A DNA stretch of 64,000 nt from Bacillota bacterium (GTDB lineage: Bacteria; Sysuimicrobiota; Sysuimicrobiia; Sysuimicrobiales; Segetimicrobiaceae): the NCBI GenBank assembly GCA_021324295.1, contig JAJPJJ010000032.1:12919-76918 (forward strand), read 5' to 3'. Of this stretch, positions 1 to 64,000 are shown piece after piece. The stretch's first letter is position 1; each line of letters starts with the position of its first letter. A program made the position numbers and the translations under genes. The notes beneath the pieces were generated by a model. The model was not told where the DNA came from, did not search any database, and was given only the letters and a program-made list of their open reading frames with translations.

Positions 1-272
1 CCTATCGGTGGGCGCTGCTCACCCCGCTGCGGAAGGTCTACTACAACCTCACGGTCACGGGGCTGTCGGTCGCATCCGCGCTGCTCATCGGCGCCATCGA
101 GCTGACCCAGGTGCTCGCCCGCGCGTTCGGGCTCACGGCGGGGCTCTGGGGCCGCTTGGAGGATCTGGACCTCGGGCGGCTCGGCTACCTGATCGTCGCG
201 CTGTTCGTGCTCGTGTGGTCCTGCTCGTACGGCGCCTGGAGGCTCCTGCGCCCGGAGGAAGGGCCGCGCTGA
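1..272 (+). CDS. 3' end of a membrane-protein gene running in from the left edge (partial). Tail reads ...LGYLIVALFVLVWSCSYGAWRLLRPEEGPR*; possibly a NiCoT/HoxN-like transporter C-terminus
   Basis: Frame starting at nt 3 is open and hydrophobic until TGA at 270-272, with no start codon in the window. The track ORF 8..505 is a different, Arg-rich frame. Confidence 0.3.
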   Translation, partial: YRWALLTPLRKVYYNLTVTGLSVASALLIGAIELTQVLARAFGLTAGLWGRLEDLDLGRLGYLIVALFVLVWSCSYGAWRLLRPEEGPR

Positions 273-356
273 CGCTTCTTGCGCCCCGGCTGCGGCTCTT
301 GCGCCTTTCTTGCGGCACCCCCCCCACGAGCACGCACCCCTCTGAGGCCAACATCT

Positions 357-1577
357 CTAGGCTGGCCCCTCGCGCACCAGCAGCACGGCGATGCTCGCGA
401 GCAGGTACGAGACCGCCATGGCCGCGAACGCCGCGGCGAAGTGCCAGCGCGCGATCACGAACCCGAGGACCGCGCTCCACACGGCCCCGCTCACGTTGTC
501 GTTGACGAAGAAGACGCTGAACGCGCCCTCCCGGCCTCGGTCCCCGGTCACCTCCGCGAGCAGCGCCTGCATCAGCGGGCTTTCATTGTAGACGGCCAGC
601 CCCAGGGCGACGAGCGACGCGAGGATGCCGGGCGTCCAGCGGCCGGCGTGGACGAGCCAGAGGGTCGCGAGGGCAGATGCCCACAGCGAAGCGGCGATCA
701 CGGGCCGCCGGCGGCCCAGCCGGTCGGCGAGCCGCCCCGCGAGCACGGGCGACAGCACGCTGCCCGCGGCCAGGATCGTGACGTACGCGCCCGCGGTGGC
801 TGTGCTCAGGTGGAGGCCGGAGATCAGGTAGAGCGGCACGTACGTCAGGACGACGCCGAGGCCGCGCCCGCCCGCGGACGCCGCCCGCCCGAGCAGGAGC
901 ATGCGCACGTTGTGGTCGCGCAGCGCGGCCAGGTACCCCGTCTCCTCCCCGCACCGCCGCGCCTCCTCTCCGCCGGGCCGCGGATCCTCGGCCAGGAGCC
1001 AGAGGAGGAGCCCGACCACGAGGCCGGGGATACCGAACAACATCATGGTGCCGCGCCAGCCCACCCCGGAGACGAGCGCACCGGCCAGCAGCGGCGTGAG
1101 GAGCGTCCCGACGTTCCCGCCGGAGAAGTGCACGGCGAACGCCGACCCCCGCGTGCCGCGGCGGTACCAGTCGGACATGAGCGATGCCCCCGCCGGGTGC
1201 TGCTGGCTCGCCGCGGCGCTGCCGAGCACGCGCCCCGCCGCGAACCCCGGGAAGGCGTGCGCCAGCGCGGCGAGCGCCAGCGAGAGGCCGACGAGCATGT
1301 TACCGCCTCCGCAGAGGCTCGTCCGCCGGACCCGCCGCGACAGCGCTCCGTAGGCGCCCTGGAGGAGGCCGCCGACCAGGTTGGCCGCCCCGATCAGCAC
1401 GCCGAGCTGAGCGTAGCCGACGCCGAACGCACGCATCACCTGGGGATAGACCATGGCGTAGAGGGCCTGCTGCGAGTGCGTGACGGCGTGGGCCGCGCTC
1501 AGCAACGCGAGGTTCCTCGCGCGGGTGTCGGCCGGCGCCGCGGGGAGGGCGGGGGCGGTTCTCACGCGCGAGCCCAC
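357..1577 (-). CDS. MFS transporter
   Basis: 406-aa ORF with about 12 hydrophobic spans, Gly-rich loops and an MFS-like ...GRLADRLGRRR... motif. Confidence 0.75.
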   Translation of the reverse strand: MGSRVRTAPALPAAPADTRARNLALLSAAHAVTHSQQALYAMVYPQVMRAFGVGYAQLGVLIGAANLVGGLLQGAYGALSRRVRRTSLCGGGNMLVGLSLALAALAHAFPGFAAGRVLGSAAASQQHPAGASLMSDWYRRGTRGSAFAVHFSGGNVGTLLTPLLAGALVSGVGWRGTMMLFGIPGLVVGLLLWLLAEDPRPGGEEARRCGEETGYLAALRDHNVRMLLLGRAASAGGRGLGVVLTYVPLYLISGLHLSTATAGAYVTILAAGSVLSPVLAGRLADRLGRRRPVIAASLWASALATLWLVHAGRWTPGILASLVALGLAVYNESPLMQALLAEVTGDRGREGAFSVFFVNDNVSGAVWSAVLGFVIARWHFAAAFAAMAVSYLLASIAVLLVREGPA

Positions 1578-1695
1578 CCCACGAAGTCGCTGAGGTAATG
1601 CGAATCCGTGGGGACCCCGGGCCTCCTCTGGAGGGCTTTCCAGGACATGCTCGTAGCTGCCTCGGCCCGCCGTTCCAAACGGGAGCGCCGGGGCG

Positions 1696-2766
1696 CTACT
1701 GCTTGCCGGGCGCGGCCATCACGGCCTTGATGAGCGCGACGACGTCGCCCGACGGGCGCGCCGCCTCGGCTACGAGCTGCGCGGTCGTGGCGCCGTCCAG
1801 CGGGTCGACCACGAGCCCGGCCCTGGCGGCGTCGGCCCGAAGCTCGGGGCCTCGCAGCGCGGCGGCGAACGCGTCGCGCAGCGCCTGCACGCGGTCGCCC
1901 GGTACCGCCGGGGGCGCCCCGAAGGGGTGGCCGAGGACGGCCTGCGAGAGCAGCAGCCCGGCCAGGGACTTCTTGTCGGGGGGCGCGACCTCGGACAAAA
2001 GAGGTACGTCCGGGTACCGGGAGAGGCGCGCCTTCCCGATCGCGAGGATGATCCGCGCGCCTTCGTTCTGCACGAGCGGCTCGAGCGAGCTGAGCGTGCC
2101 GATCTGGCCGTCCACCTCCCCGCGCAGCATCGCGAGGTCCGCGTCGCTACCCTGGTAGCCCGTGACGATCTTGAGGGCCTTCAGGCCGAAGATGTTCTTC
2201 AGCACCATCGCGTCGATGTAGTCCTCGGATCCGACGCCGTTCGAGGCCTCGGTAAACGTCCGCGTCCCCTCCAGCACGTCCTTGAGCGTCCGGAAGGGCG
2301 ATTGCTTGGACACGATCCAGACCCGCGCCTCGGAGTCGGGGACCCCGATCCACGTGAACTTCGTCATGTCGAACCTGATCCCGCTTGTGCCGGCGATCTG
2401 CGCGACGATCAGGCCCTTGTTGAACGTGCCGATCGTCAAGCCGTCCGGCCTCGCGTTGTAGACCTCGTTGGCCCCGATGATGTGGCCGGCCCCCGGCACG
2501 TTGCGGACGACGACCGTGCTGCCCGCGAGGTACCTCGGCAGGTACTTGGCGAGCAGGCGCGCGTAGGCGTCGTAGCCGCCCCCGGGCTTGGTCGCAACGA
2601 TGATCGTCAGCGTTTTGCCCCGGTAGAAGGCGGCCCCGGAGGTCTCCTGCGACTGGCCGGGCGCGGCCAGCGGCGCGAGCAGGAGCGCGGCGGCGGCCGC
2701 GCACCCAATCGTCCGGCGCGCCAGATCACCCCGCGCCCGCGCGACGGCGCTCTTTGGTCCCTGCAT
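1696..2766 (-). CDS. tctC: Tripartite tricarboxylate transporter substrate-binding protein (TctC/Bug family)
   Basis: Bug-family periplasmic-binding-protein pattern (...ARPDGLTIGT..., ...IVTGYQGSDADLAML...). Start placed at ATG 2766..2764 behind a GGAG RBS. Signal peptide RRTIGCAAAAALLLAPLAAPG. The ORF could instead extend to 2868. Confidence 0.75.
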   Translation of the reverse strand: MQGPKSAVARARGDLARRTIGCAAAAALLLAPLAAPGQSQETSGAAFYRGKTLTIIVATKPGGGYDAYARLLAKYLPRYLAGSTVVVRNVPGAGHIIGANEVYNARPDGLTIGTFNKGLIVAQIAGTSGIRFDMTKFTWIGVPDSEARVWIVSKQSPFRTLKDVLEGTRTFTEASNGVGSEDYIDAMVLKNIFGLKALKIVTGYQGSDADLAMLRGEVDGQIGTLSSLEPLVQNEGARIILAIGKARLSRYPDVPLLSEVAPPDKKSLAGLLLSQAVLGHPFGAPPAVPGDRVQALRDAFAAALRGPELRADAARAGLVVDPLDGATTAQLVAEAARPSGDVVALIKAVMAAPGKQ

Positions 2767-2886
2767 CTCTCCTACCCCCCTCTGCGCGCCCGGGCCATTC
2801 CGGGCCGCCACGTCGAGTCGGCTACCGCGCTCCGCCCCAGTCTTGCGAGGGGCGGCCGGCGAGCTCATGGACAGACCGGCAGCGCA

Positions 2887-4926
2887 TTACGACAGGAGCT
2901 TCGGCACGAAGCCGCTGAACAGCGACAGTTTCATGCCGACGGCAAACACCAGGTAGACGAAGGCCCACGCCCCGGCCGCCGCCGCGACCGCGAACGGCCA
3001 CGCCTCCTTGCTCCGCAGCCTGAGGAAGAGAACGAGGAACGCCGGGATGCTGACCGTGAACCCAAAGAGGAGGGTCAGCACGACGAGCGCGGCGGCCCAT
3101 CCCAGGATGCCGAGGTCGCCCGGACGGTCGGGCGCGCCGGACACGAGGGGGCCGTCCCCGCCGGCCGGAACCGCAACGCCCTCCGCCGCCTGGATCGCGG
3201 CCGGCCAGCGGACCTCCTGTGGCCGGAGGTCGAAGGCGGCCTGGCCCAACGATAGGGCAAGGCCGGCCGCGCCGACCGCGACGGGCATCAGCCTCGCAGG
3301 GCCCGGATACCCGAGCGCCACGGCGAGGTACGCGCAGAACGCCGCGGCCAGGCCGCCGCTGAAGAGGAGCTGCGGGCGCGCCGCCCGAGGGCCGGGCTCC
3401 GCCGGCCGGGCCTGCCGCCCGCCGCGGTCGGGAGGCGCGGCCGGGGCCGAGGCGCGCCCGCGGCGGCGCGCCCACGCATGGACGCCGACCGAGCACAGCG
3501 TCAGGCCGAGGAGCAGCCCGGTGAGGGGGCGCAGGACGAACGCCCAGCCCCAGAGCTGGAGCGCCAGCGACAGGTTGACCTCCGCGAGCCTGCCGAGCAC
3601 CAGACCGATGATGAGCGGCGCGCGGGGGTAGTCGAGCCTCTTCATCGCGTACCCGAGCGCGCCGGCGCCGAGGGAGACCAGCATGTTCTGCCAGGCGCTC
3701 TGCGAGAGGAAGCTTCCGAGGCCGATGAAGACGAGGACGAACGGGACGATAAGCCCCACGCGGACGAACGAGAGCCTGGCCACGAAGCCGCTGGCCGCGA
3801 GAAAGACGATCACGGCCACCACGTTGGCGAGGCCGAGCACCCATACCATCGACCAGACGACGTCCAAGTGCTTCACCAGCATCATCGGGCCCGGCGTCAA
3901 GCCGAGGATGACGAAGGCACCCAGGAGGATCGCCATGCCCGAGCTTCCGGGGACCCCGAAGGCGACCGTCGGGATGAGGGAGCCGCCTTCCTTCGCGTGG
4001 TTCGCGCTCTCGGGCGCGATCACGCCGTCGACGTTGCCGCGCCCGAAGGTGTCGGGGTGCTTCGAGGTCTGGACGGCGTGGCCGTAGCAAATCCATGACG
4101 CCGCGTCCCCGCCGAGCCCCGGGATCAACCCGACGAACGCGCCGATCAGACCGCACCGGACGCACAGCCAGGCCCGGCGCCGGACGTCGGCGACGCCCTG
4201 CAGCACGCCCCGCACGGTGTAGGCCGCGCGCTCGCCGGCCTGGGCGATCGCGCCCTGGTGGCGGCCGAGCTCGATCACCTCCGCGAGCCCGAACAGGCCG
4301 ACCACCACCGCGACCAGGTCCACGCCGTTCCAGAGCCACAGCTGGCCCCACCCGAACCGGTTGATCCCGGTCTGCGGATCCAGGCCGACCGTGGACAGGG
4401 CAAGCCCCAGCGCGCCCGCGGCGAGCCCTCGGAGGAGCGCCCCCCGGCTGACCGCCGCGATCAGCGTGATGCCGAAGACCGCCACCGCGAACACCTCGGC
4501 GGGGCCGAAGGCGAGGACGACCGGGCGCACGATCGGGATGAGGCCGGCCATGAAGAGGTCGCCGACGATGCCGCCCAGCAGGGAGGCGCCGAGGGCCGCG
4601 CCCATCGCGCGGGCGGCCTGCCCCTGGCGCGTCAGCGCGTAGCCATCGGGAACCGCGGCGGCGCTCGGTCCGGTGCCGGGTGTCCCGAACAGGATGCCGG
4701 GGAGCGCCCCGCCCGTGTGCACCACCGAATGCATCCCGAGCAGGAAGGCAAACCCCGCGGCGGGCTGCATCCCGAACACGAAGGGGATGGCCAGCGCCAG
4801 GCCGAGGTTGCCTCCCAGCCCCGGGACCGCGCCGAAGAGCATCCCGATCGGCACGGCCAGAAAGACGAGACCGATGGCGGGCCACGAGAGGGCCAGGACC
4901 AGCCCGTGCCAAACCGCGTCCAGCAT
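2887..4926 (-). CDS. tctA: TctA large permease fused in-frame to a C-terminal TctB-like small permease
   Basis: A 679-aa single ORF. The N-terminal ~500 aa is TctA-like (start MLDAVWHGLVLALSWPAIG..). A Pro/Arg-rich linker and ~150 aa with four hydrophobic helices follow (LLFSGGLAAAFCAYLAVALGYP...), TctB-like. No stop codon separates the two parts. Confidence 0.75.
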   Translation of the reverse strand: MLDAVWHGLVLALSWPAIGLVFLAVPIGMLFGAVPGLGGNLGLALAIPFVFGMQPAAGFAFLLGMHSVVHTGGALPGILFGTPGTGPSAAAVPDGYALTRQGQAARAMGAALGASLLGGIVGDLFMAGLIPIVRPVVLAFGPAEVFAVAVFGITLIAAVSRGALLRGLAAGALGLALSTVGLDPQTGINRFGWGQLWLWNGVDLVAVVVGLFGLAEVIELGRHQGAIAQAGERAAYTVRGVLQGVADVRRRAWLCVRCGLIGAFVGLIPGLGGDAASWICYGHAVQTSKHPDTFGRGNVDGVIAPESANHAKEGGSLIPTVAFGVPGSSGMAILLGAFVILGLTPGPMMLVKHLDVVWSMVWVLGLANVVAVIVFLAASGFVARLSFVRVGLIVPFVLVFIGLGSFLSQSAWQNMLVSLGAGALGYAMKRLDYPRAPLIIGLVLGRLAEVNLSLALQLWGWAFVLRPLTGLLLGLTLCSVGVHAWARRRGRASAPAAPPDRGGRQARPAEPGPRAARPQLLFSGGLAAAFCAYLAVALGYPGPARLMPVAVGAAGLALSLGQAAFDLRPQEVRWPAAIQAAEGVAVPAGGDGPLVSGAPDRPGDLGILGWAAALVVLTLLFGFTVSIPAFLVLFLRLRSKEAWPFAVAAAAGAWAFVYLVFAVGMKLSLFSGFVPKLLS

Positions 4927-5094
4927 GGGCGCCCTCGAGCGGATCTCCTCACCCGCTACTTCGTTCCCGGGCCGTCGTCCCCTCTGTGCGGGCCGCGGGG
5001 AGGGGCGCTGCGCCTGGCCGGGCGCCTCGCGCGGGGCCGGCTACGAGGTGACGCCCGGCCGCGGCACGAATACAGCCCGCGCCGGAGGTGGCCC

Positions 5095-6063
5095 GTGATC
5101 GTCGACGTCCAACACCACTGCGTCCCCCCGGAGCTCGCCCTGCGCCGGGGGTTTGCGCTCGGCGAGCAGCAGATCCTCGTGGAGGGCGGAGCGCCTAAGT
5201 TCACGCTCCACCCCAAGCTCTACGATATCGACGGTCAGCTCCGGGACATGGACACCGCCGGCATCGACGCGGCGGCCCTCTCGTGCAACCTGGGGTGGGA
5301 CGCGCCGCTCGCGGACTGCATCCTCATCAACAACTGGCTGGCCGAGGTCCAGCAGGCGCACCCGGGGCGGCTTGTCGGCCTCGCGCACGCGCCCGTGCTA
5401 GAGGATGGCGGTCTCGCGGAAGTGGAGCGGGCGGTCAAGGACCTGGGCCTGCGGGGGATCACGATCGCCTCGCAGGTGGATGGCCTTCCCCTCGACTCGC
5501 CGCGCCTTGCGCCTCTGTACCGCAAGGCGTGCGAGCTCGACGTCGCCGTCTTCGTGCACCCGGCGATGGCGCCCCGCGGTTACGCCTTCCTCCGGGAGTA
5601 CGATCTCGCGCGCATCCTCGGCCGCGAGCTCGATTTGCAGGTCGCGGTGACGCGCCTCATCGCCGGGGGCGTGCTCGAGGAGTTCAACGCGCTCACGATC
5701 GTCGTCGCCCACCTCGGCGGCGGCATCGCCGCGGTCAAGGAGCGGCTCGCGGCCAAAGCCGGGCGGTTCGGGACCCTCCGGCGCGCGTTCGGCGAGAGCT
5801 TCGATCGCCTGTACTTCGACATGGCCGGGTTCGAGGGCGGCGAGGGCGCCGTGCGGTGCGCGCTGACCGGCATCCGGCCGGAGCGGCTGCTGTTCGCCAC
5901 CGACTACCCGCAGGACTTCACCGGGGCGACGACCCAGACGGGCGCGGGGGTCCCGGGCATCGCCGAGTACGTCCGGTTCGTGAAGAGCCTTCCGCTGCCC
6001 GACGGCGCGGGAGAGGCCATCCTGGGGGCCACGGCGGCCGGCCTGCTCGACCTCGCAGCGTAG
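5095..6063 (+). CDS. Amidohydrolase-2 family (ACMSD/LigW/LigJ-like) metal-dependent decarboxylase or hydratase
   Basis: GTG start at 5095 after a GGAGGTG RBS. N-terminal VIVDVQHHCVP metal motif, TIM-barrel amidohydrolase-2 pattern, ends ...LFATDYPQD.. The upstream part of track ORF 4258..6063 overlaps tctA and is not coding. Confidence 0.7.
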   Translation: MIVDVQHHCVPPELALRRGFALGEQQILVEGGAPKFTLHPKLYDIDGQLRDMDTAGIDAAALSCNLGWDAPLADCILINNWLAEVQQAHPGRLVGLAHAPVLEDGGLAEVERAVKDLGLRGITIASQVDGLPLDSPRLAPLYRKACELDVAVFVHPAMAPRGYAFLREYDLARILGRELDLQVAVTRLIAGGVLEEFNALTIVVAHLGGGIAAVKERLAAKAGRFGTLRRAFGESFDRLYFDMAGFEGGEGAVRCALTGIRPERLLFATDYPQDFTGATTQTGAGVPGIAEYVRFVKSLPLPDGAGEAILGATAAGLLDLAA

Positions 6064-6103
6064 GACCGGCGGCGGTGCACGGACCGTCAAAGGAGGGGAC
6101 GCG

Positions 6104-7525
6104 GTGGGCCACACCGACCTGCGGGACTGGATCGCCCAGGTGGAAGAGCTGAGGGACCTCGCGGCCATCCACGGGGCTGACCGGGACCTGGAGATCGGGA
6201 TCATCACCGAGATCGTGATGCGCCGCCACGGCCCGGCGCTGCTGTTCGACCGCATCCCCGGCTATCCCGCCGGGTATCGCATCGTGGCCAACGCGCTCGG
6301 CGGGCCACGGCGCCTCGCGTTCACGCTGGGGCTGCCGGTCGGGAGCGACACCAGGGAGCTGCTCCGGCTCTGGCGGGAGAAGAAGCGCGCGCTCCGGCCG
6401 GTTCCGCCCAGGGTCGTCACCGACGGCCCTGTCCTGGAACACGTGTCCCGCGGCGACGAGGTGGACCTGCTGAAGTTCCCCGCGCCGCTCTGGCACGAGC
6501 ACGACGGCGGCCGCTATATCGGCACGGGCAGTGTCGATATCACGCGCGACCCGGACGAGGGCTGGGTCAACCTCGGATGCTACCGCGTGATGGTGCACGA
6601 CCGCGCCCACCTCGGCTTCTACATCTCGCCCGGCAAGCAGGGCCGCATCCACCGCGACAAATGGCTCGCCCGCGGTGGCGCGATGCCCGTGGCGATGTCG
6701 TTCGGGCACGATCCGCTGATCTTTCTGGCCGGCTCGCTGGAACTGCCCTGGGGGCTCTCGGAATACGACTGGGTCGGCGGGATCCGCGGCCGCCCGGTCG
6801 AGGTCATCGAAGGCCCGGTCACGGGGCTGCCCATCCCGGCCGACGCCGAGGTCGCGATCGAGGGGTTCGTGGAGCCCGCGCACACGCTACCGGAGGGGCC
6901 GTTCGGCGAATGGACGGGGTACTACGCCAGCGCGAGGCGCGAAGAGCCGGTGGTGACGGTCGCGGCGCTCTACCACCGCGACGATCCGATCCTCCTGGGC
7001 TCGCCGCCGACGAAGCCGCCGTCCGAGCTCGCGTACTACCGCGCGTTTCTGCGTGCGGCCGCGATCGAAGACGAGCTCGCCGCCTCCGGCGTGCCCGACG
7101 TCGCAGGCGTCTGGTGTCACGAGGTGGGGGGGTCCCGGCTGTTCTCGGTGGTCGCGATCCGGCAGCGGTACACCGGACACGCCAAGCAGGCCGCGGTCGT
7201 CGCCTCGCAGTGCCACGCCGGCGCGTACCTCGGCCGCTTCGTGGTCGTCGTCGACGACGACATCGATGTGATGGACCTGGAGGACGTGATGTGGGCGATC
7301 TGCACCCGCTGCGATCCGGAGAGGGATATCGACATCCTGCGGCGCTGCTGGAGCGGGCCGCTCGATCCGATCATCCCCCCCGGGCAGCGGGGCTTCAACT
7401 CGCGCGCGATCATCGACGCCACCCGACCCTGGGAGTGGCGGGACGAGTTCCCCCGCGTCGCCGAGTCGAGCCCGGAGCGCCGCCGCGAGGTGCTGCAGAA
7501 GTGGGGGCACCTCCTCCCCCTCTGA
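6104..7525 (+). CDS. UbiD-family (prFMN-dependent) reversible aromatic decarboxylase
   Basis: 473 aa with UbiD-family blocks (…RIHRDKWLARGGAMPVAMSFGHDPLIFLAGS…, …VVVVDDDIDVMDLEDVMWAICTRCDPERD…). GTG start. Confidence 0.85.
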   Translation: MGHTDLRDWIAQVEELRDLAAIHGADRDLEIGIITEIVMRRHGPALLFDRIPGYPAGYRIVANALGGPRRLAFTLGLPVGSDTRELLRLWREKKRALRPVPPRVVTDGPVLEHVSRGDEVDLLKFPAPLWHEHDGGRYIGTGSVDITRDPDEGWVNLGCYRVMVHDRAHLGFYISPGKQGRIHRDKWLARGGAMPVAMSFGHDPLIFLAGSLELPWGLSEYDWVGGIRGRPVEVIEGPVTGLPIPADAEVAIEGFVEPAHTLPEGPFGEWTGYYASARREEPVVTVAALYHRDDPILLGSPPTKPPSELAYYRAFLRAAAIEDELAASGVPDVAGVWCHEVGGSRLFSVVAIRQRYTGHAKQAAVVASQCHAGAYLGRFVVVVDDDIDVMDLEDVMWAICTRCDPERDIDILRRCWSGPLDPIIPPGQRGFNSRAIIDATRPWEWRDEFPRVAESSPERRREVLQKWGHLLPL

Positions 7526-7538
7526 GGGCGGGGCGGTC

Positions 7539-7988
7539 GTGACCGTCGCGGGCCTGCCGGACCGGCTGTTTCGCATCATGCAGCCGGGGATCCCCGTGGT
7601 GCTGATCACCGTGGGGGCGGACGGCTGGGGCCACGCGGCGCTGACGTGGGCGGCCGCGGCGGCCGCGGACCGCGTCCGCTTCGCGGTCGACCACGGGAGC
7701 ACGACGCTGGCCAACCTGGAGCGCGCCGGGAAGGCCACGCTCCAGGTCATCGGCGCGGAGAACACGCTCGCGCTGATCAAGGGACCGGCGCGCGCGCTGC
7801 GGCCGCGCATCGCCGCCGCCCCGTTCGGCATGGCGATGTGGGAGCTGCAGCCGGCGGAGGTCAGGGATCAGACGTGGGGGCCGGTCGCGGTGGCCCCGCT
7901 CGCGTTTCGCTGGACCGGACCGGAGGCGGACGCGATGCAGGGGATCGAGCGGGCGGTGGTCGCCGAGCTGCGGGACTGGCATCCGTAG
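7539..7988 (+). CDS. PNPOx-like split-barrel FMN- (or F420-) binding protein
   Basis: 149 aa. The pattern ...IPVVLITVGADGWGHAALTWAA...DRVRFAVDHGSTTLANLERAGKATLQV... is typical of pyridoxamine-5'-phosphate-oxidase-like / FDOR split barrels. Starts 13 nt after the UbiD stop. Confidence 0.55.
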   Translation: MTVAGLPDRLFRIMQPGIPVVLITVGADGWGHAALTWAAAAAADRVRFAVDHGSTTLANLERAGKATLQVIGAENTLALIKGPARALRPRIAAAPFGMAMWELQPAEVRDQTWGPVAVAPLAFRWTGPEADAMQGIERAVVAELRDWHP

Positions 7989-8075
7989 CCCGCCGGATCC
8001 GCCGGCCGGGGCGGCAGGACCCGGCCGGGTCAAGGCGAAGGCGAGACCCAGATCAGCACCGAAGGGGGGTGCAGC

Positions 8076-9071
8076 GTGCGGGCGACGCTGAGCAGACGGC
8101 AGTTCCTCCGGGCGTCGGCGACCGCGCTGGCCCTCGGGCCGGCACCGCGCGCCGCGGCGCAGGGCCCGACGAGCCTGACGGTCGGCATGTCCTTCCGCAA
8201 CCTGGACGCGGTGGCGGCGTGGGTGGCCCAGGACAGGCACCTCTTCGAGAAGTACGGGCTGCGGGTCACGATCACGAGCATCCAGGGCGGGGCGCGGACG
8301 GTGGCGGCGATGGCGGCCGGCGAGGTGCCGCTCGCGTTCATCGCGGCGGCCGACGTCATCAACGCCCGGGCGAGGGGATTCCCGCTCGAGATGATCGGCG
8401 GGTTGATCCACAAGTTCCCCTACGACTTCGTCGTGGCGAAGGACATCACCAACGCGGCGCAGCTCCGGGGCACCAAGGGCGCGATCAGCGGCTTCGGCTC
8501 GTCCTCCGAGTTCGCGGTCCGCTACGCCCTCAGCAAGCTGGGGATCGGCCCGCAGGACGTCACGCTCCTGCAGGTGGGCGACGAGACGTCCCGGCTCGCC
8601 GCGCTGAGCTCCGGCCAGATCCAGTTCACCGTGCTGACCGCCGGGCTGGACCTGGCCGCGTTCGAGTACGGCTTCAAGCCGTTCGTGAAGTTGTACACGA
8701 TGGGCCAGCCCTACCAGCACACGGGCATCGGCGCCAACATCGCGTGGGCCAAGGCGCACGCCCCGCTCGTCGACGCGTTCCTCAAGGCGATCATCGCCGC
8801 CGACGTCTACATGAAGAACCCGGCCAACGAGTCCGCGATCGTGCCGATGCTGCTGAAGCAGCTCCCGCTCAAGGAGGACCAGCTCCGCCAGGGGTTCAAG
8901 CTGTACCGCGAGCAGTTCTACACGATCTACCCGCTCGTGAGCCAGGAGGGCATCGAGTTCATCCTCCGCGAGCGGAAGATCGCGCAGCCCGCCTCCGACT
9001 TCTTCGACAACAGCTACGTGCGGGCGCTGCAGGACGCCGGGTTCGCGGCGAAGGTCGCCGGCGGACAGTGA
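8076..9071 (+). CDS. ABC transporter substrate-binding protein, NMT1/THI5-SsuA/TauA-like, with a TAT signal
   Basis: GTG start. Twin-arginine motif SRRQFLRASATALALGPAPRAAAQG, then a periplasmic-binding type-2 fold pattern. Confidence 0.7.
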   Translation: MRATLSRRQFLRASATALALGPAPRAAAQGPTSLTVGMSFRNLDAVAAWVAQDRHLFEKYGLRVTITSIQGGARTVAAMAAGEVPLAFIAAADVINARARGFPLEMIGGLIHKFPYDFVVAKDITNAAQLRGTKGAISGFGSSSEFAVRYALSKLGIGPQDVTLLQVGDETSRLAALSSGQIQFTVLTAGLDLAAFEYGFKPFVKLYTMGQPYQHTGIGANIAWAKAHAPLVDAFLKAIIAADVYMKNPANESAIVPMLLKQLPLKEDQLRQGFKLYREQFYTIYPLVSQEGIEFILRERKIAQPASDFFDNSYVRALQDAGFAAKVAGGQ

Positions 9072-9072
9072 T

Positions 9073-9104
9073 GCCGTTGCGGGGCCCGAGGACCCTGCAA
9101 CGGC
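9073..9104 (+). terminator. GC-rich hairpin directly after the SBP stop codon; putative intrinsic terminator without a U-tract
   Basis: Arm gccgttgcgggg at 9073-9084 pairs with ccctgcaacggc at 9093-9104: 11 of 12 positions Watson-Crick and one G-U. The 8-nt loop begins 2 nt after TGA 9069-9071. Confidence 0.3.
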
Positions 9105-9137
9105 CGCCCGGCGGCCCCACGCGCCGGGCTGAGCGCG

Positions 9138-9458
9138 GTGTCCCGGGTCGACGCGGCCGGTACGATCGGCGGCAGCACGGTCTACGTCGCCGACCTGGTG
9201 CTGCCCGGGGGCGGTGTGACGGCCTCGGACACGCCCGATCGGCGGTCGCGTCTCGTCGAAGAGCACGGGATGTGGACCCGCCCGGCGGCGAGCGCGGCGG
9301 TCGTCGACCGCGCCTTCGAGACGCCGGCCGTGCACCAGGGGCACCTCGAGCCCGAGGCGTGCGCCGCGCGCGTGACCGGAGACGGCCGCGCGGAGGTGTG
9401 GGCCGCACGCAAGTCCCCGTGCCGCTGCCCCGCGCCCAGATCGAGGGCGGGCGCGTGA
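9138..9458 (+). pseudogene. Degraded remnant of a xanthine-dehydrogenase/CoxL-family molybdopterin-subunit gene, with an internal deletion and frameshifted tail
   Basis: Translation MSRVDAAGTIGGSTVYVADLVLPGGG…AVHQGHLEPEACAARVTGDGRAEVWAARKSP aligns to two N-terminal blocks of this window's own CoxL (ARVDGPGKTTGEARYADDLVLP and THLPMEQHSAVAQYDAAGRLTLWTSSQTP). About 190 aa are missing between the blocks and the remaining ~550 aa are absent. Confidence 0.4.
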
Positions 9459-9543
9459 CGGGGTGCGGCTTCGCCCCCTGGCGGACCCGGCCGTCGTGGA
9501 CGTGGCGGTCCGGTCCCGCTGAGTCTGTCCCCGGCGCGCCCGC

Positions 9544-10578
9544 CTAGCGCCGCGCCGTCGCCGTGCGCGGCCCCCCCGAGTACTCCGGCGCGTCCTCCAG
9601 GTACACGACGGAGTCGTACCCCAGGAGCTTGAACAGGCGGTTCTGGGCGGAGAGCAGCAGGAGCGGCGCCGACGGGTCGGCGTTGACGTGCTGGTGCACG
9701 GTGTTCTGGGGGACGTAGAGCAGGTCCCCGGGGCCGAACTCCCAGCGGGTCGGCTCGTGAGCGACGCGCGCCATGTATCGCTCGCCGATCTCGGCCTCCA
9801 CGTCCCAGTGCAGGCTGTAGCCGCGCCCGGCCATCACGTAGAGCGCCTCGTCGGCCATGTGCCAGTGCTTCCCCGAGCGGCTGCCGGCCGGGATCTCCTG
9901 CTGGTAGACATCCACGCTGAACACCCGCACGTCGGTGCGCTCGGGCGACGTGATCACCCGCACGCGGCCGTCCCGGGTCGTCTCCCACCGCGTGTCGGCG
10001 GGCTTGACCACCTTCTTGCGCTCGCTCACGCCGGGCGTCCACAGGCGCGACCAGTCCTCGGGTGGGCCGTAGCGCTCCCCGTCTGCGACCGGGCCGCCCC
10101 GGCCCTGCTGGATCAGGCCGAGGTACATCCACGTCGCCTTCGCCTTGATCACGAGCGCGAGCGCCCGCTTGCCGGGGTCGGCGTTGAAATGCCGGTGTAC
10201 CGAGTCGTTATGCACGACGACGAAGTCGTCCGCTTCCCAGTCGTACCGCTTGCCGTCGTGGATCTCGTAGCCGCGGCCTTCGAGGATGTAGAACGTCGCC
10301 TCGTTCTGGTGGCCGTGCCCCCGGTTGGACCCGCCGGGGAACAACTCCACGAAGTGCATTTGGATCGTCTGCGTGAGGAAGGGATCGTCCCCCGGCCCCA
10401 GGATCCACCAGGTCCGGGACTCCTCGGAGTCGCCGGAGTGGGCCACGCGCGCATCGTCCACCACCGTCCCGGCGCGCCGGACGCGCGGGGCGGCTCGCTG
10501 CCGGCGCCGGAACTCCGAGAGGCTATAGTGCTCCGAGGTGATGCCCCGCAGAAACACGCGCCCTTCGTTGTCGCTCAC
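9544..10578 (-). CDS. Bicupin dioxygenase (gentisate / salicylate / 1-hydroxy-2-naphthoate 1,2-dioxygenase-like)
   Basis: Two cupin modules, each with H-x-H-x3-E…H metal ligands (GHGHQNEATFYILEGRGYEIH and KHWHMADEALYVMAGRGYSLH). GTG start at 10578..10576 checked in sequence; the track ORF extends to 10779 through low-complexity sequence. Confidence 0.7.
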   Translation of the reverse strand: MSDNEGRVFLRGITSEHYSLSEFRRRQRAAPRVRRAGTVVDDARVAHSGDSEESRTWWILGPGDDPFLTQTIQMHFVELFPGGSNRGHGHQNEATFYILEGRGYEIHDGKRYDWEADDFVVVHNDSVHRHFNADPGKRALALVIKAKATWMYLGLIQQGRGGPVADGERYGPPEDWSRLWTPGVSERKKVVKPADTRWETTRDGRVRVITSPERTDVRVFSVDVYQQEIPAGSRSGKHWHMADEALYVMAGRGYSLHWDVEAEIGERYMARVAHEPTRWEFGPGDLLYVPQNTVHQHVNADPSAPLLLLSAQNRLFKLLGYDSVVYLEDAPEYSGGPRTATARR

Positions 10579-10750
10579 GCACGCCACCTCCTCAGAAGCC
10601 GCGCAGGCGCTCCGGGGTCCGTGGGGGCGCCCACAGCCCGTTACGTCGCCGCGCCACCGTTTTCCTGTGCTGCGCGACGACACGCCGGGCACGCGGCACC
10701 GCGCCGCGCGAGAGGAACGGCGGGCGGCGCCCCGAAGAACCCCCCACGGC

Positions 10751-11350
10751 ATGTCTATCGCCTCCCCACGCCGGCTCATCGTGGCCCTCTCGGGATCGAC
10801 GGGCCCCCACTACGGCGTCCGCCTCCTCGAAGTGCTGCGCGCTCATACCGACATCGAGACCCACCTGATCGTGACCGCGGCCGCGAGGAAGACCATCGAA
10901 TACGAGATGCGGCGGGATCCGGCGGCCGTGGCCGCCCTGGCCCACGCCGTGCACGATGAGCGCGATATCGCGAGCGCGCTGGCGAGCGGCACCTTCGTGA
11001 CGGACGGGATGGTCGTCGCCCCCTGCTCGATCAAGACGCTCTCCGCGATCGCCCACAGCTTCAACGACACGCTCCTGACGCGCGCCGCGGACGTCTGCCT
11101 CAAAGAACGGCGCAGGCTGGTGCTCGTGGTGCGCGAGACGCCCCTGCACGCGGGACACCTCCGGCTCATGCTGCAGGCGACCGAGGCCGGTGCCGTGATC
11201 CTGCCGCCCGTGCCCGCGTTCTACCACCTGCCGGAGACGGTGGGCGACATCATCGAGCACACCGTCGTCAAGATCCTCGACCAGTTCGGCATCCACCTGG
11301 ACCTCATCCGGCGCTGGCGGGGGCTGCCCGCCGGACACGCGCCGGCATGA
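10751..11350 (+). CDS. ubiX: UbiX-family flavin prenyltransferase (prFMN synthase)
   Basis: ATG at 10751. MSIASPRRLIVALSGSTGPHYGVRLLEVL… and …DGMVVAPCSIKTLSAIAHSFNDTLLTRAADVCLKERRRLVLVVRETPLH… match UbiX/Pad1. Sits 173 bp divergent from the bicupin gene. Confidence 0.85.
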   Translation: MSIASPRRLIVALSGSTGPHYGVRLLEVLRAHTDIETHLIVTAAARKTIEYEMRRDPAAVAALAHAVHDERDIASALASGTFVTDGMVVAPCSIKTLSAIAHSFNDTLLTRAADVCLKERRRLVLVVRETPLHAGHLRLMLQATEAGAVILPPVPAFYHLPETVGDIIEHTVVKILDQFGIHLDLIRRWRGLPAGHAPA

Positions 11351-11387
11351 GCCGGCCCCGGGGACGCCGCGGGGCGGGGCTGCCGCG

Positions 11388-12569
11388 GTGAAGCGCCGGC
11401 CGGGGGCGCACGGCAAGGGGCGGGCGCTGCGGGTGCGGGCCGCGCGGGCTGCGGCCCCGCGCCGGACGGCGACGAGGGCGCCCGGCGAGATCGAGGAGCG
11501 GAAGGCAGAGCACCTGCGGCTGGCCAGCGGCCCGGAGGCCGGCAGCCGCCTCGGCCCCGGGTGGTCCGACGTCCACCTGCTCCACCACGCCCTGCCGGTC
11601 GCCGACCTCGCCGCGATCGACCTCAGCACGGAGTTCCTGGGACGCCGCCTGCGGGCTCCGCTCGTGGTCTCCGCGATGACCGGAGGTCACCGGGACGCGC
11701 GCGAGATCAACGCCGTCCTGGCGCGCGCCGCGCAGCGCCACGGGCTGGCGATGGGCCTCGGGAGCCAGCGCGCCGCCCTCCGCGAGCCCCGCCTGGCGCG
11801 AACGTACGCGGTCGCCCGCGAGGTCGCGCCGGACGCCTTCCTGATCGCCAACATCGGCGCCGCCCAGCTGGTGGCCCAGGACAGCGGCCCGGGGCTGACC
11901 CCCCGGGAGATCTCCGATGCCGTGGCGATGATCCACGCCGATGCCCTCGCGATCCACTTGAACTTCCTGGAGGAAGCCGTCCAGCCGGAGGGCGACCGCC
12001 GGGCCGCGGGGCTCCGCGAGGCGATCGCCGGGGCGGTCGCCTGCGCGGGGGTGCCCGTCATCGCGAAGGAGACCGGCGCGGGCCTCTCCCACCGGGCCGC
12101 GCTCGAGCTGCGCGAGCTGGGCGTCAGCGCCCTCGATGTCGGCGGGCTCGGGGGGACGAGCTTCGCCGCGATCGAGGCGGCGCGGGCGAGGGCGCGCGGC
12201 GATCTCCAGCGGGCCCGGCTCGGCGAGGCGTACCGCGACTGGGGCATTCCCACGGCCGCCGCGATCGCGGCGGCGCGCGCCGCGGGGCTGCCCCTGATCG
12301 CCACCGGAGGTGTGCGGACGGGCCTCGACGCCGCGAAGGCGATCGCGCTGGGGGCCACGCTCGCGGGCGTCGCCCGGCCTCTCCTCTTGGCCGCGCTGGC
12401 GGGCGAGGCGGCGGTGGACGCGTGGATCGAGCAGTTCCTCGGCGCGCTGCGCCTGGCGATCTTCCTGACCGCCGGGCGGAGCGTCGCCGACCTGCGCTCG
12501 GCCCCCCGCGTGATCCTCGGGAAGACGCGCCGCTGGCTCGAGGCGCTGGGCCTCGAGGCGTCGCCCTGA
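11388..12569 (+). CDS. fni: Type-2 (FMN-dependent) isopentenyl-diphosphate delta-isomerase
   Basis: IDI-2 signature blocks …ERKAEHLRL…, …LVVSAMTGGHRDAREINAVLARAAQRHGLAMGLGSQRAAL…, …NFLEEAVQPEGD…. GTG start 37 nt after the ubiX stop; the N-terminal ~35 aa may be an overcall. Confidence 0.8.
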   Translation: MKRRPGAHGKGRALRVRAARAAAPRRTATRAPGEIEERKAEHLRLASGPEAGSRLGPGWSDVHLLHHALPVADLAAIDLSTEFLGRRLRAPLVVSAMTGGHRDAREINAVLARAAQRHGLAMGLGSQRAALREPRLARTYAVAREVAPDAFLIANIGAAQLVAQDSGPGLTPREISDAVAMIHADALAIHLNFLEEAVQPEGDRRAAGLREAIAGAVACAGVPVIAKETGAGLSHRAALELRELGVSALDVGGLGGTSFAAIEAARARARGDLQRARLGEAYRDWGIPTAAAIAAARAAGLPLIATGGVRTGLDAAKAIALGATLAGVARPLLLAALAGEAAVDAWIEQFLGALRLAIFLTAGRSVADLRSAPRVILGKTRRWLEALGLEASP

Positions 12570-12669
12570 GGGCAGGGCGGGCACGGCGGCGGGGCACCGG
12601 GCACCGCAGGTCGAGCGCCTGCCGGGACGCGCAAGCGCCGGAGGCCGGGCGGACAGGAGGCAGCATGGG

Positions 12670-13242
12670 ATGCAGGGAGGGGTTGCCGTGATCCTCTCGT
12701 TCCAGGGCAAGACGCCGCGCGTCGCACCGTCGGCGTGGATCGCCCCCACCGCCACGCTCATCGGAGACGTCGAGGTCGGCGAGGAGGCCAGCATCTGGTT
12801 CGGGGCCGTCCTGCGGGGGGACGTCGGCCGGATCGAGGTCGGCGCGCGGGTCAACATCCAGGACAACGCCGTGCTGCACACCACCGACCGCGTGCCGACG
12901 ATCGTCGGCGAGGCGGCGACGATCGGGCACGGCGCGGTCCTGGAAGGGTGCACGGTCGAGCGCGGCGCGCTCGTCGGGATGAACGCGGTGGTGCTCCACG
13001 ATGCCGTGGTGGGCGAGGAAGCGCTCGTCGGCGCGGGCAGCGTCGTCACGGACGGGACGCGGATCCCGCCCCGCACGATGGCGGCCGGGGCGCCCTGCCG
13101 GGTCCGCAAGGAGCTCGCTGGCGCCTCGGCGGCCTGGATCGCCGGCGCGGCCGCGACGTACGTGAGGCTGTCGCGGCAGTACCGGGACGAGCGGCGGGCC
13201 CGGCCGGCGGCGGATGCGGCCGGCGGGCCGGTCCCCGGTTAG
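12670..13242 (+). CDS. Gamma-carbonic-anhydrase / left-handed beta-helix hexapeptide protein (YrdA/PaaY/CaiE-like)
   Basis: AGGAGG RBS 5 nt before ATG 12670. Hexapeptide-repeat pattern …ASIWFGAVLRGDVGRIEVGARVNIQDNAVLH…IGHGAVLEGCTVERGALVGMNAVV…. Confidence 0.75.
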   Translation: MQGGVAVILSFQGKTPRVAPSAWIAPTATLIGDVEVGEEASIWFGAVLRGDVGRIEVGARVNIQDNAVLHTTDRVPTIVGEAATIGHGAVLEGCTVERGALVGMNAVVLHDAVVGEEALVGAGSVVTDGTRIPPRTMAAGAPCRVRKELAGASAAWIAGAAATYVRLSRQYRDERRARPAADAAGGPVPG

Positions 13243-13393
13243 ACCGCCGGAGGACGGACCGCCGGAACGAAGGAACCCTCCGGGAGGCCACCAAACACCT
13301 CCAGCGGGCCGGCCCGGCTTGGCGCCGCGCACAGGACGCGGGGACCCCGCCTCGCAGGCGGCGGAGGGAACCGGGCGCGGCACCGGAGGGGGG

Positions 13394-14638
13394 ATGAGCA
13401 TGCGGCGGAGGATCGCGCTCGCGGCTGGTGCGGCGCTGTGCATCGGGCTGCTGGCGGTGCCGGCGCTCGGCGGCGGCGCCGTCTCGATCCGGGCGGTGTG
13501 GATGGAGTACGACGCCCGATACAATACGTTCTGGCAGCAGCTCAAGAAAGACTTCGAGGCGGCCAACCCGGGCATCACGGTGGACACCGTCATCGTCCCC
13601 TGGAGCGAGGGCCACGACCGGCTCGTCACGTGGATCGCGGGCAACCAGGCCCCGGACCTCGCGATCGTCGGCACCCGCTGGATCCTCGAGTTCAACAAGA
13701 TGGGCGTCGTCGAGCCCGTGGACACGTTCATGCCCAAGGCGTTCACCCACAAGTTCATCGGCCCGGCGCTCGAGGCGCGGATCGGCGGCCGGCTCTACGG
13801 CGTGCCGGTCGCGCTCAGCGCCCGGGCCCTCTACTACCGGAGCGATCTCATCAAGACCCCGCCGCGGACCTGGCAGGAGATGCTGGCGGTCGCGCAGCGG
13901 GTGGCGAAGCCGGGCAGCCTCTACGGGATCGGCGTCTCCGGCAAGAAATTCGCGGAGCTGACCGAGTACGTGTACTACCTCTACGGCAACGGCGGCGACT
14001 TCTTCGTCACGAACCCTGACGGCAGCTACGGGAGGTGCCGCGTGAACGACGCCGCCGGGGTCGAGGCCCTGCAGTTCATGACCGACCTGGTGAACAAGTA
14101 CAAGGTCACGGAGCCCAACGTCGCGGAGAACGACCGCGGGACCCTGCAGGACCTGTTCCTGGCCGGCAAGCTCGCGATGATCGAGACCGGACCCTGGTTC
14201 GGGGGGATGATCCAGGAGCGGGCGAAGAGCCTCCCGTTTGCGGTCGCGCCGATGCCGCACAACCAGGGCAAGCCGCAGCACACGCTCCTCGTGACCGACT
14301 CGATCATCGTCTTCAAGAGCGCCAAGCACAAGGACGCGGTCGCGAAATTCCTCGAGTTCGCGTACAACGACCGCCACCGGCTGGAGTTCGACAAGGATTT
14401 CGGGATGCTGCCGGTGGTCAAGACCGTCGCGCGCAACGCGTACTTCCAGACCCCCTTCTACCGGCCGTTCATCGAGCAGCTGCCGACCGCCAAGCCGTGG
14501 CCGCTCGTGGCGGAGTGGTCGAAGGTGGAGGACGTGATGTGGGACGCGGTGACCTCAGCGCTGCTCCGGGCCAAGAGCCCCCGGCAGGCGCTCACCGACG
14601 CGTGCCGGGAGATCGACCAGGCGCGGGGCGTGAAGTAG
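13394..14638 (+). CDS. ABC transporter substrate-binding protein (extracellular solute-binding family 1, carbohydrate type)
   Basis: ATG 13394 after a GGAGGGGGG RBS. Signal peptide MSMRRRIALAAGAALCIGLLAVPALG. Family-1 SBP pattern (…VIVPWSEGHDRLVTWIAGNQAPDLAIVG…). The upstream 60 aa of the track ORF is low complexity. Confidence 0.75.
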   Translation: MSMRRRIALAAGAALCIGLLAVPALGGGAVSIRAVWMEYDARYNTFWQQLKKDFEAANPGITVDTVIVPWSEGHDRLVTWIAGNQAPDLAIVGTRWILEFNKMGVVEPVDTFMPKAFTHKFIGPALEARIGGRLYGVPVALSARALYYRSDLIKTPPRTWQEMLAVAQRVAKPGSLYGIGVSGKKFAELTEYVYYLYGNGGDFFVTNPDGSYGRCRVNDAAGVEALQFMTDLVNKYKVTEPNVAENDRGTLQDLFLAGKLAMIETGPWFGGMIQERAKSLPFAVAPMPHNQGKPQHTLLVTDSIIVFKSAKHKDAVAKFLEFAYNDRHRLEFDKDFGMLPVVKTVARNAYFQTPFYRPFIEQLPTAKPWPLVAEWSKVEDVMWDAVTSALLRAKSPRQALTDACREIDQARGVK

Positions 14639-14660
14639 CGGAGCCTGACCGGCGGCCTCG

Positions 14661-15536
14661 ATGCGGCTCTCGGCGCAGGAACGGCTGGCCTACCCGCTGC
14701 TGGTTCCCGCGGCGGCCCTGATCGGCGCGCTGATCCTGTACCCGATCGGCGCCACGATCGTGACCGCGTTTGCGACGACGGACAAGCTGGGCCGCATCGT
14801 CGGGGTCGCGGGCTGGCGGAACTTCCAGGCGCTGGCCGCGGACCCGGCGTTCTGGCAGATCTTCCGCCGGACGTTCGTCTGGACCGCGATCGCGGTGGCC
14901 GTCAAGACGACCGCGGGCCTGGCGTTCGCTCTGCTGCTCAACCTGCCCTTCCACGGCCGCCGGGCGGTGCGCCTCCTGACCGTCATCCCGTGGGCCCTCC
15001 CCTACCCGATCAGCGCGATGATCTGGCAGTGGACGTACAACAGCCAGTTCGGCCTGCTCAACCGCTTCCTCCAGGCGACCGGGCTCTGGCCGCATCCCCC
15101 GGCCTGGCTTGCATCGCCGGGATCGGCGTTCGCGGCCAATCTGATCGTCGACATCTGGATCGGGCTGCCGTTCTTTGCGCTGGTGTTCCTCGCCGGCCTG
15201 CAGGCGATCTCGCCCGAGTACCACGAGGCCGCGGCCATCGACGGCGCCGGCGCGGCCGCGCGGTTCGCCGCCGTGACGCTGCCCTTCCTCCGCCCGGTCA
15301 TCGTGATGGCCAGCCTGCTGTCGGTCATCTGGACGTTCAACGACTTCTCGGTCCCCTACATCGTCACGAAGGGCGGCCCGATCAACACGACCGACATCCT
15401 GGTGACGCACCTGTACAAAACCGCCTTCCAGTTCCTGGATTTCGGGCCGGCCTCGGCGATCGCGATCATCACGTTCCTGACGCTGCTGGCGTTCAGCCTG
15501 CTGTACGCGCGCCTCTACTTCCGGGAGGTCGGCTAG
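14661..15536 (+). CDS. ABC transporter permease (MalF/UgpA-like)
   Basis: Six TM segments with the EAA-type permease motif …EYHEAAAIDGAGAAARFAAVTLPFLRPV…. Confidence 0.8.
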   Translation: MRLSAQERLAYPLLVPAAALIGALILYPIGATIVTAFATTDKLGRIVGVAGWRNFQALAADPAFWQIFRRTFVWTAIAVAVKTTAGLAFALLLNLPFHGRRAVRLLTVIPWALPYPISAMIWQWTYNSQFGLLNRFLQATGLWPHPPAWLASPGSAFAANLIVDIWIGLPFFALVFLAGLQAISPEYHEAAAIDGAGAAARFAAVTLPFLRPVIVMASLLSVIWTFNDFSVPYIVTKGGPINTTDILVTHLYKTAFQFLDFGPASAIAIITFLTLLAFSLLYARLYFREVG

Positions 15537-16433
15537 GTGGCGCACGGGCCCGCGACGCTGGCCGTGCCCCTGCGGGAAGCGGCGGGGCGGCGGGCCCGCT
15601 CCCGCCTCTGGCGGGCGCTCGTCCTCCACGGCGGGGGGTGGGCGCTGTCGGCGGTCGCCCTCGGGGTCCTGCTGTTTCCGATCTTCGTGATGCTCTCCAC
15701 GTCCGTCAAGACGCTCAACGAGGTCTACCAGGTGCCGCCCGTGTGGGTCCCCGCCGCAGTCACGTGGCGGAACTTCGTCGATATCTGGACCAAGTACCCG
15801 CTGCGCACGTACATGCTGAACAGCCTCATCATCGGCGCGGGCACGACCTGCCTCAACCTGCTGGCGGCGATCCCGGCCGGGTACGCGGTCGCGCGGCTGC
15901 GGTTTCGCGGGCGGCAGGCGTTCATGCTGCTCCTGCTCCTCATCCAGATGTTCTCTCCGATCGTCGTCCTCATCCCGCTGTTCAAGATCATGGCGGCGCT
16001 GCACTGGCTCGACACGTACTGGTCCCTCATCGTGACCAACACGGTCTTCACGCTGGCGTTCTCCACGTGGATGCTGGCGAGCTACTTCCGGGCCATCCCG
16101 GCGGAGATCGAGGAGGCCGCGCTCGTGGACGGGTGCTCGCGCCGGCAGGCGATCCTGCGCGTCGCGATCCCGCTGGCCGCCCCCGGCGTGGTGACCACCA
16201 TCATCTACGTCTTCATCACGGCGTGGAACGAGTTCGTGTTTGCGCTGACGTTCATCTCGCGGACCGAGATGCGCACGCTGACCGTGGGCCTGTACACCTT
16301 CATCGGCCGGTGGGCGGTCCAGTGGCACTACCTGATGGCGGCCGCTCTCGTCGGCGTCCTGCCGGTCGTGATCCTCTTCATGCTGGTGGAGCGGCATCTC
16401 GTGCGCGGCCTCGCCCTCGGCGCGGTCAAGTAG
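15537..16433 (+). CDS. ABC transporter permease (MalG/UgpE-like)
   Basis: GTG start right after the upstream stop. Permease motif …EIEEAALVDGCSRRQAILRVAIPLAAPG…. Confidence 0.8.
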   Translation: MAHGPATLAVPLREAAGRRARSRLWRALVLHGGGWALSAVALGVLLFPIFVMLSTSVKTLNEVYQVPPVWVPAAVTWRNFVDIWTKYPLRTYMLNSLIIGAGTTCLNLLAAIPAGYAVARLRFRGRQAFMLLLLLIQMFSPIVVLIPLFKIMAALHWLDTYWSLIVTNTVFTLAFSTWMLASYFRAIPAEIEEAALVDGCSRRQAILRVAIPLAAPGVVTTIIYVFITAWNEFVFALTFISRTEMRTLTVGLYTFIGRWAVQWHYLMAAALVGVLPVVILFMLVERHLVRGLALGAVK

Positions 16434-16460
16434 GGCGTCCTGCCCGGAAGGGAGGAAGGC

Positions 16461-17681
16461 ATGCCGGAGTACGAGCTGCTCCTCGCAGGCGGGACGGTCA
16501 TCGACCCCTCGCAGGGCCTGCACGCCCCCTCCGACGTCGCAGTCGCGGACGGGCGCATCGCCGCGGTGGGACCCTCCCTCCCCCGGGCGCACGCGCGGCG
16601 CGTCGTCGACGTGGCCGGGAAGCTCGTCGTGCCGGGCCTCATCGACCTCCACACGCACGTCTACTGGGGCGGGAGCTCGCTCGGCGTGGACCCCGACGAC
16701 CTCGCCGCGCGCTCCGGCGTGACCACGATGGTGGACGCGGGCAGCGCGGGCCCCGGCAACTTCGCGGGGTTCCGCCGGCACCTGATCGAGCGCGCGCGCG
16801 TGCGGATCCTGCCGTTCCTCAACATCAGCTTCCCGGGGATCTTCGCGTTCTCGCGGAGCGTCATGGTGGGCGAGTCCGTCGACCTGCGGCTGCTCAGCGT
16901 CTCGGAGGCGGTGCGGGTCGCGCGGGAGCACGCCGGGCTCGTGCTCGGCATCAAGGTGCGCCTCGGCCTGATCGCCGGCTGCGGCCAGGGCATCGCGCCC
17001 CTGCACCTCGCGCTCCAAGCGGCCGACGCCCTCGGCGCGCGCCTGATGGTGCACACCGACCTTCCCCCGCCGACGCGCCGCGAGGTGCTGCCGCTGCTGC
17101 GTCCGGGCGACATCTTCACGCACGCGTTCCGGGCCTTCCCGAACGGCCCCCTCGCCGGCCCGGACGGCGCGGCCCGGGTCCTGCCGGAGCTGTGGGAGGC
17201 GCGGGAGCGCGGCGTCGTGATCGACATCGGACACGGCATGGGCAGCTTCTCGTTCGCGAGCGCCGAAGCGGCGCTCGCGCAGGGGTTCCTGCCGGACGTC
17301 ATCAGCAGCGACGTCCACGCCCTCTGCATCGACGGCCCGGCATACGACCTGCCGACGACGATGTCGAAGCTGCTCAACCTCGGGATGCCGCTGGACTCGG
17401 TGATCGCCGCCTCCACGTGCGCGCCGGCGCGGGCGATCGGCCGTCCCGACCTCGGGACGCTGCGGGTGGGCGCGCCGGCGGACGTGACCGTGCTGGACGA
17501 CCAGAGCGGGGAGTTCCGGTTCGTCGACGCCACCGGCCGCAGCATGAGCGGCCCGCGCCGCCTCGTCCCCCTGGGAGCCCTCATCGGCGGGAGGCCCGTC
17601 GGGCGGTGGCCCGCGGACGATCCGGCGCCGCGCGGTGCGGGCGACCGCGCGGCGCCGGGCGGACGGCCGGAGGACGGGTAG
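16461..17681 (+). CDS. Amidohydrolase / deacetylase-family metal-dependent hydrolase
   Basis: Pattern …LLAGGTVIDPSQGL…DGRIAAVG…VVPGLIDLHTHVYWGG… (the HxH metal site of the amidohydrolase superfamily) plus a later …DIGHG… block. Confidence 0.7.
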   Translation: MPEYELLLAGGTVIDPSQGLHAPSDVAVADGRIAAVGPSLPRAHARRVVDVAGKLVVPGLIDLHTHVYWGGSSLGVDPDDLAARSGVTTMVDAGSAGPGNFAGFRRHLIERARVRILPFLNISFPGIFAFSRSVMVGESVDLRLLSVSEAVRVAREHAGLVLGIKVRLGLIAGCGQGIAPLHLALQAADALGARLMVHTDLPPPTRREVLPLLRPGDIFTHAFRAFPNGPLAGPDGAARVLPELWEARERGVVIDIGHGMGSFSFASAEAALAQGFLPDVISSDVHALCIDGPAYDLPTTMSKLLNLGMPLDSVIAASTCAPARAIGRPDLGTLRVGAPADVTVLDDQSGEFRFVDATGRSMSGPRRLVPLGALIGGRPVGRWPADDPAPRGAGDRAAPGGRPEDG

Positions 17682-17685
17682 CGCG

Positions 17686-18891
17686 GTGTACGCGGGCATG
17701 TTCGTGTACCCCTGGGACCTCGTGGAGGAAGGCCTTGATGCGGTCGCGGAGCGGCTGCGCGCCGCCGGCATCACCACGATCGCCGTGGCGGCGAGCTACC
17801 ACGCGGGCAAGTTCCTGCGCCCCCATGCGCCCCGGAGCCGCGTCGTCTTCCCGGACGACGGGACCGTGTACTTCCGCCCTCGGCCGGACCGCTACCGCGA
17901 CACGCCGCTTCGGCCGGCGGCGAACCGGCTCGTCGACGAGCACGATCTGTTCGCGGTCCTGGCGGACCGCCGCCGGGCGCACGGGCTCGAGGTCGCCGCC
18001 TGGATGGTGGGGCTGCACAACACCCGCCTCGGCACGGCACACCCCGCGTACGTGGTGCGCAACGCCTACGGCGATCCTTACTACTACAGCCTCTGTCCCA
18101 GCCACCCCGAGGTGCGTGCTTACCTGTGCGCGCTGCTCGGCGACTTCGCTTCGACGTACGAGGCGCAGTATGTGATCCTCGAGACGCCCGGCTTCCTGCC
18201 GTACGCGCACGGATTCCACCACGAGTTCAGCCTCGTCCCCCCGGACCCCTGGAGCTCCCTGCTGCTCGCGCTCTGCTTCTGCCCGGCGTGCGGGCGGCGG
18301 GCCGCGGCCTCCGGGCTCGACGCGGAGCGCCTGGCGGCATCCGTCCGCGAGGCGCTCGATGCCTTCCACGCCGATCCATCGCTGCCCCAGCCCTCGGACG
18401 GCCAGGCGCTCCACTGGGTGGTCGCGGATCTCCTGCGCAACCCCGAGCTGGCGGCGTACCTGCGATGGCGGACCGACTGCGTGACATCGCTCGTCCGCGA
18501 GGCCCGCGCGGCGCTGCCCGCGGCGATGCGGCTGTCGGTGATCCCCTCGGTCGACCAGCCGCTCGCGCTGGCCTGGCTCGAGGGCAGCGACCTGTCGGAC
18601 CTGGCGGAGCCCGCGGACATCATCGAAATCCTCGGCTACCGCGCGAGCCCCGGCGAGGTGGCCGCGGACGCCTGGTGGGCCCGCCAGCGCATCGGCGCGC
18701 GGGCCCGTCTCCACGTCACCCTCCGTCCCGCGTACCCGGACACGCCCGACGAAGCCAACCTCCTGGCCAAGGCGCGGGCGGTCCAGGAGGCGGGCATCGA
18801 CGGGATCTCCTTCTACAACTACGGCCACATCCGGCTCGGCCACCTGGCGTGGGTCCGCCGGGCGGTCCGCGCGCTCGGGACCTCCGGGTAG
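17686..18891 (+). CDS. Conserved hypothetical protein, about 400 aa, family not recognised
   Basis: Long non-repetitive ORF. GTG at 17686 lies 5 nt after the upstream TAG, with a GGAGGACGGG RBS, and the next gene follows closely. Cys cluster …LALCFCPACGRR… and …GIDGISFYNYGH… near the C-terminus. Confidence 0.45.
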   Translation: MYAGMFVYPWDLVEEGLDAVAERLRAAGITTIAVAASYHAGKFLRPHAPRSRVVFPDDGTVYFRPRPDRYRDTPLRPAANRLVDEHDLFAVLADRRRAHGLEVAAWMVGLHNTRLGTAHPAYVVRNAYGDPYYYSLCPSHPEVRAYLCALLGDFASTYEAQYVILETPGFLPYAHGFHHEFSLVPPDPWSSLLLALCFCPACGRRAAASGLDAERLAASVREALDAFHADPSLPQPSDGQALHWVVADLLRNPELAAYLRWRTDCVTSLVREARAALPAAMRLSVIPSVDQPLALAWLEGSDLSDLAEPADIIEILGYRASPGEVAADAWWARQRIGARARLHVTLRPAYPDTPDEANLLAKARAVQEAGIDGISFYNYGHIRLGHLAWVRRAVRALGTSG

Positions 18892-18904
18892 CCCGGCGGC
18901 GCGC

Positions 18905-19699
18905 GTGATGCGGATCGACGGGCGCGTGGCGATCGTGACGGGCGCGGGATCGGGCATCGGGCGGGCGATCGCGCTGCGGTTCGCGCGGGCCGGCGCGGCG
19001 ATCGTCGCGGCCGACCTCGACGCGGGTGCCGGGGAGGAGACCGCCCGCCTGATCAGGGAAGCGGGAGGGGACGCGCTCTGCGTGGCCGCCGATGTGGCCG
19101 CAGCCGAGCAGGTCAGCACGCTCGTGGCCTCCGCCGAGGCGCACTACGGGGCGATCGACATCCTCGTCAACAACGCGGCGATCGCGACGGGGCACGGCAT
19201 CCTCGAGATCACGCCCGAGGTGTGGGACCGCGACCTCGCCGTCGATCTGCGGGGGCCGTACCTGTGCACGCGGGCCGCGCTGCCCGCGATGCTGCGGAGG
19301 GGGCGCGGCGCCATCGTGAACGTCAGCTCGGTGAATGCCCTGCTCGGTCTCGGGCACCACGCGTACAGCGCGGCGAAGGCCGGGCTGATCTCGCTCACGC
19401 AGAACGTCGCCGTCGAGTTCGGGGACCGAGGCATCCGCGCGAACGTGATCTGCCCGGGCACGGTGCGCACGCCGATCTGGGCCGATCGCCTGGCGCGCGC
19501 GCCGGATCTGCTGGAGCGGCTGCGCGCATGGTACCCGCTGCGGCGGATCGCCGAGCCCGAGGAGATCGCCGCGGTCGCGCTATTTCTCGCCTCGGATGAG
19601 GCATCGTTCGTGACCGGCGCGGTGATCGTGGCAGACGGCGGGCTGACGGCCGGCATCCGGCGCATGGCCGACGAGCTCATGGCGCGCGAGGCGCGCTGA
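18905..19699 (+). CDS. SDR-family oxidoreductase
   Basis: TGxxxGIG Rossmann motif (AIVTGAGSGIGRAIA), NNAA motif, catalytic S…YxxxK (SSVNALLGLGHHAYSAAKAG). Confidence 0.8.
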   Translation: MMRIDGRVAIVTGAGSGIGRAIALRFARAGAAIVAADLDAGAGEETARLIREAGGDALCVAADVAAAEQVSTLVASAEAHYGAIDILVNNAAIATGHGILEITPEVWDRDLAVDLRGPYLCTRAALPAMLRRGRGAIVNVSSVNALLGLGHHAYSAAKAGLISLTQNVAVEFGDRGIRANVICPGTVRTPIWADRLARAPDLLERLRAWYPLRRIAEPEEIAAVALFLASDEASFVTGAVIVADGGLTAGIRRMADELMAREAR

Positions 19700-19761
19700 C
19701 GCCGGCTGCCGTGTGATGCCGCATTCCGCCCTCGGCCGCCGGGCCGGCCTCCCGGGGAGCT

Positions 19762-19792
19762 TTGCGATACCTTTACAGAGGGCTGCTATGCT
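19762..19792 (+). promoter_or_regulatory. Putative sigma70-like promoter upstream of the two-component system
   Basis: TTGCGA at 19762-19767 and TATGCT at 19787-19792 with a 19-nt spacer, in a locally AT-richer patch about 40 nt upstream of GTG 19832. Weak match. Confidence 0.2.
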
Positions 19793-19831
19793 CCGCGCAG
19801 TCGCGGACGGAGAGACTCCAGGGGGTGTCGT

Positions 19832-20635
19832 GTGAGGCTCGCGGTGCGCGGGCAGGCCGGAGCGGACGCCCCGGCGGACCCCGAGACCGGGCGGCGCGGC
19901 CGCATCGCCGACGCAGGCGGCCGTCCCGCGGGCGCCGCCGCCCCCGAGGGTGCGACGGTCCTCGTCGTGGACGACGATCCCAAGCTCGTGTCGCTCGTCC
20001 GGATGTACCTCGAGCGCGACGGGTTCCAGGTCGTCGCCGCCTATGACGGCGCGCAGGCGCTTGGGATGGTCGCGCGGCACGACCCGGCGTTCATCATCCT
20101 CGACCTGATGCTCCCCCGGGTCGACGGGATCGCGGTCTGCCGCCAGATCCGCGCGACCTCACGCGTCCCGATCCTGATGCTCACCGCCCGGGTGGAGGAG
20201 GCCGACAAGCTCGCGGGCCTCGGGGTGGGGGCGGACGACTACGTCACCAAGCCGTTCAGCCCGCGTGAGCTGGTGGCCCGCGTCCGGGCGATCCTCCGGC
20301 GGGCGGCCCCGCCGGCGCCGCGGCTCGTTGCGGGCCCGCTCGTCATGGACCTCGATCGCCGCGAGGTATCGCTCGACGGCCGCGAGGTCCGCCTCACGGT
20401 GATCGAGTTCAAGCTCCTGCAGGCGCTGATGGAGTTCCCCGGCCGCGTCTTCACGCGCGACCAGCTGCTGGCCCACGTCTACGCGTTCGAGGAGGTGGAC
20501 GTGATCGACCGGACGATCGACGTCCACATCGGGAAGCTGCGGGAGAAGCTCGGCGACGACGCCGCGCACCCCCGGTTCATCCAGACGATCCGCGGGGTCG
20601 GCTACAAGCTGCTGCCGAGCGGCCGTGCGGGATAG
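19832..20635 (+). CDS. OmpR/PhoB-family response regulator
   Basis: Receiver-domain pattern …VLVVDDDPKLVSLVRMYLERDGFQVVAAYDGAQAL…DLMLPRVDG…, then a winged-helix region …LTVIEFKLLQALMEFPGRVFTRDQLL…GYKL. The N-terminal ~40 aa may be an overcall. Confidence 0.8.
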   Translation: MRLAVRGQAGADAPADPETGRRGRIADAGGRPAGAAAPEGATVLVVDDDPKLVSLVRMYLERDGFQVVAAYDGAQALGMVARHDPAFIILDLMLPRVDGIAVCRQIRATSRVPILMLTARVEEADKLAGLGVGADDYVTKPFSPRELVARVRAILRRAAPPAPRLVAGPLVMDLDRREVSLDGREVRLTVIEFKLLQALMEFPGRVFTRDQLLAHVYAFEEVDVIDRTIDVHIGKLREKLGDDAAHPRFIQTIRGVGYKLLPSGRAG

Positions 20636-21773
20636 CCTCCTCTGGCGCCTGCTCGGCGCCCAGCTCCTGGTGATCGCGATCGGCGTCGTCGCCTCCGGGG
20701 TGATGATCACCGATCTCGCCTCGCACGCGTTCATGACCATCATGGCGCGCTACCACATCGAGCCCACCGCGGTCGAGGCGGAGTTCCTCGCCGCCACACA
20801 CCGCATCCTGCTGGTGAGCAGCATGGTGGCCGCCTCCGTCGCGATGCTGCTCGGGTGGATCCTCGTGCGGCGGCTGGTGCGCCCGGTGGCGCGGATGATG
20901 GTCCTCGCGGAGTCCATCGCGCAGGGGGACTACGCCGGCCGCGTCGATCCGCGGGGGCCCGACGAGATCGCGCGGCTCGCCGATGCGCTCAACCGGATGG
21001 CGGAGGGTCTGCAGCGGATCGAAGCGCTCCGGCGGGACCTCATCGCCAACGTGGCCCACGAGCTCCGAACGCCGCTCAGCACCCTGCGGGGGTATCTCGA
21101 GGCGCTGCGCGACGGCCTGGTACCGGCCGACCCGCAGATCCTCGCGTCCCTGCACGAGGAGGTGCTCCGGCTGGTGCGCCTGGTCGACGCCCTGCACCAG
21201 TTGAGCCAGTTCGATGCGCGGATCTCCCGGCTGCGTCCCACAGAGGTGGACCTCCCCGCGCTGGTCCGCGGGCTGCTCGAGGTGTACGGCCCCGAGCTCG
21301 CCCGGCGCGGGATGACGGTGCGCGCGGTCCACGATGCCCGCGTGCCGCGCGTGCGCGCGGACGCGGACCTCGTGGCGCAGGCGCTGCGCAACCTCCTGGA
21401 CAACGCCGCGCGGTACGCGCCCGACCGCGCGGATGTCGTGATCGCGACCTCCCGCGAGGACGGGGCCGTGCGCGTCACGGTCCAGAACACCGGCGAGGGC
21501 ATCTCCCCCGAGGACCTCCCGCACATCTTCGAGCGCTTCTACCGCGGCGAGAAGTCCCGGTCGCGCGAGACCGGCGGGGCGGGGATCGGCCTCGCGCTCG
21601 TGCAGGAGATCGCCCGGGCCCACGGGGGCGGTGCGGGCGCCGCGAGCGCGGACGGCCGCACGAGCGTGTGGTTCAGCCTCGCGCTCGAGCCCGCGGCGGC
21701 GCCTGCCACGCCCGCGGCCGGGGCGGAGGGAGCCGCGGACGAGCCGGGAGGATCCCGCGCGAGCCTCGGCTAG
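20625..21773 (+). CDS. Sensor histidine kinase
   Basis: Two TM segments, HisKA H-box (…IANVAHELRTPLSTLRGYLEAL…), and HATPase N/G boxes (…LDNAARYAP… and …GTGEGISPEDLPHIFERFYRGE…GGAGIGLALV…). GTG start overlaps the RR stop by 11 nt. Confidence 0.8.
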   Translation: MRDSLLWRLLGAQLLVIAIGVVASGVMITDLASHAFMTIMARYHIEPTAVEAEFLAATHRILLVSSMVAASVAMLLGWILVRRLVRPVARMMVLAESIAQGDYAGRVDPRGPDEIARLADALNRMAEGLQRIEALRRDLIANVAHELRTPLSTLRGYLEALRDGLVPADPQILASLHEEVLRLVRLVDALHQLSQFDARISRLRPTEVDLPALVRGLLEVYGPELARRGMTVRAVHDARVPRVRADADLVAQALRNLLDNAARYAPDRADVVIATSREDGAVRVTVQNTGEGISPEDLPHIFERFYRGEKSRSRETGGAGIGLALVQEIARAHGGGAGAASADGRTSVWFSLALEPAAAPATPAAGAEGAADEPGGSRASLG

Positions 21774-22633
21774 TGGCGCGCCGGCCGCCAGGCCTCGAAG
21801 CGGCGCTCGAGGCTGCGCAGCAGCATATCCAGGCCGATCCCCATCGTCGTGATGATCATCACGGCGACGAACAGCTTGTCGGTCTGGAACGTCGAGCCGT
21901 AGACCGCGATGAGGTAGCCGATCCCGGCGTTGGCCGCGTACAACTCCCCGAGCACGATGCCGACGAGGCCGCGCCCGGCGCCGATCCGGAGGCCGGAGAT
22001 CAGGAACGGGATCGCGCTGGGGAGCGCGATCGTGCGGAACACCTGGCCGTCGCGCGCGCCGAACGACCGCGAGACCGTGAGCAGCGACGCGTCCATCGTG
22101 TGCATCGCCGTCATCATGTTGAACAGGATCGGAAAGACCGCGCCGAGGAACACGAGCGCGACCTTGGACCAGATCGCGATCCCGAGCCAGATGACGATGA
22201 GCGGCATCATCGCCTCCCGCGGCGTCGCGTTGATGCCGGAGATGAACGGGTTGGAGGCGGCGAACGCCCATCGGTACCACCCGACCGCGATGCCGATCGG
22301 CACACCGACCACGATCGCGAGGCCAAACCCCAGCCCGAACTCCGAAAGGCTCACCCGCAGGTGCGGCCAGATCTCCCCGCTCGCGAACATCTTCTCGGCG
22401 GCGGCGGCGATGCGCGAGGGGCTGCTGATGAACAGCGGCTGGATGCGCCCGCTGGCCGTCACCCACTCCCAGAGGGCGAGGAACGCGGCGACCGACAGCA
22501 GGCCGATGAGCAGGTTGCCGCTGCGGACGATCCGCCGCCGCTGTCGTGCCCGGCGCTCGAACTGGGCGACCGCGGTCACCTCGGCGCCGGCCGCGCCCGC
22601 CGGCGTGCTAAGCACCGGCGGCCCCCCGGGCAT
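21770..22633 (-). CDS. ABC transporter permease, NitT/TauT (SsuC-like) family
   Basis: Six-TM BPD_transp_1 pattern (…LRVSLSEFGLGFGLAIVVGVPIGIAVG…, …DASLLTVSRSFGARDGQVFRTIALPSAIPFL…). The true start may lie downstream of 22633. Confidence 0.75.
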   Translation of the reverse strand: MPGGPPVLSTPAGAAGAEVTAVAQFERRARQRRRIVRSGNLLIGLLSVAAFLALWEWVTASGRIQPLFISSPSRIAAAAEKMFASGEIWPHLRVSLSEFGLGFGLAIVVGVPIGIAVGWYRWAFAASNPFISGINATPREAMMPLIVIWLGIAIWSKVALVFLGAVFPILFNMMTAMHTMDASLLTVSRSFGARDGQVFRTIALPSAIPFLISGLRIGAGRGLVGIVLGELYAANAGIGYLIAVYGSTFQTDKLFVAVMIITTMGIGLDMLLRSLERRFEAWRPARH

Positions 22634-23417
22634 TGCGCTTCACCTCGTCCTCGATCAACCGCCAGATCCGGTCCTCGTACGCCAGGAACGTGGGGTCCCG
22701 CTTGATCGAAAGGGCGCGCGGGCGGGGCAGGCGGACCTCGATGACCGCGCGCACCCTCCCCGGCCGTGAGCTGAAGACGACGACGCGATCCGCGAGGAAG
22801 ACCGCCTCGCTGATCTGGTGCGTGATGAACAGCGACGTCTTCCGGGTCTCCCGCCAGATGCGGACCAGCTCGGCCTGCATCAACTCTCGCGTCTGCGCGT
22901 CGAGGCTGGCGAACGGCTCATCGAGGAGCAGGATCTCGGGATCGCACACCAGCGCCCGGGCGATGTTCACGCGCTGCTGCATCCCGCCCGACAGCTCGTT
23001 CGGGTAGTAGCGCTCGAAGCCCCGCAGGCCCACCAAGTCGATGTAGTGCTGCGCGCGGGCCTTTGCCTGGCGCGCCGGCACGCCCTGGAGCTGCAGCCCA
23101 TAGATCACGTTCCCCATCACGGTCCGCCAGGGCAGCAGCGAGGCCTGCTGGAAGATGACGGCGCGATCCCGCCCGGGCGCGGTGACCGGGCGGCCGGCGA
23201 TCCGGATCTCCCCGGCCTGGATCGGGATCAGCCCGTCCACGGCCGAGAGGAAGGTCGTCTTGCCGCACCCCGACGGGCCGACGATCGCCACGAACTCCTC
23301 GTCGGCGACGTCGAGGTCGATGCCCTCGAGCGCGTGCGTGCGTGTGCCCGTGCGCTCGTTGAAGTACATCACCGAGACGCCCCGGGCCTGGAGCTTGGCG
23401 ACCGCCGTGCCCATCAC
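22608..23417 (-). CDS. ABC transporter ATP-binding protein (SsuB/TauB-like)
   Basis: Walker A GPSGCGKTT, signature LSGGMQQRVNIARAL, Walker B ILLLDEPFASLD, H-loop FITHQ. Confidence 0.85.
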   Translation of the reverse strand: MMGTAVAKLQARGVSVMYFNERTGTRTHALEGIDLDVADEEFVAIVGPSGCGKTTFLSAVDGLIPIQAGEIRIAGRPVTAPGRDRAVIFQQASLLPWRTVMGNVIYGLQLQGVPARQAKARAQHYIDLVGLRGFERYYPNELSGGMQQRVNIARALVCDPEILLLDEPFASLDAQTRELMQAELVRIWRETRKTSLFITHQISEAVFLADRVVVFSSRPGRVRAVIEVRLPRPRALSIKRDPTFLAYEDRIWRLIEDEVKRNARGAAGA

Positions 23418-23467
23418 ACGCTCACCGCTCGGCCTCGCGCTGTCCGGGCATCACCAGCCTCCGCCCG

Positions 23468-24010
23468 CTACGCCGACTCCGCGCCGCCCGCGCGGCCCGC
23501 CTCGCCGGCTGGACGCGCCCGGGCTCCGCCCTCCAGCTCGGCCCGCAGCGCCTGGGCAAACTGCGCCATGATCCCGTCCGCCTTGTGCTGGACGATGCCG
23601 TGACCCAGCGCGCCCAGCTTGCCGAGGATGCTCGCATCGGAGGCGATCACGAGCCGCGAACTCGTGCCAGCGGCCTCCAGGCGGAGGTCGAGGGAGACCC
23701 GCAGCGAGCTCCCCACAGACGCGTCGCGCCCGGAGGCCACGGCCACGAGGCGGCGCGGCGCCTCCGCCTGCAGGACCCGAATCTCCAGGGGGAATCGGAC
23801 CGTGAACGGGCCGATGCGCTCGCTCACCACGGCCTCGTAGCGGTCGTGCGGCACAACCACGCGCACGTCCTGGCACCCGGGAAGGCACCGTGCCACGCGC
23901 TCCACGTCCCAGAGGAGCGCCCACACCGCCTCCGGAGGGGCCCCGACCGTGATCTCCTTCTCGAACTTCACCGCGCTCCCCCAGCCATGCCGCCGCGAGG
24001 AGACCCGCAT
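23468..24010 (-). CDS. SRPBCC-family protein, CoxG-like
   Basis: …VKFEKEITVGAPPEAVWALLWDVERVARCLPGCQDV… is typical of carbon-monoxide-dehydrogenase subunit G / polyketide-cyclase-like folds. An alternative GTG start at 23971 was checked in sequence. Confidence 0.6.
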   Translation of the reverse strand: MRVSSRRHGWGSAVKFEKEITVGAPPEAVWALLWDVERVARCLPGCQDVRVVVPHDRYEAVVSERIGPFTVRFPLEIRVLQAEAPRRLVAVASGRDASVGSSLRVSLDLRLEAAGTSSRLVIASDASILGKLGALGHGIVQHKADGIMAQFAQALRAELEGGARARPAGEAGRAGGAESA

Positions 24011-24177
24011 CGCCGTGCCGGCCGCCGGACCGCCGCGCGCCGCCAGACGGCCCGCCGGGTAATTCCACGCGCTCGGGCGGACTCCCGCTGGGTATCGGGG
24101 CGCGCCGTCGCGCGCACGGATCCCCGAGGCCGGGGGCAGACGCAGGGTAGCGGCGGGCCGCGCGGGAAGAAGGTGGC

Positions 24178-25431
<1,254 letters not shown>

Positions 25432-25438
25432 GGCCGCC

Positions 25439-26413
25439 TCAGTACGCGGCGAGGGCCCGGATCGCGCCCGCGATCTCCTCGACCTGCGGCTGGAACGCCG
25501 CCTCGAGCACGGGGCTGTGCGGGACCGGGGTGTCCTCGCTGGCGAGCCGCACCACGGGGCCGTCCAGCGACTCGAACGCCTCCTCCGCGATCAGCGCGGC
25601 CACCTCGGCGCCCACGCCCGCGGTCCGCGTCGCCTCGTGAACGATGAGGGCCTTCCCGGTTTTGCGCACCGTGCCGAGGATCGCGTCCCGGTCGAGCGGA
25701 AGGAGGCTGCGCAGGTCGAGGACCTCGGCCGCGATCCCATCCCGGGCGGCCGCGTCCGCGGCGGCGAGGCACTTGTGGAGCATCCACCCGTAGGAGATGA
25801 CGGACAGCGCCGTCCCCTCGCGCGCCACGTGGGCGCGGCCGATCGGGGTCACGTGCTCACCGTCCGGCACCTCCTCCCGCCGGTACCGGTACAGGTGCTT
25901 GTGCTCGAAGTACAGGACCGGGTTGGGATCGCGGATCGCCGCGAGCAGCAGCCCCTTCGCATCGCCGGCGGTCGCAGGCGCGACCACCTTGAGGCCGGGC
26001 GTGTGCACGAACCACGCCTCCTTGCACTGCGAGTGGAACGGCCCGCCCTTCACGTCGCCGCCGTAGGGCATGCGGAGGACCAGCGGCAGCGGACACCCGG
26101 TCCGCCAGTGGAACGTCGCGGCCATGTTGACGACCTGCGTGAACGCGTCCGTGACGAAGTCGGCGAACTGGAGTTCGACGACCGGCCGCATGCCCATCAC
26201 CGCGGCCCCGATCCCCGCCCCGACGTTGGCCGCTTCCGACAGCGGGGCGTCGATCACCCGCCAGGGGCCGAACTCGTCGAGAAACCCCTTCGTGATCCCG
26301 AACGCCCCGCCGTGGACGCCGATGTCCTCGCCGAGGACGAACACGCGGGGGTCGCGCCGCATCTCGCTGCGCAGCGCCTCCCGGATCGCTTCGAGGTAGG
26401 TCATCTGCGCCAC
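25439..26413 (-). CDS. 2-oxoacid dehydrogenase E1 component beta subunit (TPP-dependent, pyruvate/acetoin/BCKDH type)
   Basis: MAQMTYLEAIREALRSEMRRDPRVFVLGEDIG…GGAFGITKGFLDEFGPWRVIDAPLSE… is a canonical E1beta transketolase-like domain. Confidence 0.85.
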   Translation of the reverse strand: MAQMTYLEAIREALRSEMRRDPRVFVLGEDIGVHGGAFGITKGFLDEFGPWRVIDAPLSEAANVGAGIGAAVMGMRPVVELQFADFVTDAFTQVVNMAATFHWRTGCPLPLVLRMPYGGDVKGGPFHSQCKEAWFVHTPGLKVVAPATAGDAKGLLLAAIRDPNPVLYFEHKHLYRYRREEVPDGEHVTPIGRAHVAREGTALSVISYGWMLHKCLAAADAAARDGIAAEVLDLRSLLPLDRDAILGTVRKTGKALIVHEATRTAGVGAEVAALIAEEAFESLDGPVVRLASEDTPVPHSPVLEAAFQPQVEEIAGAIRALAAY

Positions 26414-26419
26414 GCGTGC

Positions 26420-27427
26420 TCACCGTCCGTCGCTGGCCGCATACACGCCCTCCGCCACCGACGCCGGCGCGGGCTCCGGGCTTGCCTCGGCCCACGCCAG
26501 CGCCTCCTCCACCTCCTGCGCGATCCGTCCCTGCATCGCGCGGTCGGCCTCGGCCGTCAGCTGCCCTTCCTCCCGCAGCCGGCGCTCGAACAGCGCGATC
26601 GGGTCGCGCGCCGCCCACGCCGCCAGCAGCTCCCGCGGCACATACGCGAAGTGGTCCGCCTCGCTGTGGCCGCGCATGCGCATCGTTCGGCACTCGATCA
26701 GCGTGGGGCCGCCCCCGTCCCGCGCGCGCGCGACGGCGGCGCGCGCGGCGGCGTACACCGCGAGCACGTCGTTGCCGTCGACCGCGACCCCGGGGATCCC
26801 GTACCCCGGCGCCTTGTCAACGAGCGCGCGCGCCGCGGTCTGGCGGTCGAGCGGCGTCGAGTACGCGTACTGGTTGTTCTCGAGGACCAGCACGACCGGC
26901 AGGCGGAGCACCGCGGCGAAGTTCACGCCCTCGTGCCAGGCGCCGGTGCTGGTCGCCCCGTCGCCGAAGAACGTCAGCACGACGCGCGCCTGGCCGCGCT
27001 GCCGGCAGGCGAGCGCCATCCCGGCGGCCACCGGCACGGACGCTGCCATGTGGCTGATGAACGGGAGGATGCCGAGACGCGGGTCGCCCATGTGGATGTT
27101 GCCGTCGCGGCCCCGCGTGAGGCCGCCTTCCCGGTCGAGGAACTGCGCGAACACCCGGCGCGCCGGGATCCCCCGCATGAGGTACGCGGCGAGGTCGCGG
27201 TGCATCGGCGCCAGCAGGTCTGCGGGCCCGAGCGCGTAGGTCGCCCCCACGGCGATCGCCTCGTGTCCCCACCCGGTGAAGTACGCGCCGGGGATCCGCC
27301 CCTGGTAGTACAGCTTGATGGCGCGGTCCTCGATCGCGCGCTGCAGGCGCATGTAGTACAGCATCTCGAGCAGCTCGCCCGGGGTGAGCGCATCCCCCGC
27401 CCGCGACGTGGCCTCGATCGTGCTCAT
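26420..27427 (-). CDS. 2-oxoacid dehydrogenase E1 component alpha subunit (TPP-binding)
   Basis: ATG 27427..27425 verified in sequence. …YRMMLLQRAIEDRAIKLYYQGRIPGAYFTGWGHEAIAVG… and the TPP motif …GDGATSTGAWHEGVNFAAVLRLPVVLVLENNQYA…. The upstream 300 aa of the track ORF is low complexity and overlaps the NMO gene. Confidence 0.85.
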   Translation of the reverse strand: MSTIEATSRAGDALTPGELLEMLYYMRLQRAIEDRAIKLYYQGRIPGAYFTGWGHEAIAVGATYALGPADLLAPMHRDLAAYLMRGIPARRVFAQFLDREGGLTRGRDGNIHMGDPRLGILPFISHMAASVPVAAGMALACRQRGQARVVLTFFGDGATSTGAWHEGVNFAAVLRLPVVLVLENNQYAYSTPLDRQTAARALVDKAPGYGIPGVAVDGNDVLAVYAAARAAVARARDGGGPTLIECRTMRMRGHSEADHFAYVPRELLAAWAARDPIALFERRLREEGQLTAEADRAMQGRIAQEVEEALAWAEASPEPAPASVAEGVYAASDGR

Positions 27428-28551
27428 CGCCCCTCGCGCACGCGGCGTGCGAGGTGCGTGAGCACGTCGCGCGCCTCCGCGACGATCCGGCGGACGACGT
27501 CGCCGGCGCCCGGCAGGTCGTGGATCAGCCCGGCGCTCTGTCCGGCCAGCATCGGGAAGTACTCCCCGTCCCCCCGGCGCACCGCCTCCGCGTAGATGTC
27601 CTGGGCCGCTCCGGCCTGCAGGAGGCCGGGGAGGACCGGGGCGCCCGAGGCCTCGTACTCGCCGGCGAAGGTGTTGCGGAGCGCGCGGGCGTACAGCCCG
27701 GTGAACGCGTCCGTCACGGTGGTCGCATCGCTCGTCCGCTCGAGCAGCGCCCGCTTCCAGAACTCCGGCGCCATCGACTCGCGGGTGGCGACGAAGCGCG
27801 TGCCGAGGAGCACGCCCTCGGCGCCCAGCGCCAGCGCGGCCACCATCCCCCGCCCGTCCACGATGCCGCCGGCTGCGATGACGGGGACCCCTACCGCGTC
27901 GACGATCTCCGGCACCAGCGCCGCGAGCCCCACGCTCGCGCCGTCGCGTGAGCGCGGCTTCACCCAGGTCGACCGGTGTCCTCCGGCCTCGCTGCCCTGG
28001 GCGACGATCGCGTCCACGCCGGAGCGCGCGACGGTGCGCGCGTCCTCGACGGTCGCGACCATCGCGATCACCTTGATGCCCCGCTCGTGGCAGCGGCGCA
28101 CCATCCCGGGCCCCGGATCGCCGAGGCCGATGCTCCACACGGGCACGCGCTCCTCGAGGATCACCTCGAACGCGGCATCGACAAGATCCGGGAGACGCTC
28201 CGGCCTCCCCCACGCCTCGGGGATGCCGAGCCGCGCGCGGAACCGGTTGAGGGCGCCGTGCACCGCCCGCACCGTCGCCTCGGGGATGCGCGCCGCGTCG
28301 ACCGGCGGTCGGATCTCGGTGTGCAGCCACAGGTTGACCCCGAAGGGGCGGTCGGTCAGCTCGCGCACGCGCCGGATCTGCGCGCGAAGCGCGTCCGGCG
28401 CCAGGTGCAGCCCGGCCAGGATGCCCAGTCCCCCGGCGCGGGAGACTTCGGCGGCCAGGTCGGGGCCGGCCACGCGGCCCATGCCGGACTGGATGATCGG
28501 GTAGTCGATCCCGAGCAGGTCACACAGCGTGGTCCGGAGGGTTGCGTCCAT
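27424..28551 (-). CDS. Nitronate monooxygenase / 2-nitropropane-dioxygenase-family FMN enzyme (FabK-like)
   Basis: ATG 28551..28549 verified in sequence. …LLGIDYPIIQSGMGRVAGPDLAAEVSRAGGLGILAG… and …PVIAAGGIVDGRGMVAALALGAEGVLLGTRF… are NMO TIM-barrel signatures. Its stop lies immediately before the E1alpha start. Confidence 0.8.
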   Translation of the reverse strand: MDATLRTTLCDLLGIDYPIIQSGMGRVAGPDLAAEVSRAGGLGILAGLHLAPDALRAQIRRVRELTDRPFGVNLWLHTEIRPPVDAARIPEATVRAVHGALNRFRARLGIPEAWGRPERLPDLVDAAFEVILEERVPVWSIGLGDPGPGMVRRCHERGIKVIAMVATVEDARTVARSGVDAIVAQGSEAGGHRSTWVKPRSRDGASVGLAALVPEIVDAVGVPVIAAGGIVDGRGMVAALALGAEGVLLGTRFVATRESMAPEFWKRALLERTSDATTVTDAFTGLYARALRNTFAGEYEASGAPVLPGLLQAGAAQDIYAEAVRRGDGEYFPMLAGQSAGLIHDLPGAGDVVRRIVAEARDVLTHLARRVREGR

Positions 28552-28600
28552 GGTGGCCTCCTGCGCCCGGCCCGATCCCTGCGATCGGGGGGCGACCGCA

Positions 28601-29617
28601 CTACCGGGCTCCACCCGGTGCGCCGTCGTATGGCAGCCCGGCGAGCTCCCGCAGCGCGCGCTCGACGTAGACGCGCGCCATCCGCTTGCGGTAACCGATC
28701 GTGAGGTCCGCGTTGTCGAGCGGCTTGGCGGGCTCGGAGGCCGCCTGGGCGACGCGCCCGATGAGGTCGGCGGTGAGGCGCTGTCCCATCACGAGGCCGG
28801 CGGCGCGGGTGGCGACGACCGGGCGGGACGCCACGGCGCCGAGGACGATCCGCGCGTCCTCGATCACGCCGCCCGGCCCCGACCGCAGGGCCACGGCCAC
28901 GCCCAGGATCGGGAAGTCGAACGAGCCCCGGCGGCGGAGCTTCCAGTAGGTCGACCGCCAGCCGTCGGCGGGCGGTAGGATGACATCGACGAGGATTTCG
29001 TCCGGCGCCTTGCTCAGGTAGCGCATCCCGTCGTCGCGGTAGAGATCGGCCGCGGAGACGACGCGCTCTCCCCCGGCGCCCACCAGGCGCACCCGCGCGC
29101 CGAGCGCGATCGCGGCTGGCGCCGCGTCCGTGGAGGACAGCGCCCAGCACCGGGGGCTGCCGGGGGCGACGAGGCAGATGTCGCCGTCCTTCTTCATGCA
29201 GAACCCGATCGATTTCCGCCAGTGATAGGTCTGGTTGTAGTAGTTGCACCGGGTATCGAGGCACAGGTTGCCGCCGAGGGTGCCCATGTTCCGCAGCGGA
29301 GGCGTGCTCACCGCGCCCGCCGCGAGCGCGAGCGCCCGGTAGCCCTCGGCGACGGCCGGGTGAGAGGCGACCTGCGCGAGCGTGGCGCAGGCTCCGATCG
29401 CCAGCCCCTGCGCCGGCGTCCCCGAGATCCGGCCGAGGTCGCGGATCCCGCGCAGCCCGACGAGCACCTTGGGCTCGAACTGCCGGCGCTTCATGTTGGG
29501 ATAGAGGTCCGTCCCGCCGGCCACGAGCATCCCTTCGGGACCGGCCTCCCCGATCTGCCCGACGGCCTGCTCTAGGGTGCGCGGGGCCAGGTAGGTGAAC
29601 GGGGGGAGGCGGAGCAT
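28601..29617 (-). CDS. Mo-hydroxylase FAD-binding medium subunit (CoxM/XdhB-like)
   Basis: MLRLPPFTYLAPRTLEQAV…MLVAGGTDLYPNMK…MGTLGGNLCL is a molybdopterin-dehydrogenase FAD-binding domain. Confidence 0.8.
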   Translation of the reverse strand: MLRLPPFTYLAPRTLEQAVGQIGEAGPEGMLVAGGTDLYPNMKRRQFEPKVLVGLRGIRDLGRISGTPAQGLAIGACATLAQVASHPAVAEGYRALALAAGAVSTPPLRNMGTLGGNLCLDTRCNYYNQTYHWRKSIGFCMKKDGDICLVAPGSPRCWALSSTDAAPAAIALGARVRLVGAGGERVVSAADLYRDDGMRYLSKAPDEILVDVILPPADGWRSTYWKLRRRGSFDFPILGVAVALRSGPGGVIEDARIVLGAVASRPVVATRAAGLVMGQRLTADLIGRVAQAASEPAKPLDNADLTIGYRKRMARVYVERALRELAGLPYDGAPGGAR

Positions 29618-29684
29618 CAGGCGCGCCTGTCCCGCTGCCGTCGCGGCACGTGCGCCCCGGCGACGGCGCCTAGCCGCCGCGCCA

Positions 29685-32186
29685 TCACGGTTCCTCCGGC
29701 GCCTCGCGATCGCGCGGCCGCGCGTCGCTCGGCGCCGTGCCGGTGGGCAGGTCGTCCGGCAGTCCCGGCGCGCCGCCGGCGACCGGCAGCCCCCGGCGCC
29801 ACGGCACGCTCCAGCCCGCGGGCGGCTCGACCTTGATGGGATCGCGGAACCGGAACGGCGGGACCCGCCGGGGTCCCACCCGTCCCACGCCGCCCCGGGC
29901 CGCCTGGTCCAGCGCGGCCAGCACCTTGTCGGGCGTGATCGGCACCTCGTCGATCCGCACGCCGACCGCGTCGTACACGGCGTTCGCGACCGCCGGGATC
30001 ACCGGCAGGAGCGGTCCCTGGCCGGCCTCCTTCGCGCCGAACGGTCCCTCGGGATCGTCGGTCACCACCAGGATCGTCTCCACCGGCGGCATCTCGAGGA
30101 ACGTCGGGCTCTTGTACTCCAGCATCGACGGGATCTTGTGGAGCCCCTTGCGGAAGACCTGCTCTTCCATCAAGGCCTCGCCGAGCGCCATGTAGACGCT
30201 GCCCTCGATCTGGCCGATCACGAGCGTCTCGTTGATCGCGCGGCCGATGTCGTGGGCGATCCAGACCCGCTGCGGCCGGACCTCCCCGGTCGCCGGGTCC
30301 ACGGCGACCTCGACGACGGCGGCGGAGAACGAGTACGCCGGGGACGGGCCGACGCCGGACCCCTTGTAGGGTCCGGCGAGCCTGGGCGGCCGGTACGAGC
30401 CGACGGTCACGAGCGTGCCGAACCTCGCCTCGGCCAGCGCCGCCGCCTCCGGGAACGTCACGCCGCGCTCCGGTTGCGCCGCGGCGTGGATGCGGTGGTC
30501 GCCGACGACCAGGCCGTCGGGCTCCACCTCGAGGTGCGCGGAGGCGGCCGCGACGAGCAACTCGCGCATCTTCCGCGCGGCCTCGAGCGCCGCGTTGCCG
30601 GCCATGAAGGTGACCCTGCTGCTGTACGACCCGAGATCGATCGGGGTCAGGTCCGTGTCCGCGGTCACGAGGCCGATCTCCGAGGGGGCGAGGCCCAGCA
30701 CCTCCGCGACGATGCCGGCGAGCACCGAGTCGCTGCCCTGCCCGATGTCGATCGCCCCGCAGGACACCAGCACGCCGCCGCCCCGGTCCACGCGGATCTG
30801 CACCTCGCTGTGCGGCATGTCGTTCCAATAGATCGGGAGCCCCGCGCCGCTCAGGTACGTGCTGACCGCGAGGCCCACGCCGCGGCCGAACGGCAGGCGC
30901 CGGTGCTTCGCGCGAAAGCCGCTCGCCTCCGCCACGCGCTCGATGCACTCCCGCAGCCCGTTGCTCGTGATGCGGAGGTGGTTCACGGTGCGGGTGAACG
31001 GCTCGGTGGCGTTGGCGAGGCGGATCGCGACCGGATCCAGGCCGAGGTCCTCCGCGAGCTTGTCCATCTGTGCCTCGATCGCGAACCGGGGCTGCGGCGT
31101 CCCGTGGCCGCGCTTGGGCCCGCACGGCGGCTTGTTCGTCCACAGGCGCGTGCCCTCGAACTTGTACGCCGGGATCTTGTACGTGACCGTCTGCAGCGCG
31201 CCGGTGTAGTACGTCGTCGCGATGCCGTAGGAGCCGTACGCGCCGCCGTCGAGGAACGTCTTGATGTGGCACGCCGTGATCCGGCCGTCGCGCCGCACCC
31301 CTGTCCGGAGCCACATCAACACCGGGTGACGGCCCCGGTGGGCGTAGAATACCTCCTCGCGCGTGAGCGTGATCTTCACCGGGCGGCCCGTCGCCACCGC
31401 GAGCTTGGCCGCGCAGAGCTCGTGGCTAAACGGGTCGCTCTTGCCGCCGAACCCGCCGCCGACCGGCGTCGCGATCACGCGGATCCGGCTCATCGGCAGG
31501 CCGAGCACCTTGGCGAGCGCGCGGTGGACGTAGTGCGGCGTCTGCGAGGACGTCCAGAGCGTGAGCCGGCCGGCCGCGTCGTACTGCGCCACCGCGCTGT
31601 GCTGCTCCATCGGCAGGTGCGTGTTGCCCTGGAAGAAGAACACGTCCTCGCGGATGTGGTCGGCCTGCGCAAACCCCTGCGCGACGTCGCCGAATTCGAG
31701 GGAGACGTTCTTGTGGACGTTGGGGACCGGGCCGTCGCCGTGCTCCTGCACCCGGACGGACGTCTCGGCGACCGCCTCCTCGATCGACATGACCGGCGCG
31801 AGCGGCTCGTACTCGACCTCGATCGCCTCGCACGCGCGCTCCGCGGTCTCCTCGTCCAGCGCCGCCACGGCGGCGATCGGGTCACCGACGTACCGCACTT
31901 TCTCCAGGCACAGCGCCTCCTCGTCCTGGCTGGTCGGCATGATCCCGAACCGGACCGGCAGATCGCGCCCGGTGATCACGGCGTGCACCCCGGGCAGGGC
32001 GCGTGCGCGGGAGGTGTCCAGGCGGACGATCCGGGCGTGCGGCAGGTGGCTGCGCAGCAGCTTGCCGTAGAGCATCCGCGGCAGGACGAGGTCGTCCGCG
32101 TACCGCGCCTCCCCGGTCGTCTTCCCGGGGCCATCGACCCTGGCCCAGGGCCTGCCGATGAACCGCGGACCGCCGCCGGCGGTCAC
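29685..32186 (-). CDS. Xanthine-dehydrogenase / aldehyde-oxidase-family molybdopterin-binding large subunit (CoxL-like)
   Basis: GTG 32186..32184 verified in sequence, overlapping the coxS stop as GTGA. Blocks …GEARYADDLVLPRMLYGKLLRSHLPHARI… (a/b hammerhead) and …ATPVGGGFGGK… (Mo-cofactor binding). The upstream 180 aa of the track ORF is low complexity. Confidence 0.85.
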   Translation of the reverse strand: MTAGGGPRFIGRPWARVDGPGKTTGEARYADDLVLPRMLYGKLLRSHLPHARIVRLDTSRARALPGVHAVITGRDLPVRFGIMPTSQDEEALCLEKVRYVGDPIAAVAALDEETAERACEAIEVEYEPLAPVMSIEEAVAETSVRVQEHGDGPVPNVHKNVSLEFGDVAQGFAQADHIREDVFFFQGNTHLPMEQHSAVAQYDAAGRLTLWTSSQTPHYVHRALAKVLGLPMSRIRVIATPVGGGFGGKSDPFSHELCAAKLAVATGRPVKITLTREEVFYAHRGRHPVLMWLRTGVRRDGRITACHIKTFLDGGAYGSYGIATTYYTGALQTVTYKIPAYKFEGTRLWTNKPPCGPKRGHGTPQPRFAIEAQMDKLAEDLGLDPVAIRLANATEPFTRTVNHLRITSNGLRECIERVAEASGFRAKHRRLPFGRGVGLAVSTYLSGAGLPIYWNDMPHSEVQIRVDRGGGVLVSCGAIDIGQGSDSVLAGIVAEVLGLAPSEIGLVTADTDLTPIDLGSYSSRVTFMAGNAALEAARKMRELLVAAASAHLEVEPDGLVVGDHRIHAAAQPERGVTFPEAAALAEARFGTLVTVGSYRPPRLAGPYKGSGVGPSPAYSFSAAVVEVAVDPATGEVRPQRVWIAHDIGRAINETLVIGQIEGSVYMALGEALMEEQVFRKGLHKIPSMLEYKSPTFLEMPPVETILVVTDDPEGPFGAKEAGQGPLLPVIPAVANAVYDAVGVRIDEVPITPDKVLAALDQAARGGVGRVGPRRVPPFRFRDPIKVEPPAGWSVPWRRGLPVAGGAPGLPDDLPTGTAPSDARPRDREAPEEP

Positions 32187-32725
32187 GATGCCCCTCCTGA
32201 ACGCTGGGGCACGCGCGCGGCCGGGGGCCCGCCGTCCCCCGTCGGCTGGGGGGCGTCGCCCCGCGCCCGCGCGGCGGCCAGCTCGACCGCCTCGAGGATC
32301 TTGAGGTAGCCGGTGCACCGGCAGAGGTTGCCCGCAAGCCACGCCGACACGTCCTCGCGCGCGGGCGCGGGGTTCCGGTCCAGCAGCGCCTTGGCCGCGA
32401 GCAGCATCCCCGGCGTGCAGTACCCGCACTGCGCCGCCCCCAGCTCGGTGAACGCCACCTGCAGCGGGTGCAGCTCGCCGCCCCGCGCAAGGCCCTCGAT
32501 CGTGGTGATCTCGCGGTCCTGCACCTCCACGGGCAGGGTCAGGCAGCTCAGCACCGGCGTCCCGTCGACGAGCACCGTGCAGGTGCCGCACTCCCCGAGC
32601 TCGCACCCGTGCTTGGTCCCCGTAAGGCCCAGGTCTTCCCGGAGGACCTCGAGGAGCGTCTTGTGGACCGGGGCGATGACGTCGCGGGCCTCCCCGTTGA
32701 TGCGAAGCGTGAGGGCCACCTTCAT
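32183..32725 (-). CDS. (2Fe-2S)-binding small subunit of the Mo-hydroxylase (CoxS-like)
   Basis: ATG 32725..32723 verified in sequence. MKVALTLRINGE…, plant-type ferredoxin cysteines (CELGECGTCTV) and a second cluster (CGYCTPGM…NLCRCTGY). Confidence 0.85.
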   Translation of the reverse strand: MKVALTLRINGEARDVIAPVHKTLLEVLREDLGLTGTKHGCELGECGTCTVLVDGTPVLSCLTLPVEVQDREITTIEGLARGGELHPLQVAFTELGAAQCGYCTPGMLLAAKALLDRNPAPAREDVSAWLAGNLCRCTGYLKILEAVELAAARARGDAPQPTGDGGPPAARVPQRSGGAS

Positions 32726-32883
32726 GCACGTCGCCTCCCCGTCGCCCGCCCCACCCGTGGCGTGCGGCCGCGATCGGCGCCGGCCGCCCGGCACAGGGTA
32801 AGTACGCCGCCTGCCCGCAGGAGTCCCCTCCCCCCCACGAAAGTAGTCTGCGAGGCGCTGTCTACACGAGGAGGGATCGGACC

Positions 32884-33399
32884 GTGACGAGCACCCGAGC
32901 CGCACGGAGCAACAGGGCGGTCCGCGGCGACAAGGCCCTGCGCGAGGACCTGCTGCAGCTGCTGGGCGGGCGCGGCGCGCACGTGGACTTTGGGCGCGCG
33001 GTCGCCGGCCTCGACGAGAAGCTGAGGGGAACGAGGCCGAGAGGGCTCCCGTATTCGCCCTGGCAGCAGGTCGAGCACATGCGCATCTGCCAGTGGGACA
33101 TCCTGGACTACATCCGCAACCCCCACTACGTCGAGCGCCGGTGGCCGGACGAGTACTGGCCCGCGCCGGCGCCCCCGAGCCCGGACGCGTGGGACAAGAG
33201 CGTCAAGGCGTTCCGGGCCGACCTCAAGGCGCTGCAGGAGATGGTGGCGGACCCGGCGACGGATCTGCTGGCACCGGTGGCCTCCGACGGGAACGGGCCG
33301 ACGATCCTGCACGAGATCCTGCTCGTGGCCGACCACAACGCCTACCACCTCGGGCAGCTCATCGTGCTGCGCCGGCTGCTCGGCGCCTGGCAGGACTGA
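32884..33399 (+). CDS. DinB/YfiT-like (DinB_2) family protein
   Basis: 171 aa. A four-helix metal-binding pattern and …LLVADHNAYHLGQLIVLRRLLGAW near the C-terminus are typical of DinB-family proteins. Confidence 0.65.
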   Translation: MTSTRAARSNRAVRGDKALREDLLQLLGGRGAHVDFGRAVAGLDEKLRGTRPRGLPYSPWQQVEHMRICQWDILDYIRNPHYVERRWPDEYWPAPAPPSPDAWDKSVKAFRADLKALQEMVADPATDLLAPVASDGNGPTILHEILLVADHNAYHLGQLIVLRRLLGAWQD

Positions 33400-33674
33400 T
33401 CCGAAAGTGCCGCGCGTGGGCGCGGCAGCCACGCGCATCGCGACGAGGCCAAGCGGCCGTGGAGCCGAAGTGGGCGGCATCGGCCGCCCCGGGGGGCCGG
33501 GGCCTGGAACCGCGCACCACGACGTCGGAAGACGGCAGTGGAGCCGAGGCGCCCTCGATCGGCGCGGGGGCTTGCCGAAGAGGGTTTTGCGCCGGGCCCG
33601 CCTAACCCCGAAGGGGGTTCTGGGGTAAGGGATGCCGTCCCGCGCCGCAGAACACCCCCGAGGACGGTGACCAC

Positions 33675-35273
33675 GTGGCGCACGCGATCGCCAGCCGGCG
33701 CGCGATCCTGCCCCGGGGCGTGAGCCCGCGCACGTTCGCGCGGGCGATCCGCGAGTTCACCGAGATCGTCGGCGGCCGGAACGTCTCGGTCTCGCCCGCC
33801 GAGCTCGTCCCGTACGCGCACGACGTGATCATGGTGCCCCCGATCTGGCCGTCCGCGGTCGTCCGGCCCGGCTCGGTCGAGGAGATCCAGCGCATCGTCC
33901 GGGTCGCCGGCGCGCTCCGGATCCCGCTCTGGCCGCTCAGCACCGGGAAGAACATCGCCTACGGCCGGATGATGGCCGTGGATCCGGGCAACGTGATCGT
34001 GGACCTCGCGCGGATGAACCGGATCCTCGAGGTCAACGAGCAGCTCGCGTACGCGGTCGTCGAGCCGGGCGTCACCTACGCCCAGCTCTACAAGCACCTG
34101 CGCGACCGGAACCTCCCGCTGTGGCTGGACCCGCCGGCGACCGCGCCGGGCGCCGGCCCGCTTGGCAACACCGTCGAGCGCGGGGTCGGGTACACGCCGT
34201 ACGGCGAGCACTTCCTCTTCTCGTGCGGGATGTAGGTCGTGCTCCCGGACGGCCGGCTGCTGCGCACCGGCTCCGGCGCGCTGCCGGGGTCGCGGACGTG
34301 GCACATCTTCAAGTGGGGGTTCGGCCCGTACCTCGACGGGCTGTTCACGGCCAGCAACTACGGCATCGTGACGAAGCTCGGGATCTGGCTGATGCCGGAG
34401 CCGCCCGCCCACCAGCCGATCCTGATGACGTGCCCGCGGGAAGACGACATCGTGGCGATCATGGACGTCCTGCGTCCGCTCAAGATCTCCCACACGCTGC
34501 CCAGCGCGGTCGTCGTCGCGCACGCGCTGCTCGCGCTCGCCGCGGAGGCGGAGTACCCGTGGCACCTCACCGGCGGCACACGGCCCGTCCCCGATGGCTG
34601 GATCCGCGAGGAGGCGCGGAAGCGGATGCTCGGGATCTGGAACATCGCCGGGTGCGTCTACGGTTCGCCGGCGACCGTCGCGGAGACCGCCGCCGCCGTG
34701 CGCCGCACGGTGGCCGCCGCCCTGCCGCAGGCCACGGTGCTGGATGTCGAGGAGGCGCGCCAGAGTCCGTACTGGGACCACAAGGTCCGCAACATGACCG
34801 GGGTCCCGTCGATGGTCGAATACAGCCGGCTGTCGTGGCGTGGCGGCGGCAACGCGTTCGTCGCGCCGGTGGTCCCCCTCTTCGGCGAGGAGGCACGCCG
34901 GCACATGGAGATCGCCCGGCCGATCTTCTGGAGGCACGGGTTCGACTACATCGGCGAGTTCATCGCGGCGACGCGGGATCAGCACCACGTGATGATGCTG
35001 CTGCACAAGCAGCCGGACGAGATGGAGCGCGCGATGCGGTGCTACCGGGAGCTGACCGACGCGTTCTGCGACGAGGGCTACCTCCCCTATCGCACCAACG
35101 TCGCGTTCATGGAGCACACGATGAGCCGGCTGGACCCCGTGTTCCGGGACGTCTGCGTGCGGATCAAGCGGGCGCTCGACCCGCACGGGATCCTGGCGCC
35201 CGGCAAGAACGGGATCCGGGTGGACGGCGCGCCGGCGCCGCGCAGCCGCCGCCGGCGGGGCGGGACGCGATGA
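33675..35273 (+). pseudogene. VAO/PCMH-family FAD-linked oxidase (vanillyl-alcohol oxidase / p-cresol methylhydroxylase type), interrupted by an in-frame TAG at 34233-34235
   Basis: Two same-frame ORFs (33675..34235 and 34239..35273). The N-terminal half is a VAO-like FAD-binding domain (…PLWPLSTGKNIAYG…VVEPGVTYAQLYKHL…[31 protein letters not shown]…). VAO has …[27 protein letters not shown] here, so the TAG replaces a conserved Glu (GAG). Confidence 0.6.
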
Positions 35274-36667
35274 GCCGCCGGCGGCCTGCCCGCGCGGGGA
35301 ACGGCCGACGCGCCGGCGGCGTGAGCGGGGCGGACCTCCGCCGGGAGATCGAGGCCAAGGGGATCAACCTGTTCGAGTGCTACACCTGCCGGCTCTGCAC
35401 CGAGGAGATGCAGCGCGGCATCCTGACGCTGACCGAGCCCTACCGCAAGGCGTTCGGGGAGGCCGAGTGGAGGCGCGACCTGTTCAACGAGCCGGTGTGC
35501 CCCACGTGGGACTACTACCGCCACGAAGCGTACACCGCCTACGGCCGGGCGCTCCTGGCCCGCGACCTGGCGGACGGCCTGGCGGTCGACCCGGCGGATC
35601 CCCGGCTGCGCGAGGTCGTGTACACCTGCCTGCTTTGCACCGGGTGCCAGGAGCTGTGCTTCTCCCGCAACCGCGTGCCGCTGATGAAGCCGTTCATGGA
35701 GCTGCCGCGCGAGGTCTGGGACATCCACGGGATCCTGCTGGCCGAGCGGAAGTGGCTGTTCGAGCGCCACGGCTGGGCCGCCGTGCCCGAGGGGCTGGCC
35801 GCGCTGGCGCAGCGGATCCTCCAGAGCGGCACCGCCACCGGCGAGCCGCGCCGCGGGGCGACGCGCTGGATCGAGGCCACCGGCAGCGAGGTCGTGGATC
35901 TCAGCCGCGCCGGGCGCGCCGACGTCCTCCTCCTGCTCGATGCGCAGGCGCCGTACGAGCGCGCGCTGTGGCCGGCGCTCGCCGCGATGGTGCGCCTGCT
36001 GCGCGCGGCGGGGCTGGTGGTGGGCGTGCTCGGCGCGGAGGAGATCGCCACCGGGCTCGCGGTGCTCGCGTGCGGCGACGTCCAGGACTACCTCCGGCTG
36101 AACCACGAGGCGGTCCGCCGCGTCGCGCAGGTCGCGGACCGCGCGGGGGTCGGATGCGTCGTCACGGTGGACGACACCGGGTACCTGGCGTGGACGGCGC
36201 CGGCCAAGCACTACGGGCTGGCCGGCGACCTCCCGTTTCCGTTCGCCCACGCCGTGCCGTTCCTCCACTCCCTGCTCGAGGAGGGCCGGGTGCCCCTCGT
36301 GCGGCCGGTCGAGATGGAGGTCGTGCTGCTCGACTCCTGCCACCTGGGACGGTACAGCAAAGTCCTCGACGCGCCGCGCCGGATCCTCGCCCGCGTGCCG
36401 GGCCTCCGCGTGCAGGAGGCGCACCTGCGGCGTGAGTACCTCTACTGCTGCGGCGCCGCGGCCGGGGTGCCGGAGGCCTATCCGGCGCAGGCCGCGTGGT
36501 GGGGCCGGAAGCGGCTGGGCCAGGCCCGGGAGGTCCTCCACACCGGGCGCACCGTGGTGACGACGTCGCTCGTCTGCGGCGCGCACCTGCGCCGGATCGC
36601 TGCGGGCACGGGCGATGCGCTCGAGGTGCGGGACCTCGCGGAGGTCGTGGCCGCGGCCCTGGCCTGA
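35270..36667 (+). CDS. Iron-sulfur protein with two 4Fe-4S motifs and two CCG domains (GlcF/HdrD/LldE-F-like)
   Basis: ATG 35270 overlaps the upstream TGA as ATGA. CYTCRLC…CP and CLLCTGCQELC ferredoxin-like motifs; CCG-type cysteine motifs …DSCHLGR… and …YLYCCGAAAG…. Confidence 0.75.
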   Translation: MSRRRPARAGNGRRAGGVSGADLRREIEAKGINLFECYTCRLCTEEMQRGILTLTEPYRKAFGEAEWRRDLFNEPVCPTWDYYRHEAYTAYGRALLARDLADGLAVDPADPRLREVVYTCLLCTGCQELCFSRNRVPLMKPFMELPREVWDIHGILLAERKWLFERHGWAAVPEGLAALAQRILQSGTATGEPRRGATRWIEATGSEVVDLSRAGRADVLLLLDAQAPYERALWPALAAMVRLLRAAGLVVGVLGAEEIATGLAVLACGDVQDYLRLNHEAVRRVAQVADRAGVGCVVTVDDTGYLAWTAPAKHYGLAGDLPFPFAHAVPFLHSLLEEGRVPLVRPVEMEVVLLDSCHLGRYSKVLDAPRRILARVPGLRVQEAHLRREYLYCCGAAAGVPEAYPAQAAWWGRKRLGQAREVLHTGRTVVTTSLVCGAHLRRIAAGTGDALEVRDLAEVVAAALA

Positions 36668-36678
36668 CGGGCGCACGT

Positions 36679-37869
36679 ATGTCGCAAAGGGGGGTGGTGA
36701 CCACGTTGCTGTCTGTGTCACGGAGGCTCGCCGGCATCGTCCTCGGGGTCGCCCTGGCCGCGGGGATCCTCGTGCCCGAACGCACCGTGCTCGGACAGGG
36801 AGCGCCGATCAAGATCGGCACGGTGTTCGCGGTGACCGGCCCGGCGAGCTCACTCGGCAAGCCGGAGAAGGATACGGCGACGATGCTCCAGGCGCAGCTC
36901 GCCGCCGCCGGCGGGGTGGGCGGCCGGCCGGTGCAGATCATCACCTACGACAGCGAGACGGATCCGACGAAGGCGCTGCTCCTCATGAAGAAGGCCGTCA
37001 CGGAGGACAACGTGACCGCGGTGGTCGGCGGGACGACGAGCCCGGAGTCGCAGGCGATGGCCGACTACGCGATGCAGGCGGACATCCCCTTCATGTCCGT
37101 GGCCGCGAGCACGACGCTCAGCGTCCCGAGCCGCGCGTGGGTGTTCCAGATGCCGCAGCGCAACAGCATCGCGGCCGCCAAGGCGGTCGAGTACCTCGCC
37201 GCCATCCACGCGCGGACGTTCGCGTTCCTCTATCGCAACGACGACTTCGGCCAGGACGGCCTCGTCGCGCTGCGGACGTACGGCGGGCAGCGCGGGATGG
37301 CGATCGTCGACGCGGAGCCGTTCGCGGCCACCGACACCGATCTGAGCGCTCAGGTCGCCCGCGCGCGGGTCAAGAACCCCGACGCGATGGTGGTCTGGAG
37401 CACGCCCCCGACCGCCTCGATTGCGGCCAAGGACATCCGGCAGCTCGGGATGCGGGTGCCGATCGTGGAGAGCCACGGCATCGCCAACAAGGCGTTCATC
37501 CAGCTCGCCGGCCCGGCCGCGGAGGGGGTCGTGTTCCCGTCGGGCAAGCTGCTCATCGCCGGCCAGCTCCCGGCGGACGACCCGCAGAAGGCGCTGCTCC
37601 TCCGCTACGCCAAGGATTTCGAGGCCGCGAACCACTACACGGCCAACACGTTCGGCGGCCACGCGTGGGACGGCCTCACGATGCTCCTCGACGCGATCCG
37701 GCACGTGGGCCCGGACAAGGCCCGGATCCGGGACTACGTGGAGCACGTGCGGGGGTTCATCGGCACGGGGGGCGTGTTCACCATGTCGCCGCAGGATCAC
37801 AACGGTCTGTCCACCCGCGACATGGCGCTCATCGTCATCCGGCACGGCGACTGGTCCCTCTGGAAGTAG
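36679..37869 (+). CDS. livK: Branched-chain amino-acid ABC transporter substrate-binding protein (LivK/LivJ-like)
   Basis: ATG 36679 verified in sequence. Signal peptide MSQRGVVTTLLSVSRRLAGIVLGVALAAG. Type-I PBP pattern …IKIGTVFAVTGPASSLGKPEKD…. Confidence 0.8.
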   Translation: MSQRGVVTTLLSVSRRLAGIVLGVALAAGILVPERTVLGQGAPIKIGTVFAVTGPASSLGKPEKDTATMLQAQLAAAGGVGGRPVQIITYDSETDPTKALLLMKKAVTEDNVTAVVGGTTSPESQAMADYAMQADIPFMSVAASTTLSVPSRAWVFQMPQRNSIAAAKAVEYLAAIHARTFAFLYRNDDFGQDGLVALRTYGGQRGMAIVDAEPFAATDTDLSAQVARARVKNPDAMVVWSTPPTASIAAKDIRQLGMRVPIVESHGIANKAFIQLAGPAAEGVVFPSGKLLIAGQLPADDPQKALLLRYAKDFEAANHYTANTFGGHAWDGLTMLLDAIRHVGPDKARIRDYVEHVRGFIGTGGVFTMSPQDHNGLSTRDMALIVIRHGDWSLWK

Positions 37870-37893
37870 CGGAGGAGGGTCCTCCGCCGCGCG

Positions 37894-38769
37894 ATGCTCG
37901 CCCTGCTGCCGCAGCTCGTGCTGACCGGGCTCACCGTCGGGAGCATCTACGCGCTCGTCGCCCTCGGCTTCGTCGTGATCTACAACGTCACAGGGATCCT
38001 GAACTTCGCGCAGGGCGAGTTCCCGATGCTGGGCGCGCTGCTGTGCGCCTCGCTGCTCGCCGGGGGGCTCTCCGTCCCCCTCGCCGCGGTCGCCGCGGTG
38101 GCGGCGGTCTGCGTCCTCGGGGCGCTCGTGGAGCGGCTGGCCGTGGAGCCGGCGTACGGGAGCCACCCGCTCACGCTGATCATCATTACCTTCGGCGTCT
38201 CGATGGCGTTCCGGGGTCTCGCCCTGATGGTCTGGGGCGCCGACCCGTACACGCTGCCGGAGTTCACGCCGGGCGCCCCGCTCGTGCTGTTGAGCGGGGT
38301 CCTCACCCGCCAGGCGGTCTGGGCGATCGGCCTGTCCCTCGCCGTCGTCGCCGCGCTGTTCCTGTTCTTCGCGTGCACGGTCCCGGGCGCCGCGGTCCGG
38401 GCGTGCGCCGACAACCCGTTCGCCAGCCGGCTCGTGGGCATCAGCCCGCGGCGGACGTCCCTGTTCGCGTTCACGCTGAGCGCCGGGCTCGGGGCGGTCG
38501 CAGGCATCGTGATCGCCCCCATCACCGGCGCCACCTATGACATGGGGCTGGGGCTCGGGCTCAAGGGGTTCGTCGCGGCGGTGATCGGCGGGCTGACCAA
38601 CGCGCCGGCCGCGGTCGTCGGCGGCTACCTCGTGGGGCTCATCGAGGCGCTCGCGACCGGCTTCCTCACACCCGGGTACAGCGGGGCGATCACGTTTCTC
38701 GTGCTCCTCCTCGTCCTGTTCCTCCAGCGGGAAGGGCTGCTCCATGGCGCCCAGCGCAGGCGGGCCTGA
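37894..38769 (+). CDS. livH: Branched-chain amino-acid ABC permease (LivH-like)
   Basis: …LTVGSIYALVALGFVVIYNVTGILNFAQGEF… is a canonical LivH N-terminus; eight TM helices. Confidence 0.85.
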   Translation: MLALLPQLVLTGLTVGSIYALVALGFVVIYNVTGILNFAQGEFPMLGALLCASLLAGGLSVPLAAVAAVAAVCVLGALVERLAVEPAYGSHPLTLIIITFGVSMAFRGLALMVWGADPYTLPEFTPGAPLVLLSGVLTRQAVWAIGLSLAVVAALFLFFACTVPGAAVRACADNPFASRLVGISPRRTSLFAFTLSAGLGAVAGIVIAPITGATYDMGLGLGLKGFVAAVIGGLTNAPAAVVGGYLVGLIEALATGFLTPGYSGAITFLVLLLVLFLQREGLLHGAQRRRA

Positions 38770-38801
38770 TACAGCCCGGCAGCCGCTTCCCGGCAGAGGC
38801 A

Positions 38802-38843
38802 GGGGGTGTGGGGTCTGTCCTTCGCTCCAGCCCCCACACCCCC
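38802..38843 (+). repeat. Perfect 12-bp G/C-rich inverted repeat (stem-loop) inside the liv operon, between livH and livM
   Basis: gggggtgtgggg at 38802-38813 and ccccacaccccc at 38832-38843, separated by an 18-nt loop. Confidence 0.35.
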
Positions 38844-38936
38844 TCCCACCCGCCGCCAGCCTAAGGCGAGCGTGTGGCAGCGCGATGTCGCCGGCGGCCG
38901 GCCGCAGCCGGAGCAGGGTCGAGGTTCGGTGATCCG

Positions 38937-40007
38937 ATGAGCGGGGAGCGCCTGGGGCTGGCCGCCCTCGCCGTGGCGCTCGCGGCGGTGCCGGCCCTCG
39001 CCCCCACCGCCTACGTCGTCACCCTCCTCAACGTCATCGGCCTGTACGCGATCGTCACCCTGGGCCTCATCCTGCTCGGATGCAGCGGACAGGTGTCGCT
39101 CGGGCAGGCCGCGTTCTACGGCCTGGGCGCGTACACCTCGGCGCTGCTCAGCCGGGACCTGGGATGGCCCCCCGCGGCGACCATCCCGCTCGCGCTCGGG
39201 CTCGTGGCCGGGACCGCCTACGTGGTGGGGGTGCCGACGCTGCGGCTGGCCGAGCACTTCTTCGTGCTCGCCACGCTCGGCGTCGGCATCATCGTCAACG
39301 TGCTGATGGTGCAGCTCGTGCCGCTCACGGGCGGGGCGAGCGGGCTGCGCGATATCCCCGGCCTCGCGCTGCCGGGCGTCCGCATCACCACGGACCGCCA
39401 GTTCTACTACCTCATCTGGACGCTCGTCTTCGTCACCCTCATCCTCGCGCGCAACATCACGTCCCACCGCACCGGCCGCGCCCTGCGTGCCATCCTCGGG
39501 AGCGAGGTCGGCGCCGCCGCGCTCGGGGTCGAGGTCTCCCGGTACAAGATGCACGTCTTCGTGCTGAGCGCCGTCTACGCCGCGCTCGCCGGCGCGCTGT
39601 ACGCCCACTACATCCGGTTCATCTCCCCCTCGCCGTTCTCGCTGTACGCGTCGCTGTTCTTCCTCATCATGGCGGTCGTGGGCGGCCTGACGAACATCTG
39701 GGGAGGCCTGCTGGGCGCGGCGGCGGTGACGATCCTCGACCAGATCATCCGGGCGGAGGTACCGCGCGTCTTCCCCCGCGTGGGAGGCGAGTACCAGACG
39801 GCGATCTACGGCATCCTCCTCGTGCTCATCATGATCTTCTTCCCCTCGGGCATCGTCCGCGGGGCGCTGGACCTGCGGCGGCTGCTCGTCCGCAGCGCCG
39901 CCCGCCCTGCCCCGGTCCCCGCCGGCGCCCAGGATCCGCCCACGCTCGGCGACCCGCCGCCCGTGGCGCCCCGGGCCAAGCCCGCCGACGGCGGAGGTGG
40001 GATGTGA
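38937..40007 (+). CDS. livM: Branched-chain amino-acid ABC permease (LivM-like)
   Basis: ATG 38937 verified in sequence. …YVVTLLNVIGLYAIVTLGLILLGCSGQVSLGQAAFYGLGAY… is LivM-like. The track ORF from 38874 adds an Arg-rich extension. Confidence 0.8.
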   Translation: MSGERLGLAALAVALAAVPALAPTAYVVTLLNVIGLYAIVTLGLILLGCSGQVSLGQAAFYGLGAYTSALLSRDLGWPPAATIPLALGLVAGTAYVVGVPTLRLAEHFFVLATLGVGIIVNVLMVQLVPLTGGASGLRDIPGLALPGVRITTDRQFYYLIWTLVFVTLILARNITSHRTGRALRAILGSEVGAAALGVEVSRYKMHVFVLSAVYAALAGALYAHYIRFISPSPFSLYASLFFLIMAVVGGLTNIWGGLLGAAAVTILDQIIRAEVPRVFPRVGGEYQTAIYGILLVLIMIFFPSGIVRGALDLRRLLVRSAARPAPVPAGAQDPPTLGDPPPVAPRAKPADGGGGM

Positions 40008-40804
40008 GCGGGGCCCTGCTCGAGGCGCAGGACCTCAGCCGGCGGTTCGGGGGCGTCGTCGCGCTGCGGCGGGTGAGCTTCGCCGTGGCGCCGCAGGAGA
40101 TCGTCGCGGTGATCGGACCGAACGGCGCGGGCAAGACGACGCTCTTCAACGTGGTCACAGGGCTGCTGGCGCCGACGGCGGGCCGGATCCGGTACCGCGG
40201 GGCCGACCTCGCCGGGCTGTCCCCGGCCCGGATCGCGGCGCTCGGAATCATCCGGACCTTCCAGAACCCGATGGTCTTCGGCGAGATGACGGTCGCGGAG
40301 AACGTGATGGTCGGCTGCCACCGGTGGACGCGGACCGGGCTGCTCGCCGCCGCGCTCGCACTGCCCGGGGCGATCCACGAAGACCGCCTCGTCTCCCGCG
40401 CGGCGCTCGAGGCGCTGGTCCTCGTCGGCCTGCGGGATCGCGCCGCGGATCCCGCCCGCGATCTGCCGGCCGGCCAGCAGCGCCTGCTGGAGATCGCCCG
40501 CGCGCTCGCAGCCCGCCCCACGCTGCTGCTCCTCGACGAGCCCACGGCGGGCCTGAGCGCCGGGGAGGCGCGCCACTTGGTCGAGGTCATCCGGCGGCTC
40601 CGGGCCGACGGCATCACGTTCATCGTCATCGAGCACAATATGGACGTCGTGATGGAGGCCGCCGATCGCGTCATCGTGCTCGACTACGGGGAGAAGATCG
40701 CGGAGGGGACGCCGCCGGAGATTCAGCGCGATCCGCGCGTCATCGCCGCCTACCTCGGCGAGGAGCCGGATGCGGTGCCGGCGGCCGGGGTGAGCCTGCC
40801 GTGA
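40004..40804 (+). CDS. livG: Branched-chain amino-acid ABC ATP-binding protein (LivG-like)
   Basis: GTG 40004 overlaps the livM stop as GTGA. Walker A GPNGAGKTT, signature …LPAGQQRLLEIARALA…, Walker B LLLLDEPTAGL. Confidence 0.85.
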   Translation: MSGALLEAQDLSRRFGGVVALRRVSFAVAPQEIVAVIGPNGAGKTTLFNVVTGLLAPTAGRIRYRGADLAGLSPARIAALGIIRTFQNPMVFGEMTVAENVMVGCHRWTRTGLLAAALALPGAIHEDRLVSRAALEALVLVGLRDRAADPARDLPAGQQRLLEIARALAARPTLLLLDEPTAGLSAGEARHLVEVIRRLRADGITFIVIEHNMDVVMEAADRVIVLDYGEKIAEGTPPEIQRDPRVIAAYLGEEPDAVPAAGVSLP

Positions 40805-41544
40805 CCGCGCCGCTGCTCGAGGTCTGCGGCATCAGGACCCGCCGCGGGGGCATCGAGGTCCTCCACGGGATCGATCTGGACGTCCGCGCGGGCGAGATCG
40901 TCGCGGTGATCGGCCCGAACGGCGCCGGAAAGTCCACCCTCCTCGGCACGATCGCCGGCGTGTTTCCGCCGGCGGGCGGCCGCGTGCGCCTGGCGGGTCA
41001 CGATCTCGGCCGGCGGGCAGCGGAGGAGATCGTGCGGATGGGAGTCTGCCTGGTCCCCGAGCGGCGGCAGATCTGGAGCGGCCTGACCGTCCGGCAGAAC
41101 CTGCTCCTGGGCGGGTACCACCGATACTGGCGCGATCGGGCGGGTGTGCGGGCGGATGTCGCGCGGCCGCTCCGGATCTTCCCGAAGCTGGCGGAGCTGA
41201 TCCACCGCGCCGGCGGGCATCTCAGCGGCGGTGAACAGCAGATGCTGGCGATCGCGCGGGGGCTGATGTCCCGGCCCCGCGTCCTGCTGCTCGACGAGCC
41301 CTCGCTCGGGCTCGCCCCGCGCGTCGTCCGGGAGATCACGCAGACGCTGGAGCAGCTGCGCCGGGCGGAGGGGCTCGCGGTCGTGCTCGTGGAGCAGAAC
41401 GTGAAGGCCGCGATGCTCGTCGCCGACCGGGTCTGCGTGATGGAGCGGGGCCGGATCGTGCTCCGCGGTCGGCCGGCGGAGCTGCTCGCGCATCCCGGTG
41501 TCCGCTCGGCCTACCTCGGCAAGGGATACGAGGTGGCGGGGTGA
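40801..41544 (+). CDS. livF: Branched-chain amino-acid ABC ATP-binding protein (LivF-like)
   Basis: GTG 40801 overlaps the livG stop as GTGA. Walker A GPNGAGKST, signature LSGGEQQMLAIARGL, Walker B LLLDEPSLGL. Confidence 0.85.
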   Translation: MTAPLLEVCGIRTRRGGIEVLHGIDLDVRAGEIVAVIGPNGAGKSTLLGTIAGVFPPAGGRVRLAGHDLGRRAAEEIVRMGVCLVPERRQIWSGLTVRQNLLLGGYHRYWRDRAGVRADVARPLRIFPKLAELIHRAGGHLSGGEQQMLAIARGLMSRPRVLLLDEPSLGLAPRVVREITQTLEQLRRAEGLAVVLVEQNVKAAMLVADRVCVMERGRIVLRGRPAELLAHPGVRSAYLGKGYEVAG

Positions 41545-41569
41545 GCGCGCGAGACGGCAGGGGCGCACG

Positions 41570-42565
41570 GTGAGCGCCGGGCGCGAGGCGGCGCCGGGGG
41601 ACCGCGACCGGGCCCGGGTGTTGATCGTCGGGTGCGGCGCGATCGGCGGCATCTACGCGGCGCGGCTCGCCCGGGTGGCGGACGTCTGCGTGCTGGACGT
41701 CTGGAGGGAGCACGTCGAGACGATCCGGGCCCGGGGGCTGCGCCTCGTGGTCCGGACGGAGGACGTCGCCGAGACCCTGACCGCGTACCCCTCCGCCGCC
41801 GCGGAGCCCGCGGCCCTCCCGCCGGGGCCGTGGAGCCACGCGCTCGTCGCGGTGAAGGGACCCGAGACGCGCGCGGCGCTGCGCGGGCTCGCGAGCCGCC
41901 TCGGCGGGGCGATCGTGCTGACGATCCAAAACGGGCTCGGCAACGCGGAGACGATCGCGGCCGCGTGCGACGCGCCGGTCTGCCAGGGGGTGACGATGAA
42001 CGCGGGCGAGGCGGCCGGCCCGGGCGAGATCCTCCAGACCGAGATCGGCCGGACGTGGCTCGGGCCCCACCGCGCCAGCCTCGAGGAGGCCCGGGCGTGG
42101 GGCGCGCTGCTGCGCCGGGCCGGCATGGCGGCCGATGTCCTCGAGGATCCGCGCGGAGCTGTGTGGGCCAAGCTGATCTTCAACTCCGCGGTGAACCCGC
42201 TCCCGGTGCTCACCGGCCTTCGCCTCTCGGAGGTCTACGCGGACCCGCACACGTACGCGCTCCTCCGCACGCTCGTGGAGGAGGGCACCGCCGTCGCCGC
42301 CGCGCTCGGGATCTCGCTGCCGCACGATCCGATGGCGGTGATCGACGCGCACCGGGCGCTGGGATCCGCCCACGCGCACGTCGGCTCGATGAAACAGGAC
42401 ATCGACCGGGGGCGGCCGACCGAGATCGAGACGCTCACCGGCGCGATCGTGGCCGCGGCCGATCGCGCGGGCGTGCCCGCGCCGGCGCTGCGCACGGTGT
42501 ACCGCCTCGTCAAGGCGATCGAGGCGCGGAGGGCGACCTCCGCCGGCGCGCCCGTGCCGCCATGA
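41570..42565 (+). CDS. 2-dehydropantoate 2-reductase family (ApbA/PanE-like ketoacid reductase)
   Basis: GTG 41570, 25 nt after the livF stop. …RVLIVGCGAIGGIYAARLA… Rossmann motif and the …GSMKQDIDRGRPTEIETLTGAIV… C-terminal block of the KPR family. Confidence 0.75.
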   Translation: MSAGREAAPGDRDRARVLIVGCGAIGGIYAARLARVADVCVLDVWREHVETIRARGLRLVVRTEDVAETLTAYPSAAAEPAALPPGPWSHALVAVKGPETRAALRGLASRLGGAIVLTIQNGLGNAETIAAACDAPVCQGVTMNAGEAAGPGEILQTEIGRTWLGPHRASLEEARAWGALLRRAGMAADVLEDPRGAVWAKLIFNSAVNPLPVLTGLRLSEVYADPHTYALLRTLVEEGTAVAAALGISLPHDPMAVIDAHRALGSAHAHVGSMKQDIDRGRPTEIETLTGAIVAAADRAGVPAPALRTVYRLVKAIEARRATSAGAPVPP

Positions 42566-43452
42566 CGCGCCGCACGCCGCGACGCCTGCGCCCCCGCCGC
42601 GCGCAGCACGCGCCGTCCCCGCCGCGGCCGTCGCCCCGGGACGCCGGCGGGCCTCCGCGGCGGCGCTACCTCGTCAACGCGGTCGAGCGAGCGCTCGGCA
42701 TCCTCGAGCACGTCGACGGCAGCGCGCGCGGCACGGGCATCACCGAGCTGAGCCGGCGGCTCGGGCTGGGGAAGAGCACCGTGCACCGGCTCTGCGCGAC
42801 GCTCGAACACCACGGCTATCTGATCCGCGATCCCGCCACCGGCCGCTACCGGCTGAGCCTGCGCGTCTTCCAGATCGGCAGCACGGCGCTCAGCGACCTG
42901 GGCCTGCCGGCTCGCGCGATGCCCGCGCTCGAAGACCTCGGCGCCTCCGTCCAGGAGACGGTGCACCTCGCGATCCTCGACGGCAGCGAGATCGTGTTCA
43001 TCGGCAAGGTGGAGAGCTCCCGGCCGCTGGGCCTGTATTCCCGGGTGGGGCGCCGCTCCCCGGCGCACTGCACGGCGCTCGGCAAGGTGCTGCTCGCGCA
43101 CGCGGCGGCGGAGGCGCGCGCGCACGTGCTCTCCCGACCGCTCGCGCGCTACACGGCCGCGACGATCACCACGCCGCAGGCGCTGGAGCGCGCGCTGGAC
43201 GAGGTCCGCCGCCGCGGATACGCCGTGGACGACCAGGAGTTCGAGGACGGCGTTCGCTGCGTGGCCGCGCCGGTCCGCGACCACAGCGGCCGCGTCGTGG
43301 CGGCGCTCAGCGTCTCGGCGCCCGCGGGCCGGCTGCCGCGCGGCCGCGTCCCGTCCCTCGCCGAGCAGGTCGTGGCCGCCGCCCGGCGCGTCTCGCGGGA
43401 GCTCGGGTGGCTGGAGCCGCAGGCCGCGGAAGGGGCGCGCCGTGGGACGTGA
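42562..43452 (+). CDS. IclR-family transcriptional regulator
   Basis: ATG 42562 overlaps the upstream TGA as ATGA. HTH …LGILEHVDGSARGTGITELSRRLGLGKSTVHRLCATLEHHGYL… followed by an IclR effector domain. Confidence 0.8.
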   Translation: MTRRTPRRLRPRRAQHAPSPPRPSPRDAGGPPRRRYLVNAVERALGILEHVDGSARGTGITELSRRLGLGKSTVHRLCATLEHHGYLIRDPATGRYRLSLRVFQIGSTALSDLGLPARAMPALEDLGASVQETVHLAILDGSEIVFIGKVESSRPLGLYSRVGRRSPAHCTALGKVLLAHAAAEARAHVLSRPLARYTAATITTPQALERALDEVRRRGYAVDDQEFEDGVRCVAAPVRDHSGRVVAALSVSAPAGRLPRGRVPSLAEQVVAAARRVSRELGWLEPQAAEGARRGT

Positions 43453-45271
43453 CCGGGCCTGGCTGATCGGCGGCCGCACGGGCGAGGGCGTGGACTCGGC
43501 CGGCGACGTGTTCGCGCGCGCGGCGGCGCGGTGCGGGCTGGAGGTGCACACGTTCCGGCTGTTCCCGCCGATCATCAAAGGCGGGCCCACCTCCTACGAG
43601 GTGCGAATGGCCGAGCGCCCCCTCTACGCGCGCAGCGACGCGCTCGACTGCGTCATCGCGCTGGACGACGAGACCGTCGCCCGCCACGCGCCGGCGCTGC
43701 GGCCCGGCGGGCTCCTCGTCGTCGACGACCCCAGGGTCACGGCCCGCCCGGGGACGGCGCCGGACGTCGCGGTGTGGCCCGCGCCCCTCACCGCGCTGGC
43801 CCGGGAGGCAGGCGACGGCATCATGCGGAACATCGTCGCCCTCGGCGTCTCCGCCCGCCTCCTCGGCCTCGACAGGGCGGTGCTGCAGGAGACGGTCCGC
43901 GAGCGCTTCGCCGGCAAGGGCGCGCAGGTGTGCGCGCGGAACGTCGCCGCGGTGGACGCCGGGTGGCGCCACGCGGAGGCGCATCCGGATCGGTGGCCCC
44001 CCCTCGGGACGGCGGGGGGCGCGCGGGGCGCGGACGCCCGCGGCGCACCGTGCCGGATGCGGTATCTCCTGTCGGGCAACGACGCGATCGCGCTCGGCGC
44101 GCTCGCCGCCGGGTGCCGGCTGTACGCCAGCTATCCGATCACGCCGGCGAGCGACGTGCTGGAGTGGATGGCCGAGCACCTGCCGGAGGTCGGCGGCGCG
44201 GCGTTCCAGACCGAGGACGAGATCGCCGCGCTCGGCATCGTGCTCGGCGCCGGCTACGCCGGCGTGCGGGCGATGACCGCGACCTCGGGCCCCGGCCTCT
44301 CGCTGATGACCGAGACGCTCGGGCTGGCCGGGATGGCCGAGATCCCGGCCGTGATCGTCGCCGCGCAGCGCCCCGGGCCGAGCGCCGGGATGCCCACCAA
44401 GCACGAGCAGAGCGACCTGCTGCACATCGTCTTCGCATCGCACGGCGAGTTCCCCCGCATCGTGCTCGCCCCCGGGACCCTCGAGGAGTGCTTCCTCGAT
44501 ACGGCGCTCGCGTTCAACCTCGCGGAGCGGTACCAGTGCCCGGTGATCGTCGCGGCGGACCAGGACCTCGTGCTGAAGAAGCGGACGGTCACGGGCCTGC
44601 CGGTGGAGGAGGTCCGCATCGACCGGGGCGAGCGGCTGAGCGACGACGAGGCCGCCGCGCTCGGGAGGGCGTACCGACGGTACGCCCTGACCCCGAGCGG
44701 CATCTCGCCGCGCGCCGTGCCGGGGCAGCCGGGCGCGGTGTTCCTGAGCAGCGGCGACGCGCACGACGACCGGGGCGTGATCGACGTGGAGGACCCGGCC
44801 GTCCGGCGGGCGATGGTGGACAAGCGCCTGCGCAAGACGCGCGCGGTGTGGGCGGACGTCAGCGGGACCCGCGTCGAGGGAGACGGCGACCTCCTGGTCG
44901 TCTCCCTCGGCTCGCCGTGCGGCCCCGTACGGGAGGCGCTCGCGCGGTTGGCCCGGGACGGCGTGCGCGCGCGCTTCCTGCAGGTCCGGTGCCTGTGGCC
45001 GTTTCCGACGCACGAGATCGGGCCCGAGGTGGCGCGGGCCCGGCGCGTCGCGGTCGTCGAGCACAACGCGACCGGTCAGCTCGCGACGCTCGTCCTCGCG
45101 CAGGTCGGCGGGCACGGCAAGATCGCCGGGGTGCGCAAGTACGATGGGCTCCCGTTCACGCCGGGCGAGGTGGAAGGCCGCCTCCGCGAGATCATCGGCG
45201 GGGACGGCCGCATCGATCGTCTGGCTGCCGAGGTGCGGCGGTGCTCGTCTCACGACTCCGGCGCCAGCTAG
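43442..45271 (+). CDS. 2-oxoacid:ferredoxin oxidoreductase, fused gamma-alpha subunit (KorA/VorA-type)
   Basis: GTG start overlaps the iclR end by 11 nt. The N-terminal ~190 aa is a POR gamma-type domain (…LIGGRTGEGVDSAGDVFARAAARCGLEVHTFRLFPPIIKGGPTSYEVRM…). The alpha domain follows (…RYLLSGNDAIALGALAAGCRLYASYPITPASDVLEWMAEHLPEVGGAAFQTEDEIAALGIVLGAGYAGVRAMTATSGPGLSLM…). Confidence 0.8.
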   Translation: MGRDRAWLIGGRTGEGVDSAGDVFARAAARCGLEVHTFRLFPPIIKGGPTSYEVRMAERPLYARSDALDCVIALDDETVARHAPALRPGGLLVVDDPRVTARPGTAPDVAVWPAPLTALAREAGDGIMRNIVALGVSARLLGLDRAVLQETVRERFAGKGAQVCARNVAAVDAGWRHAEAHPDRWPPLGTAGGARGADARGAPCRMRYLLSGNDAIALGALAAGCRLYASYPITPASDVLEWMAEHLPEVGGAAFQTEDEIAALGIVLGAGYAGVRAMTATSGPGLSLMTETLGLAGMAEIPAVIVAAQRPGPSAGMPTKHEQSDLLHIVFASHGEFPRIVLAPGTLEECFLDTALAFNLAERYQCPVIVAADQDLVLKKRTVTGLPVEEVRIDRGERLSDDEAAALGRAYRRYALTPSGISPRAVPGQPGAVFLSSGDAHDDRGVIDVEDPAVRRAMVDKRLRKTRAVWADVSGTRVEGDGDLLVVSLGSPCGPVREALARLARDGVRARFLQVRCLWPFPTHEIGPEVARARRVAVVEHNATGQLATLVLAQVGGHGKIAGVRKYDGLPFTPGEVEGRLREIIGGDGRIDRLAAEVRRCSSHDSGAS

Positions 45272-45443
45272 AGGCGTGGGGGTGGGGCCTGCCCTCCGCT
45301 CCCAGCCGACGCGGTCTTCGCTTCGGAGCGGCGGGCGGGCGGAAATCGGCGCGCCGACCGGAGTCCGCGCCGGACAGGTCCCCGTCCCCCTCCCCGCGCC
45401 GCCACCGGATATCGGCAACGGAGCACTACCAGGGGGGCCAGCG

Positions 45444-46319
45444 ATGGCGACGGCGCTGACGTTCAAGGACTTCGCCGGGCAGAAGGCGATGTGGTGCCCG
45501 GGGTGCGGCGACTTCGCGGTCCTGCGCGCCCTGCAGGAGGCGTGCGCCCGGCTCGCCCTGCCCCCGCACCGCATCGTGCTGGTCTCCGGCATCGGCTGCT
45601 CCGGCAAGATCACGTCGTACTTCTCGTCCTACGGGTTCCACGTGCACCACGGACGGACGCTGCCGATCGCCACGGGGATCGCCCTCGCCAACCGCGACCT
45701 CGCGGTGATCGCCGCGGGCGGCGACGGAGACGGGTACGGGATCGGCCTCAACCACCTCATCCACGCGATCCGGCGCGACGTGGACCTCACCTACGTCGTG
45801 ATGGACAACGGGGTCTACGGCAACACGAAGGGCCAGACGTCCCCGACGACGGTGGCGGGGACCATCACCCCCTCGTCCCCCTCCGGGGCGGTCGAGGAGC
45901 CGGTCCACCCGCTCCGGCTCGCGCTCGCCGCCGGGATCACGTACCTCGCCCAGGGTGTGAGCAGCGACGTCCCGCAGCTCGTGCGGCTCATCGCAGGCGG
46001 CATCGAGCACCGCGGGTTCGCGCTCATCAACGTGCTGAGCCCCTGCCCGACCTACGACCGCCTGCGCACGTATCAGTGGTGGCGGGCGCGCCTCGTGAAC
46101 CTCGACGAGGAGCCGTCGTACCGCCCGGACTCGCGCGAGCTGGCGGTGGAGGCGGTCTCGAGCCGCGATGCGTCGATCGTCGGGCTCGTCTACCGGGCCC
46201 CGGGGCGGCCGTTCCAGAGCCGCCTGCCCCGCTTTCGCCCTTCGCCGCTCGCCTCCGAGCGGCTCGCGCCGGATGGGGAGCGGGCCCGGCGGATCCTCGA
46301 CGCGCGGTACGCCGTATGA
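45444..46319 (+). CDS. 2-oxoacid:ferredoxin oxidoreductase beta subunit (TPP-binding)
   Basis: ATG 45444 verified in sequence. …WCPGCGDFAVLRALQEA… and the TPP motif …GGDGDGYGIGLNHLIHAIRRDVDLTYVVMDNGVYGNTKGQ…. Confidence 0.85.
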   Translation: MATALTFKDFAGQKAMWCPGCGDFAVLRALQEACARLALPPHRIVLVSGIGCSGKITSYFSSYGFHVHHGRTLPIATGIALANRDLAVIAAGGDGDGYGIGLNHLIHAIRRDVDLTYVVMDNGVYGNTKGQTSPTTVAGTITPSSPSGAVEEPVHPLRLALAAGITYLAQGVSSDVPQLVRLIAGGIEHRGFALINVLSPCPTYDRLRTYQWWRARLVNLDEEPSYRPDSRELAVEAVSSRDASIVGLVYRAPGRPFQSRLPRFRPSPLASERLAPDGERARRILDARYAV

Positions 46320-47647
46320 GCGCCCCGAGCCCGCCCCCCGGCGACCCGGCCCTCTTCGTCGACCGCACGCTGGAGACGATGAGCCGGGAGGACCTCGTCG
46401 AGTACCAGTGGCAGCGGCTGGCCCCGATGCTCGGCCGGATCCTCGAAGGCAACGCCTTCTACGGCCGGAAGTGGGCCGGCACCGTGCGCCACGCGCGCGG
46501 GATCCGGGGGTGGGACGAGTTCCGGAGGCTCCCGTTCACCACGAAGGCCGAGCTCGCCCGCGACCAGGCGGAGCATCCGCCGTTCGGCACGAACCTGACG
46601 TACCCGCTGGAGCGCTACGTGCGCTTCCATCAGACGTCCGGGACGACCGGCCGCCCGATGCGCTGGCTGGATACGGCGGAATCGTGGGACTGGTGGATCC
46701 GCTGCTGGACCTTCGTATACCGGGCCGCCGGCGTCGGCGCCGGCGACCGGATCTTCTTTGCGTTCTCGTTCGGGCCGTTCGTCGGATTCTGGGCCGGGTT
46801 CGACGCGGCCCGGCGGGTCGGGGCGCTCGCGATCCCGGGCGGGGGGCTCGACTCGCGGCTGCGGGTACGGATGCTGGTCGAGACGCAGCCCACCGTGCTC
46901 GTGTGCACGCCATCCTACGCGCTGCGGCTGGCCGAGGTGGCGCGGGCGGGGGACGTCGATCCCGCGGCGCTCGGGATCCGGGTCACGATCCACGCCGGCG
47001 AGCCCGGGGCGAGCATCCCGGCGACCCGCCGGCGGATCGAGGCGGCCTGGGGCGCGCGGTGCATCGACCACACCGGGCTCACCGAGGTCGGCGCGACCGG
47101 GTTCACCTGCGCCGCGGGGCAGGTGCACCTCACCGAGAGCGAGTTCATCGCCGAGGTCCTCGACCCCGAGCGCGGGACGGTGAGCCCGGACGGCGAGGGC
47201 GAGCTGGTGCTGACCAACCTGGGACGGGAAGGCTCCCCGGTGGTCCGGTATCGCACCGGCGACCGCGTCCGGCTCAGCGTCGAGCGGTGCCCCTGCGGCC
47301 GCACGTTCGCGCGGATGGTCGGCGGCATCCTCGGACGAGCCGATGACATGCTGGTCGTGCGCGGGATGAACGTGTTCCCGAGCACCATCGAGGACGTCGT
47401 CCGGCGGTTTGCCTGTGTCGACGAGTTCCGGATCGAGGTGCGGCGGCGCGCGGAGATGGCGGACCTCCGCGTCGTGGTGGAGGTCGACGACGCGCGCCAC
47501 GGGCCGGAGGTGGTCGCGCGGACGCTCGCCGACCTGCGCGAGCAGCTCCGGCTCGCCTGCGGCATCCGAATCGACGCGCACGCGGTGACCGCGGGCACGC
47601 TCCCGCGATTCGAGCTGAAGGCCCGACGGGTCGTGCACATCGAGTAG
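46316..47647 (+). CDS. Phenylacetate-CoA-ligase-family (PaaK-like, AMP-forming) aryl/acyl-CoA ligase
   Basis: ATG 46316 overlaps the upstream TGA as ATGA. …RFHQTSGTTGRPMRWLDT… AMP-binding motif and PaaK-family N-/C-terminal blocks (…EYQWQRLAPMLGRILEGNAFYGRKW…). Confidence 0.85.
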   Translation: MSAPSPPPGDPALFVDRTLETMSREDLVEYQWQRLAPMLGRILEGNAFYGRKWAGTVRHARGIRGWDEFRRLPFTTKAELARDQAEHPPFGTNLTYPLERYVRFHQTSGTTGRPMRWLDTAESWDWWIRCWTFVYRAAGVGAGDRIFFAFSFGPFVGFWAGFDAARRVGALAIPGGGLDSRLRVRMLVETQPTVLVCTPSYALRLAEVARAGDVDPAALGIRVTIHAGEPGASIPATRRRIEAAWGARCIDHTGLTEVGATGFTCAAGQVHLTESEFIAEVLDPERGTVSPDGEGELVLTNLGREGSPVVRYRTGDRVRLSVERCPCGRTFARMVGGILGRADDMLVVRGMNVFPSTIEDVVRRFACVDEFRIEVRRRAEMADLRVVVEVDDARHGPEVVARTLADLREQLRLACGIRIDAHAVTAGTLPRFELKARRVVHIE

Positions 47648-47697
47648 CATTACGGCGGCCAGGCGCCCCCTCGACAGCGCGGACGCGTCCTCGGGCC

Positions 47698-48759
47698 CTA
47701 CGCTCGCGGGCGGTGGCGCGCCATGATCCGCTGAACCTCGTCCAGCGGCAGAGCGTGGACCGTGCCCCGCCGACCCTCCATCGTCTCCGCGGCGGTGAGC
47801 GCGTTCAAGATGGACTCTTCCACCGCCTCCGCGACCGCCTCGAAGAACGGATCCAGGTGCTCGTGGGGGATCATCTTCAGATCGTAGGGGCCCGCGGGCG
47901 GGTCCGGCATGTGGTTGCCGGTGGCAAACGCGAGGAACAGGTCGCCGCTGCTGTTGAACCCCATCCCCCCAACGCGCGCCAGCCCGGCTGTCGCCCGCCG
48001 GGCGAGCCGCGCGCACTGGACGGCCAGGAGCGGCGCGTCGGTGGCGATGACCACGATGATCGATCCTTTGGGGTCGGACGAGGACGCCTGCCGGCGTTCC
48101 AGCTCCATTCCGACGGGAACGCCGTCGATGCGCAGGTCGCGCAGCCGGCCGTAGTTGGCCTGCACCAGCGCGCCGATCGTGTACCGGCCGCTCGGGCTGT
48201 CGACGAGCCTGGACGACGTCCCGATGCCTCCCTTGCAGCCGTGGCACCGCATCCCGGTGCCGCCGCCGACGTTGCCCTCCTCGACCGGCCCCCCGTGGGC
48301 CGCGGCGAGCGCCTCGAGCGCGTGCTCCCGCGACACGGGGAACGCTTCGATGTCGTTTAGAAAGCCGTCGAAGGTCTCCGCCACCACCGGCAGGTGGAAC
48401 CGGTGGCTGTACCCATGCGCGATCGCGTACGCCACGAGCGCGTCGCGCACGATCCCGACCGCGTAGGTGTTGGTGATCCCGATCGGCGACCCGAGCAGGC
48501 CCGACTCCTCGATCCAGGGGATCCCGGTCATCTCCCCGTTCCCGTTGAACGAGTGGTAGCCCGCGAAGGCGTAGTCGGTCCAGATCGCGCCCTCCCGCGG
48601 CACGATCATGGTCACGCCGGTACGCGTGATGCGCGGCCGATCGTAGACGAGCGTCCGGTGGCCGACCAGCACCCCCGGCACGTCGGTGATCGCGTTGTAC
48701 GCCCCGGGGGGCATCCGGCCGATCGTGATTCCGAGGTCGCGCAGGCGGGCGCGGCCCAT
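47698..48759 (-). CDS. Peptidase S58 / DmpA-family (L-aminopeptidase D-Ala-esterase/amidase; Ntn-hydrolase)
   Basis: ATG 48759..48757 behind a GGGAGGAG RBS. …GITIGRMPPGAYNAITDVPGVLVGH… and the autoprocessing site …GNVGGGTGM…. The upstream 65 aa of the track ORF is Arg-rich noise. Confidence 0.75.
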   Translation of the reverse strand: MGRARLRDLGITIGRMPPGAYNAITDVPGVLVGHRTLVYDRPRITRTGVTMIVPREGAIWTDYAFAGYHSFNGNGEMTGIPWIEESGLLGSPIGITNTYAVGIVRDALVAYAIAHGYSHRFHLPVVAETFDGFLNDIEAFPVSREHALEALAAAHGGPVEEGNVGGGTGMRCHGCKGGIGTSSRLVDSPSGRYTIGALVQANYGRLRDLRIDGVPVGMELERRQASSSDPKGSIIVVIATDAPLLAVQCARLARRATAGLARVGGMGFNSSGDLFLAFATGNHMPDPPAGPYDLKMIPHEHLDPFFEAVAEAVEESILNALTAAETMEGRRGTVHALPLDEVQRIMARHRPRA

Positions 48760-48838
48760 CAAGCTCCTCCCTATCGCGCGATGGATGCGGCGGGCATCGG
48801 CAAGGGGCGTCCGTGATACGCTGGGACGCTCAGGCCAC

Positions 48839-49132
48839 TCAGGGCAGGGCCGATACGATCTTGCGGTACTCCTCCTCGGTGAACGCTCGCAGCGTCTCGG
48901 TGCGGATGTAGCCCTGTGACGCCGCACCGAGCGCGCCGGCGGCCGCCACCTCATCGTTGGGCGCTTCGACGATCGTCACCGCATCGTATCGCCCCATCGT
49001 GAGGTAGAACGCCTTGATCTCCGCGCCCCTCTCGCGGGCTCGCTGCTTCGCCGCGGCGAGCCGCTCGGGGCCTTCCTTGATGTTCTCGGCGCCCTTCTGG
49101 GTGAAGGTGATGAGCGTGATGTACGTGGGCAC
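48839..49132 (-). CDS. GYD-domain protein
   Basis: 97 aa: MPTYITLITFTQKGAENIKEGPERLAAAKQRARERGAEIKAFYLTMGRYDAVTIVEAPNDE… matches the GYD family end to end. GTG start. Confidence 0.7.
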   Translation of the reverse strand: MPTYITLITFTQKGAENIKEGPERLAAAKQRARERGAEIKAFYLTMGRYDAVTIVEAPNDEVAAAGALGAASQGYIRTETLRAFTEEEYRKIVSALP

Positions 49133-49225
49133 GGTGGTCCACCCCCTTTTTTGCCTCTCCGCGCACGCCCCCTGCCATGGCGCTACTTCGGGCGGCGTCG
49201 TCCCCTGCCCTCCGCGCCCGGCGTC

Positions 49226-49969
49226 TCAGGGCAGCACCACGACCTGCCCGTCCTCGGCGTGCTCGCAGGGCAGGCTGTCGAGGTGCGCCAGGACATCCGG
49301 GCCCATGTGCGTGACGATCACCCGCCGGGCCTGCAGCTCATCGCGGTGGGCCAGCAGGGTGCCGAGGTCCATGTGGAACGGGATCGCGCGGCCGTACGCG
49401 TTGCACTCCGCGATGAACAGGTCGGCACCGCGGGCGGCGGCGATCAGCGTCGCCGTCCACTCGGTATCGCCGGAGTAGGCGATCGTCCGTCCGTCGCACT
49501 CGATCCGCAGGGCGGAGGACGGAGCGCCGGAGGGATGCTGAACCGGGTAGGGCGTCACCGTGGCCGCGCCAAGGCGGTGAGGGCGCTCCAGGCTCATCTC
49601 GACGAGGTGCAGCGGATAGCGCAGCTTCATCGTCGAGGATCCCGGGAAGAGCGCCTCCATCGCCTGCTCGATCCTCGCCGGGGTGCCCGGAGGGCCCGCG
49701 ACGACGAGCGGCCGGGCGCGTCTGCCCGCAAAGTGAGCATCCAGGAGGAAGAAGGGCACACCGCCGAAGTGGTCCCCGTGCAGGTGGCTGAGGACGATCG
49801 CGTCGATCGCCCCGGGGTCCACGCCGAACCGGTGCATCGCGATCGTCGACGACGCGCCGCAGTCGATCAGGAGCTGCCCGGCCTCCCCGCTGAGCAGGAT
49901 GCAGGTGTGGAACCGCCCGCCGCTCCCGAACGCGTCTCCCGTGCCGAGGAACCAGACCTGGACGGCCAC
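49226..49969 (-). CDS. MBL-fold metallo-hydrolase
   Basis: …WFLGTGDAFGSGGRFHTCILL…IDCG…AIVLSHLHGDHFGG… (HxHxDH motif). Confidence 0.7.
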   Translation of the reverse strand: MAVQVWFLGTGDAFGSGGRFHTCILLSGEAGQLLIDCGASSTIAMHRFGVDPGAIDAIVLSHLHGDHFGGVPFFLLDAHFAGRRARPLVVAGPPGTPARIEQAMEALFPGSSTMKLRYPLHLVEMSLERPHRLGAATVTPYPVQHPSGAPSSALRIECDGRTIAYSGDTEWTATLIAAARGADLFIAECNAYGRAIPFHMDLGTLLAHRDELQARRVIVTHMGPDVLAHLDSLPCEHAEDGQVVVLP

Positions 49970-50043
49970 GATCTACCGTGGCATCGCGGCGACTCCGCGG
50001 CAGACGCGGAGGCGTGCGGCGGCCCGCGGCCGCCTGGGGGCGC

Positions 50044-51339
50044 TCACTTCTTTCGGAACTGGCTCAGCACCTGATCCGCCTGCTGCTGCGCCGTCCGGAG
50101 CGCCTGCGCCGGGGCCTTCGCGCCGGTGAGGGCGGCCTGCAGGTTGTCCGAGAAGATCTTCTGGACCTGGCCGCTCTGGTGCGTGGACAGCTCGGCCTGC
50201 GCGTACGGGAGCTGGTCGCGGGCCGTCAGCGCCTGGGGGAACTTCTCCGTGTACTCCTGGTAGAGCTTGATGCCAAACGCCGACTTCCGCACGGCGACGT
50301 AGCCGGAGGCCTCGCTCCACCGCGCGGCCTGCTGGGGCGCGGTCATCCACTGGATGAACTCCCACGCCGCCTTCTGCCGCTCGGGCGGGATGCTGCGGAA
50401 GATGTACAGGTTGCCGCCGCCCGTGGGCGTGCCGTACTGCTTGTCCGCGGGCATGAACGCCGCCCCGAACTTGAACGGGGCGCTCGTGCGGATGAACGTC
50501 AGGCTGCCGGTCGAGTGGTAGATCATCGCGAACCGGCCGGCGACGAACTGCGTCGGCAGCGTCCCCCAGTCGGTGATCCCCTTGGGCTCGACGCGCAGGT
50601 CCTGCAGCCGGAGCCAGAAGTCGAGCGCCCGGCGGGTCTGCGGGGTGTCGAAGTAGACCTCGGTCCCCTCCGGGTTGGCCAGCCGGGCCTGGCCGGCCTC
50701 GGCCACGAACCCCTGGAACAGCCAATACGTGAACCCGGTCGAGGGGATCCCCACGCCCCACTGCGTGACGTTGCCGGAGGCATCCCGCACCGTCAGCTTC
50801 TGCGCGTCCTGCACGAGCTCGGTCCAGGTCCTGGGAGGCCGGGCCGGATCGAGGCCGGCCTTCCGGAAGGCGTCCTGGTTGTAGTACAGGATGATCGTGC
50901 TGCGCTGGAACGGGATCGAGTAGGTCGTCTTCCCGACGCGCGAGTTGAGCCAGAACGCGTCGAAGAAGTCGTTGCGGAAGCGATCGCCGCCGGCCTCGTT
51001 GATGTAGCCGTCCAGCGGGATGATCGCGTTCATGTCGAGGAGCGTGAAGAGGTCGGTCGAGAGCAGCACGGCGACGTCCGGCGGGTTGCCGCCCAGCACG
51101 GCCGTCTGGGTCTTGGCCATCGCCTCGTCGTAGCCGCCCGCGAACACCGGCGTCACATGGATTCCCGGGCGGATCCGGTCGAAGTCCGCCACCATGCCAT
51201 CCATGACCTTGGCGAGCGGCCCCGAGACGCTCACCGGATAGTAGAACTTCAGCTCGACCGCCGCGCCCGCGGGCCGCGCCGGGAGGAACGGAAGTGCCAC
51301 CGCGAGCGCAAGCAGCACGGCAAGCAGCCGCATCACCAT
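50044..51339 (-). CDS. ABC transporter substrate-binding protein (extracellular solute-binding family 1)
   Basis: ATG 51339..51337 verified, behind a GGAGGTG RBS. Signal peptide MVMRLLAVLLALAVALPFLPARPAGAA. SBP pattern …VTPVFAGGYDEAMAKTQTAVLGGNPPDVAVLLS…. Confidence 0.7.
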   Translation of the reverse strand: MVMRLLAVLLALAVALPFLPARPAGAAVELKFYYPVSVSGPLAKVMDGMVADFDRIRPGIHVTPVFAGGYDEAMAKTQTAVLGGNPPDVAVLLSTDLFTLLDMNAIIPLDGYINEAGGDRFRNDFFDAFWLNSRVGKTTYSIPFQRSTIILYYNQDAFRKAGLDPARPPRTWTELVQDAQKLTVRDASGNVTQWGVGIPSTGFTYWLFQGFVAEAGQARLANPEGTEVYFDTPQTRRALDFWLRLQDLRVEPKGITDWGTLPTQFVAGRFAMIYHSTGSLTFIRTSAPFKFGAAFMPADKQYGTPTGGGNLYIFRSIPPERQKAAWEFIQWMTAPQQAARWSEASGYVAVRKSAFGIKLYQEYTEKFPQALTARDQLPYAQAELSTHQSGQVQKIFSDNLQAALTGAKAPAQALRTAQQQADQVLSQFRKK

Positions 51340-51579
51340 GAGAGGCACCTCCGGGCACGATCGCGACACGCCAGAGGGGCGCGGGAGGAGCCGGCCCGCG
51401 CGGCCCCCTGCCGTCCACGGCCGGCACATTTCAGGCCGGCGCGGCGGATCTCCTCCCCGTCTCCCCGGGGCTCGCGGCTCCGCTCTACGGCAGCCCGGCG
51501 ATCGGCGGGGTCATGGGGCGGGGCCTGCCCGGAGCGGAGGCCAAGCCCCGCCCGTCGGCTGGGTCCGTCGCTCGCCGGC

Positions 51580-52587
51580 CTACTGGACGATGATCACACC
51601 CTTCATGCCCTGCGGCACGTGGACGACGCACCAGTAGTTGTAGGTCCCCGGCTTCGTAAAGGTGAGCGAGTAGGCCTTCGGGCCGGGCACCACCGTGGGG
51701 GTCAGGATGCCCGAGTTGTAGTAGCCCTGGCCCTGGTGCGCCGCCCCGCCGAGCGGGCCCGCGGCCTTGGGGTTGAAGTAGAACCGGGGCGGCCCCTGGG
51801 GCTGCGGCTCGGGGACGATGAACGCCGGCGGCTGCTGGCCCCCGACGAACGTGATGGTGTGGATCTCGAACGGATCCTTCATCACCCACCGAACCGTGTC
51901 CCCGGCCTTGATGGTCAGGGCCTCGGGGGCGAACCGGATGATCGAACTCCGCGCCGGCGCGCTCCCGGGAAGCGGGATCGTGTACTCCGTGCCCCCCGGC
52001 CCCGCCGCCGTCGAGACCTTGCTGGCTTCGAGGGCCGCCCGCCCCCCCTGCAGCTCCGCCACCCTCTGCCGCTGCGCGATCTGCTCGTAGTCGGCCTGCG
52101 TCTTCGGCAGCGTGGCCCCCCGCGGCTGCACGATCACCGTGCCGGCCATCCCCGGGTGGATCAGGCAGTCGTACCGGTACCGGCCCGGCCGGGTGAACGT
52201 CAGCGTGTAGGTCTTCCCCTTGCCCTCCAGGAAGCCCGAGCTGGCGAGCCCCCGCCCCGCGTACGTCCGGCCGCCCTGCGGGAGCGCGATCAGCGGGTTG
52301 AACTCCAGCTTGCCGCCCGCCCGCGGGAGGGCGATGTCGGGCGGCCGGGCCCCGGACAGGAAGGATACGGTGTGCGCAAAGTCCGCGGTCATCGTCCACG
52401 TGATGGTATCGCCGGCGTCGATGGTAATCGTGCGCGGGAAGAAGTCCTGCGCCTGGATCCCGTGGTCGGGCGAGTCCGCGCCGATCCCCACCTTCCATGC
52501 CATGGGCGCCGCCTGCGCCGTACCGGACGCGGCGGCGATCCCCACCACGAGAGCGCATGCGAGCAGCCACGCCAAAGATCGGACCAT
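51580..52587 (-). CDS. Secreted tandem cupredoxin with two type-1 copper sites (amicyanin/plastocyanin-like)
   Basis: ATG 52587..52585 behind a GGAGGG RBS. Signal peptide MVRSLAWLLACALVVGIAAASGTAQA. Domain 1 ligands …FAHTV…YRYDCLIHPGMAG; domain 2 ligands …FEIHTI…YNYWCVVHVPQGMKG. Confidence 0.7.
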   Translation of the reverse strand: MVRSLAWLLACALVVGIAAASGTAQAAPMAWKVGIGADSPDHGIQAQDFFPRTITIDAGDTITWTMTADFAHTVSFLSGARPPDIALPRAGGKLEFNPLIALPQGGRTYAGRGLASSGFLEGKGKTYTLTFTRPGRYRYDCLIHPGMAGTVIVQPRGATLPKTQADYEQIAQRQRVAELQGGRAALEASKVSTAAGPGGTEYTIPLPGSAPARSSIIRFAPEALTIKAGDTVRWVMKDPFEIHTITFVGGQQPPAFIVPEPQPQGPPRFYFNPKAAGPLGGAAHQGQGYYNSGILTPTVVPGPKAYSLTFTKPGTYNYWCVVHVPQGMKGVIIVQ

Positions 52588-52739
52588 CCGTTCCCTCCTG
52601 GGGCCACGACTCAGAGCCGAAGCAATGAGGCGCAGAAAGTAAAAACCTCTTTTTCTTCGATTGCCGGCGCCGCCTCTCCTGCCGCTCCCGCAAAGTGTCC
52701 CGGGCCCGTGGCCGCTCTCTGGGGGCGCTGCGGGGACCC

Positions 52740-53645
52740 TCAGCGTGCCACCGTCTGCCGCAGCCGCTCCAGCCGCCGGAACTGCTCGTCCACGGTCAGC
52801 CCGAAGCGGTTCATGTCGAAGAACACCTCCGTGACGCCGAGGTCGGCGAGCCGCCGGAGGTCCTCCGCCACCTGCGCGTACGAGCCGGAGAGCGGCGGCC
52901 GCGGGTCGGGCGCCGGGTCGTCCCCGGGGGCCGTGTTGGTCCGGGCGACGATCGGCAGCGCGTCTGGATCGCGTCCGGCGGCCCGGGCGGCCCGGCGAAA
53001 GCGGTCGACGGCTCCCTCGAACGCGCTCCACTCCGCCGGGATCGCGTGCAGCCCGTCCCCGATGCGGGCGGCGCGTTCTACGGCCGCCGGCGCCTGCGCG
53101 GCGATGAGCACGGGCGGCCCACCCGGCTGCACCGGCTTCGGATTGATCTGCGACTCCGGGACCCGGTAGAAACGACCGCTGAAGCGAACCGGATCCGGTC
53201 CCCACGCGGCCCGGAGCGTGGCCACAAATTCGCCAAGCGCAGCGCCCCGCCGCTGCGTCGGCACGTTGACCGCCTCGAACTCCTCCTCCGACCACCCCAG
53301 GCCGAGCCCGGCGACCACGCGGCCGCCGCTGAACCGGTCGAGCGTGGCGAGCCGCTTGGCCAGCAGCACGGGGACGTGGAACGGGGCGACCAGGATGCTC
53401 GTGCCCAGCCTGATCCGCTCGGTATGCGCCGCGACGAACGTCAGCGTCTCGATCGGATCGTACGCGGTCGCGTACGATTCGGGCATGGGGCGGCCGGAGG
53501 ACCCGCGGGGGTGCAGCGGCCGCAGCAGACGCTCGAGCACCCACGCGGTCGCGTAGCCGCGCCGCTCCGCCTCCTGCGCGGCCCGGACCAGCGCCTCGGG
53601 CGAGGCGTGCACCCCTGTCTGCGGAAGCGCGAACCCGAACTCCAT
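52740..53645 (-). CDS. LLM-class (luciferase-like) F420/flavin-dependent oxidoreductase
   Basis: MEFGFALPQTGVHASPEALVRAAQEAERRGYATAWVLERLL…; luciferase-like TIM-barrel pattern. Confidence 0.75.
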   Translation of the reverse strand: MEFGFALPQTGVHASPEALVRAAQEAERRGYATAWVLERLLRPLHPRGSSGRPMPESYATAYDPIETLTFVAAHTERIRLGTSILVAPFHVPVLLAKRLATLDRFSGGRVVAGLGLGWSEEEFEAVNVPTQRRGAALGEFVATLRAAWGPDPVRFSGRFYRVPESQINPKPVQPGGPPVLIAAQAPAAVERAARIGDGLHAIPAEWSAFEGAVDRFRRAARAAGRDPDALPIVARTNTAPGDDPAPDPRPPLSGSYAQVAEDLRRLADLGVTEVFFDMNRFGLTVDEQFRRLERLRQTVAR

Positions 53646-53682
53646 CCGACCTCCCTCCAGCGCGCCCCTCGTTACCGGCGGC

Positions 53683-54441
53683 TCAACGAAACAGATCGCG
53701 CGACGGGTCCCGCAGCAGCCTGGCGGCGCCGCCTGGTCCTTGGGCGATCCGGATGCCGCGGATCAACACGGCCGGCGTCCCTTCATCGCACTGACCCTGC
53801 AGCAGGGTCGCCGCTGCGGCGAGCTCGTCCGCCACCGCCTCCACGGACGTCCTCAGCGTGTAGCCGTAGAGGTCGGGCCGACCCACGAGGCTCAGGAGCG
53901 GCTCCAGCCCCGCCGCGCCGATGCACACCCCCACCGCGCCCTCCCGGTGCGGCCGACCGTGGCTGTCGTTGATGATCACCGCGATCGGAACGCCGAACGC
54001 GGTGTGCACGGCGTCCCGGATCGCGCCCGCGGAGGCATCCGGATCCCGCGGCAGCAGGCTCACGACCTCGGGGCCGAGCCCGACGTTGCTGTGGTCCACC
54101 CCGGCGTTCGCGCAGATGAAGCCGAGACGGTGCTCGGTGATCAGCACACCGTGATGCGCCCGGACGACGCGGGTGGACTCGCGGAGGATCACCTCGACCA
54201 GACGGGGATCCTTGACCGCCTCGCGCGCGAGGCGGCGAGCCTCGTCCCCCGGCGTGACGGTCGCCAGGTCGACGAGGTGCCCTTCGGCCTTGCTGACGAC
54301 CTTCTGCGCGACGACCAGCACGTCCCCGTCGGCAGGCCGGAGTCCCGCCCTCTCGAGGGCCCGCACCAGCAGGTCGGGGAGGGACATCCCGGGCCGGACG
54401 TCGGGGAGGCCCGGAATGGCGACGAGGGTGGCCTCAGCCAT
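53683..54441 (-). CDS. cofE: Coenzyme F420-0:L-glutamate ligase (CofE), stand-alone form
   Basis: ATG 54441..54439 verified. …VLVVAQKVVSKAEGHLVDL… and …LGFICANAGVDHSNVG…AVIINDSHGRPHREGAVGVCIG… are CofE/FbiB N-domain signatures. There is no C-terminal nitroreductase-like FbiB domain. Confidence 0.8.
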   Translation of the reverse strand: MAEATLVAIPGLPDVRPGMSLPDLLVRALERAGLRPADGDVLVVAQKVVSKAEGHLVDLATVTPGDEARRLAREAVKDPRLVEVILRESTRVVRAHHGVLITEHRLGFICANAGVDHSNVGLGPEVVSLLPRDPDASAGAIRDAVHTAFGVPIAVIINDSHGRPHREGAVGVCIGAAGLEPLLSLVGRPDLYGYTLRTSVEAVADELAAAATLLQGQCDEGTPAVLIRGIRIAQGPGGAARLLRDPSRDLFR

Positions 54442-54518
54442 CGCGGGGCGGTGGCAGGCGCGCGATCCCGCCCGGCGCGGAGCTGCTCTCCGACGGGTGC
54501 GTCGCCCCGCGCCCCTCG

Positions 54519-55511
54519 TCACGCGGGCCCGGCGAGCCGCCGCAGCGCGGGGAGCACCTGCTCGCCGAGGAGCCCGATCGTGGCGTCCTGGTCTACGGAC
54601 GTGACCTGCACCGTCACGATGTCCGCGCCGACCTCGACCAACGGGCGGTAGATCTCGACCAGCTCCTCCGCCGTGCGAGCCCACGCGTACTTGCCGATGA
54701 TCTCGCGCCGGTCCATGGCATCGGCCCGTGCCCGGAGGACGGACGGGTCCACCTCGTCGAGCCGGCCTTCCACCCGCAGCCCTCGCCAGGCCCGGAGAGC
54801 CTGCCACGCCGCGCCCTCGTCCCGTGCCAGGATCGACCACCGCTGCGCGACCACCGTTGGCTTCGGCCGGCCCGCGTCGCGGGCGGCCCGCACACAGGGG
54901 TCGATCACCTGCTCCCGCGCGTCCTCCGGCGCCTTGACGCTGACGATGAGCCCGTCCGCGAGCCGGCCGGCCAGCGTGGCGGACTGGGGCCCGCCGGCCG
55001 CCATCCAGATCGGGACGCGCGCGAGCGGCGGGCTGTAGAGCCTGGCCGCCTGCGTCCGGTAGAACTTCCCGGCGAAGTCGAGCTTCTCGCCGTCCAGCAG
55101 GCGGCGCATGATCGCGATGGCCTCCGCCATGCGAGCACGCCGTTCCCTGGGACCCGGGAACTCCCATCCGAGCGGGCGCTCGTTGATCCCTTCGCCGCTC
55201 CCGACGCCGAGCGCAAACCGGCCGCCGGACAGCCGGTCGACGGCGGCCGCCGCCTGCGCGACCAGCGCCGGATGGTAGCGAAAGAGGGGACAGGTCACCG
55301 CGGTCGCGATCCGCGCGCGCCGTGTCCGGATGGCGAGCGCGCCGAGCCAGCTCCAGACGAAGGCCGAGGCCGAGGCGTCATCGACCCAGGGGTGGAAGTG
55401 ATCGGAGACCGCGAGCGCATCGAACCCGACCGCCTCCGCCCGAACCGCGTGCTCCAGGAGCACCTCGGGCTGGAATTGTTCGGTGCCGCAGAAGTAGGCA
55501 AACTGAGCCAT
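54519..55511 (-). CDS. LLM-class F420-dependent oxidoreductase of the glucose-6-phosphate-dehydrogenase (FGD) family
   Basis: MAQFAYFCGTEQFQPEVLLEHAVRAEAVGFDALAVSDHFHPW… closely parallels FGD1-type N-termini (…SDHFQPW…). Confidence 0.75.
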   Translation of the reverse strand: MAQFAYFCGTEQFQPEVLLEHAVRAEAVGFDALAVSDHFHPWVDDASASAFVWSWLGALAIRTRRARIATAVTCPLFRYHPALVAQAAAAVDRLSGGRFALGVGSGEGINERPLGWEFPGPRERRARMAEAIAIMRRLLDGEKLDFAGKFYRTQAARLYSPPLARVPIWMAAGGPQSATLAGRLADGLIVSVKAPEDAREQVIDPCVRAARDAGRPKPTVVAQRWSILARDEGAAWQALRAWRGLRVEGRLDEVDPSVLRARADAMDRREIIGKYAWARTAEELVEIYRPLVEVGADIVTVQVTSVDQDATIGLLGEQVLPALRRLAGPA

Positions 55512-55543
55512 CGTCTCCCCTTCCGGCCCGCCGCTCCTCAGAG

Positions 55544-56569
55544 CTAACGATCAGAGAGAGCCCCGGCGGTCCTTCCCCGCAGGTAGTCGCACCCGGCGTC
55601 GATGACCCGCCGCACCTCGGCCTCCTCGGTGGAGACCGGCTGGAGGATCGGGAGGCGCACGCCCGCCTCCGCGTAGGCCGCGAGGCGCTCGAGCACGTCG
55701 TCGGCCGTGCCCGCCAGCGTGAAGACGTCGAGGAGGTCGTCCCCCACCTGCCGGGAGGCGCCGGCGAGATCGCCGCGCCAGAACGCGTCGGCGATGCCGC
55801 GCTTCGCGGCGGGGTCCACGCCGCTTTCGGCGAGCACGCGATCCTCGATCACCGCGAGCTGGTAGACGACGAAGGGATCGCGCCGCATCGCGTCACGGGC
55901 CGCGTCCCGGTCACGGTCCACCGCGCAGAGGATGTACGCCGCGGCATCGACGGCGTCCGCGGGCCGGCCGTGCGCGACCGCTGCCGCCTGCACCGCGCCG
56001 ATCAGGCGCCGGCACGAGGCCGGCGATTCGACCGGGCGGGCGAGATATCCCTCGCAGAGCTCGCCGGCGAGCCGCAGCATGCGCGGCCCCCAACCGGCGA
56101 GGTAGACCGGGATCGGGCGCGCGGGCCGGACGGTGACCGCCACGTTCGTCAGGGCGAAGCGTCCGCCGGCCTCGGTTACCTTCTCCCCCTGCCAGAGGCG
56201 CCGCACCAGGGTGATGCTCTCCCGCATCGTCGCGATCGGGTGCGGGTACGCGATGCCCTGCTCCCGCAGCCGCGCCGGGTAGCCCGTCCCGAGCCCCATC
56301 GCCACGCGCCCGCCGCTCAGCTCGTCGAGCGTGGCCAGCGAGGATGCGATCAGGACCGGATGCCGGGTGTAGGGGTTGATGCAGCCCGTGCCGAGCCCCA
56401 GCCGCTCGGTGCTGACCGCGATCGCCGACAGGTAGGTCAGCGCGTCGCGGTTCCAGTACGCCTCGTGGAGCCAGCACGACTCGAAGCCGTGCCCCTCCGC
56501 GTACCGGGCGTACTCGACGGCCCGGCGGACCGGGAGGTTGCCGTTGAGACCGAGCGCGATGCGGCTCAC
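55544..56569 (-). CDS. LLM-class F420/flavin-dependent oxidoreductase (Mer-like)
   Basis: MSRIALGLNGNLPVRRAVEYARYAEGHGFESCWLHEAY…; luciferase-like pattern. Its start overlaps the upstream M16 gene by 4 nt. Confidence 0.75.
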   Translation of the reverse strand: MSRIALGLNGNLPVRRAVEYARYAEGHGFESCWLHEAYWNRDALTYLSAIAVSTERLGLGTGCINPYTRHPVLIASSLATLDELSGGRVAMGLGTGYPARLREQGIAYPHPIATMRESITLVRRLWQGEKVTEAGGRFALTNVAVTVRPARPIPVYLAGWGPRMLRLAGELCEGYLARPVESPASCRRLIGAVQAAAVAHGRPADAVDAAAYILCAVDRDRDAARDAMRRDPFVVYQLAVIEDRVLAESGVDPAAKRGIADAFWRGDLAGASRQVGDDLLDVFTLAGTADDVLERLAAYAEAGVRLPILQPVSTEEAEVRRVIDAGCDYLRGRTAGALSDR

Positions 56570-57888
56570 GCGGGGACCGCCGTGGCGACGGTGTACCCGT
56601 CCAACCGGAAGTAACGGCGGGCCGCCGCGCCGATCTGCTCGGGCGTCACGGCGCGGATGAGGCCGGGATAGCGGAGGAGGTAGTCGAGGCCCAGGTCGAA
56701 CAGCTCGATCTCCAGCAGCGCCTGCGCGATGCCGGCGTCGGTCTCCAGCCGCACCGCGAGCGACCCGGTCAGGTACTCCTGCGCATCATGCAGCTCGCCG
56801 TCACGCACAGGCTCCCGCTGCACGCCCGCGATCTCCCGCAGGATGCCCTCGATCGCGCGGTCCACGTTCCGCGGATTCACGCCGGCACGCACGACCCACG
56901 GCCCGGGCAGGAACCCTGCCTCCGCGTGGCTGAAGACGTAGTAAGCGAGCCCCTCCTCGTCGCGCACCGTCGCGCCGAGGCGCCCCATCAGCCCCAGGCG
57001 TCCGAGGATCAAGTCCGCCATCATCCCCGCGTAGTAATCCGGGCTCGTGCGGCTGAACCCCGGCACCCCCAGCACGATATCGGCCTGACTCTTGCCGGGG
57101 ATCGCAAGCGTGCGGCGCTGCACGGCGGGCGCGGGGGCCGCCGGAGGGATCACGACCGGCCCTGGCGGCGGGGCGCCCCGCCAGCCGTCCAAAGCGGAGG
57201 CGAGGTGCTCCAGGATCCGCGGCGCCGCCACGTCGCCGACGATCGCCACAACGGCCTTCTCGGGGCGGTACCAGGTCCGGTGGAAGGCGACGAGATCGTC
57301 GCGCGTGATCGCCGCCACGGTCTCCTCCTCGCCTTCGGGCGTTCGGCGATGAGGGTGGGCGGACGAATACGCGGCCGCGCGGAACGCCTTCTCGGCGGCC
57401 GCGCGGGTATCGTGGCGGGCCTCGCGGATCCCGGTGACGATCCGGGCCCGCTGCTTCTCGATCTCGTCTGGGGGAAACGTCGGTCGGACGAGCACCTCCG
57501 CGAGCAGATCGATGAGCTGCGTGACGTCCTCGGCCAGGCACCGCGCGGCGAACGACACACCCTCGATGTCCGCGCGAACGCTCAGGCTGGCGCCGAGCGA
57601 GTCCAGCATCAGCGCCAGGCTCTCCGATGTGTGCATCGTGGTCCCGCGCGTCACCATCGACGCGGCGAACATCGCGAGGCCCTCCCGGCCGGGCGGGTCG
57701 TGCAGCGCGCCGCCGTCGAGGTACCCCCGGATCGCCACGGACGGGGTAGCCCGGGTCTCGCGGATCAGGGCGACGGCTCCCCCGCCGAAGGCCTGCCGCA
57801 CGACCGACTCGGGCGTGATCGGGACCGCGGGAGCGCGGACCCCGGTGCGCGGGTCGAGGCGAGGGCCGGGCTCACGCATCGACGGCAC
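56566..57888 (-). CDS. M16-family peptidase, non-catalytic partner subunit
   Basis: M16 two-domain architecture but no HxxEH motif. Overlaps the preceding M16 gene by 17 nt. Confidence 0.75.
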   Translation of the reverse strand: MPSMREPGPRLDPRTGVRAPAVPITPESVVRQAFGGGAVALIRETRATPSVAIRGYLDGGALHDPPGREGLAMFAASMVTRGTTMHTSESLALMLDSLGASLSVRADIEGVSFAARCLAEDVTQLIDLLAEVLVRPTFPPDEIEKQRARIVTGIREARHDTRAAAEKAFRAAAYSSAHPHRRTPEGEEETVAAITRDDLVAFHRTWYRPEKAVVAIVGDVAAPRILEHLASALDGWRGAPPPGPVVIPPAAPAPAVQRRTLAIPGKSQADIVLGVPGFSRTSPDYYAGMMADLILGRLGLMGRLGATVRDEEGLAYYVFSHAEAGFLPGPWVVRAGVNPRNVDRAIEGILREIAGVQREPVRDGELHDAQEYLTGSLAVRLETDAGIAQALLEIELFDLGLDYLLRYPGLIRAVTPEQIGAAARRYFRLDGYTVATAVPA

Positions 57889-59284
57889 CCCGGCCGGGGG
57901 CGGCCCCTGCCCCGCCAGCGGTGGATCGCCGCTCGGACGCGTCGCTGCGGGCCACGCCGGCGGCGGTCGAGATCGCCACCGGCTCCTCGGCGGCGCGATC
58001 GGGGAAGTACCAGCCGACCGTCCGGTTGCGGTCGGTGAACGTGCGCGCGGCCACCTCCAGGATCTGGGCCGGCGTTACGGCCAGCAGGCGGTCCCAGAAA
58101 CGCGCGAGGAACTCGCCGCCCGCCACGATCTCCGTGCTGCCGAGCAGCACGGCCTGCTGCGAGACCCCGTCGCAGGCGTACACCCACTGGGCGCGGGCCT
58201 GCTTGCGCACCTTGTCCAGCTCGCCGGCGCCCACCGGTTCTTCGCTGATGCGGCGGAGCTCCGCGAGGATCGCCTCCTCGACCTGCTCGGGCGGCACGCC
58301 CGGCCGCAGCGTGGCGCCGATCTCCAAGAGCGTGGGATCCAGCGACGGCCGGAACGCGCTCCCCACCTCGACGGCAAGCTGCCGCTCCACGAGGGCCCGG
58401 TACAGCCGGCTGCTGCGCGCGCCGATCGCTTCGCCGCCGAAGACGCCGGGTCCCTTGAACCCCGACAGCACGCCGTCCACCAGGAGCAGCGGGAAGAAGT
58501 CCGGGTGGGAGGCCGCGGGCGCGTGGAACGCCATCTGCACGATGGGAACAGCTCCCCCCGGCCGGCGGAGCACCACGCGCCGTTCGCCCTCCTGGGGAGG
58601 CTCGACGGTGCGGACCGGCGGCGGCGGAGGCCCGGCGGGGATCGGCTCGAACGCCGCGCGGATCTCCCGCAGCAGCGCGTCGCTGTCGAAGTCCCCGACG
58701 GCCACCACCACGGCGTTGTTCGGCGTGTAGTACGTGCGGTAGTGACGGATCAGGTCGTCGCGCGTGATCGCCCGCAGGTCGCTCTTGTAGCCGATGACCG
58801 CATGCCGGTAGGAGTGCACCCGGTAGGCGGCGGCTTCCACCTCTTCGTACAGCGCATAATCCGGGTTGTTCTCGGCGCCCTCCCGCTCGGAGATGATCAC
58901 CGTGCGCTCGCTCTCGACTTCATCCGGCTCGAACAGGCTGTTGACCATGCGGTCCGATTCGATCCGGACGCCGAGCCCCACGTGCGCCGCGGGCAGGGTT
59001 TCGAAGTAGGCGGTGAAGTCCTTCCACGTGAACCCGTTCCAGGTGCCGCCGTGGCGGTTGACGAGGCGCGAGAACTCCCCCTTGCCCAGCGTCGGGGTGC
59101 CCTTGAACAGCATGTGCTCCACCCAGTGGGAGATGCCGGTGATCCCCGGCACCTCGTTCCGGCTCCCGACGCGATACCACGCCCAGAACGTGGCCACCGG
59201 GGCCGTGTGCACCTCGCGCAGCAGCACCGCGAGGCCGTTGGGGAGCACGGCCCGGACCGTGGGCGTCGGTGGTGTCGGGGTCAT
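57872..59284 (-). CDS. M16-family zinc peptidase, catalytic subunit (inverzincin HxxEH)
   Basis: ATG 59284..59282 verified. …GISHWVEHMLFKGT… carries the HxxEH zinc motif. The upstream 64 aa of the track ORF is low complexity. Confidence 0.8.
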   Translation of the reverse strand: MTPTPPTPTVRAVLPNGLAVLLREVHTAPVATFWAWYRVGSRNEVPGITGISHWVEHMLFKGTPTLGKGEFSRLVNRHGGTWNGFTWKDFTAYFETLPAAHVGLGVRIESDRMVNSLFEPDEVESERTVIISEREGAENNPDYALYEEVEAAAYRVHSYRHAVIGYKSDLRAITRDDLIRHYRTYYTPNNAVVVAVGDFDSDALLREIRAAFEPIPAGPPPPPVRTVEPPQEGERRVVLRRPGGAVPIVQMAFHAPAASHPDFFPLLLVDGVLSGFKGPGVFGGEAIGARSSRLYRALVERQLAVEVGSAFRPSLDPTLLEIGATLRPGVPPEQVEEAILAELRRISEEPVGAGELDKVRKQARAQWVYACDGVSQQAVLLGSTEIVAGGEFLARFWDRLLAVTPAQILEVAARTFTDRNRTVGWYFPDRAAEEPVAISTAAGVARSDASERRSTAGGAGAAPGRGAVDA

Positions 59285-59333
59285 CGTCTCTCCCTCGTGG
59301 CGATCTCGGTGAGGACGCGCGGGGGCGCCGCGG

Positions 59334-59804
59334 CTACGCGACCTTCTTGACTGCCGCCTCGACCTCGTCGTACGGGGGCTCGACGCCAGGGTTGTCCGAC
59401 ACCCACGTGTAGACGACCCTGCCGTCCTTGTCGAGCACGAACACCGACCGCTTCGCGATCCCGTCCAGCAGGCCAAGGAAGCTGGGATCGTACACGCCGT
59501 ACGCCTTCATCGCCTGGTGGTTGAAGTCGCTGAGCAGGGCAAACGACAGGTTGTGCTGCTTGGCGAACTCCGCCTGCACGAAGGGCGTGTCGGCGCTGAT
59601 CCCGACGACCTCCGCGCCGAGCGCAGCGAACCGGCCCAAGTCGTCCCGGAAGCGGCACATCTCCCTCGTGCAGGTGCCGGTGAACGCGGCGGGAAAGAAC
59701 GCGAGCACCGTCGGCTTGCCGCGCAGGTCGCTGATCTTGACCTGCCGGCGGTCTTGGCTCACGAGAATCGCCTCCGGTGCCTGCTGGCCCACCTGCACTG
59801 GCAT
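59334..59804 (-). CDS. Peroxiredoxin (AhpC/TSA-Bcp-like thiol peroxidase)
   Basis: ATG 59804..59802 has a perfect AGGAGG six nt upstream. …GKPTVLAFFPAAFTGTCTREMC… carries the peroxidatic Cys motif (T-x-x-C). Confidence 0.8.
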   Translation of the reverse strand: MPVQVGQQAPEAILVSQDRRQVKISDLRGKPTVLAFFPAAFTGTCTREMCRFRDDLGRFAALGAEVVGISADTPFVQAEFAKQHNLSFALLSDFNHQAMKAYGVYDPSFLGLLDGIAKRSVFVLDKDGRVVYTWVSDNPGVEPPYDEVEAAVKKVA

Positions 59805-59870
59805 GCACGTCCTCCTGGGACCCCCGCGCGCCTGCGGCGGCGCCGCCGGGAGAAAGTGGACGTACATTCA

Positions 59871-59898
59871 ATTATAGCGTATAGCGCGTAGAGGCCAA
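59871..59898 (-). promoter_or_regulatory. Near-consensus sigma70-type promoter driving the peroxiredoxin gene (and possibly the long minus-strand run)
   Basis: On the minus strand: TTGGCC (59898..59893), a 16-nt spacer, then a perfect TATAAT (59876..59871), inside an AT-rich patch. About 60 nt upstream of the Prx start. Confidence 0.35.
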
Positions 59899-59964
59899 AC
59901 GTGCCGGGGGATGGGCGGATTCCCTCTCGACGCCGCCCGCTCGGAGCCCCGCCCGGCCCGTGGT

Positions 59965-61320
59965 CTAGGCCACCTCCGCGAACCGTTCCAGGAGGTGCGC
60001 CATCAACACGATCGTCTCCCGAAAGTCGCTCGCGCGGACGTTCTCGTCGGGCGCGTGGGCCCGGCTGTTCCAGTACCCGCCGCCCACGCTCACGAGGGGG
60101 ATGCCCAGGACCGGGCCGAGGTCGTGCATCGGGCCGGTCCCCGCAGACGTCGGGTAGAGCAGCGTCTCCCGGCCGGTCGCGTGGGCGACGGCGTCGCGCA
60201 CCGTCTCCACGAACGGGTCCTCCAGGTCCGTGCGCCACGGGAACTCCGCGGCGAGCACGCGGAGCCCGACATCGGTGAACCCATGGGCGTCCAGGTGCCG
60301 GCGGACAGCCTGGGCGACCTCGTGCGGGTCCTGGTCGGGGACGAGGCGGAAGTCCACCTTGGCGCGCGCGACGCGGGGCAGCACGGTCTTCGCGCCCTGC
60401 CCCGTGTATCCGCCCCACAGGCCGCAGATCGTGCACGTCGGCGCGAGCAGGAGCTGCCGCACCGCGGCCGAAGCGTCCGGGTCGCCGATCAGCCGCCGCA
60501 CGCCGACCTGCTGCTGCACGGCGCTCACGACGTCCGGCGGGATCCGACGGATCGCCTCCTCCTCGGCGGGCGTCGGGGGGCGGACCCGGTCGTAGTGGCC
60601 GGGGATCAGGACGCGCCCGGACGGGTCTTTGAGCGTGCTGAGGGCCCACGCCAGGCGGAAGCCGGCGCCTTCGATGATCGCGCCGAGCGACGAGTGCAGG
60701 TCGACGTTCGCCGTGGTGGCCTCGAGCTCCAGGTAGCACAGGCCCTTCATCCCGCAGACGATGTGCATCCGCTCCTCGTGGTCGCGCTCGCCATACTCCC
60801 AGACGCACGCGTCGGCCCGCAGCACCTCGACGTGCGCCCGCGTGATGGCGCCGAAGTGCACGCTCCCGATCTCCTCCTCGCCCTCGACCGCGAACTTCAC
60901 GCGACAGGGGAGCGCGCCCCGGGCGGCGCGTAGCGCCCGCAGCGCGGCGATGCGGGTCACGAGGTCCCCCTTGTTGTCGGAGACGCCCCGCCCGAGCAGC
61001 AGGCCGTCCCGCTCCGTCAGATCGAACGGCGGGACGCTCCACTCGTCGAGCGGCTCCGCGGGCTGCACATCGTAGTGGTTGTAGAAGAGGAGCGTCCTCG
61101 GCGACCGCCCGTCGAACTCCGCGGTGACGACCGGGTTCGCGCCCTCGTGCTCGAGCACGTGCACGTGCCCGCCCGCCTCCCGCAACAGCTCGCTCGTCGC
61201 CTGCACCGCCTCGGGGATGCCCTGCCGCTGCGCCGCGACCGAGGGAATCCGCACCAGCCGGCGCAGATCCGCAACTGCCCTGGGGATCTCCCGATCGACG
61301 CACGCCCGAAGCGCCTCCAC
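59965..61320 (-). CDS. M20-family metallopeptidase (ArgE/DapE/dipeptidase or desuccinylase type)
   Basis: …LLFYNHYDVQPAEPLDEWSVPPFDLTERDGLLLGRGVSDNKGDL… with the H…D…E metal-ligand pattern of M20. Confidence 0.8.
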   Translation of the reverse strand: MEALRACVDREIPRAVADLRRLVRIPSVAAQRQGIPEAVQATSELLREAGGHVHVLEHEGANPVVTAEFDGRSPRTLLFYNHYDVQPAEPLDEWSVPPFDLTERDGLLLGRGVSDNKGDLVTRIAALRALRAARGALPCRVKFAVEGEEEIGSVHFGAITRAHVEVLRADACVWEYGERDHEERMHIVCGMKGLCYLELEATTANVDLHSSLGAIIEGAGFRLAWALSTLKDPSGRVLIPGHYDRVRPPTPAEEEAIRRIPPDVVSAVQQQVGVRRLIGDPDASAAVRQLLLAPTCTICGLWGGYTGQGAKTVLPRVARAKVDFRLVPDQDPHEVAQAVRRHLDAHGFTDVGLRVLAAEFPWRTDLEDPFVETVRDAVAHATGRETLLYPTSAGTGPMHDLGPVLGIPLVSVGGGYWNSRAHAPDENVRASDFRETIVLMAHLLERFAEVA

Positions 61321-61497
61321 GCCACGCCCTCCGTGACCCTCGTCGTGTCCCCTCAGAGATTGGCGGGCCGCGGCGCGTTTCCCTCGCCGCGCGCAGCGCC
61401 GTCCCCGGTCGCCGGGGAGGGAGCCTGTCCGGCGGGGCGGAATCTTGTGGGGGCGCCGCGCACCGGCGATTCGCGCCAGGCAGAGAGGTTGAACACG

Positions 61498-62550
61498 ATG
61501 GACACCCTCCCCGTCCTGCAGTCGCTATCCAATGCCTTTGGTGTCTCCGGCTTCGAAGACGACGTCCGGGGCGTCATCGAGCGACACGTCGCCCCGTTCG
61601 CCGACAGCGTGCGGACCGATGTGCTCGGCAACCTGATCGTGACCCGCCACGGACGACGCGAGCGCACGCTGATGCTCGATGCGCACATGGACGAGGTCGG
61701 GTTGATGATCAACCACGTGGAGGACGACGGGTTCCTGCGCTTCACGACGATCGGCGGCTGGGATCCGCGGGTCCTCGTCGCCCACGCGGTGACGATCCGC
61801 ACGCGATCCGGCGCGACGGTGCGCGGGGTGATCGGCAGCCTCCCGCCCCACATCCTCACCGCCGAGGAGCGCGAGAAGCCGGTTCCGGTGGACGGCATGT
61901 TCATCGACGTGGGTGCCCGCTCCGCCGAGGAGGTCACCCGCTGGGGCATCCGGCTCGGGGATCCGGCCGTGCTCGCGTACCCGTGCGAGCCCCTGCGGGA
62001 CGGGACCGTCCTCGGTAAGGCGCTCGACGACCGCGCCGGGTGCGCCGTGATGGTAGCCGTCCTCGAGCGCCTGGCGAGGGAGACGCTCGACCTGACGCTC
62101 GTGTGCAACTTCGCGGCCGGCGAGGAGGTCGGCGCGCGCGGCGCCCGGACGGCCGCGTACCAGATCATGCCTGAGCTGGCCCTGGCGATCGAAGGGACCA
62201 TCGCCGCGGACGTGCCCGGCGTCTCCGGGCCCCGCCGGCTGACCCGCCTGGGGGCGGGCCCTGCGATCACGCTCGCCGACCGGTCCCTGATCGTGAGCCC
62301 CCGGTTCGTCCAGGCGCTGGAGCGCGTCGCCGAGGAGCACCGCATCCCGTACCAGTACAAGCGGCCGGCCTTCGGGGGAACCGATGCGGGCGCGATCCAC
62401 ACCAGCGGCGGCGGCGTCCTGGCCGGTGCCGTCTCGGTGCCGTGCCGCTACATCCATGCCCCGCTCGGCCTGCTGCGCCTCAGCGATGTCGAGGAGACCA
62501 TCCGGCTGGTGACGGCGTTCGTCGCGGATGCGGACCGGCTCTTCGAGTGA
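61498..62550 (+). CDS. M42-family aminopeptidase (FrvX/glutamyl-aminopeptidase-like)
   Basis: ATG 61498 after an AGAGAGG RBS. MDTLPVLQSLSNAFGVSGFEDDVRGVIERHV…LMLDAHMDEVGLMI…KALDDRAGCAVM… are M42 signatures. Confidence 0.8.
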   Translation: MDTLPVLQSLSNAFGVSGFEDDVRGVIERHVAPFADSVRTDVLGNLIVTRHGRRERTLMLDAHMDEVGLMINHVEDDGFLRFTTIGGWDPRVLVAHAVTIRTRSGATVRGVIGSLPPHILTAEEREKPVPVDGMFIDVGARSAEEVTRWGIRLGDPAVLAYPCEPLRDGTVLGKALDDRAGCAVMVAVLERLARETLDLTLVCNFAAGEEVGARGARTAAYQIMPELALAIEGTIAADVPGVSGPRRLTRLGAGPAITLADRSLIVSPRFVQALERVAEEHRIPYQYKRPAFGGTDAGAIHTSGGGVLAGAVSVPCRYIHAPLGLLRLSDVEETIRLVTAFVADADRLFE

Positions 62551-62578
62551 CCCCGCGCTCCCCGTCCCCGGGTATGCG

Positions 62579-63433
62579 GTGCGCCCCATCACCGACCGGG
62601 AGACCCTACGCCGGTGCGAGGACCTCCAGATGGCCGTCTGGGGCATGGGCGACCGGGAGACGGTCCCCTTCAATCAGCTCCTGGCGGCGACGGCGGCGGG
62701 CGGGCTCGTCATCGGCGCCTTCGACGCGGCCGGCGCCCTGGTCGGCTTCGCGTACGCGTTCCCCGGATACCGCGAGGGGCGCCCGCTGTGGTACTCGCAC
62801 ATGACCGGCGTGCTCCCGGCGCATCGAGGTCGCGGGCTCGGGCTCCGCCTCAAATGTGCCCAGCGCGACGCGGCCCTCGCCGCGGGCGTCGAGCGAATCG
62901 TCTGGACCTACGACCCGTTGCAGGCGGCGAACGCGCGCTTCAACGTCGGCCGGCTGGGGGTGGTGGCGTCGCGATACCACGTGGACTACTACGGCGCGAT
63001 GACGGACGCGATCAACGAGGGGCTGCCGAGCGACCGGCTCGAGGTGGATTGGTGGCTCCGCTCGCCGCGGGTGGCGGCCCGGATCGCCGCCGCGCTCGCG
63101 GGACGCCCGCGTCCGCCGCGGCTCGCCGGCGGCCCATGGGCGCTGGCCGCAACGGGCGCGGGCTCCCTGGCGCCGCCTGGGCCCCCGGCCCTCGACCTGT
63201 CCGCGCCTGCGATCCTCGCCGAGATCCCGCCCGACGTGGCGCGCCTCAAGAGGGAGGCCCCGGCGACTGCGGTCCGGTGGCGGGAGGCCACGCGGGCCGT
63301 GCTCCGGCACTACTTCGGCCGCGGGTACGCCGTCACCGAGGCGGGCCGGTATCCCGGCGAGGACGGCCCCCGCGCCGTGTACCTTCTGACCACCGGGGGG
63401 AACCCACCCGCGGAGGGAGGCGCGCCCGCATGA
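62579..63433 (+). CDS. GNAT-family N-acyltransferase
   Basis: GTG 62579, just after the M42 stop. Acetyl-CoA-binding motif …HMTGVLPAHRGRGLGLRLKCAQRDAALAAG…. The track ORF from 62528 overlaps the M42 gene. Confidence 0.55.
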   Translation: MRPITDRETLRRCEDLQMAVWGMGDRETVPFNQLLAATAAGGLVIGAFDAAGALVGFAYAFPGYREGRPLWYSHMTGVLPAHRGRGLGLRLKCAQRDAALAAGVERIVWTYDPLQAANARFNVGRLGVVASRYHVDYYGAMTDAINEGLPSDRLEVDWWLRSPRVAARIAAALAGRPRPPRLAGGPWALAATGAGSLAPPGPPALDLSAPAILAEIPPDVARLKREAPATAVRWREATRAVLRHYFGRGYAVTEAGRYPGEDGPRAVYLLTTGGNPPAEGGAPA

Positions 63434-64000
63434 AGATCGAACGCGTCGAGCTGCGGCAGATCCGCATGCCGTACACGTTTCCCTTCGAGACGGCGGTGGA
63501 CCGCGACACCGACAAGGACTGCCTGCTGGTCCGGGCGTGGGCGGACGGCCTGTCCGGCTGGGGCGAGTCGCCGGTGTCGGCGAAGCCCTTCTATAAGGAA
63601 GAGACCGTCGACACGGCGTGGCCGATCCTCACGCAGTTCCTCATCCCGCGGGTACTGGGCCTCAGGTTCGCGCATCCCCATGAGGTCGCGGACCGGCTGC
63701 GTCCGGTCCGCCGGAACTACCTCGCCAAGGCGGGACTCGAGGCCGCCGCGTGGGACATCTACGCACAGGCACACGGCGTCTCGCTCGCCCGCGCGCTCGG
63801 CGGCAGCCGCACGCGGATCGCGGTCGGGATGAGCGTCGGGATCGAGCCTACGATCGACGCGCTGCTCGGCCGGATCGAGACCTGGCTCGCCCAGGGCTAC
63901 CGGCGGATCAAGGTGAAGATCAAGCCGGGGTTCGACCGCGAAGTCGTCGCGGCGATCCGGCGCCGGTTCGGGCCGATCCCGCTGCAGGTCGACGCCAACA
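63430..64000 (+). CDS. Enolase-superfamily enzyme (o-succinylbenzoate synthase / N-succinyl-amino-acid racemase / MLE subgroup), 5' part; continues past the window edge
   Basis: ATG 63430 overlaps the GNAT stop as ATGA. MKIERVELRQIRMPYTFPFETAVDRDTDKDCLLVRAWADGLSGWGES… and …IKVKIKPG…LQVDAN… (KxK motif) are enolase-superfamily markers. Not in the ORF track because there is no stop in the window. Confidence 0.7.
   Translation, partial: MKIERVELRQIRMPYTFPFETAVDRDTDKDCLLVRAWADGLSGWGESPVSAKPFYKEETVDTAWPILTQFLIPRVLGLRFAHPHEVADRLRPVRRNYLAKAGLEAAAWDIYAQAHGVSLARALGGSRTRIAVGMSVGIEPTIDALLGRIETWLAQGYRRIKVKIKPGFDREVVAAIRRRFGPIPLQVDAN

Follow-up and report, generated by a model that had tools for sequence, protein, structure and literature searches.

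Active and inactive M16 peptidases occur with an F420H2-dependent luciferase-like oxidoreductase (LLM) in the clusters of lexapeptide, a class V lanthipeptide, and cacaoidin (PMC8068269). Class V lanthipeptide clusters encode a precursor, a HopA1-domain protein, a CypD-like protein, a phosphotransferase, and an MSMEG_4879-family F420H2 reductase (PMC8068269). Mycobacterial FbiB combines a CofE domain with an FbiE nitroreductase-like domain. In Thermomicrobium roseum, dehydro-F420 reduction is done by a free-standing FbiE (PMC8498797). Chloroflexi-type cof neighborhoods follow the order fno/fgd - cofE - fbiE - cofD - cofC, with FDOR, LLHT, or Mer-like genes, and Fgd, Fno, FDOR, LLHT, and Mer are listed as additional F420-related genes in context maps of cof genes (PMC8498797, Figure 10 legend).

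The locus described here is an ordinary coenzyme F420 gene cluster that, in one clade of uncultured soil bacteria, immediately follows the genes of a two-subunit zinc peptidase. All coordinates are positions in the window, which is the whole 64-kb stretch of DNA analyzed (Table 1). The minus-strand order is prx, M16A (HWVEH), M16B (without HxxEH), a Mer-like LLM (LLM341), a TIGR03557 LLM (LLM330), CofE, and a TIGR03619 LLM (LLM301). The six-gene arrangement from M16A to LLM301 proposed in the first-pass annotation was confirmed in position and strand, and these genes have GC3 values of 0.90–0.94. Intergenic gaps from prx to LLM301 are 0–77 nt, and the spaces across the string from prx to the cupredoxin gene are 49, 32, 77, 37, and 152 nt. 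Of the annotated ORFs in the window, only three encode LLMs, all within 3.9 kb around cofE, and most of the other loci examined also have F420 genes on the flanks of cofE; the clustering is therefore not due to chance. The nearest genomes are uncultured MAGs labeled by their depositors as Armatimonadota or "Bacillati bacterium ANGP1," in agreement with an earlier hint that the DNA is not actinobacterial.

Table 1. Features of the peptidase and F420 gene string and its flanks (window positions).
Feature	Position	Strand	Basis
Promoter-like match (sigma-70-like, TTGGCC-16-TATAAT)	59871..59898	-	10/12 positions match; consensus match only
prx, thiol peroxidase (Bcp/PrxQ-type peroxiredoxin), 156 aa	59334..59804	-	PF00578 3e-37
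M16A, catalytic subunit, M16B-type heterodimeric zinc peptidase, 470 aa	57872..59284	-	PF00675 + PF05193; HWVEH at residue 53
M16B, non-catalytic partner, 440 aa (GTG 57888) or 437 aa (ATG 57879)	56566..57888	-	PF00675 + PF05193; without HxxEH
LLM341, Mer-like F420-type luciferase-like oxidoreductase	55544..56569	-	PF00296; NF002619 229 bits, below cutoff
LLM330, TIGR03557 (FGD/Adf family) F420-dependent LLM	54519..55511	-	TIGR03557 235 bits
CofE, stand-alone F420-0:gamma-glutamyl ligase (predicted), single domain, 252 aa	53683..54441	-	TIGR01916 257 bits; PF01996 3e-73
LLM301, TIGR03619 (Rv2161c family) F420-dependent LLM	52740..53645	-	TIGR03619 232 bits
Secreted two-domain cupredoxin	51580..52587	-	PF00127, two matched stretches; N-terminal signal-like sequence

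CofE matches TIGR01916 with 257.1 bits (cutoff 180.65) over model positions 3–244 of 244 and has no further domain, and this full-length match places it in the F420-0:gamma-glutamyl ligase family. The FbiB model NF009810 is matched over positions 12–243 of 449 only. The protein thus has a ligase domain homologous to the N-terminal part of mycobacterial FbiB, but it ends where the CofE model ends and lacks the C-terminal dehydro-F420-0 reductase domain. The FbiB-type nitroreductase-like domain (TIGR03553) is absent from CofE and from its best 120 listed relatives, as had been claimed for this protein. These relatives (70–100% identity) are all 232–280 aa and contain PF01996 only, which argues against a truncated paralogue. 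A decaying copy of a full FbiB encoded elsewhere, in a block that is not a real tail-ligase locus, is highly improbable: cofD and cofC are indeed not adjacent to cofE in the window and in-lineage loci searched, but CofE spans the whole TIGR01916 model above its curated cutoff, its GC3 fits coding sequence, its listed relatives have the same length and domain content, and the 75 cofE loci retrieved from outside the lineage all have CofE in stand-alone form as well. The stand-alone CofE is genuine and fixed in the lineage.

A stand-alone CofE was also taken in the first-pass annotation as a sign that F420 tailing is uncoupled from dehydro-F420 reduction. This does not follow, because many other stand-alone cofE genes adjoin an FbiE-like reductase gene (11 of the 75 out-of-lineage loci have one nearby). 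The CofD, CofC, and FbiE-like proteins of loci L034, L036, L041, L051, L053, and L056, used as tblastn queries, gave no match in the 64-kb window or the in-lineage loci, and fbiC was likewise not found in the DNA examined. The cofD, cofC, and any fbiE of the lineage would be located elsewhere in the genome.

Comparison of cofE loci outside the lineage (n = 75; in 43 of them, over 1.5 kb of sequence precedes cofE) places the F420 genes in a wider context. In these loci, FGD, CofD, CofC, Fno, and TIGR03618 FDOR assignments pass NCBIfam cutoffs, and the nitroreductase-like (FbiE-like) gene and the Mer-like LLM are best-match assignments below cutoff. Where the sequence before cofE is 700 nt or longer (55 loci), the gene directly upstream is Fno in 22, CofC in 11, and FGD in 9. 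The F420 block is a variant of this widespread neighborhood, fno or fgd - cofE - (fbiE) - cofD - cofC - Mer-like LLM. Like the Chloroflexi-type neighborhoods (PMC8498797), it has a stand-alone CofE, an Fno- or FGD-family gene immediately before cofE, and Mer-like and TIGR03619 LLMs. It differs in that cofD, cofC, and fbiE do not adjoin cofE, in having a TIGR03557 LLM, and not a bona fide FGD or Fno, in the upstream slot, and in its fusion behind an M16 peptidase pair; no M16 gene was found near cofE in any of the 75 out-of-lineage loci. The island is probably a rearranged fragment of the widespread bacterial operon fno/fgd - cofE - (FDOR) - fbiE - cofD - cofC - Mer-like LLM.

LLM330, encoded immediately before cofE, passes the TIGR03557 model (235.2 bits, cutoff 210.4), and LLM301 passes TIGR03619 (231.9 bits, cutoff 166.9), so the two family checks proposed in the first-pass annotation came out in favor of an F420 block. 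The description of LLM330 as FGD-like was too narrow. It is no nearer to FGD (5lxe, 4e-53) than to the F420-dependent alcohol dehydrogenase Adf (1rhc, 1e-55), and it falls well below the FGD equivalog TIGR03554 (185 bits, cutoff 420). Alignment with Mycobacterium tuberculosis FGD1, in which we take Lys198, Lys259, and Arg283 to be the phosphate-binding residues, indicates that LLM330 retains the catalytic His, Trp, and Glu, while K259 is replaced by R, R283 by Y, and K198 is shifted one position. The predicted FGD phosphate pocket is therefore not conserved in LLM330. In locus L007 the same slot holds Fno (TIGR01915, 208 bits), and in L020 and L040 it holds homologues that share 67% and 74% identity with the L007 Fno; Fno also directly precedes cofE in the deeper relative L102. 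Because it occupies the slot held by Fno in sister genomes, LLM330 is a candidate F420-reducing dehydrogenase.

LLM341 has its best NCBIfam match to the Mer model NF002619 (229.4 bits, cutoff 276), scores 218.8 bits with TIGR03555 (cutoff 348.7), and matches the Mer structure 8qq8 (1.5e-58). Archaeal Mer, the F420-dependent methylene-H4MPT reductase, is thus its closest family and structure match, but LLM341 reaches neither equivalog cutoff and H4MPT genes were not seen, and assignment as a true Mer was rejected on the cutoffs. Its orthologues are 68–100% identical, and identity then falls to 49% or less. Similar sub-threshold Mer-like LLMs terminate many bacterial cof operons. LLM301 is a variable member of the island, present only in the window and L007 and missing after cofE in L008, L009, L013, L014, and L021. 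Outside the lineage, locus L051 also has a TIGR03619 LLM next to fgd-cofE.

M16B-type heterodimers, such as 3amj/3ami and the mitochondrial processing peptidase alpha/beta, resemble the upstream gene pair in having adjacent genes of about 440–470 aa with M16 and M16_C domains in each, HxxEH in one subunit only, and overlapping reading frames. They differ in their surroundings, since F420 genes downstream are unique to the pair in the present clade. Both subunits carry M16 and M16_C domains, HxxEH is present in M16A only, and the M16B segment aligned to the M16A zinc motif reads AMFAA. The best solved relatives of M16A are 3amj/3ami ("zinc peptidase active subunit," 2e-65). The 17-nt overlap between the two frames claimed earlier holds only if M16B starts at the GTG; with the ATG, which is the choice of gene callers on identical contigs, the overlap is 8 nt. 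Together, the active HxxEH subunit and its inactive partner would make up a cytoplasmic heterodimeric zinc peptidase. The pair is 78–88% identical across the lineage, and sister pairs (61% identity) occur in four independent contexts as Mdh-M16A-M16B, after malate dehydrogenase and among TCA-cycle genes, without an F420 gene. The two genes probably belong to the conserved core of the wider clade. Its surroundings are rich in peptidases (M20, M42, S58, and an M28 just outside the window), and general oligopeptide processing is its most likely role.

The flanking genes help to delimit the string. A single sigma-70-like match precedes prx and is the sole match in 8.7 kb (mean of 0.2 in shuffles); transcription of the entire co-directional string could begin there. 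No terminator was detected within the string, and its genes are probably co-transcribed. The prx gene ends 49 nt upstream of M16A and is upstream in all in-lineage loci, but opposite-strand genes lie between prx and M16A in L010, L013, and L022; prx is a syntenic neighbor and not a constant operon member. The cupredoxin gene follows a 152-nt AT-richer gap and is replaced in relatives by glyoxalase or ABC-transporter genes. It is the downstream boundary, outside the F420 island.

Gene order at the junction of the two modules varies among relatives, while the flanks stay fixed. The arrangement M16A-M16B-Mer-LLM330-CofE occurs in the window, L009, L013, and L022, and M16A-M16B-Mer-Fno-CofE in L007, L020, and L040; in L014–16 and L021, M16B is followed directly by CofE with gaps of 17–34 nt. 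The intervening position can thus hold a Mer-like LLM, a TIGR03557 LLM, Fno, or nothing. In L102, the order is M16-Fno-CofE with a CofE 64% identical, and the neighbors MR_MLE, glyoxalase, and MBL are also in common, which points to regional synteny. The overlap of the M16B stop with the LLM341 start had been read as ATGA and is GTGA. This 4-nt overlap is kept in relatives to the extent that LLM341 is (nine of nine loci carrying it); close relatives without the LLM lack it, with cofE directly after M16B, so the observation that the first-pass annotation named as refuting holds in part. Overlaps are common here: Fno/CofE and LLM330/CofE overlaps are GTGA or TGATG, and unrelated 4-nt overlaps occur on the same contig between MR_MLE and GNAT and between PaaK-like and POR-beta genes. 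We attribute the M16B/LLM overlap to clade-specific synteny and to the generally compact operons of this genome; it does not speak for a shared pathway.

M16B and cofE remain co-directional, with short gaps, as CofE identity falls from 100% to 64%, L102 included. Many neutral adjacencies are shorter-lived, so a selective reason such as co-regulation is possible. A functional or regulatory link between the peptidase and F420 in this clade could take the form of a stress operon under the prx promoter (peroxide defense, peptide turnover, and F420-dependent detoxification) or of peptide breakdown that supplies glutamate for the F420 tail. It would be in keeping with the co-directional, overlapping or closely spaced M16B-(F420 genes)-cofE order found in all in-lineage loci and in L102, with the promoter-like site before prx and the lack of a detected terminator, and with the ANGP1 relatives, where a fourth F420 LLM (TIGR03560) lies beyond the M16 pair and F420 genes therefore flank the peptidase on both sides. 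We nevertheless regard such a link as unlikely. The gene linkage is absent from the 75 other cofE loci and the four sister M16 contexts. The entire 15-kb region (M42, M20, prx, SBP, and MBL) is syntenic in the lineage, so the M16-F420 adjacency is conserved no better than neighboring, obviously unrelated adjacencies, and no biochemical rationale joins an M16 endopeptidase to gamma-glutamyl chemistry. The stronger proposal that the heterodimer is tied to F420 metabolism, for example by processing or regulating an F420 enzyme or by working with CofE on a peptide-like substrate, is more doubtful still; if true, it would explain why M16B-to-cofE co-transcription has survived this range of CofE identity despite the swapped genes between them.

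Proximity of M16 pairs to F420-type LLMs also recalls peptide maturation, and the first-pass annotation drew an analogy with PqqF/G and RiPP systems. Here the heterodimer would cleave a leader peptide (like PqqF/G or LxmP1/LxmP2), and an F420H2-dependent LLM would reduce a peptide residue (like LxmJ). Lexapeptide and cacaoidin clusters, with LxmP1/P2 beside LxmJ, are a real precedent and share an active and inactive M16 pair next to an F420-type LLM (PMC8068269), and the M16B/LLM341 overlap is maintained wherever LLM341 occurs. The intergenic spaces, however, contain no credible small ORF and leave no room for a precursor, in agreement with the earlier statement that no precursor peptide was seen, and the only small ORF beside M16 in a relative (L102) is the C-terminus of M16B cut off by an in-frame stop. 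Radical-SAM, HopA1, CypD, kinase-like, and pqqA-E genes are absent from the cluster and from the annotated ORFs of the window. The locus therefore differs from lexapeptide, cacaoidin, and PqqF/G systems in lacking a precursor, HopA1, CypD, phosphotransferase, and pqqA-E, and none of the class V lanthipeptide families is among these ORFs. Its LLMs belong to other subfamilies (at most 122 bits with the LxmJ family TIGR03564, MSMEG_4879-family F420H2 reductase; cutoff 234), and the PqqF model TIGR02110 is far below threshold (44.9 bits, cutoff 320). LLM341 is dispensable in close relatives, and the high conservation of the M16 pair and the placement of its sisters among TCA-cycle genes also speak against this function. 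A RiPP or PQQ-like role is largely refuted, and we give it hardly any credence.

The reading we favor, and consider probable, is a co-directional string that joins two functionally separate modules, an M16 peptidase and an F420 island, in an uncultured high-GC bacterium. It builds on observed gene identities, domain content, and synteny with its variation, and nothing found at the locus or in relatives indicates a shared pathway for the peptidase and F420 genes; from this we infer that the M16 pair is functionally independent. In the island, CofE would extend F420-0 with gamma-linked glutamates at the expense of GTP. Reduced cofactor would come from the enzyme encoded immediately before cofE (the TIGR03557 LLM here, Fno in sisters, and Fno or FGD in other phyla), and the Mer-like and TIGR03619 LLMs would spend F420H2 on their substrates.

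Inherited gene order best explains the M16 link, which opens no new cofactor or RiPP pathway, and the practical value of the finding is modest. Mer-like LLMs are recurrent in bacterial cof neighborhoods and may merit the attention of biochemists. The natural swap of Fno, FGD, or a TIGR03557 LLM in the slot before cofE makes the TIGR03557 enzyme a candidate for an F420-reducing dehydrogenase. F420 genes, among them Fno, a stand-alone cofE, and LLMs from four or more subfamilies, are documented in a poorly known uncultured soil lineage, and this gene content suggests that the lineage uses F420.

The peroxiredoxin gene (prx), the genes of a two-subunit M16 zinc peptidase (M16A and M16B), three genes for luciferase-like oxidoreductases of the F420 type (LLM341, LLM330, and LLM301) and the gene for F420-0:gamma-glutamyl ligase (CofE) all lie on the minus strand, running toward lower coordinates. 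Reading frames were picked by third-position GC, at a window GC of 70-77%. Gene calls and family models bear out the gene cluster described in the first-pass annotation, with only small corrections at the junctions. We consider it likely that the cluster comprises two modules, a peptidase module and an F420 module, joined by a clade-specific gene order.

Genes of the cluster and its downstream neighbor (window positions)
Feature	Positions	Strand	Length	Families and remarks
Peroxiredoxin (prx)	59334-59804	-	156 aa	PF00578
M16A	57872-59284	-	470 aa	M16 + M16_C; HWVEH at residue 53
M16B	56566-57888	-	440 aa	M16 + M16_C; without HxxEH
LLM341	55544-56569	-	341 aa	top match Mer, sub-threshold
LLM330	54519-55511	-	330 aa	TIGR03557, above cutoff
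CofE	53683-54441	-	252 aa	TIGR01916, above cutoff
LLM301	52740-53645	-	301 aa	TIGR03619, above cutoff
Cupredoxin	51580-52587			secreted; two plastocyanin/amicyanin-like domains; directly downstream of the F420 island after a 152-nt gap

In M16B, the segment aligned to the HWVEH motif reads AMFAA, and the nearest solved structure to M16A is the M16B heterodimer 3amj/3ami. Mer is the top family match of LLM341 (NF002619, 229 bits; TIGR03555, 219 bits; below both cutoffs) and also its nearest solved structure (8qq8). The other two LLMs pass the cutoffs of TIGR03557 (LLM330, 235 bits against 210) and TIGR03619 (LLM301, 232 bits against 167), the two models that the first-pass annotation had named for comparison. 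The nearest structures to LLM330 are Adf (1rhc) and F420-dependent glucose-6-phosphate dehydrogenase (FGD; 5lxe, 3b4y), about equally; aligned with FGD, it keeps the catalytic His, Trp, and Glu, and two of the three phosphate-binding residues are changed. The cupredoxin gene has its own AT-richer upstream region, and a cupredoxin gene also directly follows cofE in L021, one of the related loci on public contigs (L numbers).

CofE covers the entire TIGR01916 model (257 bits, cutoff 181) and matches only the N-terminal half of the FbiB model NF009810. This could be read as a truncated paralogue of a full FbiB, a reading we regard as highly improbable, since the protein is full length and each of its best 120 listed relatives has 232-280 aa and PF01996 as its sole domain. 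By these comparisons the window CofE is not a truncated FbiB, and its description as lacking the FbiB C-terminal domain stands. The further suggestion that F420 tailing is uncoupled from dehydro-F420 reduction does not follow; an unfused CofE says little on this point, as the reduction can be carried out by a free FbiE, the case in Thermomicrobium roseum (PMC8498797). FbiE-like genes occur near stand-alone cofE in 11 of 75 loci outside the lineage; TIGR03553 is their best or joint-best match (127-142 bits, level with NF009810 and below cutoff). The window has no FbiE, CofD, or CofC gene, and none occurs in the lineage at a distance of up to about 10 kb from cofE.

Contigs of MAGs (GCA_037024495.1 among them) and of soil metagenomes encode proteins identical to those of the window. 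The nearest genome records (LLM341 69-81% identical) are MAGs labeled "Armatimonadota bacterium," "bacterium," or "Bacillati bacterium ANGP1." The source organism belongs to an uncultured, non-actinobacterial, high-GC lineage, which agrees in a general way with the taxonomic hint that had been drawn from the stand-alone CofE.

Window proteins were mapped to related loci by tblastn, and the genes called on public contigs were read alongside. The cluster keeps its two ends and varies between them: all sufficiently long in-lineage loci have M16A-M16B and cofE, with four arrangements of the interval. A Mer-like LLM plus a TIGR03557 LLM is found in the window, L009, L013, and L022, and in L010 as far as the contig extends. 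In L007, L020, and L040 the Mer-like LLM is accompanied by an NADPH-dependent F420 reductase (Fno); the 227-aa L007 protein matches Fno/npdG (TIGR01915, 208 bits, cutoff 150), and its L020 and L040 homologues are 67 and 74% identical. L008 has the Mer-like LLM alone, and in L014-16 and L021 cofE follows M16B after only 17-34 nt. Nine bases after M16B in L021, GTGACCCGC, are identical to the beginning of LLM341 in L007 and L020; considered as a deletion scar, this match is too short to tell whether the arrangement without an LLM is ancestral or derived. In sister genomes Fno lies between the Mer-like LLM or M16B and cofE, exactly the slot of the window's TIGR03557 LLM, a natural swap of two kinds of putative F420-reducing enzyme. 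Positions of the Fno slot are L007:11011-11694, L020:~2100-2741, L040:~7330-7992, and, in a deeper relative, L102:3080-3763. Of the in-lineage loci, just the window and L007 have LLM301 after cofE, and the genes beyond that point vary (cupredoxin, glyoxalase, or an opposite-strand ABC transporter).

There is a promoter-like site upstream of prx, and the single terminator-like match, inside the cofE 3' end, is not above chance (shuffles average 1.5). In ANGP1 MAGs, prx and M16A are separated by two opposite-strand genes, one of them for a TIGR03560 F420 LLM (287 bits), so M16A there cannot share the prx promoter. The additional LLM is at L022:1385-2320 (-) and L010:1542-2474 (-); its companion, a 387-aa gene, matches no known family. 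These MAGs therefore have F420 LLMs on both sides of the M16 pair.

The overlaps had been taken as a sign of translational coupling. The M16B/LLM341 overlap is present, but its sequence is GTGA rather than ATGA, and the 17-nt M16A/M16B overlap holds if M16B starts at GTG 57888 but shrinks to 8 nt with ATG 57879, the start chosen by gene callers on identical contigs. The remaining intergenic gaps are 49, 32, 77, and 37 nt. All nine loci that carry LLM341 keep the 4-nt overlap with M16B (GTGA in eight, ATGA in one). Similar overlaps occur at Fno/CofE and LLM330/CofE junctions and between unrelated gene pairs on the same contig, so the M16B/LLM341 overlap is a house style of these genomes and does not mark that pair. 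We consider a real regulatory or functional link between the M16 and F420 genes unlikely.

Comparison beyond the lineage is consistent with two separate modules. M16A is 78-88% identical across more than 100 clusters, and sister lineages (M16A 61% identical) place M16A-M16B after malate dehydrogenase and ahead of a hypothetical protein; four independent contexts show this order, none of them with an F420 gene. Below the LLM341 orthologues there is a sharp break, from 68% identity to at most 49% in the next homologues. The nearest outgroup homologue with readable context (L012, 48%) lies behind genes for UbiA and an Rce1-like protease instead of M16; with such neighbors it is no guide to LLM341 function. 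The deeper relative L102 (GC 63%; M16A 57%, M16B 50%, and CofE 64% identical to the window proteins) has the order M16A/B, Fno, CofE and shares MR_MLE, glyoxalase, and MBL neighbors with in-lineage loci, a sign of inherited regional synteny. Its M16A and M16B are called as a single 811-aa product (L102:465-3080), with an in-frame TAG that leaves the M16B C-terminus as a separate 52-aa "ORF"; either the fusion is genuine and the stop a sequencing error, or the gene is decaying.

A metagenome scan with CofE returned 80 loci; CofE is 43-61% identical in the 75 that fall outside the lineage. Within the retrieved flanks, which exceed 1.5 kb upstream of cofE in 43 of these loci, none of the 75 has an M16 gene. 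Two themes were found: Fno-CofE-(TIGR03618 FDOR)-FbiE-like nitroreductase-CofD-CofC-Mer-like LLM; and FGD-CofE-CofD-CofC with a divergent TIGR03619 LLM. In some loci the order is CofD-CofC-CofE. The first theme, with FDOR, is widespread (L034, L041, L056, L068, L091, and others; e.g., L041:7325-12490). Its terminal Mer-like LLM is recurrent in cof operons (NF002619, 166-180 bits, sub-threshold); we know of no substrate for this LLM in bacteria. Among the 55 loci that extend 700 nt or more upstream of cofE, the gene directly upstream encodes Fno in 22, CofC in 11, and FGD in nine. A Mer-like LLM, an F420-reducing enzyme, a stand-alone CofE, and a TIGR03619 LLM thus form a recurrent cofE neighborhood. 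The legend of Figure 10 in PMC8498797 names Fgd, Fno, FDOR, LLHT, and Mer as additional F420-related genes in cof-gene context maps.

Maturation of a RiPP or PQQ-type product by the M16 pair and an F420 LLM, which the first-pass annotation had suggested by analogy, has a genuine precedent: the lexapeptide and cacaoidin clusters combine an active and an inactive M16 peptidase with an F420H2-dependent LLM (PMC8068269). Unlike in those clusters and PQQ systems, every defining feature fails here. The cluster has no room for a precursor ORF, and the small-ORF search gave only spurious high-GC ORFs overlapping real genes. The 52-aa ORF between M16 and fno in L102 was rejected as a precursor because it is the M16B C-terminal end past the in-frame TAG. 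The ORFs annotated in the window include no HopA1, CypD, phosphotransferase, radical-SAM, or pqq genes; scores are below cutoff for PqqF (45 bits against 320) and the LxmJ subfamily (at most 122 against 234), and close relatives dispense with an LLM next to M16B. The proposal is not borne out, and we give it very little credence.

Several other regions of the window were recorded. The M16 pair has peptidase-rich surroundings (47698-48759, 59965-61320, ~61480-62550, 62528-63433, and 63430-64000), with S58/DmpA, M20, and M42 peptidases and, just outside the window, an M28. Genes for a GNAT and an enzyme of the MR_MLE family lie there too, and the whole suggests a peptide/dipeptide catabolism region, a natural fit for the pair. 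TctC/TctA tricarboxylate-type transporter genes, an Amidohydro_2 enzyme, a UbiD-family decarboxylase (6104-7525), an NMT1-like binding protein, a bicupin, and a UbiX-like flavoprotein (10538-11350) occupy 1696-11350, which looks like an aromatic-acid (de)carboxylase cluster. Positions 23468-24010 and 28601-32729 hold a CoxG-like gene and, some kb apart from it, the large and FAD subunits of a molybdenum hydroxylase (CO-dehydrogenase/xanthine-dehydrogenase family); the hydroxylase adjoins a nitronate monooxygenase-like gene (27424-28614). At 33675-35273, a 186-aa ORF with only FAD_binding_4 is followed 3 nt on by a 344-aa ORF without a Pfam match; together they may represent one FAD-linked oxidase, interrupted by a frameshift or a stop codon. 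The alpha and beta subunits of a 2-oxoacid:ferredoxin oxidoreductase and, with a 4-nt overlap, a PaaK-like AMP-binding ligase (43442-47647) resemble the indolepyruvate/arylpyruvate oxidoreductase arrangement; this trio also borders the cluster in L013 and L001.

With two modules, the M16 pair would be a core heterodimeric peptidase in a peptidase-rich region, and the F420 module a variable island anchored on cofE. CofE would lengthen the F420 glutamate tail. Judging from slot equivalence, F420H2 is probably regenerated by the enzyme encoded just upstream of cofE, which is LLM330 in the window and Fno or FGD in other loci. The probable consumers of F420H2 are the Mer-like and TIGR03619 LLMs. 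The odd-looking M16 coupling is probably lineage-specific synteny, and the cluster is a cofE-centered F420 neighborhood of an already-known type in an under-studied lineage.
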